Both the position numbers and the translations under genes were made by a program. Below the pieces are notes generated by a model, which did no database searches, was not told the origin of the DNA, and saw nothing but the letters and a program-made list of their open reading frames with translations. Shown here piece by piece: positions 1-24,051 of a stretch of 24,051 nt of DNA (positions within the stretch are counted from its first letter, which is position 1; every line of letters begins with the position of its first letter). Source of the DNA: Clostridia bacterium. GTDB lineage: Bacteria > Bacillota > Clostridia > Oscillospirales > CAG-382. The DNA lies in NCBI GenBank assembly GCA_017938055.1, contig JAGBCG010000120.1, forward strand, positions 1 through 24,051, given 5' to 3'.

Positions 1-540
1 CAAACAATTCAAATATCTTAAATTTAATTTCGTGCCCTTTTGAGCACTATTTTCTCTTTTTATTCCCACATCCGTAAGAGGAGAGAAAAGAACGCACCAC
101 CAGTTATGTCCCTGTCCTTTTCCGAGAATTATTCTCACACTGCAGTACTTTCCCTCAGGATAGGTTACCGAGTCAAGCACACGTGTTTCGTAGTCTTTTT
201 GTCCTACAACAACTCTCACAGCCTGACATGAGCCGTTCTCATCAAGAACTCTTTGTGCAATTCTTTTTAAATCCTCTGTACTTTCCTGTGCTGTCATTTT
301 TGCCTTTTCAAAGCTGTCGCAGCCTGAAAAAAGCTCCTGTACATGCTGATTTATTGCCGCCGCAACGGTATTTTTAAGTGCTATGTCCTCATCTGTATCG
401 GAATTTGCCACAACATGAAGCCGTAAAACATTACCGCACATAATACTGTTATAGTACATATTTACAAACGAGTGATAACCAAGACCTAAAATCAATACCG
501 CAAAGCTCAGCCCTGCGGTAATTTTTTTTAAAACCTTCAT
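1..540 (-). CDS. spoIIR: Stage II sporulation protein R (partial, runs off the window edge; probable 1-bp frameshift near the 3' end)
   Basis: Manual translation from ATG 540: MKVLKKITAGLSFAVLILGLGY (signal/TM-like) ... VLRLHVVANSDTDEDIALK ... YPEGKYCSVRIILGKGQGHNWWCVLFSPL, the SpoIIR family motifs. RBS GGAGGT at 551-556. Absent from the ORF track because there is no stop inside the window. Confidence 0.93.
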   Translation of the reverse strand, partial: MKVLKKITAGLSFAVLILGLGYHSFVNMYYNSIMCGNVLRLHVVANSDTDEDIALKNTVAAAINQHVQELFSGCDSFEKAKMTAQESTEDLKRIAQRVLDENGSCQAVRVVVGQKDYETRVLDSVTYPEGKYCSVRIILGKGQGHNWWCVLFSPLTDVGIKRENSAQKGTKLNLRYLNCL

Positions 541-594
541 GCCTGTACATACCTCCACTTTCTTTATGGAGATTGTTGACAGGCTCACTGTAAT

Positions 595-1503
595 TTATTC
601 ACAGCAGTACATTTTTTCAAAATCTTGTGCAGTAAAAGCAAAAACGTCAGTTATTCCCATGCTTTCAAGCTTTTTTTTACATTCAAAGCATTTTTCTTCT
701 TCGTCAAACAGTCCAAACACCGCCGAACCGCTTCCCGACATTCCGCTTAAATATGCACCATTTTCCTTTATTGTTTCCTTTAAAACACCTATTTGTCCAA
801 GGCGAGCTATACAGATTTCTTCAAAATCATTTACAAAATACTCTGCAATATTCTTCACATTCGCCCATTCGAGTGCAGCTTTCATTTGCTCTGAGCGATT
901 TTTTTGATAGTTGTCGCCGTAAAGCTCGTCATAGCTTTTATATATGCCCTTTGTATTAAGGCTTTGCGTGGGCTTTGCCACTACAATACAGGTGTTCTGC
1001 GGAAGCGTAGCTATTGACGTGCAAATCTCGCCTTTTCCTGTACAGTAAGCACACTTATACCTGTCAAGACAAAATACAACATCACTTCCAAGACGTGCGG
1101 CTATTTTTTCAACGTCATAAAAATCAACTCCGCCTGTCATTTCATAAAGCATGTCAAGCACGCATGCCGCATCCGCACTTCCGCCGCCAAGACCGGCTCC
1201 CGTGGGCGTTACTTTTTCAACATCTATATAAACATCAAAATCCACATTTTTGCTTTTCTGATAGCTTTGCAGGTACTGTACTGCCGCACGGTATGCAAGG
1301 TTGTCCTCATCTTTACACACATTCTGGCTGCAATTTATAAAAATTCTGCCCTGTCCCTCTTTAAGCTGCAGCGTAATAATATCGCCAAGAGGAATTTTAT
1401 GCATGACGGACTTCAAATCATGAAAGCCGTCGCCACGGCGTGTACCGAGAATTTCAAGAGTGAGATTGATTTTACAATATGCTGTCTTAGTCATTGATTT
1501 CAT
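595..1503 (-). CDS. ispE: 4-diphosphocytidyl-2-C-methyl-D-erythritol kinase
   Basis: AYCKINLTL, HDLKSVMH, P-TGAGLGGGSADAA (GHMP kinase ATP loop), LGSDV, MSGSGSAVFG. Start moved to ATG 1503 (GAGG RBS at 1513-1516). Overlaps the csaB 3' end. Confidence 0.96.
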   Translation of the reverse strand: MKSMTKTAYCKINLTLEILGTRRGDGFHDLKSVMHKIPLGDIITLQLKEGQGRIFINCSQNVCKDEDNLAYRAAVQYLQSYQKSKNVDFDVYIDVEKVTPTGAGLGGGSADAACVLDMLYEMTGGVDFYDVEKIAARLGSDVVFCLDRYKCAYCTGKGEICTSIATLPQNTCIVVAKPTQSLNTKGIYKSYDELYGDNYQKNRSEQMKAALEWANVKNIAEYFVNDFEEICIARLGQIGVLKETIKENGAYLSGMSGSGSAVFGLFDEEEKCFECKKKLESMGITDVFAFTAQDFEKMYCCE

Positions 1504-3730
1504 TTTGTGTTTCCTCAATAAGCTGCTTTGCTATGTATGCGTTACGCATTGCCTTTTGACAAAGCTCTGCTCGCTTTTCACATATTTGCTCGACAACTGC
1601 CTGTCTGTTTTCGAGTATTTCGTCAAGACAGCGTGTTACTCCCTCACAGTCAATTTTGTCGGCATTAAAAATGTTTCTGTTGCCAACATACTGCAAAAAG
1701 CCCTCTACCTTTGGGTCATAAACAAGACCTATTGCAGGTACTGTACCTGTAAGAGCATATATGAGAGAATGTAAACGCATGGCAATTACACATTCGCATG
1801 CCGCAACTATTCCAAGATATTCGTTAACGCTGTATTTTCCGCTGACCACAACTGATTCATGCTTCATTTTTGATGCAACCGCCCTTGAAACAGGCGTATC
1901 ATTCTGTGGCTTCATGGGAAGAAAAACTGTTATAAGACCGTGCTTTTCATAAGCCCTGTCACAAATCTGAGCTATTTTTTCGCAAAAATCCAAATCATTT
2001 TGCTTCCAGCTTCTAACAGAAACGCACAGCAGCTTTTTACCCTTTAATGACACACATTCCTTTTCCAGCAAATTTCTTGCCCTCTCGGCAGATACTCCCT
2101 CAAGCAGTATTGCAGGGTCCGCCGTAACCTCAACAGGCACGTTTTCAATTCCCATACGCTTAATCTCGCCCAAAGACAGCTCATCTCTGAGCGTAATCAT
2201 ATTAACACCCGATACTACTTTTGCCGCAAGAGGTACATTTTTGTCGCTCAGCGGACCTATACCGTTGGCATATAAATAAACCGCCTTATTATACTTTTTT
2301 GCTGTTTGCATTACATAAAGATAATACACCAGCGACATGTCGCTTGTTGAGTCCTGAATAAGACTTCCGCCGCCCGTTATAAGCATTCTTGATTTTTTAA
2401 GTACTTTTTTCAAAGCAAAGGGATTAAATCGCTGTACCGAATCCACCATAAAGCTCTTTTTCGTTTCCTTTGGCCGTCTTGACAGTACAGCAAGCCTTAT
2501 ATCAGGCACAGCCTTTTTCATGCTTTGAATAATGCCTGACAAAAGTGCATCGTCCCCACTGTTTCTAAAGCCATAATAGCCTGACAGCACAGCATCATAA
2601 CAGCACTTATCCTTTGCACTTCTGAGAATTGCCCTGTATATATCCATGTGGGTGTTTGCAAGGCTTTCATTGGAAAAATTATTTGTTGCTCTTTCATAAA
2701 GAGCTTGTCCCAGCCTTTGACCGAGAGCCTTGTTTTCAACAAGCTTTATGATTTTCTCAGAAAATTCCATGTAATTCTCGTTTTCAAAAAGACAACCCGT
2801 AACATCGTCTTCAATAAGGTCAGGAATTCCTCCAACTCTTGAGCTTATGGTTGGCTTTGACATACGTGCACCCTCCATAAGAACATACGGAAAGCTTTCG
2901 CACCTTGAGGTAAGAGTATTTATATCAATAAAATTTATAAAGCTGTAAATATCCTTGATAAAGCCTGCAAAGGTGATATGCTCGCTTATACCAAGCTCTT
3001 TTACAAGCTTTACAAGTTCACTTCTTCCGTTTCCGTCACCTGCAATTATAAAGTGCACGTCTTTTCTTTTTTCAAGTACCTTTGCTGCACCTTTTATAAA
3101 AATATCGTGACCCTTTACTTTGTCATGGCGTCCTATAAGACCGATATATGTGATATTTTCATCATACTTTATGCCTATTCTGTCACAAAACTCTTGCTTC
3201 GTACAAAATTCCATAGGTTTTGAGTAATCCATGCCGTTATAAACGGTGTGAATTACAGAAGGAGTAAAGCCTCTTGAAATAAGCATTCTCTTAAACTCAG
3301 AGGAAACGGCAATATAGTAATCCAGCTTCTTGAGAGCCATTACGTTGAGCAAGGTGTAAATAACCTTTTTGTATATACCGTCAAAATCCAGAAGATAGTC
3401 GCTGTGCACCGTTGTTACAACAGGTATATCAAATTTCTTTTTAAGCTTTGAAGCAATAAAATTTGCTCTTGCACCATGGGCGTGAACAATATCCACTCCG
3501 TCCTGCTTTATAATTTGGCAAAGTCTGTCAAGAACACTCAAATCAAAGCGGCTTTTTTGCTCGATAAGCTCGCTGTCAACATCTATATTCTGCAAATCAT
3601 CAAAAAACTGTCCTTTTATGAAGCAGACAATCTTGACATCGCACAGCTTTGGCAACACACTCAGCAAGGAGAATATGTGTGTTTTTGCTCCGCCCGTGTC
3701 GCCACCGCTTATCATATGCAGTATTCTCAT
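1487..3730 (-). CDS. csaB: Fusion: N-terminal GT4 glycosyltransferase + C-terminal polysaccharide pyruvyl transferase CsaB
   Basis: aa 1-370 GT-B/GT4 (GGDTGG, HAHGARA, ESFPYVLMEG, SRVGGIPDLI). From aa ~378 CsaB-type SGYYGFRNSGDDALL, GGGSLIQDSTS...SLVYY, YANGIGPL, ITLRD, AMRLHSLI, YDPKV. Confidence 0.92.
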   Translation of the reverse strand: MRILHMISGGDTGGAKTHIFSLLSVLPKLCDVKIVCFIKGQFFDDLQNIDVDSELIEQKSRFDLSVLDRLCQIIKQDGVDIVHAHGARANFIASKLKKKFDIPVVTTVHSDYLLDFDGIYKKVIYTLLNVMALKKLDYYIAVSSEFKRMLISRGFTPSVIHTVYNGMDYSKPMEFCTKQEFCDRIGIKYDENITYIGLIGRHDKVKGHDIFIKGAAKVLEKRKDVHFIIAGDGNGRSELVKLVKELGISEHITFAGFIKDIYSFINFIDINTLTSRCESFPYVLMEGARMSKPTISSRVGGIPDLIEDDVTGCLFENENYMEFSEKIIKLVENKALGQRLGQALYERATNNFSNESLANTHMDIYRAILRSAKDKCCYDAVLSGYYGFRNSGDDALLSGIIQSMKKAVPDIRLAVLSRRPKETKKSFMVDSVQRFNPFALKKVLKKSRMLITGGGSLIQDSTSDMSLVYYLYVMQTAKKYNKAVYLYANGIGPLSDKNVPLAAKVVSGVNMITLRDELSLGEIKRMGIENVPVEVTADPAILLEGVSAERARNLLEKECVSLKGKKLLCVSVRSWKQNDLDFCEKIAQICDRAYEKHGLITVFLPMKPQNDTPVSRAVASKMKHESVVVSGKYSVNEYLGIVAACECVIAMRLHSLIYALTGTVPAIGLVYDPKVEGFLQYVGNRNIFNADKIDCEGVTRCLDEILENRQAVVEQICEKRAELCQKAMRNAYIAKQLIEETQNEIND

Positions 3731-3771
3731 ATTTTCACTCCCTTACAAGAAATGTACCATAAGAGCTTGCT

Positions 3772-5403
3772 TTATTTTTCAGCCGCCTTTTTTTCATCCT
3801 GCCACATTCTGTATACCGCAACGGCAAGACCGGTACTTATAAAGAAAGCAAACATTACTCTTGGATAGAACCAGTAATATTCAAAAAATCCTATAAAAAT
3901 TATACTTGTCATAGATGCTGCCGCCGCTGCACCAAAGTACTTTATCTCACTATCCTTGCTTGAAGAAGCCATAAAGCTTCTCTTAATTACCGTAAAGGTG
4001 AGCATCAGATAGCTTACAAAGCCTACGATTCCCGTTTCCAAAAACACTTCAAGAAACTGCATATGGCAGTGTGCAACATCCGACGTACCACCAAGAGCAA
4101 ATCCTGAATATATCTGCTTGAATGCTCCAGGTCCTATTCCCACACCCGTTCTCCAGTAGTTTGAAAGCATATCAAACGCACCCTCCCAGATAACAAGTCT
4201 GTATGAGCTTGAGGAATCCTGAAGATTTCCAATAGTCAGAATTCGGTTAAGAACCGACTGGGGAAGAAGAGGAATTGCCAGAACACATAAAAGGAACATA
4301 AACGGAACGGCACGTCTGTTACAAAGTGTTACAAAAACAACCGTAGCCACAGCAAATGCAATCCAGCCCGAACGTGAATAAGTCTGCAGCAGAGCCACAA
4401 ACGGAATAAGCATAAGTGCACACAGTAAAACCTTTTTTAATTTTCCCTTTACTGTCAGCACATACGCCATGGCAAAGGGCATAAACAAAACAAGTATTTG
4501 TGCAAAGTTATTGGGATTTCCCATAGTGGAAAACACACGACCGGGCATATTTTTATTAAGAGTGAGGTCGGTAAGTGAAGCATCCGCTTCAATCTTGAGT
4601 GCCGCCTGTACAATTCCCACAATGCCCGTAACCACAACGCATGCAAAAAGCATAACACATATTTTCTTAAACACATTTTTGCTTGCCGCAAACACGCTTA
4701 CACTTACACACAGCAAAAGTGATGTCACAAAGAAAACATACACTCTTATACTGTCACCCACATTCTGAGAAATTACAAGGCTCAGAGTAAGGCTTGCAAA
4801 AAACAGTATAAGGGAAATATAAGTTCTGTCGGGACGTATAGATACGCCGTCCTTTTTGGTGGCATGGCCATAAATTACAAGAATAAAGGAAACAAAAGCT
4901 ATCAAAAGTGCGTACATATTATTCCAGAAGGAATGAGGTACACAGAACATAGCTGCTATTAAAAAGGCAAAGATAGCTGCAGACAGTCCCGCTTTATTCT
5001 CCATTACACAAGTCTGTCCCTTTATGCCGTTATCAAAAAGCCCGCCTATAATCACACTGCCCTTTGCAAGCTCCACGAAAAACGTCATAATTTTTGACAA
5101 AACACCCGTTATCCAACACACAATGCCTTTATAAGCTCTGTAGAACAATGAGCCTGACGAACGCTTTTCCACCCCGTCTTTTGTCAGCAACGAATGTAAG
5201 AAGCTTTTACCATAGCAATTTGCCACAGCATCTGCCATGCTACACAGCATACGGCAGAACACACTATTTTGTAGCACATACCATAAAGTACTGAAAATTG
5301 CCGCAATTTTCTTTAAGAGCTTCAACACAAGACTTGTGTCACTCACGCTGTGAAGTCGTGCTGCAATTCCTTTAAAAAGGTTTACAACTACGCTTGTGCT
5401 CAT
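3772..5403 (-). CDS. O-antigen ligase/polymerase-like (Wzy_C) multi-pass membrane protein
   Basis: Many TM segments, RVFSTMGNPNNFA, TYSRSGW, SSSYRLVIW, GVGIGPGAF, HCHMQFLEVFLETGIVG (variant of the H-x-H-N ligase motif). Confidence 0.88.
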   Translation of the reverse strand: MSTSVVVNLFKGIAARLHSVSDTSLVLKLLKKIAAIFSTLWYVLQNSVFCRMLCSMADAVANCYGKSFLHSLLTKDGVEKRSSGSLFYRAYKGIVCWITGVLSKIMTFFVELAKGSVIIGGLFDNGIKGQTCVMENKAGLSAAIFAFLIAAMFCVPHSFWNNMYALLIAFVSFILVIYGHATKKDGVSIRPDRTYISLILFFASLTLSLVISQNVGDSIRVYVFFVTSLLLCVSVSVFAASKNVFKKICVMLFACVVVTGIVGIVQAALKIEADASLTDLTLNKNMPGRVFSTMGNPNNFAQILVLFMPFAMAYVLTVKGKLKKVLLCALMLIPFVALLQTYSRSGWIAFAVATVVFVTLCNRRAVPFMFLLCVLAIPLLPQSVLNRILTIGNLQDSSSSYRLVIWEGAFDMLSNYWRTGVGIGPGAFKQIYSGFALGGTSDVAHCHMQFLEVFLETGIVGFVSYLMLTFTVIKRSFMASSSKDSEIKYFGAAAAASMTSIIFIGFFEYYWFYPRVMFAFFISTGLAVAVYRMWQDEKKAAEK

Positions 5404-5981
5404 GCTTCAAACATCTCCATATACTTTCTGTTGTTGCTTGTATCAATAGGTCTTCTCTGTCTTCTTTGTGCCGCACGAACATCGTACACACGAAGATATA
5501 TCTTTGCATCATCAGCTCTTATTACCAAAGTGTGACCTACGCCATAATTGGCAAGATTATAGTTAAAACCAAATCTTGTTCTTGTTGCCTCGGGTATTAC
5601 TGCAGAAATATAAGCACTGCTGTACTCTTCCTTGTTGCCCATAACATATTCTCCCTGAGAATTAAGACCGTAAAGGAGGGATTCTCCAACATCAACGTCC
5701 GTCACCTTGCCCAGCATATGCTGGCAGGCATCGTCATAAATATATGCATCCTCTTTGTTTACCTGTTGAATGACAAAGTCGCTGACCTCTTCTACATAGA
5801 AAACAACCTCTATGCTTCCGTCTGCACCAACCAGTGCTTCGTCATCTTCTTTGCCGCCTTTTGCACCTGTGACAAAAATGCTCACAACCGCAACTGCTGC
5901 TACTACAAACAGCACTACCAGCAAATCAATAATGTTTATTATACCAAACAGCTTTCCATCTTTAGTGATTAATTTTCCCAT
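5400..5981 (-). CDS. DUF4330-like membrane-anchored protein
   Basis: N-terminus DGKLFGIINIIDLLVVLFVV matches the DUF4330 pattern as I recall it, followed by a single TM and a beta-rich domain. RBS AAGGAG at 5989-5994. ATGA overlap with the downstream ligase gene. Confidence 0.75.
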   Translation of the reverse strand: MGKLITKDGKLFGIINIIDLLVVLFVVAAVAVVSIFVTGAKGGKEDDEALVGADGSIEVVFYVEEVSDFVIQQVNKEDAYIYDDACQHMLGKVTDVDVGESLLYGLNSQGEYVMGNKEEYSSAYISAVIPEATRTRFGFNYNLANYGVGHTLVIRADDAKIYLRVYDVRAAQRRQRRPIDTSNNRKYMEMFEA

Positions 5982-6011
5982 TGTTATGCTCCTTTATATC
6001 TTTGTTTTATT

Positions 6012-7115
6012 TTACTGTCTTAATTTATCTTTCAGCACGCTCTTATATATTTCAAACGTCTTGTCAAGAGATTTTTCAAGGCTGAAGTATTTTTCAAAGC
6101 TTTTCCCTGCCGACACCTTACATTTTTCATAAAGCTCCCTGTCTTCCATAAGCTTTATAAACGCATCAGCAAACTCATAGGGACTATCCTTATCACAGCA
6201 AATTCCGCAGCCTGTTTTTTTGTTTACTATTTCAACATTTCCTCCCACAGCCGACACTACACACGGCTTTTCAAAGCTAAGTGCCTCAACTATGGCAAAG
6301 CTCATCGCCTCAGTTTGCGAGCAGTTGATAAATGCGTCAGAGCCTTTTAAAATGTTTGCAGTATCCGTTCTGTAGCCAATACATCTGACGTTTTGCTCAA
6401 GACCGTAATCTGTTACTTTTTTCTTTACAGCTTCAAGCATATCTCCATCACCCACAAGAACAAAAACAAACTTTTTATCCGTCTTTTCTTTCATCAGCTT
6501 TGCCACATCCACAGCAAAGTCCATTCTCTTTTCACCGCTGAATCTTGAAAGGGAACTTATTACAAATTCATCCTTGCCTATACCAAGCTCTTGTCTTAAG
6601 GTGCTTTCAAAGTCTTGCTGCTGCCTTTTTGCACCGTTATATATCACATTTATTTTTTTTGCATGGTATCCGTTTTTTATAAGAAGCTTTCTTGATGCCT
6701 CACACACCGCAATAATTGCATCTGTCTTTGAGCAAATAAGCTTATTTATTATCTTCCACAAGGGCGGACTTTCCGTAAGAAAATGATTTGTATATACTAC
6801 TTTTAAACCCTTGCAGTAAAGCTTTGCTAGATTTGCTATTGCATTTTCACGTGGATAATGAGTGTGGACAATATCAATATAATTCTGTCTGCACACTCTT
6901 GCAAGACTCTTTGCCGCCTCAATATCGAGTGGGCTTTTCATGTCTATTTTAAAGGTGATAATTTTATCCTTTGCCATTTGCTCTGCAAGAGCACCGCTTT
7001 CGTTGTAAGCAAAATAGCAGTCGCATTTTTTATCGTTATAGGCGTTTATAAGATTGTACACATACTTTTCACTGCCGCCGTTTCCTGCGTAGTTTATAAG
7101 ATACAGTACGTTCAA
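6012..7115 (-). CDS. GT4 family glycosyltransferase
   Basis: NYAGNGGSEKY, DIVHTH, SRFSGEK, LVGDG, EAMSFAIVEA, SAVGGNVEIV. TTG start immediately follows the murJ stop (translational coupling). Confidence 0.92.
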   Translation of the reverse strand: MNVLYLINYAGNGGSEKYVYNLINAYNDKKCDCYFAYNESGALAEQMAKDKIITFKIDMKSPLDIEAAKSLARVCRQNYIDIVHTHYPRENAIANLAKLYCKGLKVVYTNHFLTESPPLWKIINKLICSKTDAIIAVCEASRKLLIKNGYHAKKINVIYNGAKRQQQDFESTLRQELGIGKDEFVISSLSRFSGEKRMDFAVDVAKLMKEKTDKKFVFVLVGDGDMLEAVKKKVTDYGLEQNVRCIGYRTDTANILKGSDAFINCSQTEAMSFAIVEALSFEKPCVVSAVGGNVEIVNKKTGCGICCDKDSPYEFADAFIKLMEDRELYEKCKVSAGKSFEKYFSLEKSLDKTFEIYKSVLKDKLRQ

Positions 7116-8672
7116 TCATATACCCCCTTTTACGAATTTTGTCTTTATTTTACTTATGATTTCCACAGCTGTCGGGACTCTCATAGCTATAACACAAATG
7201 CCGTAGACAACAACTCCAGTAAAGCATAAAATTCCAAGCACGAGGATTCTGTCAAGAGCTATACCTAGTCCGAAATTTTCAGGCAAAATGTATCTTAGTA
7301 CGCTCACCACGCAATACATTATCACAGAAGACAGAGTACACTTAATGAAGCTTTTTGCACAGCCCTTTGCAAAGCTTCCTATTTTTCTTCTTAACATAAT
7401 AAGCAAAACGCAAAGTCCCACAATAGAAGAAAGCGAGTACGCCAGCGGCAGTGCGTAGCCTGACATAAACGGCATCAGAACAAGGCTTAAAAGTATATTT
7501 GCCGCCATTATGATAAATCCGTTTATTGCGGGAAATTTTGTGTCCTTAAGGGAATAAAAAGCTCTGTCTATAATTTCCTTTGAGCCTACGCTCACAACGC
7601 TAAGGGAATACAACAGCATTATAACAGAAGCCTTTTGTATGTCCTGTGCCCCGTTTTTTCCCCAGCCGATTATAAGCTCAAGCAGCTCATATCTCACCGC
7701 AATAAAGCCCGCACTTATAGGTAAAAGCAACATCCACACATTTATGAGAACTCCCGACAGCGTGCTTTTATAGCTGTCCATATCCCCCACAGCCGCCGCC
7801 TTTGTTAGCTTTGGATACAGCACCGACGTTACCGAATACACAAAGGCAAGCACCATGTATACCACAAGGTTCTGCACATATGTCATTACCGTCACAAAGC
7901 CGTCAAAGCTTGCCGCCATGCTGTTGTTGTAAAACACATTTATCTGATATGAGCTTGCTCCCAGAAAAACAGGAAGCATCATGCGAAACGCCGATTTCAT
8001 GTCGTCGTCCTTCAAGTCAAACCTGACTTTATAGCGATAACCCGACCTTATGAGTGGCGGAATGAGAAGCAATGCCTGAAGTGAAAGACCTAAGGCTGTA
8101 ACAACAACAAGTCCCATAACGCCGTACTTGTCGGCAAACAAAAGTACATATACAATTATTATTATGCTTCCCGGTGCACTGACAAATGCAGGCATAAAAT
8201 ATTTTCCCACCGACTGAAGCATACCTTGAAAAATGTAGTTGAGTCCGTAAAACAGCATTACAGGCATAAGTATCATAAGTGCCTTTACCGCAAAGCTATA
8301 GCTTTCGGGACTGTCAAAGCCGGTGAATTTCGGAAGTACAAAGGAAAGTGCCATTCCGCACAGTACAAGAAGCAAGGTAAACACGCTTGCCACAGTAATT
8401 ACATTATCCGCAAAGCGTTTTGCACCATCATAATTTTTGTTTGCTATGTGAGAAGCATATATTGGGATAACAATGGTGGAAAGGGTTGTTCCGAAGCAGT
8501 TGAATATGGTGTTTGGTATAGTCACGGCGTAGGAATAAATATTTATATAAACATCCTCCGTGCCGAAAACTGACACATACATGGACGAGCTGACAAGTGC
8601 AAGAACTCTTGACAGAAGCATTATTATCATTACATAGCTTATGCTTGTCAACAAGCCTTTCTTTTCTGACAA
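7116..8672 (-). CDS. murJ: MurJ/MviN-family lipid-linked glycan flippase
   Basis: LLSRVLAL, IPNTIF, ~13-14 TM segments, RAFYSLKDTKFP, ALPLAYS. TTG start with a GGAAGGGA RBS. Context suggests it flips a cell-wall polymer unit rather than (only) lipid II. Confidence 0.85.
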   Translation of the reverse strand: MSEKKGLLTSISYVMIIMLLSRVLALVSSSMYVSVFGTEDVYINIYSYAVTIPNTIFNCFGTTLSTIVIPIYASHIANKNYDGAKRFADNVITVASVFTLLLVLCGMALSFVLPKFTGFDSPESYSFAVKALMILMPVMLFYGLNYIFQGMLQSVGKYFMPAFVSAPGSIIIIVYVLLFADKYGVMGLVVVTALGLSLQALLLIPPLIRSGYRYKVRFDLKDDDMKSAFRMMLPVFLGASSYQINVFYNNSMAASFDGFVTVMTYVQNLVVYMVLAFVYSVTSVLYPKLTKAAAVGDMDSYKSTLSGVLINVWMLLLPISAGFIAVRYELLELIIGWGKNGAQDIQKASVIMLLYSLSVVSVGSKEIIDRAFYSLKDTKFPAINGFIIMAANILLSLVLMPFMSGYALPLAYSLSSIVGLCVLLIMLRRKIGSFAKGCAKSFIKCTLSSVIMYCVVSVLRYILPENFGLGIALDRILVLGILCFTGVVVYGICVIAMRVPTAVEIISKIKTKFVKGGI

Positions 8673-8713
8673 CTCTATCCCTTCCTTCCAGATTATACAA
8701 ATATACGTTTACT

Positions 8714-8742
8714 ATTATATCACACAAAAGCAGGTTTGTCTA
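8714..8742 (-). promoter_or_regulatory. Sigma-A promoter of the murJ-csaB operon
   Basis: Minus strand TAGACA-17 nt-TATAAT with extended -10 TG. Confidence 0.75.
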
Positions 8743-8812
8743 TAGTTTTTTGTCGCCGGAGGTTTGTTTTTTATTTTCCCCATTTGAATTGTCTGCTTTT
8801 TATAAAACAGCA

Positions 8813-9655
8813 TTACTTCAAAGTAATGCTGTCAGGCATTATGCCGGATTTATACTGACTTGGTGTAACGCCCAGTTTCTTTTTGAAAACTCTGCAAAAA
8901 TACGAGGTGCTTTCAAAATTCAGAGCTTCAACAATGTATTCAAGTGTGGTTTCACCGCTTTCAAGCATTTTCCTTGCGATATTAAGTCTTAAATCCATCC
9001 GGTATTCCATAGGACTTTTGCCTGAATACTCCTTGAAAAGCCGTCTGAAATGACATGAGCTCACATTACATGCCTTTGCAATTTCTTCTATTGAAATATT
9101 ACAAAGGGTATCTGATTCTATAAGCTCAATGCCCGTGCTGATAGGTGAAAACCGCTTATCGTACTTTCGCACTTTCTCCTTGCAAATGTGTAAAATAAGG
9201 TTATATACTGAGGTTTTTATTGCTAAAGCCGACGGCACTGAGGCTTCATAAGCCTGAACTACATTTTCAAAAAGGTCAGCCGCTATAGGAACATTTACAT
9301 CCTTTATTATAAATGGTTTGTCGGAAAAGGTGAGTATGCTGTCATTTTCTATTGCATTGAATTCGACCTGTATTGCATCATTCAGATTGCTTTCGCACTC
9401 AAGGTTAAGACAAGTATATTCGCTTGCATACGGAAGACAAACAATACTTTTTCTTGGTGCAGTAAAGCTTTCTCCGGTTTTGTCAGTGTATACTCCTGTA
9501 CAGTTATTAAGAAAGATGATGCCTGTTCTTGGCCTTGGTTTGAATCTTTCGAAAAGTACACCTTTTTTCCATATTTGTCGCATGGCAAAAATGTCCTCAA
9601 GGGCAAAATTTGTAAAATAAAAATCTCTTAAATTCAGCGTTTTACGTTTTAACAT
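8813..9655 (-). CDS. AraC family transcriptional regulator
   Basis: C-terminal double HTH SIEEIAKACNVSSCHFRRLFK...SPMEY...FESTSYFCRVFKKKLGVTPSQYK. GAGGTG RBS at 9664-9669 favours ATG 9655. Confidence 0.95.
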   Translation of the reverse strand: MLKRKTLNLRDFYFTNFALEDIFAMRQIWKKGVLFERFKPRPRTGIIFLNNCTGVYTDKTGESFTAPRKSIVCLPYASEYTCLNLECESNLNDAIQVEFNAIENDSILTFSDKPFIIKDVNVPIAADLFENVVQAYEASVPSALAIKTSVYNLILHICKEKVRKYDKRFSPISTGIELIESDTLCNISIEEIAKACNVSSCHFRRLFKEYSGKSPMEYRMDLRLNIARKMLESGETTLEYIVEALNFESTSYFCRVFKKKLGVTPSQYKSGIMPDSITLK

Positions 9656-9675
9656 CAAAACATCACCTCAAAACA

Positions 9676-9704
9676 AATATAACATTAATCAAATTTTCTG
9701 TCAA
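9676..9704 (-). promoter_or_regulatory. Sigma-A promoter of the araC-family gene
   Basis: Minus strand TTGACA-17 nt-TATATT with extended -10 TG. Confidence 0.8.
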
Positions 9705-9747
9705 GATATTTGTGCTAAAAGTGCAATAAATTAGATAGAATTGTTTC

Positions 9748-9776
9748 TTGTAATAAAAAACTTTCAATGCTATAAT
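9748..9776 (+). promoter_or_regulatory. Sigma-A promoter of the catabolic operon
   Basis: TTGTAA (9748-9753)-17 nt-TATAAT (9771-9776) with extended -10 TG. Confidence 0.8.
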
Positions 9777-9813
9777 GATGTTGAATAAAGAAAATTACCT
9801 GGAGGCAGAAAAT

Positions 9814-10866
9814 ATGAATAAGATTAAACTCAGTACCCTTAAAAGCTTTTGCGAAGAAGCACTTGTAAAATCAGGTGTGTCCAAACAAAATGCACAAATG
9901 GTTGCCGACACCCTCATAACCACCGATACCTTTGGTGTTATGACACACGGAACAAAAAATCTTAACCAGTACATTCAGAAAATGAATGCCGGCGGACTTG
10001 ATGCTAAAGCTGAACCTGTTGTTGAGGTACAAGGTCCTGCTTTTGCCATTATAAACGGCAACAAAGCAATCGGCATGGTATCTGCCTGCAAGGCTATGAA
10101 GCTGGCTATCGAAAAGGCAAAGCAAACAGGTATTGCATACGTAGGTGTAAAGAACAGCTGTCACTTCGGTGCGGCAGGTTATTATGCAAATCTTGCAGCT
10201 AAAGAAGGCATGATCGGCCTTGCTATGAGTAATGCAGACCCTGTAATCGCAGTTCCCGGCGGAAGAAGCAAAGCAATAGGAACAAATCCCTTTTCTTTTG
10301 CTGCACCCACAGCGGACGGAAAAAGTGTATTTCTTGATATTGCACTCAGCAATGTTGCAGCACTTAAAGTTATTATGGCACAGGAAAAGAATCAGGCAAT
10401 TCCTGACACCTGGCTTGTGGACGAAGAAGGTATTCCCACAAATGATGCTTTTAAATTCCCCAAAAATGCAAGTCTGCAGCCCATGGGTGCACACAAGGGT
10501 TATGGTTTGGCAGTTCTTGTAGAATTGTTGTCATCTGTTATGACAGGTGCAGGTATTTTGAGTCAGGTGACAAGCTGGAATCTGGATCTTTCATCTACAA
10601 ATAATGCAGGTCATGCTTTTATTGCCATTGATATATCCCAGATGATGCCCAAAGACGTGTTTAATTCACGCATGACTCAAATGATAGATGAATTAAAGAA
10701 CGGACCTAAAGCAAAGGGTGCTGAAAAAATATTGTTGCCCGGCGAAATGGAATGGGCTAAGAGAGAGCAGGCACTTGAGTCAGGTGAGCTGGTTCTTACA
10801 GATGCTATGGCAGCAAGTCTTCAGCAGCTTGCAGCTTCTACAGGTCTGGCACTTGAATTGTATTAA
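9814..10866 (+). CDS. Ldh_2 family NAD(P)-dependent oxidoreductase (type 2 malate/L-lactate/sulfolactate dehydrogenase family)
   Basis: GVMTHG, NSCHFGAAGYY, GTNPFSFAAP, LDIALS, GAHKGYGL, LLPGE. Start reassigned to ATG 9814 behind GGAGG (9801-9805). Confidence 0.92.
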   Translation: MNKIKLSTLKSFCEEALVKSGVSKQNAQMVADTLITTDTFGVMTHGTKNLNQYIQKMNAGGLDAKAEPVVEVQGPAFAIINGNKAIGMVSACKAMKLAIEKAKQTGIAYVGVKNSCHFGAAGYYANLAAKEGMIGLAMSNADPVIAVPGGRSKAIGTNPFSFAAPTADGKSVFLDIALSNVAALKVIMAQEKNQAIPDTWLVDEEGIPTNDAFKFPKNASLQPMGAHKGYGLAVLVELLSSVMTGAGILSQVTSWNLDLSSTNNAGHAFIAIDISQMMPKDVFNSRMTQMIDELKNGPKAKGAEKILLPGEMEWAKREQALESGELVLTDAMAASLQQLAASTGLALELY

Positions 10867-10906
10867 TAAACAATAAAAATCATTATATTATAAGGAGATA
10901 ATTGAC

Positions 10907-11569
10907 ATGGAAAAGACAATGTACGGTATTTTAAAGACAACAGGTATTTGTCCAATTATGGTAGCACCCGAATTAGACTTTGCTGCAGATGCAGCACGTG
11001 CCATTGCAGAGGGAGGACTTCCCGTATGTGAGGTTTTGCTTCACAGAGATGAAAACTCACTTAACAGAATTAAGAAAATTGCTCTTGAAGCAACAGAGGT
11101 AACAGTTGGTGCAGGCTCGGTAATTTCTATAAGAGATGCCAAAGAAGCAATCGATGCAGGAGCAAAATTCTTTGTTTCTCCCGGATTTGTACCGGAGGTT
11201 GTTGAATTTGCTTTGAAGAAGAACATCCCGATTTTGCCCGGCTGCGTTACAGCAAGCGATATTTCATTGGCACTTAATTACGGAATAAACATTCTGAAGT
11301 TTTTCCCTGTTTATCAGCTTGGCGGAAAAGACACTCTTGCTCAGTATCACGGCGGTCCGTTCGGAAATGTTGAATGGGTTGTTACCGGCGGACTTAACGG
11401 AAACAACTTCTTGCCCTTTGCTGAAATAGATTATGTTCTGGCTTCGGGCGGTGACTGGATGTTTGCTGAAAACAATGCTATCAATGACAAAAATTATGAG
11501 CAGATTGTTCTCAACATGCGTAAAACAATCAAGGACGTTTTAAATCTACGTGCTCAAAAAAAGAACTAA
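10907..11569 (+). CDS. KDPG/KHG aldolase (Eda)-like class I aldolase
   Basis: GGLPVCEV, VGAGSV, GAKFFVSPG, PILPG, LKFFP (Schiff-base Lys), GPF, TGG, GGDW. Confidence 0.88.
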   Translation: MEKTMYGILKTTGICPIMVAPELDFAADAARAIAEGGLPVCEVLLHRDENSLNRIKKIALEATEVTVGAGSVISIRDAKEAIDAGAKFFVSPGFVPEVVEFALKKNIPILPGCVTASDISLALNYGINILKFFPVYQLGGKDTLAQYHGGPFGNVEWVVTGGLNGNNFLPFAEIDYVLASGGDWMFAENNAINDKNYEQIVLNMRKTIKDVLNLRAQKKN

Positions 11570-11624
11570 GCATCCGTATTTGATACTCTCTTACATATAT
11601 GTAACGTTTTAAAAGGAGAAAGAT

Positions 11625-12473
11625 ATGAATAGCATACAGGATACATTCAGAACATACAACGGTGTTGAAATACCATGTATGGGACTTGGAACCTGGCAAT
11701 CAAAGGACGAGGTTGCCAGAATATCGGTGCTCTGTGCACTTTCTCACGGCTATCGACTTGTGGATACTGCAGCCGCTTACGGAAATGAACGTGGCGTAGG
11801 TGCAGGCATAAAAGACAGCGGACTTGCGAGAGAAGAAATTTTCATTACAAGTAAGCTTCGTAATGCCGACCATGGATATAAAGCTACTCTTGACGCATTT
11901 GATTTGACTATGGAAAAGCTTGGACTTGACTATCTTGACCTTTATCTTATTCATTGGCCGAATCCTGTTCAATTCCGTTCAACCTGGAAAAAAGCTATGC
12001 AGGACACCTGGAGAGCTTTTGAAGAGCTTTATAATGCGGGCAGAATCCGTGCAATAGGCATAAGCAATTTTATGCCCCACCATATAGAAGCTTTAATGGA
12101 AAGTGCAAAAATCAAGCCGATGGTTAATCAGTTAAAGCTTTGCCCGGGAATTACACAGAGTTCGGTTGTTGAATATTGCAAGAAAAACGAAATAGTTGTT
12201 GAAGCATACAGCCCCTTTGGAACAGGTGCAATTTTTACTTCCGATGAAATGAAAAATTTATCTCAAAAATATAACAAGTCTATCGGTCAGCTTTGTCTGA
12301 GATGGTGCTTACAAAAAGGCTTTGTGTCGCTGCCTAAATCCGCAAACCCCATGAGAATTAAAGAAAATACAGAAATATTTGATTTTGAGCTTTCTGCACA
12401 GGACATGAATATTATCTCTTGTCTTGAAGGAATATGCGGCGAAGCTCCCGATCCTGACAATATTCTGTTCTAG
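11625..12473 (+). CDS. Aldo/keto reductase (2,5-diketo-D-gluconate reductase-like)
   Basis: GLGTWQ, catalytic tetrad intact (DTAAAY, TSKL, LIHWP), IGISNF, AYSPFG, LPKSANPMRIKEN. Confidence 0.93.
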   Translation: MNSIQDTFRTYNGVEIPCMGLGTWQSKDEVARISVLCALSHGYRLVDTAAAYGNERGVGAGIKDSGLAREEIFITSKLRNADHGYKATLDAFDLTMEKLGLDYLDLYLIHWPNPVQFRSTWKKAMQDTWRAFEELYNAGRIRAIGISNFMPHHIEALMESAKIKPMVNQLKLCPGITQSSVVEYCKKNEIVVEAYSPFGTGAIFTSDEMKNLSQKYNKSIGQLCLRWCLQKGFVSLPKSANPMRIKENTEIFDFELSAQDMNIISCLEGICGEAPDPDNILF

Positions 12474-12482
12474 GGCATCGAT

Positions 12483-13946
12483 ATGAGAATTAAAAACAAA
12501 GAAAAGCTCACCTCTCATTCAAATGTATACGGCAGAAAAATAGTTACCGAGCTTCTGGATGCAGGACTTGATGCTCTTGACCCGTACTTTAGAGTAAAAC
12601 AGTTCATTAAGGTTGAAAACAATAAGATTATACTCAACAATGAGGGCTTTGAGATGAAAGACGATCCTCATTCGGGACCCGTTGAATTTAATCTTAAAGA
12701 TTATGACAGAGTTTTCCTGTTTGGTGCAGCAAAAGGTATACAACGTGCAGCACTTGCTTTTGAAGAAGTTCTTGGCGACATTTTAACAGCCGGCCACGTT
12801 ATTGGCAAGCACGGAGAAGAAATTATATGCAAAAAGATAGGTGTAACATTGGCAGGACACCCTGTTCCTGACAGCTTTTGTGTTGAAGGTTGTAAAAAAA
12901 TCGAAGAGCTTCTGAAAGATGTCACCGAGCGTGATTTGGTATTTTCCATTTTTGGCAGCGGCTGCGGCTCTCTTTTCACTTATCCTGCAGGAAATATTAC
13001 GATTGACGATATTTCCCGCTTCACAAGGATGATGCAGATTGAAAAAGGTGTGCCCACAAGTGATTTGAATCAGATACGAACTCATATTGACCGCTTTAAA
13101 GGTGGAAGAATTACACGTGTGATTAAAAAAGCAACTCATGTATGTACGGTTACTGCCGATCCCTCAAAAATGGCAACTCCCGTTACCAGAGTGCCGTATT
13201 TCGAAATGCTTAAAACCAACACCTTTTTCCCAACAGTAGCAACGGCTTCAACATATGATGATTGTATAAACATAATCAACAAATGGGACGCATGGGATGA
13301 AACGCCTGATTCCATAAAAGAGCACTTGCTTTCAGGCACGTGCGAAACGGAAAACATGTCGGTGGAAGAATTTGAAACATATGGCTGTCGATTTTTTGGC
13401 TTGATTTTCAAGGATTCAACAGTATATCCCGCTGTCAGAAAAAAAGCCGCTGAAATGGGGCTTAAATGTATAATGCTTTCGGAATATATGGAAGCTGAAG
13501 CATGTCAGGCAGGGTTTGTTGACGGAAACCTGGCATTATGCTGTGAGAGAATGGGCGAGCCGTTCAGTGCACCTGTAGTTTTAATGTCCTCGGGAGAAAA
13601 TGTCGTTACTGTGGGCAAGGAAAAGGGCGTGGGTGGAAGAAACCAGGAATATTGTCTTGGTGCTGCCTTAAGAATTGCAGGAAGTGAAAAAATAGTTATT
13701 GGTGCTGTAGACACTGACGGAACAGACGGTCCGGGAGGCTTTTGTTACAAAGGAGCACCAAGCTGTCTTTCAGGAGCCGTTATAGATGGCTTTACGGCTT
13801 GTATTGCAAAAGAAAAAAACATTGATTTATGGAATGCCTTGAAAACCCACGGAACAAGCGAGCCGCTTTGGCTTCTTGACAGTGCTGTGGAAGCGGTTAC
13901 AGGTGTTTCAGCACTCGACTTGAGAATAATTTTTATAGGAGATTAA
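12483..13946 (+). CDS. Class II (MOFRL/DUF4147) glycerate 2-kinase-like protein
   Basis: GHPVPD, SDLNQIRTHI...KGG, GGRNQE, DTDGTDG, C-terminal motif equivalent to TGTNVxD (TGVSALD). Confidence 0.85.
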   Translation: MRIKNKEKLTSHSNVYGRKIVTELLDAGLDALDPYFRVKQFIKVENNKIILNNEGFEMKDDPHSGPVEFNLKDYDRVFLFGAAKGIQRAALAFEEVLGDILTAGHVIGKHGEEIICKKIGVTLAGHPVPDSFCVEGCKKIEELLKDVTERDLVFSIFGSGCGSLFTYPAGNITIDDISRFTRMMQIEKGVPTSDLNQIRTHIDRFKGGRITRVIKKATHVCTVTADPSKMATPVTRVPYFEMLKTNTFFPTVATASTYDDCINIINKWDAWDETPDSIKEHLLSGTCETENMSVEEFETYGCRFFGLIFKDSTVYPAVRKKAAEMGLKCIMLSEYMEAEACQAGFVDGNLALCCERMGEPFSAPVVLMSSGENVVTVGKEKGVGGRNQEYCLGAALRIAGSEKIVIGAVDTDGTDGPGGFCYKGAPSCLSGAVIDGFTACIAKEKNIDLWNALKTHGTSEPLWLLDSAVEAVTGVSALDLRIIFIGD

Positions 13947-13948
13947 AT

Positions 13949-15250
13949 ATGTTTGGTACAATAATTAAATCCGTTAAAGCATATCAGGTTTATACCAACA
14001 GAGGCAAGCCCGGCGTTGAAGTAATAGTTACCACCGAAAACGGAGCACAAGGACGAGCTATGTGTACTTCGGGAGTTTCAATAGGAACTCATGAAGTTGA
14101 TTTTACCTTCGACGGCGGAACAAAGTTTGGCGGCAAGGGTGTAACTCAGGCAGCTAAAAGAGTTGAAGATATAATTGCACCGGTGATTATCGGCATGGAT
14201 TCTGCAAATCAGGCAGAGGTTGATGCGGCAATTTTAAACATCTATCCCGATGAAAAGGTAAGACTTGGAGGTAATGCTGTTGCTGCAACAAGTGCTGCAG
14301 TACTTAAAGCAGGTGCAAATTCCCTTGGAATTCCTCTTTATCGTCATATAGGGGGAGCTGGTGCTATGTATCTTCCTGTTCCAGGTGTAGCCATGGTTGC
14401 CGGTGACGAGCGTTATGGCGGAGGAATAACTACCCCCGGCGGAAAGCCCACAATGTCTGTTATGGCATTTGGCTTTGATACTTTTTCTGATGCCTCCTAT
14501 GCGTGCTGGGAAGTACATACACGTTGGGCAGAAAAGATGAAAAAGCTGTTCGGTGGACTTCCAAATATCCGCGATTTTATCTCAATTCCCCAAGGAATAT
14601 ATAAGTCCGACAGGGAAATATGGGAAGAAATGCTCAAAACTATTATTGAAGCAGGTTATGAGGGAAAAATGGGCTTCCAGATGGATGTTGCAACAGATAC
14701 ATATCACAACAAACAGGATGATAAATACTATGGTCTGTTTGACAACACACCCAAAACAAAAGAACAGCTTTTTGATTTTTACATGCAGATTATTAAAGAC
14801 TATCCGTTTGTCATCATAGAAGACCCATTTAATGAGGACGATTACGATGCAACAGCACTTCTGACTAAGGAAAGCGGTATTCAAATAGTGGGTGACGATT
14901 TATTTACCACAAATCCCAAGCGTGTTGCTTATGGAATTTCAAAGGGAGCTGCAAACACCGTTCTGTTAAAGGTAAACCAGGTGGGTAGTATATCCGAGGC
15001 TCTTGACATGATTCAATATGCTTACAAATTCGGCTATGGTGTAATGCCCTCAGACAGCCGTGGAGAAGGAGAATCTATTGCTGACTATGCAGTAGGTATA
15101 AATGCAGGTTCAATACGTGAAAGTGCAATAGGGCCAAGAGGAAACAGATTCTTGGAAATTGAAAAAGAGCTTGGCTCGTCTGCAAAATTTATGGGTGCAC
15201 GCTCACTTAAGGGATTTCGTAACATTATGAGAGCAGACGGTAAATTATAA
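13949..15250 (+). CDS. Divergent enolase homologue (probably not a canonical 2-phosphoglycerate dehydratase)
   Basis: Enolase fold motifs RGKPGVE, SGVSIG, GGKGV, MDVA, IEDPF, VGDDLFTTN, LLKVNQVG are present, but several catalytic and phosphate-binding residues are substituted (see findings). Confidence 0.85.
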   Translation: MFGTIIKSVKAYQVYTNRGKPGVEVIVTTENGAQGRAMCTSGVSIGTHEVDFTFDGGTKFGGKGVTQAAKRVEDIIAPVIIGMDSANQAEVDAAILNIYPDEKVRLGGNAVAATSAAVLKAGANSLGIPLYRHIGGAGAMYLPVPGVAMVAGDERYGGGITTPGGKPTMSVMAFGFDTFSDASYACWEVHTRWAEKMKKLFGGLPNIRDFISIPQGIYKSDREIWEEMLKTIIEAGYEGKMGFQMDVATDTYHNKQDDKYYGLFDNTPKTKEQLFDFYMQIIKDYPFVIIEDPFNEDDYDATALLTKESGIQIVGDDLFTTNPKRVAYGISKGAANTVLLKVNQVGSISEALDMIQYAYKFGYGVMPSDSRGEGESIADYAVGINAGSIRESAIGPRGNRFLEIEKELGSSAKFMGARSLKGFRNIMRADGKL

Positions 15251-15266
15251 TTCTGGAGGGATTAAT

Positions 15267-16694
15267 TTGTTTAAACAGTATATTAACGGACAGCTTGTAG
15301 ATGGCAAAGGCAAGGCAATGAATGTATATGACCCGGCAACAGATGAAATTGTTGATGTGGTTGGATGTGCTGACAAAGAACAGACACTGGAAGCATTAAA
15401 TGCAGCAAAAGAAGCCTTTAATTCATGGTCAAAAGTTCCGGTAAGTGAGAGGGCAAAATGGCTTTACAAGTTCAGAGAAGCATGTGTACAAGAGCGTGAT
15501 ACTTTAGTTGAGCTTGTAATGAAAGAGTCAGGACGTCCATATGCTGCTGCATGCGGAGATGTTGACTGGCTTCTTACCAGCTTATCATATTATGCAGAGG
15601 AAGCAAAGAGAATTAATGGTACCATTCTGCCCAGCATTATGGTAGGTGACAAAGTAAATCACCACATGATTGCTAAAGAACCGGTAGGTGTAACGGTGGC
15701 ACATCTTGCATGGAACTATCCTCTTGGCAACGCAGGTATAAAGCTTGCACCGGCAATCGCTTCAGGCTGTGCTTGCATAATCAAGCCCTCAAGCCAGACA
15801 CCTCTTGCTACTTTGTATCTTGGTGTCATTGCAGAAAAAATAGGCTTCCCAAAAGGTGTACTCAATATTTTGGCAGGCCCCTCCGGTGAAGTTGCAAAAA
15901 CACTCAATGAAAGCAATATTCCAAGACTTATCTCCCTCATCGGCTCATACGAAACGGGTCTTAAGCTTATGCAACAGGCTTCTACCTCTGTAAAACGCTT
16001 TTCTCTTGAATTGGGTGGTAATGCTCCGGTTGTTGTTATGCCCGATGCAGACCTTGACGAAACTGCTGCAAATATTGTGGCAAAAAAAGTTGGCTTTGCC
16101 GGACAAACCTGTGTAAACTACAACAGAATTTACATTCACAAAGATATATATGAAGTTATGTGCGACAAGATAGCCAAAGAGCTTTCAAAGGTTAAGCTTG
16201 GAAAGCATAAAGACGAGGGTTATGTAATGGGTCCTGTAATTGACCTGCAGGCACGTGACAGAATGTTAGAGCTTATTGAACAGGCAAAGCAGAATGGTGC
16301 TACACTCGTTATGGGTGGTGAAGTGCCGGCAAATCAAAAAGGCAGCTATATAACACCTGCTTTACTCAAGGATGTAAATGACAGCATGAGAGTATCCACT
16401 GAGGAAATATTCGGACCGATTATCCCTGTTCAGCCCTTTAGCACCATTGATGAGGCGATTGAAAAGTCCAACAACACCATCTTCGGCTTATCAGCATACT
16501 TCTTTGGACACAATGCACAACAAATGACACGCTACATCGAAGGAGTTAAGGCGGGAGAAATATTTGTAAACGGCGGTATTGGCAGCGAGTTTACTCCTCA
16601 TGCGGGTGCAAAACAATCGGGTATTGGTTGTGATAAGTCAAAAGACTCACTGGAAGAATACTACGATATCAAGTTTATATCACTTATTTCATAA
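15267..16694 (+). CDS. NAD(P)-dependent aldehyde dehydrogenase (GabD/AldA-like)
   Basis: WNYP, KPSSQTP (like the NADP-type KPASQTP of E. coli GabD), LELGGNAP, AGQTC, EEIFGP. TTG start behind GGAGG. Confidence 0.93.
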   Translation: MFKQYINGQLVDGKGKAMNVYDPATDEIVDVVGCADKEQTLEALNAAKEAFNSWSKVPVSERAKWLYKFREACVQERDTLVELVMKESGRPYAAACGDVDWLLTSLSYYAEEAKRINGTILPSIMVGDKVNHHMIAKEPVGVTVAHLAWNYPLGNAGIKLAPAIASGCACIIKPSSQTPLATLYLGVIAEKIGFPKGVLNILAGPSGEVAKTLNESNIPRLISLIGSYETGLKLMQQASTSVKRFSLELGGNAPVVVMPDADLDETAANIVAKKVGFAGQTCVNYNRIYIHKDIYEVMCDKIAKELSKVKLGKHKDEGYVMGPVIDLQARDRMLELIEQAKQNGATLVMGGEVPANQKGSYITPALLKDVNDSMRVSTEEIFGPIIPVQPFSTIDEAIEKSNNTIFGLSAYFFGHNAQQMTRYIEGVKAGEIFVNGGIGSEFTPHAGAKQSGIGCDKSKDSLEEYYDIKFISLIS

Positions 16695-16708
16695 AAGGAG
16701 ACAGAAAC

Positions 16709-17686
16709 TTGAACAAAACTATTGATTTGATTGGTTTCGGAGATCCGTATCTGGATCTTGTTGTAAAGCTTAACAGACTGCCGCAAACCAACAAAAATAC
16801 TACAATAAACGACTATGGTTTTCAGGGCGGCGGCAATGTGCCCACCGCTTGTGTGGCAGCGGCAAGGCTTGGTCTTAAAACAAGTCTTATAGGCTGTGTG
16901 GGAAATGATTTGTTTGGTAAAATTTCTCTTTCTGACTTAGAGTATAACAATGTAAACATCTCAAAAATGAGTGTTCAGAACGAGAAAAAAAGCAATTTCT
17001 GCATATGTGTTACCGAAGATGAAGTGAACGGGAAAGAGTTTATAAGCAAGCCCGGTGATTTTTCTCCAATCACAGAGCAGGAAATAGACGAGGAGTTTTT
17101 CGCATCCACAAGAATGATGCACGTAGCTCTCATTACTCCTGCTGTGGCAAAGGCTTGTGACATTGTACACAAGCATGGCGGTAAAATCAGTGTAGATGCA
17201 AACTATTATCGTGCGTATACATATGATTATTACGATAAAATAGATATATTTATCGGCTCTGAGCTTTACTATGACTCTTTTTGCCAGGACAAAGGACTTG
17301 ACAGAAATGAATATGCAAAAAATATGCTTCTTTTAAAGTCGTTTGGCCCTGAGATTGTTATTTTCACCTTTGGTCCTGAGGGCTGCCGCGGCATTTACGA
17401 GGATAAGTATTTTGAAATACCTGCTTTTGACGTTGAGGTTGTTGATACAACAGGTGCGGGAGACGTTTTCCATGGAGCATTTGACTATGGATATTTGCAG
17501 GGCTGGGATGTTGAAAAATGTGCTGTTTTTTCCAGTGCTGTTTCTGCTATTAAATGCACCCGTCCCGGCGGTCGAAGCGGTATACCAACATTAGATGTTG
17601 TAACAAAATATCTTGAAACCGGAATTATAGATTATAGTGAGATTGATAAGCGAGTAAAACATTATGAAAGCGGTATATTAATCTGA
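16709..17686 (+). CDS. PfkB/ribokinase family sugar kinase
   Basis: GGGNVPTACVAAARLG, VGNDLFG, VDTTGAGDVFHGAF signature, KCTRPGGRSGIP. TTG start behind AGGAG. Confidence 0.93.
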   Translation: MNKTIDLIGFGDPYLDLVVKLNRLPQTNKNTTINDYGFQGGGNVPTACVAAARLGLKTSLIGCVGNDLFGKISLSDLEYNNVNISKMSVQNEKKSNFCICVTEDEVNGKEFISKPGDFSPITEQEIDEEFFASTRMMHVALITPAVAKACDIVHKHGGKISVDANYYRAYTYDYYDKIDIFIGSELYYDSFCQDKGLDRNEYAKNMLLLKSFGPEIVIFTFGPEGCRGIYEDKYFEIPAFDVEVVDTTGAGDVFHGAFDYGYLQGWDVEKCAVFSSAVSAIKCTRPGGRSGIPTLDVVTKYLETGIIDYSEIDKRVKHYESGILI

Positions 17687-17708
17687 ACAACAAGAAAGGA
17701 ATGATTTT

Positions 17709-18533
17709 GTGCGTTTTGAACTGAACGAAATATTGAACATTGGCGAAAAAAATGGATTTGCCATTCCTGCTTTTAATGTGTACACAATGGAAAATGTGCT
17801 GGGCGTTATGAATGCCGCACAGGAAACGGGTTCTCCCGTGATTTTCCAGATGTATAGCCGTCTTTTCGGCACACAGGTAGGAAAGTTTCTTGCACCTGTT
17901 ATCCTGGAAGCAATAAACGAGCTAAAAACTCCTGCAGCTTTTCATATTGACCACGGCACAGGCGAAGACATGGTTATCCGTGCAATACGGTATGGTGCAA
18001 CAGGAGCTATGATTGATGCTTCTACCTTGCCTTTACAGGAGAACATATCCAAAACAAAGCGTGTTGTTGAGTTTGCTACAGCTGCGGGCATATCAGTTGA
18101 GGGTGAGCTTGGTCATATCGGTAATACAGCAGAGGAAATTTCCAGCGAGTATACCAATGTTGACGATGCTGTACAGTATGTTGAACAAACCAGTGTTAAG
18201 GCTTTGGCAATTATGGTTGGTACAGCACACGGCAAATACAAGCAAACACCTAAGCTTGCCATTGACAGAATTGCCCAAATCCACGCTGCAACAGATGCAC
18301 ATCTTGTATTACACGGTGGTTCGGGCGTTCCCGATGAACAAATAAAACAGGCAATCAATGCGGGTATTCGCAAGATAAATTTTGCAACAGACCTTGCTCA
18401 TGCATTTATTGACGGATGTCGTGAGCTTGATGCAAAAAAATATCCCTTAGATGTTTATCTTGCTCATCCCACAGAGAAAGTTAAAGAATTTGCCATCAGC
18501 AAAATCAAGCTGTGTGGCTCAGATAAATATTAA
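17709..18533 (+). CDS. Class II (Zn) ketose-phosphate aldolase, FBA/TBA family
   Basis: AFNV, HIDHG, MIDAS, VEGELG, GTAHG, VLHGGSG, KINF. GTG start behind GAAAGGA. Confidence 0.92.
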   Translation: MRFELNEILNIGEKNGFAIPAFNVYTMENVLGVMNAAQETGSPVIFQMYSRLFGTQVGKFLAPVILEAINELKTPAAFHIDHGTGEDMVIRAIRYGATGAMIDASTLPLQENISKTKRVVEFATAAGISVEGELGHIGNTAEEISSEYTNVDDAVQYVEQTSVKALAIMVGTAHGKYKQTPKLAIDRIAQIHAATDAHLVLHGGSGVPDEQIKQAINAGIRKINFATDLAHAFIDGCRELDAKKYPLDVYLAHPTEKVKEFAISKIKLCGSDKY

Positions 18534-18566
18534 TTAAAAAACACTAATTTAAAAGGAGAATTGATT

Positions 18567-19391
18567 ATGAATTACCCAAGCTATTACAGCATTTCTGCAG
18601 CAGATCTCGAAAAGGACAGCAAGATTCCTATGATTTTGTTTGAAAATTCCGGTGAAGTTTATTTTGAATATGCACTGGAAATGTTGGAGGAGGTTGTTAA
18701 AAACAACGCCGAAGGAAAGAAAACTGTTTTCATCTGTCCTTGCGGTCCTGTAGAACAATACCCCATCTTCGCAAGACTTGTAAATGAACGTAATGTAAGT
18801 CTTAAAAACACATGGATTATCAACATGGACGAATATTTGACTGATGACGAAGAATGGATTGAAGAAAGTTCACCATTTTCTTTCCATGGCTTTATGAATC
18901 GTTTCCTCTATGAAAAAATAAAGCCTGAGTTGGTAATGCCGAAAGAACAGAGAGTGTTCCCTGATCCTCACTGTCCCGAAAAAATCGGTCAGCTTATCGA
19001 AAAGCTTGGCGGTGTTGATATGGTTATGGGCGGAATTGCCGTAAACGGTCACATTGCGTTCAATGAGCCTATCAGCAACATGAGCACAGAGGAATTCGCA
19101 TCACTTCCCACCCGTGTAGTTGAACTCAGTGCTGAAACACGTATTAAGGATGCAATCCTCAGCCGTGGCGGTGCTATTGATACCATGCCTAAAAAAGCTA
19201 TCACTGTTGGTATGAAAGAAATGATGGCTGCTAAAAAGCTTCGTTTGTCAATGGTAAACAACATGCAGCGTGCTGTAATTCGCCGTGCTACACATGGTGA
19301 AGTTACTTCAGAATGTCCTATCACATTTGTTCAGAATCATCCTGATGCAGTTTTGTTTGTCAGCAAGAACGTAACAGAGCTTCCGTTCTGA
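18567..19391 (+). CDS. Glucosamine-6-phosphate deaminase/isomerase (NagB)-like protein
   Basis: NMDEY, SFHGFM, GGVD, GHIAFNEP, TRVVEL, AITVGM, HPDA. Start set at ATG 18567 (AGGAG at 18554-18558). Confidence 0.85.
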   Translation: MNYPSYYSISAADLEKDSKIPMILFENSGEVYFEYALEMLEEVVKNNAEGKKTVFICPCGPVEQYPIFARLVNERNVSLKNTWIINMDEYLTDDEEWIEESSPFSFHGFMNRFLYEKIKPELVMPKEQRVFPDPHCPEKIGQLIEKLGGVDMVMGGIAVNGHIAFNEPISNMSTEEFASLPTRVVELSAETRIKDAILSRGGAIDTMPKKAITVGMKEMMAAKKLRLSMVNNMQRAVIRRATHGEVTSECPITFVQNHPDAVLFVSKNVTELPF

Positions 19392-19409
19392 TTTGTTGAG
19401 GATACAGCA

Positions 19410-20588
19410 ATGTTAGCAAATTCGTATTTTTGGATAGGAAACGGCACTACTGTTTTGCCCGGCAGAGCGTGTAAGCAGGGTTCTGTTCTTGTGAAAAATG
19501 GTAAAATCCTTGCTGTCAATGAGGCTTGTCCACAGGGTGTTACAAGAATTGATGCAAAAGGCGGATATATTTTACCGGGCTTTATAGACTTACACGTACA
19601 TGGCGGTGGTGGTGCGGATTTTATGGATGCAACGCCTGAAAGTGTTGCTACAGTTGCCATTGCCCATGCTAAACATGGTACAACCGGTCTGCTTGCTACA
19701 TCCATGACCAGCACTAACGATGTCCTTGAAAAAATGATCAACAGCTATTTAATAGCCGAAGAAAAAGGAACAGGCGGAGCTGAATTGTTGGGTCTGCACC
19801 TGGAAGGACCGTATTTCTCTGCTAAAAATAAAGGTGCACAGCCAGTTAAGGAACAGCGTATTCCCACACGTGAAGAGCTGGAATATTTCATTAAACTGGC
19901 AAAGGGACGAATTGTCCGTTGGGATGAAGCACCTGAGCTTGAAAATACAGATGTGTTTGCTCAGGTTATGAAAGAAAACGGAATTATAGCGTCTATTGCA
20001 CATACTTCCGCTATTGCTGCACAGGCGTATGCTGCATTTGATATGGGCTTTTCTCATATAACACATTTTTACAGTGCCACAACAACAGGTCAGAAAATTG
20101 ATGGTCTGTGCTATTCAGGCGTTAATGAAGCGACCTTTCTTGATGACAGAATCACTGTTGAACTGATTGCAGACGGCAGACATATTCCCAGAGAGCACAT
20201 GCTTTTAACGTATAAAATCAAGGGTGCTGACAAGCTGGCATTAATTACCGATGCCATGCGTGCAGCCGATACAAATGATACTCAAAGCATACTTGGTGCA
20301 ATGGACACGGGAGTGCCTGTTGTTATTAAAGACAATGTTGCACAGTTGCCTGATTTTTCTTCTTATGCAGGCAGTGTCGGCACAATGGACAATGCGTTAA
20401 GAGTAGCCCATGTGAGATATGGTATTCCTCTTGTGGATGTTGTGAAAATGATGTCCCTGACACCTGCCAGGATCATTGGTCGCAGCCATGATAAAGGCAG
20501 CCTTGAAGTTGGCAAGGATGCGGATATTGTAATCATGAACAACGATTTTGAGGTTGAAAGCGTATATGTTTGTGGAGTTGAAATATAG
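19410..20588 (+). CDS. nagA: N-acetylhexosamine deacetylase (NagA amidohydrolase family)
   Basis: PGFIDLHVHGGGG, HLEGPY, IAH, THF, IADGRH, ITDAM, AGS, TPA, GSLEVGKDADIV. Confidence 0.88.
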   Translation: MLANSYFWIGNGTTVLPGRACKQGSVLVKNGKILAVNEACPQGVTRIDAKGGYILPGFIDLHVHGGGGADFMDATPESVATVAIAHAKHGTTGLLATSMTSTNDVLEKMINSYLIAEEKGTGGAELLGLHLEGPYFSAKNKGAQPVKEQRIPTREELEYFIKLAKGRIVRWDEAPELENTDVFAQVMKENGIIASIAHTSAIAAQAYAAFDMGFSHITHFYSATTTGQKIDGLCYSGVNEATFLDDRITVELIADGRHIPREHMLLTYKIKGADKLALITDAMRAADTNDTQSILGAMDTGVPVVIKDNVAQLPDFSSYAGSVGTMDNALRVAHVRYGIPLVDVVKMMSLTPARIIGRSHDKGSLEVGKDADIVIMNNDFEVESVYVCGVEI

Positions 20589-20649
20589 TTCAATGATTCT
20601 TCAAAAAATTGAATTACATAAGACTATAAATAAGATTATACATTAGATT

Positions 20650-20688
20650 AACTGACACTGTTTTATTATAGTGTCAGTTTTTCTTTTG
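20650..20688 (+). terminator. Rho-independent terminator ending the catabolic operon
   Basis: AACTGACACTG-ttttatta-TAGTGTCAGTT 11-bp stem (one G-U pair) followed by a T-rich tract. Confidence 0.85.
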
Positions 20689-20737
20689 CGTTTTTGCACA
20701 ACACAGATATTTCAATAACAAAAATTCAACATTTTTA

Positions 20738-20766
20738 TTGAAAAATACTTTGCTGTGTGGTATAAT
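20738..20766 (+). promoter_or_regulatory. Sigma-A promoter upstream of the repeat element and orphan ORF
   Basis: TTGAAA-17 nt-TATAAT with extended -10 TG. Confidence 0.8.
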
Positions 20767-20915
20767 GATTTCATCGAAGATGAAATCAGCGATATAAATC
20801 TCGTTCCTCGATTTTCGATATGTCATAAATGACTCGATATGTGCTAACGCACTCGATATGTTGCCTTACGGCAACGAGATTTATATCATATCGAGCAATC
20901 GAAGATGGCATATCG
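20766..20915. repeat. Multi-hairpin intergenic repeat element (three TCGATATG+hairpin units at 19-bp period inside a 15-bp inverted repeat)
   Basis: TCGATATG at 20815, 20834 and 20853. Perfect IR 20791-20805 / 20873-20887. Perfect 10-bp hairpin 20766-20788. Reverse-complement copies CATATCGA 20887-20894 and CATATCG 20909-20915. Confidence 0.85.
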
Positions 20916-21015
20916 CCAAAAAGCTTGTCATCTGAATCGTTCAACCAATTCGTACACTGCAGGTGTAGATAACCACATAGAGCCGAAAAACTTATAAAAG
21001 AAAAGGAATGTAAAC

Positions 21016-21591
21016 ATGCTGCATTTAAAACCCTCATCGTATGTGAAAAACGCACATTTACTTAAAAGCGAATATGCCGTAAAGGATGGTAAAATTATAG
21101 CAAATCTCGATGCACCGCTTATTCTTGATATGGTTTTAAGATTTTTGTACATAAATAAAGATAAAGCTCTGTCGTTTTATCTTGAAACGCCTGATAACTT
21201 AAAGGCTGAAGCGGATTTTACCAACGACAGCACACCAAAGAATCCCATGTTTGCCTTTAACGCTAGTTTTGAAAGCTTTGAAAAGGCAAGCGGAGTTCTG
21301 TTCTTTTTCTCTGAAATTCTGGCTAAGGACGGCTTGTGCCGATATAAATTCCGTGCCGATAATGATGAAATTTACTGTGAAAAATATAATATTGTCACTA
21401 TCACCTGCGAGGATACAGAAAAATACGAAAAGCTGTTATGTGACATGAAAATACCACGTACAGATAATCTTGTAACGGCATATGATACGTTTTCAAAGGA
21501 AACACCGGGTATGTCAAAAAGAGTTTTTTACAAAGGTATGAGTGCCAAGGATTTGCCCCAGCTGTTCAGACAATACGGCTTTACAAGATAA
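21016..21591 (+). CDS. Hypothetical protein (191 aa)
   Basis: ORF with AAGGA RBS, an upstream promoter and a downstream terminator. Protein-like composition. No function recognised. Confidence 0.75.
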   Translation: MLHLKPSSYVKNAHLLKSEYAVKDGKIIANLDAPLILDMVLRFLYINKDKALSFYLETPDNLKAEADFTNDSTPKNPMFAFNASFESFEKASGVLFFFSEILAKDGLCRYKFRADNDEIYCEKYNIVTITCEDTEKYEKLLCDMKIPRTDNLVTAYDTFSKETPGMSKRVFYKGMSAKDLPQLFRQYGFTR

Positions 21592-21641
21592 AAGGTATTT
21601 TGCCTGTAGCAAGAATATGAAAAGAATATATAAGCAAAAAC

Positions 21642-21694
21642 AAAAAGCCCTTTCTGGCAAAGAGAAAAAACTTCTTGTCAAAAAAGGCTTTTTT
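21642..21694. terminator. Probable bidirectional terminator between convergent genes
   Basis: Long imperfect hairpin AAAAAGCC...TGGCAA...TTGTCA...GGCTTTTTT with A-tract and T-tract ends. Confidence 0.7.
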
Positions 21695-21695
21695 A

Positions 21696-22969
21696 TCATA
21701 TTTCGCTGACATAACGCCAAGTGGACGGCTTTCCCTCAAGCTCGTCTGCCATGTTTATGGCAAGGATGTTCCAGTTTACAAAGTCGGGACTCATTACAGG
21801 CTCTCTTGTTTCGGGATTGTAGTATTCATGCAATGTTCCGGTTTTTCTTAAGTCATCACCTAAAAGCGAAAGAGTTTTTTTGGCAATAATTTCTGCTTCT
21901 TCTTTAAGACCATAGTTCATAAGTCCTCTGAAAACGGCATACTGTGCGATAATCCATATAGGTCCGAGCCAGTTTGACGGGTTTGAGGATGCGTCAAGAT
22001 TGTACATTTTTTCGTCCCTTGAAAGTGAGCGAATACCGCCATTGCTCATATATGTGTTTTCATCAAGAATATGCTTTGCAAGCTCCTTTGCCTGCTGGTC
22101 TGTTGCAATAGAGCAAAGCATGGGAAGAAAGCTTGACCAGCTTCTCACCTTTATAAACAGCGTGTTCCAGAATACTCCAAGTCCCTTGTGGAACCAGTCG
22201 TAAGAACGGCATTTGATGTCAACATCCACGCTGTAGAACAGCTTGTCTCGGTTATCATAACATTCGTCCTGAACAGCTTGTGCAAGCTTTTGTGCTTTTT
22301 GCTCATATACGGTGTATTCTTCGTCACCGGTTTCTTTTAAAAGCTTTGCCATACATTTAAGCTCATTTACAAGGAATGAATTAAGGAATATGCCTGCCGT
22401 TGAAAATCTAGGTCTTCCAAATGCGGACGGGTCGTTGTCAACGCCAATCAAAACGTCATTTGCCCATACGTAAAGACCACATCTTTCATTGTAATAATAT
22501 TTGTCATAACAGGCAATATAATTTTTAGCTGGCAGATATATGGCTTTATCCATTCAAAAGAGCCGCTAAAGCCTGACACAAGACATACCTGATGGCAAAG
22601 AAAAGGCTTGTGCATATTGAGAATATCTCCGTCCTTGTGCTTCTTTATAAGGTAGGGGGTCTCGTTGTTTGGATTAAGCACCATTATAGGTATATAGCCG
22701 TCCTCAAGCTGAAAGGACAAAAAGTTAAGCACATTCCCTTTACCACATTCAATGATTTTTTCACGAAAGCCCTCAGGTGAGTTTCCGTTTTCAGCAACAT
22801 TTATCATCGCGAATGTCGCCCAAAAAGTATCCCAGTCCCATAGCTGTTGATTGTATGAAAAGCCGGGGTCAACAAAGGGATATTTGTAATTACCGCAAGG
22901 CTCTTTCATAGCCTTGTCAAGCTTTTCGAAAAGATATTCTTCAATGAGCTGTTTATCTGATTTGTTCAT
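21696..22969 (-). pseudogene. GH63/GH37-like (alpha/alpha)6-barrel glycoside hydrolase split by a 1-bp frameshift (true pseudogene or sequencing error)
   Basis: N-half from ATG 22969 (LWDWDTFW, NMHKPFLCHQ) and C-half (GVDNDP, NPSNWLGPIW, LHEYYNPET) join if one A is added to the A5 run at 22522-22526 (CAG CTA AAA AAT TAT, giving ...ICQLKNYIACYDKYY...). Confidence 0.8.
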
Positions 22970-23047
22970 GATAGTTCTTCCTTTTTGATAAAGTGTTTTG
23001 TACTGACAAAAAAGTCTGAAAAAGTACAAATAAAAGCACGTGGCTAT

Positions 23048-23075
23048 ATTTTAACATTTTTTTCGTACTTGTCAA
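23048..23075 (-). promoter_or_regulatory. Sigma-A promoter of the glycosidase gene
   Basis: Minus strand TTGACA-16 nt-TAAAAT with extended -10 TG. Confidence 0.65.
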
Positions 23076-23189
23076 TGAGCTTTTTGCTTTTTTCGGGAGA
23101 AATAAAAATTTTTACCGTCCTCTTTATTACTGAATTGCAGAAAGAAACACCAAAAGAGCATGAAATTACAGTATGTTAAATATTTCTTA

Positions 23190-23218
23190 TTGAAATGTGT
23201 GAAAAAAAGTTTTACAAT
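23190..23218 (+). promoter_or_regulatory. Sigma-A promoter of pdxK
   Basis: TTGAAA-17 nt-TACAAT. Confidence 0.7.
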
Positions 23219-23254
23219 AAGAATGATTTTAACATGAGGAAAGCGGGAGCAGAC

Positions 23255-24051
23255 ATGGATACAAAGAGAATACTTACAATACAGGATATTTCGGGTGTGG
23301 GACAGTGCTCACTTACTGTAGCTCTTCCAATAATATCGGTATGCGGAATTGAAACAAGTGTGCTTCCCACAGCTGTGCTGTCCACACATACAGGAGGCTT
23401 TACAGGCTTTACTTTCCGTGATCTTACAGAGGATATTCCCTCAATACAAAGTCACTGGCAAAAAGAGAACATAACCTTTGATGCCATTTATACAGGATAT
23501 CTGGGAAGCAAAAAGCAGGTGGAATATGTAATTGATATTCTTAAAAGTATGGGCAATAAAAACAGCGTAAATATAATAGATCCTGCAATGGCTGATAAAG
23601 GAAAGCTTTATACAGGCTTTGACCAAAGCTTTGCAGATACCATGAAAAAACTTGTTCCCCATGCCGATTTTCTTCTTCCCAACATTACCGAAGCGTGCTT
23701 TTTGACAGATACGCCTTATAATGATAACCCTGATGAAGCATTCATTAAAGAGGTAATGACAAAGCTTTATAAAATGGGAGCAAAAACTGTAATTCTTACA
23801 GGAGAAGCCTTTAATAAGGACAAGACAGGTGCGGTTATATATGACGGCAGGGAATTTTTATGCTATGAGCACCAAAGGCTTGCCCAGAGCTGTCACGGAA
23901 CGGGTGATATATATGCTTCAGCTTTTACAGGCTCGCTTATGAGAGGCAAATCTGTATTTGAAAGCGTGAAAATTGCTGCAGATTTTGTTGTGGAGTGTAT
24001 AAAAATTACAATTCCTGACAAAAATCACACCTACGGTGCAAAATTTGAGCC
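23255..24051 (+). CDS. pdxK: Pyridoxal/pyridoxamine kinase (partial at window end)
   Basis: Manual translation: MDTKRILTIQDISGVGQCSLTVALPII...LSTHTGGF...FDAIYTGYLGS...IIDPAMAD...LLPNITEA...HGTGDIYAS. GGGAG RBS. No stop before 24051. Confidence 0.92.
   Translation, partial: MDTKRILTIQDISGVGQCSLTVALPIISVCGIETSVLPTAVLSTHTGGFTGFTFRDLTEDIPSIQSHWQKENITFDAIYTGYLGSKKQVEYVIDILKSMGNKNSVNIIDPAMADKGKLYTGFDQSFADTMKKLVPHADFLLPNITEACFLTDTPYNDNPDEAFIKEVMTKLYKMGAKTVILTGEAFNKDKTGAVIYDGREFLCYEHQRLAQSCHGTGDIYASAFTGSLMRGKSVFESVKIAADFVVECIKITIPDKNHTYGAKFE

Follow-up and report, generated by a model that had tools for sequence, protein, structure and literature searches.

A ten-gene operon of gut Clostridia that may serve as a route for N-acetylhexosamines not phosphorylated at C6

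The DNA analysed here (the window, 24,051 nucleotides from a sheep gut Clostridia MAG) carries at positions 9814-20588 ten co-oriented + strand genes with gaps of 2-55 nt. In order, they encode an Ldh_2-family 2-hydroxyacid dehydrogenase, a KDPG/KHG (Eda-like) class I aldolase, a DkgA-like aldo-keto reductase (AKR), a DUF4147+MOFRL kinase of the glycerate 2-kinase class II type, a non-canonical enolase-family protein, an NAD(P)-dependent aldehyde dehydrogenase (ALDH), a PfkB-family sugar kinase, an SqiA-like class II metal-dependent ketose-phosphate aldolase, a NagB-like deaminase/isomerase and a NagA-like deacetylase. The set is bounded by a promoter-like site (TTGTAA-17-TATAAT with an extended -10 TG; 9748-9776, + strand) and an intrinsic-terminator-like element (20650-20688, + strand), composed of a 12-bp hairpin at 20650-20679 and a T run, and a gene for an AraC-family regulator (PF00165, PF12833; 8813-9658, - strand) is divergently oriented. 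The promoter-like site is a consensus match only (10/12), and as such sites are not commoner as a class than in shuffled sequence (29 versus 25.9), the argument for an operon promoter is its position and not its score. The reading frame of the first gene is open from 9775; we prefer a start at 9814, which agrees with homologues of 350-351 amino acids and a GGAGG ribosome site at 9802-9806. ORF calling and family scans confirm the single unit with one promoter-like site and one terminator described in an earlier note on this DNA, and also bear out its claim that the PfkB protein is the sole sugar kinase, with no PTS or hexosamine kinase found in the window; nor did the window scans find a transporter or a glycosidase that would point to the identity of the sugar.

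The last two genes would provide the entry into the pathway. The NagA-like protein (19410-20588) scores above the NCBI cut-off for NagA (TIGR00221, 245.7 versus 225.65 bits), so that automatic annotation would call it a 6-phosphate enzyme. Its metal and catalytic residues are retained in the alignment; where canonical enzymes have (H/G)REPG with the inter-subunit phosphate Arg, the region reads QKIDGLCYSG, has no such Arg and contains a four-residue insertion. The NagB-like protein (18561-19391), a member of a family widespread in gut Clostridia, has zero Pfam matches and falls below the TIGR00502 cut-off (106 versus 236.9 bits). It retains the catalytic motifs NMDEY and GHIAFNEP, has Q in place of Lys at the K208 position, and has lost the phosphate loop through a six-residue deletion, with CPCG------P where the canonical NagB of this genome has GLATGSTP in the alignment. 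This canonical NagB (266.8 bits) is encoded elsewhere in the same genome, as is a NagA fragment with the canonical Arg in an HHREPG motif.

The same pattern extends to the enzymes acting further down. The Eda-like aldolase (10907-11569; TIGR01182, 163 versus 156 bits) retains the equivalents of E. coli Eda E45, R49 and K133, has Ser at T73, and in 14/14 aligned sequences has Asp (motif GGDWMF) at S184, the phosphate-binding Ser of E. coli Eda. The class II aldolase (17709-18533; PF01116, 276 bits) passes the cut-off of the ketose-bisphosphate aldolase subfamily (TIGR00167, 234 versus 215.6) and retains the Zn His residues, and the distal Arg of the DPR motif is replaced by Asp in every Clostridial orthologue aligned. 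Its top PDB matches are the class II sulfofructose-1-phosphate aldolases 8Q58 (185 bits) and 8Q57 (170 bits), with AgaY behind (157 bits), and it has the Q-x-x-x-(K/R) loop and the Y-x-L-x-V-x-L tail of SqiA, the Arg being lost in the tail (PMC10665668). The PfkB kinase (16709-17686; PF00294) resembles IolC in NCBIfam (110 bits) and has the sulfofructose kinase YihV as its top PDB match (104 bits), with N/S/I at the positions of the YihV K27/N109/R138 triad (compared with PMC8006165). In the ALDH (15267-16694; PF00171, 457 bits), catalytic N150, E248 and C282 are all present, and I158 and G276 occupy both anion-binding Arg positions of succinate-semialdehyde/sulfolactaldehyde dehydrogenases (bioRxiv 10.1101/2023.03.13.532361). 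Distal anion-binding residues are thus missing from the NagA-like, NagB-like, Eda-like, PfkB, ALDH and class II aldolase proteins. The earlier note had claimed as much of the C6-phosphate residues of the NagA-like, NagB-like and class II aldolase enzymes, and the alignments agree for each; in the entry enzymes and aldolases, the phosphate-binding residues are gone in every orthologue examined. Their absence from the NagA-like and NagB-like proteins and both aldolases, together with the canonical NagB and NagA fragment elsewhere in the genome, supports the reading that the sugar is not 6-phosphorylated.

A search over sequencing runs of all kinds listed solely entries typed as DNA or left untyped. 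The operon is common to many other animal-gut Clostridia, and the co-conservation on which the earlier interpretation depended was found: an eight-gene core, from the Ldh_2 to the class II aldolase gene, is kept in more than 12 independent contigs of gut Clostridia MAGs, with proteins 45-91% identical. An AraC gene adjoins the operon in L002, L005, L006, L014, L015 and L098-L100. The NagB-like/NagA-like entry module is found in the window, L006, L007/8 and L017/18, and in sister operons (L002, L004, L005, L012, L014-16, L098) it is replaced by an aldose isomerase of the fucose-isomerase family (NF048012, 95 bits), located between the PfkB and aldolase genes, with or without a DUF4867 protein. 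As the entry modules are interchangeable, the core would take a free ketose, and these sister operons strongly back the earlier proposal of an upper route through deacetylase, deaminase/isomerase, 1-kinase, class II aldolase and ALDH. In L007, the NagA-like/NagB-like genes have as neighbours an ABC importer of the CUT1 type and a GH109-like enzyme that is cytoplasmic, and the cluster has no HexNAc kinase, which points to free HexNAc inside the cell.

Ordinary 6-phosphate chemistry, which we consider improbable, would make the last four genes a divergent Aga/Nag-type pathway, from GalNAc-6-P/GlcNAc-6-P via hexosamine-6-P, ketose-6-P and a 1,6-bisphosphate to DHAP and GAP, and the first six an unrelated acid-catabolic module in the same transcript. 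The AgaA/AgaI/PfkB/KbaY gene set is indeed a known pathway, and the operon shares folds, catalytic residues and the order of chemical steps with the canonical NagA/NagB and Aga (AgaA, AgaI, KbaY) systems; the NagA-like protein and the class II aldolase both pass their family cut-offs, and in L094 a NagB-like/NagA-like pair lies beside aldolase-like and PGI-like genes. In contrast to the canonical systems, the operon lacks the phosphate-binding Arg, loop and Lys, no PTS or HexNAc kinase was seen in the window or among the annotated loci (the syntenic L007 having its ABC importer), and the genome encodes canonical copies outside the operon. Also against it, a free-aldose isomerase family feeds the same kinase/aldolase pair in the sister operons, and the ten genes, or the eight-gene core, remain together in the rearranged layouts of L006, L007 and L016.

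The MOFRL kinase (12483-13946; PF13660, PF05161) has PH0495 and TM1585 glycerate kinase as top PDB matches and archaeal glycerate 2-kinases as NCBIfam matches. Of 40 loci from different phyla, about 34 have its gene adjoining that of the enolase-like protein (13949-15250), and this two-gene unit occurs in Chloroflexota, Atribacterota, Spirochaetales and Bathyarchaeia, among others. The enolase-like protein stays below the TIGR01060 cut-off (283.5 versus 300 bits). In yeast enolase numbering, it carries the substitutions E168 to T, E211 to F, H373 to D and H159 to R, and R374/S375 are exchanged to S/R. It retains its metal ligands, the Lys base (in LLKVNQ) and, in the second-metal loop, a Ser at the position of S39; R155, Y156, K166 and R371 do not vary within the subfamily. 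The earlier note held that the phosphate site was missing, which fits the replacement of H159, E168, E211 and H373, but the S/R exchange and the retained Ser make the site look remodelled rather than lost. Considering this Ser and the pairing with the MOFRL kinase across phyla, the protein probably binds a phosphorylated substrate; the pair would act here after an aldolase and the ALDH, which makes a C3 2-hydroxy acid a likely starting compound. No canonical enolase was found in the host MAG or in 15 genomes of the host's family, from which it appears to be absent, which would make a separate route to PEP understandable in this host; a canonical enolase does occur in other organisms that carry the operon.

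In our preferred model, to which we give a probability of about 0.5, the operon is an AraC-linked accessory route for an N-acetylhexosamine whose C6 stays free of phosphate throughout; gene order, co-conservation and residue patterns are observed, and from these we infer all substrates and reactions. The NagA-like protein would take the acetate off the free sugar, the NagB-like protein would deaminate and isomerise the hexosamine to a ketose, the PfkB kinase would phosphorylate it at C1, and the SqiA-like aldolase would split the ketose 1-phosphate into DHAP and a C3 aldehyde. The ALDH would then oxidise this aldehyde to a 2-hydroxy acid, the MOFRL kinase would phosphorylate its O2, and the non-canonical enolase would abstract the C2 proton and eliminate the C3 substituent to yield PEP. 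Our first choice for the C6 group, at roughly even odds, is a plain hydroxyl, in which case GlcNAc, GalNAc or ManNAc would be converted via fructose or tagatose and its 1-phosphate to DHAP and glyceraldehyde, and the latter via glycerate and 2-phosphoglycerate to PEP. Against this choice, an ordinary enolase would suffice for D-glycerate, yet the enolase-like protein lacks E168, E211 and H373, and other carriers have a canonical enolase as well. Sulfoglycolytic enzymes, moreover, are the closest structural homologues of the PfkB kinase and the class II aldolase, and a TAXI-TRAP importer adjoins the most widespread sister operon.

Literature searches yielded no characterised pathway or paper matching the operon, in line with the earlier statement that no described pathway has this gene set, and the inferred logic of the operon is akin to that of three known routes. 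The Hers-type fructose 1-phosphate pathway consists of ketohexokinase, aldolase B, aldehyde dehydrogenase and glycerate kinase. It likewise has a PfkB-fold ketose 1-kinase and an aldolase that splits the ketose 1-phosphate into DHAP and an unphosphorylated triose, and the triose is oxidised to an acid that is then phosphorylated, whereas the operon is bacterial, has a class II metal-dependent aldolase, would obtain its ketose from an amino sugar via the NagA-like and NagB-like enzymes, and has a MOFRL 2-kinase type tied to a non-canonical enolase. The lower non-phosphorylative Entner-Doudoroff branch of archaea comprises KD(P)G aldolase, glyceraldehyde dehydrogenase, MOFRL glycerate 2-kinase and enolase (PMC2063504). 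Its gene content recurs here as an ALDH, MOFRL kinase and enolase-family gene near that of a pyruvate-forming aldolase, and NCBIfam matches to glyceraldehyde dehydrogenase and archaeal glycerate 2-kinases tie the operon to it; in contrast to this branch, the operon aldolase is of the Eda type and not the DHDPS type, the enolase-like protein lacks E168, E211 and H373, and there is no sugar dehydrogenase or gluconate dehydratase. By analogy, the Eda-like aldolase, which the earlier pathway left out, probably splits an unphosphorylated 2-keto-3-deoxy acid into pyruvate and the same C3 aldehyde. The earlier interpretation thus stands in its co-conserved genes, missing distal-phosphate residues and upper route, and is incomplete in ignoring this aldolase and unsupported in its view of the enolase-like protein. 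The Ldh_2 protein (9814-10866; PF02615, 371 bits), whose best PDB matches are type 2 malate/lactate dehydrogenases, and the AKR (11625-12473; PF00248), which has catalytic D47, Y52, K77 and H110 and scores 238 bits against NF008598 (cut-off 425), probably convert the hydroxy acid to the corresponding 2-oxo acid or aldehyde and back. The roles given to the Ldh_2, AKR and Eda-like proteins are guesses and the least secure portion of the model.

The third related route, sulfo-EMP/sulfo-EMP2, uses a YihS/SftI-type isomerase, YihV or SqiK kinase, YihT or SqiA aldolase and sulfolactaldehyde dehydrogenase (PMC8006165, PMC10665668). As proposed for the operon, it phosphorylates at C1 a hexose whose C6 group is not a phosphate, splits the product with an aldolase and oxidises the resulting C3 aldehyde, and YihV and SqiA are the nearest solved structures. 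Our second choice, somewhat unlikely, is a sulfate ester or sulfonate at C6, of which the O-sulfate ester was not among the options listed earlier. Candidate sugars would be GlcNAc-6-O-sulfate and Gal-6-O-sulfate, released from mucin or keratan sulfate, or else sulfoquinovose for the isomerase-type operons and an amino analogue here. The upper steps would be as in sulfo-EMP, the ALDH would give 3-sulfoglycerate or sulfolactate, the MOFRL kinase its 2-phosphate, and the enolase-like protein would form PEP by expelling sulfate or sulfite, which leaves readily and needs no general acid, with Ldh_2 and AKR racemising sulfolactate via sulfopyruvate. This would suit an enolase-like protein that lacks the acid triad and has gained invariant R155, K166 and R371, as well as the SqiA loop and tail of the aldolase. 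It also fits two proteins of the sister operons, the SftI-like isomerase and the DUF4867 protein, the latter matching the sulfoglycolytic SqvD structure 9GYY at 176 bits, and the herbivore gut origin of the samples. A further point in its favour is the TAXI-TRAP importer, of a class known to transport organic anions, which lies next to the most frequent sister operon and next to other MOFRL/enolase-like pairs. The top NCBIfam match of Ldh_2 is sulfolactate dehydrogenase, followed by ureidoglycolate dehydrogenase, both far under cut-offs, as is every match to sulfo-enzyme models. The sulfonate-binding residues are not conserved (the YihV triad and both Arg of sulfolactaldehyde dehydrogenase are absent), and an invariant Asp stands at the expected distal-anion place in both aldolases. 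None of the loci has a recognisable sulfoquinovosidase, no sulfatase or sulfite/sulfonate exporter is found among annotated neighbour genes, and no AsrC-type sulfite reductase scored above cut-off in the carriers searched; the term 'sulfoquinovosamine' was not found in the literature search. Also in contrast to sulfo-EMP, entry is by NagA-like/NagB-like enzymes and the C3 acid apparently goes on to the kinase and enolase-like protein instead of being excreted, and the Eda-like aldolase remains without explanation.

Some neighbouring genes suggest a hexosaminuronate or a 6-deoxy-hexosamine, to which we assign little probability: a GntR/FCD regulator in L007, a PL8 lyase adjoining L004 and RhaM-like mutarotases in L005, L015 and L098. 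The fucose-isomerase family of the isomerase, the malate/L-lactate dehydrogenase family of Ldh_2 and the IolC resemblance of the PfkB kinase fit as well. From a uronate (GalNAcA, ManNAcA, GlcNAcA), the aldolase would release tartronate semialdehyde, and its reduction by AKR or Ldh_2 would supply the MOFRL kinase with glycerate; this option, raised earlier, gives no role to the ALDH, which lacks carboxylate-binding Arg residues, or to the enolase-like protein. A 6-deoxy sugar (FucNAc, QuiNAc, RhaNAc) would give lactaldehyde, and then lactate and pyruvate via the ALDH and Ldh_2, but the MOFRL kinase and enolase-like protein would then have no function, since 2-phospholactate offers no group to eliminate. 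In both cases, the distal pockets are lined by polar Asp residues, which argues against either substituent at C6.

Mucin, chitin and microbial walls supply amino sugars that are major nutrients in the gut, and all textbook routes for using these sugars proceed, to our knowledge, via 6-phosphates. The window, the complete 24-kb contig C86 of a metagenome-assembled genome (G000; 1.53 Mb, 75% complete), carries an operon whose enzymes would instead deacetylate and deaminate a free sugar and then split the ketose-1-phosphate. If true, this would be an unrecognised route in an operon that is widespread in animal-gut Clostridia; the sequencing runs that contain the window sequence are animal gut metagenomes, including sheep, and those listed in a search across run types were either typed as DNA or left untyped. 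Ten genes on the plus strand, with intergenic gaps of 2-55 nt, were called from the ORF listing and from Pfam and NCBIfam scans: Ldh_2 (9814-10866), a KDPG/KHG-type (Eda-like) aldolase (10907-11569), an aldo-keto reductase (AKR; 11625-12473), a DUF4147+MOFRL kinase (12483-13946), an enolase-family protein (13949-15250), an aldehyde dehydrogenase (ALDH; 15267-16694), a PfkB kinase (16709-17686), a class II aldolase (17709-18533), a NagB-like protein (18561-19391) and a NagA-like protein (19410-20588). The block is preceded by a promoter-like site (9748-9776), Ldh_2 has a GGAGG ribosome site and an ATG at 9814, a 12-bp hairpin with a T run follows the last gene (20650-20688), and an AraC gene (8813-9658) is divergent from the operon. 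The layout proposed in the earlier note, ten genes framed by a promoter-like site and a terminator-like hairpin, thus stands, as does its claim that PTS and hexosamine kinase genes are absent: the family scans found neither of these, nor a transporter, in the window. The pathway drawn there leaves out the second gene, the Eda-like aldolase.

The segment just 3' of the operon terminator (20738-20890) contains a strong promoter-like site (TTGAAA-17-TATAAT, 11/12, with TG) and, after it, inverted repeats and repeats spaced by 19 bp. Further on, a GH63/MGH1-like six-hairpin glycosidase gene on the minus strand (21696-23029) is seemingly split into overlapping ORFs of 285 and 193 aa, which a frameshift, pseudogene or assembly error could explain. 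Cell-wall polysaccharide genes are found farther 5' than the AraC gene. The minus-strand gene at 1487-3730 encodes a 747-aa protein in which a GT4 glycosyltransferase is fused to a polysaccharide pyruvyl transferase (CsaB-like); the cell-wall glycopolymer cluster to which it belongs also has MurJ-like, Wzy-like and DUF4330 genes.

Alignment to solved structures and to orthologues confirmed the motif-based claim that the NagA-like, NagB-like and class II aldolase proteins lack residues for binding a C6 phosphate. The NagA-like protein scores above the cut-off of TIGR00221 (245.7 versus 225.65 bits) and has the catalytic metal ligands (HxH, E, H, H and D). Absent from it is the Arg of (H/G)REPG, an inter-subunit residue that we take to be the 6-phosphate binder of NagA (R227 in Escherichia coli); all close orthologues have QKIDGLCYSG with a four-residue insertion instead. 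The NagB-like protein falls below the cut-off of TIGR00502 (106 versus 236.9 bits); it retains the catalytic Asp/His/Glu motifs NMDEY and GHIAFNEP, the (A/P)TG(S/G)(S/T)P phosphate loop is gone, with a six-residue deletion, and a Gln aligns with the Lys208 position. In the class II aldolase (234 bits with TIGR00167, cut-off 215.6), the Zn ligands and the DHAP-phosphate site are present (HIDH, AHG and HGGSG), and the C-terminal DPR, the Arg of which binds the distal phosphate, is replaced by PLD, with Asp in every Clostridial orthologue aligned. The Eda-like aldolase (163 bits with TIGR01182, cut-off 156.05) keeps the Schiff-base Lys133 as well as E45 and R49, and all 14 aligned sequences have Asp at the position of E. 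coli Eda Ser184, presumably a phosphate-binding residue. An internal control for these losses is available in G000 itself, which encodes a canonical NagB (266.8 bits, loop GLATGSTP; contig C258, locus L097:5351-6130) and a NagA that is truncated at the end of its contig and has the canonical HHREPG (C92:4920-5603, locus L096).

We favour a hydroxyl as the C6 group of the substrate, with a probability of roughly one half. Cationic residues have been lost from six enzymes, the two Asp predicted to lie in distal pockets could hydrogen-bond a hydroxyl, GlcNAc, GalNAc and ManNAc are plentiful in the gut, and the gene content agrees with the Hers pathway combined with the lower branch of the non-phosphorylative Entner-Doudoroff (ED) pathway. 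A sulfate ester or sulfonate at C6 comes second and is less likely. Among solved structures, YihV and SqiA are the best homologues of kinase and aldolase, and the top match of Ldh_2 is a sulfolactate dehydrogenase, but the known sulfonate-binding residues are missing. PfkB has N, S and I at the positions of the K27/N109/R138 sulfonate triad of the sulfofructose kinase YihV (PMC8006165), according to a phmmer alignment that is remote and suggestive only. ALDH has I158 and G276 at the two distal-anion Arg positions, which are occupied by an Arg171/Arg289 (or His/Asn) pair in sulfolactaldehyde dehydrogenases and also bind the distal anion in succinate-semialdehyde dehydrogenases (bioRxiv 10.1101/2023.03.13.532361). 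Furthermore, a sulfoquinovosidase was recognised in no locus, neither a sulfatase nor an exporter is found among the neighbouring genes annotated, and an AsrC-type sulfite reductase, looked for as a marker of a sulfonate route, was not detected above cut-off in the carriers searched.

Synteny was compared in contigs that encode near relatives of the enolase-like, NagB-like or Eda-like protein, and in species genomes, which were scanned and then tabulated with BLAST. The eight genes from Ldh_2 to the class II aldolase occur jointly in more than 12 Clostridia contigs, from goat colon, Acutalibacteraceae, Aristaeellaceae, Monoglobaceae-like and other MAGs, which bears out the expectation that the genes are co-conserved in other genomes. 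Their order is rearranged into several layouts (loci L006, L007 and L016), with Ldh_2, AKR and Eda always the first genes of the core. Judged from this gene order, the operon is a unit, and it is accessory; the enolase-like gene was found in none of the 13 genus mates searched. The core is combined with different entry modules. In the window, L006 and L007/8, the module consists of NagB-like and NagA-like; in the sister operons of L002, L004, L005, L014-16 and L098-100, it is an aldose-ketose isomerase of 463 aa that belongs to the fucose isomerase family and is encoded between PfkB and the aldolase; L012 and L017/18 have both modules. In L007, the NagA-like/NagB-like pair is preceded by an ABC importer for sugars and a GH109-like cytoplasmic enzyme, which would yield free HexNAc inside the cell. 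Identities among operons are lower for PfkB (45-75%) and the class II aldolase (52-63%) than for MOFRL, enolase-like, ALDH and Eda (50-91%), which fits an upper part adapted to various sugars and a lower part for a product that they would share.

The isomerase-type operons usually also carry genes for DUF4867, SDR and small amidohydrolase proteins, and a 670-aa neighbour in the sister loci is a six-hairpin glycosidase-like protein. Two of their products speak for a sulfated or sulfonated sugar: the isomerase weakly resembles SftI (95 bits, cut-off 700), and the DUF4867 protein scores 176 bits against SqvD. The commonest sister operon (L098-L100:3592-8736) is divergent from genes for an AraC regulator, a RhaM-like mutarotase and a TAXI-TRAP transporter composed of a binding protein, DUF1850 and a fused permease. 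This importer could point to an anionic sugar; as other phyla have the same type next to the MOFRL kinase and enolase-like pair on its own, its cargo may instead be the C3 acid.

This pair is adjacent in 34 of 40 loci, from Clostridia, Chloroflexota, Dehalococcoidia, Spirochaetales, Atribacterota, Bathyarchaeia and Nitrososphaeria, and the genes often found beside it encode D-2-hydroxyacid dehydrogenases, MR/MLE dehydratases and TAXI-TRAP or LIV-type importers (TAXI-TRAP in L026, L028 and L039). A 220-aa protein beside the pair in L009 was considered as an Eda homologue and rejected upon comparison. The kinase has the DUF4147+MOFRL architecture and reaches 83 and 74 bits with the class II glycerate 2-kinase equivalog models (cut-offs 550 and 670). 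The enolase-like protein, which falls in a small sequence space of non-canonical enolases (50%-identity library), lies below the TIGR01060 equivalog cut-off (283.5 bits, 283 in the genome search, versus 300). Aligned to 2PA6, it has T, F and D at E168, E211 and H373 (yeast numbering), which we take to be the acid and water-activating residues of enolase, and the subfamily has no conserved acidic residue there. The residues aligned with the metal ligands D246, E295 and D320, the Lys345 base (Lys of LLKVNQ) and the S39-loop Ser are invariant in the subfamily; the proton-abstraction half thus appears to remain while the leaving-group side has apparently been rebuilt. R374/S375 are swapped to S/R and invariant R155, Y156 and K166 are gained; the phosphate site, described as lacking in the earlier note, probably remains.

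In the operon, the pair comes directly after the ketose-1-phosphate aldolase and ALDH steps, which suggests a C3 2-hydroxy acid as its substrate. If C6 is a hydroxyl, ordinary 2-phosphoglycerate would need no rebuilt enolase; a good leaving group, as in a sulfated or sulfonated C3 acid, would account for the lost acid triad. It is possible, but unlikely, that the two enzymes form a new energy-conserving lyase system, in which a 3-sulfo- or 3-O-sulfo-C3 acid would be phosphorylated at position 2 and would then lose sulfite or sulfate to become PEP. Gut Clostridia would then fully ferment 6-sulfated or 6-sulfonated sugars, including mucin GlcNAc-6-sulfate, without a sulfatase or sulfolyase. The operon is the best available handle on this pair of kinase and enolase look-alike, which recurs across bacterial and archaeal phyla.

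Apart from the enolase-like gene, no member of the enolase family was found in G000. A canonical enolase (TIGR01060) was detected neither in G000 nor in 15 genomes of its family (G001-G015; completeness 77-99%, some 97-99%), nor in four of the ten other families of the order searched, with matches in 14 of 14 control genomes. G000 and its relatives thus look like an enolase-less lineage of gut Clostridia. The enolase-like protein as a stand-in for the missing housekeeping enzyme was considered and rejected: all 13 genus mates searched are without both genes, and four other carriers of the operon also have a canonical enolase, which argues that it is not a spare enolase. The Christensenellaceae MAG G030 has one canonical enolase and about nine more enolase-family genes, a large expansion of the non-canonical family, with MOFRL kinase genes beside enolase-family genes in its loci L019 and L024.

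Other substrates were weighed and set aside. Carboxylate and methyl versions of C6 each leave at least two core enzymes idle. A uronate route via tartronate semialdehyde leaves ALDH and the enolase-like protein unexplained, and its 2,5-diketo-3-deoxygluconate 1-phosphate has no C4 hydroxyl and so permits no retro-aldol step. Catabolism of a disaccharide of unsaturated uronate and HexNAc has one PL8 neighbour in its favour, but GH88 and GH105 are absent from the flanking genes annotated, and for Eda as a sialic-acid or Kdo lyase neither a sialidase nor a transporter context was seen. Eda may cleave an unphosphorylated 2-keto-3-deoxy acid to pyruvate and the same aldehyde as the class II aldolase route. 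Ldh_2 and AKR may convert the hydroxy acid to its oxo form or its enantiomer and back, or may act as reductases of the aldehyde; these three roles are inferred only.

The operon is made of known folds and would work like a hybrid of the logics of the Hers, non-phosphorylative ED and sulfo-EMP pathways. A literature search turned up no published account of the operon, of the putative free-sugar variants of NagA and NagB, or of the MOFRL/enolase-like pair, and the papers on DUF4867 and on rumen sulfoquinovose describe neither operon nor pair. The NagB-like family has 2945 matches; relatives, including one from Faecalibacterium, are named ‘glucosamine-6-phosphate isomerase’ by NCBI, and the operon's NagA-like and NagB-like proteins would at present be auto-annotated as 6-phosphate enzymes. 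In Faecalibacterium and other genomes, the NagB-like protein is again paired with NagA variants, with Arg replaced by His. One such pair stands alone in a Faecalibacterium MAG (L092:2418-4401); another, outside the core, is followed by genes for a 383-aa class II aldolase-like and a PGI-like protein, both under their equivalog cut-offs (L094:10001-14485), and both NagA copies have His in place of the phosphate-binding Arg.

Follow-up and report, generated by a model that had tools for sequence, protein, structure and literature searches.

Few enzymes are as conserved or as well understood as enolase, and the enolase subgroup is generally treated as monofunctional. Three other described systems bear on the locus studied here. 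The lower branch of the archaeal non-phosphorylative ED pathway consists of a KD-acid aldolase, an aldehyde dehydrogenase, a MOFRL glycerate 2-kinase and enolase. Sulfo-EMP and sulfo-EMP2 clusters are marked by YihV, SqiA, SqvD/SftI, the DUF4867 proteins SftX/SqvB and SLA dehydrogenase, and we know of no sulfoglycolysis cluster that has a MOFRL kinase or an enolase-like gene. ComA (PF02679), an enzyme of coenzyme M biosynthesis, interconverts PEP + sulfite and 2-phospho-3-sulfolactate. A literature search covering MOFRL/DUF4147 function, enolase-like proteins with sulfolactate, L-glycerate kinase and DUF4867 found no paper describing a pair of an enolase-like protein and a kinase.

The window, the whole 24,051-nucleotide stretch of Clostridia bacterium DNA that was analysed, carries at 13949-15250 on the + strand an intact open reading frame for a 433-residue enolase-like protein, P0001. 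Pfam Enolase_N (E 2e-34) and Enolase_C (E 1e-53) span its full length. Its AF2 model (mean pLDDT 93.2) is a complete enolase fold, the best 50 Foldseek matches in the PDB all being enolases with TM 0.83-0.89. P0001 shares with canonical enolase (EC 4.2.1.11; PF03952 + PF00113; yeast ENO1, 2pa6) the two-domain fold, the Mg ligands, the S39 loop and the Lys345 base, and it has the hallmarks of the enolase subgroup (capping domain, modified TIM barrel, three carboxylate metal ligands and a Lys ending strand 6). Its closest full-length relatives are all enolases, and it is 33-36% identical to the canonical ones. In the Pfam search it falls outside the MR/MLE group, the N-domain being Enolase_N with no MR_MLE_N match and MR_MLE_C reaching only 38.9 bits across 89 residues; ComA family PF02679 gave no match at E <= 0.01. 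However, the score against the NCBIfam model TIGR01060 'eno' is 283.5 bits, below the curated equivalog cut-off of 300 bits, whereas the true enolases of related genomes score 566-679 bits. Public labels for proteins of this type are 'enolase' or 'enolase C-terminal domain-like'. The public sequencing runs that contain the stretch are DNA only, all of them animal gut metagenomes.

Active-site residues were assigned from two alignments that agree, one to M. jannaschii enolase 2pa6 with HMMER and one of 112 sequences with MAFFT, and are given in yeast enolase numbering with P0001 numbering second. The Mg ligands D246, E295 (E291) and D320 (D316/D317), the second-metal residue S39 (S44) and the base K345 (K341) are kept, and are invariant in 121 of 121 orthologues. 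In contrast to canonical enolase, H159 is R155, inside the motif RYG; Q167/E168 are P167/T168, following an insertion of 3-4 residues; the general acid E211 is F210; H373 is D369; R374 and S375 are S370 and R371, 'RS' thus reading 'SR'; and K396 is R390. An extra Lys, K166 ('GGKP'), precedes position 167, and K166, R208 and R155 are positive residues gained in the site. With the Arg shifted one position later, H159 now an Arg and the S39/second-metal loop intact, the phosphate site, as far as the alignments reveal it, is rearranged and not lost. An earlier note on this DNA had listed D246, E295, D320, S39 and K345 as retained and H159, E168, E211, the SHRSGE motif and K396 as changed, and both lists are right in both alignments. 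Its description of the phosphate site as replaced was overstated, since two Arg and the second-metal loop are still present. P0001 is unlikely to act as an ordinary 2-PGA enolase, a view already taken in that note and supported here; its first chemical step is probably that of canonical enolase, and its product is perhaps PEP as well.

All the substituted active-site positions are invariant in 121 close orthologues of P0001, as is K166, and 252 of the 433 positions are >= 99% conserved among orthologues. In the 84-92% group the E211 loop, the H373 position and all other substituted positions are fixed; across orthologues at 50-65% the E211 loop (F/R/-) and the H373 position (D/S/A) vary, and the E211-loop region of the AF2 model is of low confidence (pLDDT 63). 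This pattern of conservation shows that purifying selection acts on P0001, evidence for a new function and against decay, in line with the neofunctionalisation supposed earlier. Decay to a pseudogene is ruled out by the intact frame, the overall conservation and the invariance of the substitutions. P0001 falls in a monophyletic clade of uncharacterised kinase-coupled enolase-like proteins (support 1.0), for which we coin the name 'RYG'. Its motifs, carried by 14 of the 112 representatives, which group as this one clade, are RYG in place of GxHAG, an insertion with G-G/D-K-P-[TSV] in place of QEF, and S-R-G-E-G in place of RSGET; the position of K166 is Lys or Arg in most members. In a broad phylum sample, clade-A relatives were found in only 2 of 401 genomes.

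Unlike canonical enolase, the RYG clade is linked to a MOFRL kinase and usually occurs alongside a true eno; the exception is the short contig L008 (P0143), where no kinase gene lies by the RYG-clade gene. In the window the kinase stop codon (TAA, 13944-13946) and the enolase-like ATG (13949) are separated by 2 nt, the kinase gene and the ribosome-binding site being placed as follows.

12483-13946, + strand: DUF4147/MOFRL kinase of the glycerate-2-kinase family, divergent, 487 aa (Pfam DUF4147 E 5e-34, MOFRL E 1.5e-15)
13937-13942, + strand: Shine-Dalgarno AGGAGA, read from the sequence, within the last codons of the kinase gene and 6 nt before the ATG

The short gap and the ribosome-binding site inside the kinase gene fit co-translation of the two genes. 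Archaeal glycerate-2-kinase models give the kinase just 83 bits against a cut-off of 550. A DUF4147/MOFRL gene adjoins the RYG-clade gene in the window, in L002-L007, L009, L042-L044 and L047 and in GTDB loci. Of six further loci examined, five have this arrangement, L008 being the sixth, and besides L004-L007, L009 and L047 the adjacency is seen in at least 30 operon loci. The kinase accompanies orthologues at 65%, 51%, 45% and 41% identity and a relative 59% identical to P0123, in neighbourhoods that are otherwise unrelated (LysR only; MFS; TRAP; sugar ABC with a LarA-like gene). The coupling to a MOFRL kinase proposed from the window is therefore real and conserved far outside it, and favours consecutive steps. 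Minimal cassettes in other loci consist of the kinase and the enolase-like gene alone, without an aldolase; such a two-gene cassette must be self-sufficient, in keeping with two steps that follow each other and lead to a central metabolite. L047 brings together a LarA-type gene, a MOFRL kinase and an RYG enolase-like gene, and thus has the enolase clade and the kinase partner in common with the window, which lacks LarA. The window's pair is set in a far larger sugar operon with two aldolases, and this narrows the likely origin of the acid on which the pair would act.

That operon, conserved in gut Clostridia, comprises 10-12 genes, among them the two aldolases, an aldehyde dehydrogenase and a PfkB kinase. 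Apart from the pair, its elements in the window are as follows.

8813-9658, - strand: AraC-family regulator, divergent from the operon (Pfam HTH_AraC, HTH_18), in the same place in related loci
9748-9776, + strand: promoter-like site upstream of the operon (consensus scan, 10/12 matches, TG extension), a pattern match only
9775-10866, + strand: Ldh_2 family 2-hydroxyacid dehydrogenase (Pfam Ldh_2 E 6e-111), first gene of the conserved block
10907-11569, + strand: Eda-type class I aldolase (TIGR01182 163 bits, cut-off 156)
11625-12473, + strand: aldo-keto reductase, DkgA-like (Pfam Aldo_ket_red; NF008598 238 bits, below cut-off)
15267-16694, + strand: NAD(P) aldehyde dehydrogenase (Pfam Aldedh E 6e-137)
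16709-17686, + strand: PfkB-family sugar kinase (Pfam PfkB; best PDB match sulfofructose kinase YihV, 104 bits)
17709-18533, + strand: class II (PF01116) ketose-phosphate aldolase (TIGR00167 234 bits, cut-off 216)
18561-19391, + strand: NagB-like deaminase/isomerase (NCBIfam nagB 106 bits, below cut-off; no Pfam match)
19410-20588, + strand: NagA-type N-acetyl-amino-sugar deacetylase (TIGR00221 245.7 bits, cut-off 225.65)
20650-20679, + strand: terminator-like hairpin ending the operon (12-bp stem, then a T-run), a pattern match only

Just downstream is a GH63/MGH1-like (mannosylglycerate-hydrolase-type) gene. Most related loci have, in place of the NagB-like gene, a FucI-like isomerase (PF02952) and DUF4867. 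A homologue of the cytoplasmic PL27-type Rha-GlcA lyase is found within or beside the operon in at least eight loci and a PL8 lyase in one; the window's variant has NagA and the NagB-like gene and no lyase gene. RhaM, like the PL27 lyase, lies near the operon in related loci. The PL27-bearing carriers have KduI elsewhere in 4/5 cases and RhaA elsewhere in 5/5, which weakens a reading of the operon as an L-rhamnose or a KduI-type unsaturated-uronate route; the L-rhamnose route is weakened further because PF01116 aldolases as a rule form or split 3S ketose phosphates, which rhamnulose-1-phosphate is not.

The enzymes that would generate the acid carry substitutions of their own. Aligned to E. 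coli KDPG aldolase 1eua, the Eda-like aldolase keeps E45, R49, K133 and TGG, while GGSW has become GGDW; this change in the phosphate pocket (E. coli S184 to D) is present in 27 of 27 operon orthologues. In the aldehyde dehydrogenase the motifs WNYPLGNAGIK and KKVGFAGQTC put I and G at the positions of hSSADH R213 and R334, all 24 orthologues having I/V/L and G/T in place of the SSADH/SLADH Arg pair, and the His/Asn pair proposed for SLA dehydrogenases is also missing. The K27/N109/R138 sulfonate triad of YihV reads N/S/I in the operon PfkB kinase. Given the Asp in the Eda-like aldolase, the missing Arg pair and the missing triad, the kinase, the dehydrogenase and both aldolases appear suited to substrates whose distal group is neutral, which points to glyceraldehyde and then glycerate.

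Since the operon has an Eda-type aldolase and no other candidate dehydratase, P0001 might instead dehydrate a longer sugar acid, either free or phosphorylated by the MOFRL kinase, and feed a 2-keto-3-deoxy acid to that aldolase, as part of hexuronate or amino-uronate breakdown along Ashwell- or ED-like lines. An isomerase (FucI- or NagB-like), a reductase (AKR/SDR), a dehydratase, PfkB and Eda would follow the logic of hexuronate catabolism, and uronate-releasing lyases are close by. Acid-sugar dehydration is the commonest reaction of the enolase superfamily, and the variable, poorly predicted E211-loop region could mean a larger pocket. We nevertheless consider this quite improbable. The minimal cassettes have no aldolase, the retained S39/second-metal loop and two phosphate-site Arg argue for a 2-phosphate, the aldolase S184 to D change argues against KDPG, and we know of no enolase-subgroup member that acts on aldonates. 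A dehydratase of a non-phosphorylated acid, one of the roles first suggested for P0001, fits the kinase coupling poorly.

A separate canonical eno (> 600 bits), the presence of which the earlier note had proposed to check, was found in four of the five other carrier genomes of the RYG clade but not in the window's own genome or genus (0/13 congeners). In these four the RYG paralogue serves for something other than ordinary enolase activity, and since the 13 congeners lack both canonical eno and the RYG gene, it is not the lineage's replacement enolase either; these two facts exclude the housekeeping enolase of an enolase-less lineage as a general explanation. P0001 may still convert D-2-phosphoglycerate to PEP as the private end of a glycerate branch, K166 or Y156 standing in for E211. 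Like the lower non-phosphorylative ED pathway, here matching the archaeal set, and the glucarate/galactarate branch, routes with either an aldehyde dehydrogenase or a TSA reductase, the operon encodes side by side an Eda-like aldolase, an ALDH, a MOFRL kinase and an enolase fold; D-glycerate and the housekeeping enolase serve in those routes, whereas in the operon the enolase is rewired, the phosphate pocket of the aldolase contains an Asp and a second aldolase arm, leading to DHAP, has been added. The downstream GH63/MGH1-like gene would free D-glycerate, and two-lysine acid/base pairs function in other members of the enolase superfamily. The window's genus has PGK, so that under ordinary enolase function P0001 would be its sole route to PEP. 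Against this, six residues that are near-universal among enolases are substituted, and in the enolase mutational literature the loss of some such residues costs roughly 10^4- to 10^5-fold activity; the E211 loop is unconserved between the 50-65% orthologues, the NCBI curated model and naming do not say enolase, and there are the carriers with a second, canonical eno and the congeners with neither gene. Ordinary enolase function is thus unlikely.

The same genomes bear on another possibility, that P0001 racemises or epimerises a 2-phospho-hydroxy acid, such as L-2-PGA into D-2-PGA, by means of K341 and a newly acquired second base and without elimination. In its favour, P0001 retains the base and metal site but has lost the general acid, as the earlier note argued, and the canonical enolase of four of the five carriers could use the product. 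However, the window's genus has no enolase to consume D-2-PGA, no conserved residue is known to lie on the opposite face, and LarA-type 2-hydroxy-acid racemases adjoin the pair in other lineages, which would make the racemase suggested in the earlier note redundant. We regard it as highly improbable.

Our preferred reading, in which belief and doubt are about equal, is that P0001 is an active, neofunctionalised lyase of the enolase subgroup that acts after the MOFRL kinase and forms PEP from a C3 acid phosphorylated at position 2 that is not D-2-phosphoglycerate. The kinase would phosphorylate the 2-OH of a small 2-hydroxy acid; the enolase-like enzyme would hold the 2-phospho acid on two Mg ions, K341 (yeast K345) would take the alpha-proton, and the beta substituent would be expelled without the Glu168/Glu211/His373 machinery to give phosphoenolpyruvate, the phosphate of which would repay the ATP spent by the kinase. 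The acid would most likely be the oxidised aldehyde from the class II ketose-1-phosphate aldolase and the Eda-like aldolase; the aldehyde-to-acid step (ALDH) is encoded next to the pair. 2-Phospho-lactate, phosphotartronate, phosphomalate and 2,3-bisphosphoglycerate were rejected as substrates on chemistry or energetics, either because nothing could leave from the beta position or because ATP would be spent futilely.

Our guess is that L-2-phosphoglycerate is the leading candidate substrate and phosphosulfolactate the second. In L-2-phosphoglycerate the phosphate and the CH2OH trade places, which would explain why R374 and both Glu are lost and Lys/Arg gained. One example route would run from unsaturated glucuronate, which the PL27-type and PL8 lyases by the operon would supply, to DKI, then by the aldo-keto reductase to 2-keto-3-deoxy-L-galactonate, and from there to pyruvate and L-glyceraldehyde and so to L-glycerate. 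DKI reduced at C1 is 2-keto-3-deoxy-L-galactonate (4S,5S), whose 4S centre should be acceptable to an Eda-type aldolase and which is cleaved to give L-glyceraldehyde. Several points count against the preferred reading. To our knowledge all characterised MOFRL kinases use D-glycerate. The PL27 carriers have KduI and RhaA elsewhere and would not need a second DKI route, and the variant in the window, with NagA and the NagB-like gene, is lyase-less. The Eda-like aldolase requires a 2-keto-3-deoxy acid in an operon with no dehydratase other than, possibly, P0001, and the scheme gives the Ldh_2 gene no definite role.

With about three to four positive charges added on balance, the site could just as well be made for a substrate with an extra anion, such as a sulfonate or sulfate. 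P0001 would then convert to PEP either 2-phospho-3-sulfolactate, from sulfoquinovose-type sugars, or 2-phospho-3-O-sulfoglycerate, from 6-O-sulfated GlcNAc/Gal; the anionic sulfite or sulfate would leave without acid catalysis, in what would be for sulfolactate the ComA reaction reversed on an enolase fold. ComA itself is a biosynthetic enzyme without a kinase partner; it belongs to an unrelated family with another fold, and its sequence shows no similarity to that of P0001. The loss of both Glu and the gain of K166, R208 and R155 resemble a new anion pocket in which a general acid is not needed. As in sulfo-EMP clusters, most operon copies have the PF02952 isomerase and DUF4867, a pair typical of Firmicutes sulfoglycolysis clusters, followed by an ALDH. 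The best PDB matches of the operon kinase and class II aldolase are, respectively, YihV and the class II SqiA sulfofructose-1-phosphate aldolases (8q58, 8q57), AgaY and YdjI coming next for the aldolase. The top NCBIfam match of the Ldh_2 gene is L-sulfolactate dehydrogenase, with ureidoglycolate dehydrogenase the other best match, both well below cut-off, and the NagA/NagB-like variant would suit GlcNAc-6-sulfate. However, the sulfonate-binding residues of YihV and SLA dehydrogenase (Arg171/Arg289 or His/Asn) are missing from the operon proteins, the Eda-like aldolase has an Asp in its anion pocket, and no sulfoquinovosidase (GH31), sulfonate/sulfite exporter or sulfatase was found near about 35 loci, four of which do carry GFO/IDH/MocA genes, a possible SqgA. 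The operon is unreported in rumen microcosms amended with SQ, and a review of SQ catabolism from 2026 is silent on it. The sulfolactate suggestion in the earlier note thus fared unevenly, the structural matches favouring it and the residue checks and missing sulfoquinovose-specific genes speaking against it. A sulfoquinovose operon was accordingly downgraded, and a desulfonating or desulfating lyase is unlikely.

Returning to the PEP-forming lyase, we tentatively propose, with rather more doubt than belief, that the pair constitutes a 'phosphorylate, then eliminate' route, so far undescribed, by which a C3 acid that glycolysis cannot use becomes PEP; the acid would be either L-glycerate (an enantio-complementary 'L-enolase') or 3-sulfolactate/3-O-sulfoglycerate. 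The pairing with a kinase makes it probable that the clade marks a new way for a hydroxy acid to reach PEP. The enolase subgroup would gain a new reaction from such a widespread sister clade, in which fold, metal site and base are unchanged but the leaving-group side has been rebuilt, and the sulfolactate or sulfoglycerate version, if true, would be a new oxygen- and radical-independent cleavage of a C-S or C-O-S bond. Annotation pipelines could wrongly use this gene to plug the glycolysis gap of the host genus, which apparently lacks canonical enolase. The presence of the operon in uncultured gut and rumen Clostridia suggests uronate-lyase products, non-phosphorylated amino sugars, glycerate enantiomers and sulfolactate as candidate substrates, and in gut Clostridia the pair, if the proposal is true, would be the exit of a 10-12-gene glycan-sugar pathway that bypasses 6-phosphorylation.

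The open reading frame at 13949-15250 (+) is intact and encodes a 433-residue enolase-like protein, P0001, which is spanned in its entirety by the Pfam domains Enolase_N (E = 2e-34) and Enolase_C (E = 1e-53). Against the curated NCBIfam enolase model TIGR01060 it scores 283.5 bits, slightly short of the 300-bit cut-off, compared with 566-679 bits for the true enolases of related genomes, and its close homologues are labelled 'enolase C-terminal domain-like protein' by NCBI. The best matches in a PDB search are enolases without exception (33-36% identity), led by M. jannaschii 2pa6 (E = 5e-76). An AlphaFold2 model computed from a 60-sequence alignment had a mean pLDDT of 93.2 and a pTM of 0.93, and Foldseek matched it to enolases only, with TM 0.83-0.89 across the top 50. 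The lowest-confidence segments of the model are 201-210, the loop equivalent to that of yeast E211, and the two mobile active-site loops, 41-50 and 151-170.

Active-site residues were mapped in yeast numbering by two alignments, HMMER to 2pa6 and MAFFT of 112 full-length representatives, which agreed with each other and bore out the list of kept and changed residues in the earlier note.

Active-site residues of yeast enolase and their equivalents in P0001
S39: S44, kept
D246: D246, kept
E295: E291, kept
D320: D316/D317, kept
K345: K341, kept
H159: R155, changed (motif RYG for HAG)
Q167/E168: P167/T168, changed (preceded by a 3-4 residue insertion with K166 last)
E211: F210, changed (NIRDF for VGDEG)
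H373, R374, S375: D369, S370, R371, changed (SDSRGE for SHRSGE)
K396: R390, changed

The phosphate site, which that note had considered replaced, is rearranged but not abolished: an Arg is shifted one residue on, an Arg replaces H159, and the loop of the second metal is preserved. The new Lys, K166, adjoins the position of the lost Glu168 and is invariant among close orthologues, and the net gain over enolase is ∼3-4 positive charges.

Across the 121 nearest homologues, at 84-92% identity, conservation reaches 99% or more at 252 of the 433 positions; R155, Y156, K166, P167, T168, F210, D369, S370, R371 and R390 never vary, and R208 is present in 120. The fixation of the substituted residues argues for a new function rather than decay. 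A distant-homologue search covered 1.8 billion 50%-identity cluster representatives, and the RYG and SRGEG-type motifs are common to 14 of 112 full-length top matches, which form a single clade in the tree (support 1.0). This RYG clade, named for the motif replacing HAG, has no solved structure among the PDB matches of P0001. The metal and Lys set is complete in one branch (P0001, P0122 (65%), P0123 (51%), P0132, P0127 and P0143), and K345 and other residues are lost in the other (P0124, P0128, P0130, P0133, P0135, P0139, P0204 and P0260). Orthologues at 50-65% differ in the E211 loop and at the H373 position, so the leaving-group side is not tied to one fixed acid. RYG-clade genes occur in tandem at L006:8551-11287 and L009:4736-7332; in the latter, the only locus examined for the second branch, the P0124 copy lacks the catalytic Lys and falls in a separate sub-branch. 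In some lineages such pairs may form catalytic/non-catalytic heteromers. Uniform sampling of Bacillota shows the clade to be rare, with members in 2 of 401 genomes at a threshold of E ≤ 1e-100. In gut metagenomes it is common, 3,249 of the scored candidate proteins reaching E ≤ 1e-20; the sequencing runs holding the window are DNA only, from animal gut metagenomes. Separate from the RYG clade is another group of non-canonical enolases, in which QEF is replaced by QDF and SHRSGE by SARSGE, and the acid Glu of GDEGG/ADEGG is retained (P0186, P0208, P0223, P0238, P0244, P0245, P0257, P0261 and P0263).

A separate canonical eno, for which the earlier note had proposed a search, was not found in the window's genome (a MAG of 1.53 Mb, 75% complete), where the P0001 gene is the sole enolase-model match, and was present in four of the five other operon-carrying genomes, in which the paralogue (276-286 bits) is accompanied by a true eno (627-667 bits). 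No enolase-model match was found in 13 congeners, most of them >90% complete; in the family as a whole 1 genome in the 18 scanned has a match, and in the order most do. Phosphoglycerate kinase (PGK) was found in 10 of 12 congeners. The lineage thus seems to run glycolysis without enolase. Since the congeners also lack the paralogue, it is not their enolase substitute, and overall the census favours a function for P0001 distinct from that of enolase. An isofunctional enolase using Lys as the acid would suit an operon whose gene set corresponds to the lower non-phosphorylative ED branch, with a GH63/MGH1-like gene downstream, but given the extent of the rewiring and the true eno alongside we consider it improbable.

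By Pfam, the gene directly upstream (12483-13946) encodes a DUF4147/MOFRL protein, a divergent member of the glycerate-2-kinase family that reaches only 83 bits with archaeal glycerate-kinase models (cut-off 550). Its stop codon lies 2 nt from the ATG of P0001, with AGGAGA within the final kinase codons. The pairing recurs across otherwise unrelated neighbourhoods.

Other loci with the kinase/enolase-like pair
L004 and L005: the pair with a LysR gene only
L006: the pair with an MFS transporter and a second enolase-like gene
L007: the pair alone, on a short contig
L009: the pair with a TRAP transporter and an FAA-hydrolase gene
L047: the pair with a CUT1-type sugar ABC importer, a LarA-type racemase, a xylose-isomerase-like TIM-barrel gene and a phosphohexomutase

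At L047 (G040:C113) the gene for the LarA-type nickel-pincer racemase homologue, 11491-12981, directly follows the pair. A racemase role for P0001, which such a neighbour would render redundant, is very improbable. A two-gene cassette, which has to be self-sufficient, points to the kinase product as the substrate of the enolase-like enzyme and to a central metabolite as the end product, for which PEP is the obvious candidate. These minimal cassettes, and the retained second-metal and phosphate features, also count against a sugar-acid dehydratase supplying the operon's Eda-like aldolase, a quite unlikely role despite the lack of any other dehydratase in the operon.

Orthologues of P0001 (72-92%) were found in 32 species-representative genomes, from uncultured gut and rumen Clostridia (Acutalibacteraceae, Oscillospiraceae, Lachnospiraceae, Ruminococcus-like) and one Victivallales MAG. 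Downstream of an AraC gene, the conserved order is Ldh_2, Eda-like aldolase, SDR (some copies), AKR, MOFRL kinase, enolase-like gene, ALDH, PfkB kinase, FucI-like isomerase (PF02952), class II aldolase, SDR (some copies) and DUF4867. The window's copy is atypical in having NagB-like and NagA genes at its end instead of the isomerase and DUF4867; in several other loci NagA/NagB-like or amidohydrolase genes accompany the isomerase. In at least eight loci, in Clostridia (L019:1616-3676, L020, L023, L024, L002:16730-18736, L026, L042:2898-4910 and L043:17056-19062), the operon is opened or closed by a gene for a ∼670-690-residue homologue of the PL27 L-rhamnose-α-1,4-glucuronate lyase BACCELL_00875 (5no8, E = 5e-109), which is covered by no Pfam model and looks cytoplasmic, no signal peptide being obvious by eye. 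Extra genes are a PL8 lyase in one locus and rhaM in two; no conserved transporter was found in the operon loci compared. The GH63/MGH1-like gene (mannosylglycerate-hydrolase type) at 21696-23029 (-) is apparently split into two overlapping frames of 285 and 193 residues, and of the domain only the C-terminal half is recognised; the split may be a frameshift or assembly error, and a 42% homologue adjoins the operon in L026. Upstream, 1487-8672 (-) is a cell-envelope polysaccharide locus unrelated to P0001 (a 747-residue GT4 glycosyltransferase/polysaccharide pyruvyl transferase fusion, a Wzy-like polymerase, DUF4330, a second GT4 and MurJ).

Compared with the KDPG aldolase of E. coli, the Eda-like aldolase (10907-11569) retains E45, R49, K133 and the TGG loop, and in 27 of 27 operon orthologues Asp replaces S184, a phosphate-pocket residue; in a KDPG/KHG-type aldolase this change suggests a non-phosphorylated 2-keto-3-deoxy acid as substrate. 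The ALDH is closest to succinate-semialdehyde-type enzymes, and all 24 orthologues have I/V/L and G/T at the distal-anion Arg-pair positions of SSADH and sulfolactaldehyde dehydrogenase. The best solved relative of the PfkB kinase is the sulfofructose kinase YihV, whose sulfonate triad K27/N109/R138 is N/S/I in the operon enzyme, and those of the class II aldolase are SqiA sulfofructose-1-phosphate aldolases, which lack the partner-subunit Arg that binds a 6-phosphate. Judged from these residues, the sugar intermediates seem to carry no 6-phosphate and probably no anion at the distal end, which would make glyceraldehyde the simplest aldehyde from both aldolases, and glycerate the acid. A phosphosulfolactate or phospho-3-O-sulfoglycerate lyase would account for the positive pocket and missing acid of P0001, the sulfoglycolysis-like kinase and aldolase, and the PF02952 isomerase and DUF4867, and the NagA/NagB variant would suit GlcNAc-6-sulfate; however, with the anion-binding residues missing from the neighbouring enzymes and no sulfo-specific gene found at the operon loci, this reading is unlikely.

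We put at about even the chance that P0001 is a lyase that produces PEP and that its substrate is a 2-phospho C3 acid different from D-2-PGA. The scheme employing most operon genes is convergent. In one arm PfkB and the class II aldolase, together with either the isomerase or the NagA/NagB-like genes, would yield DHAP and an aldehyde; in the other, the AKR or SDR and then the Eda-like aldolase would yield pyruvate and an aldehyde; and ALDH, MOFRL kinase and the enolase-like enzyme would convert the aldehyde to PEP. The second arm could start from 4-deoxy-L-threo-5-hexosulose uronate (from unsaturated glucuronate), C1 reduction of which would give 2-keto-3-deoxy-L-galactonate, having the 4S centre used by Eda-type aldolases; its cleavage would lead through L-glyceraldehyde and L-glycerate to L-2-phosphoglycerate, a chain drawn from stereochemical reasoning on established structures rather than any computed result. 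L-2-PGA is the leading specific candidate substrate, proposed tentatively. For this enantiomer to use the same Lys base and metal-bound carboxylate, the phosphate and CH2OH must exchange positions, which would explain the loss of R374 and of both Glu, and the new Lys and Arg.

Neither literature searches on MOFRL/DUF4147, enolase-like proteins with sulfolactate, L-glycerate kinase and DUF4867 nor a review from 2026 on the catabolism of sulfoquinovose yielded a function for the kinase/enolase-like pair. The fold and predicted first half-reaction of P0001 are those of the enolase family, whereas its substrate and leaving-group chemistry, as read from the sequence, are probably new to it.
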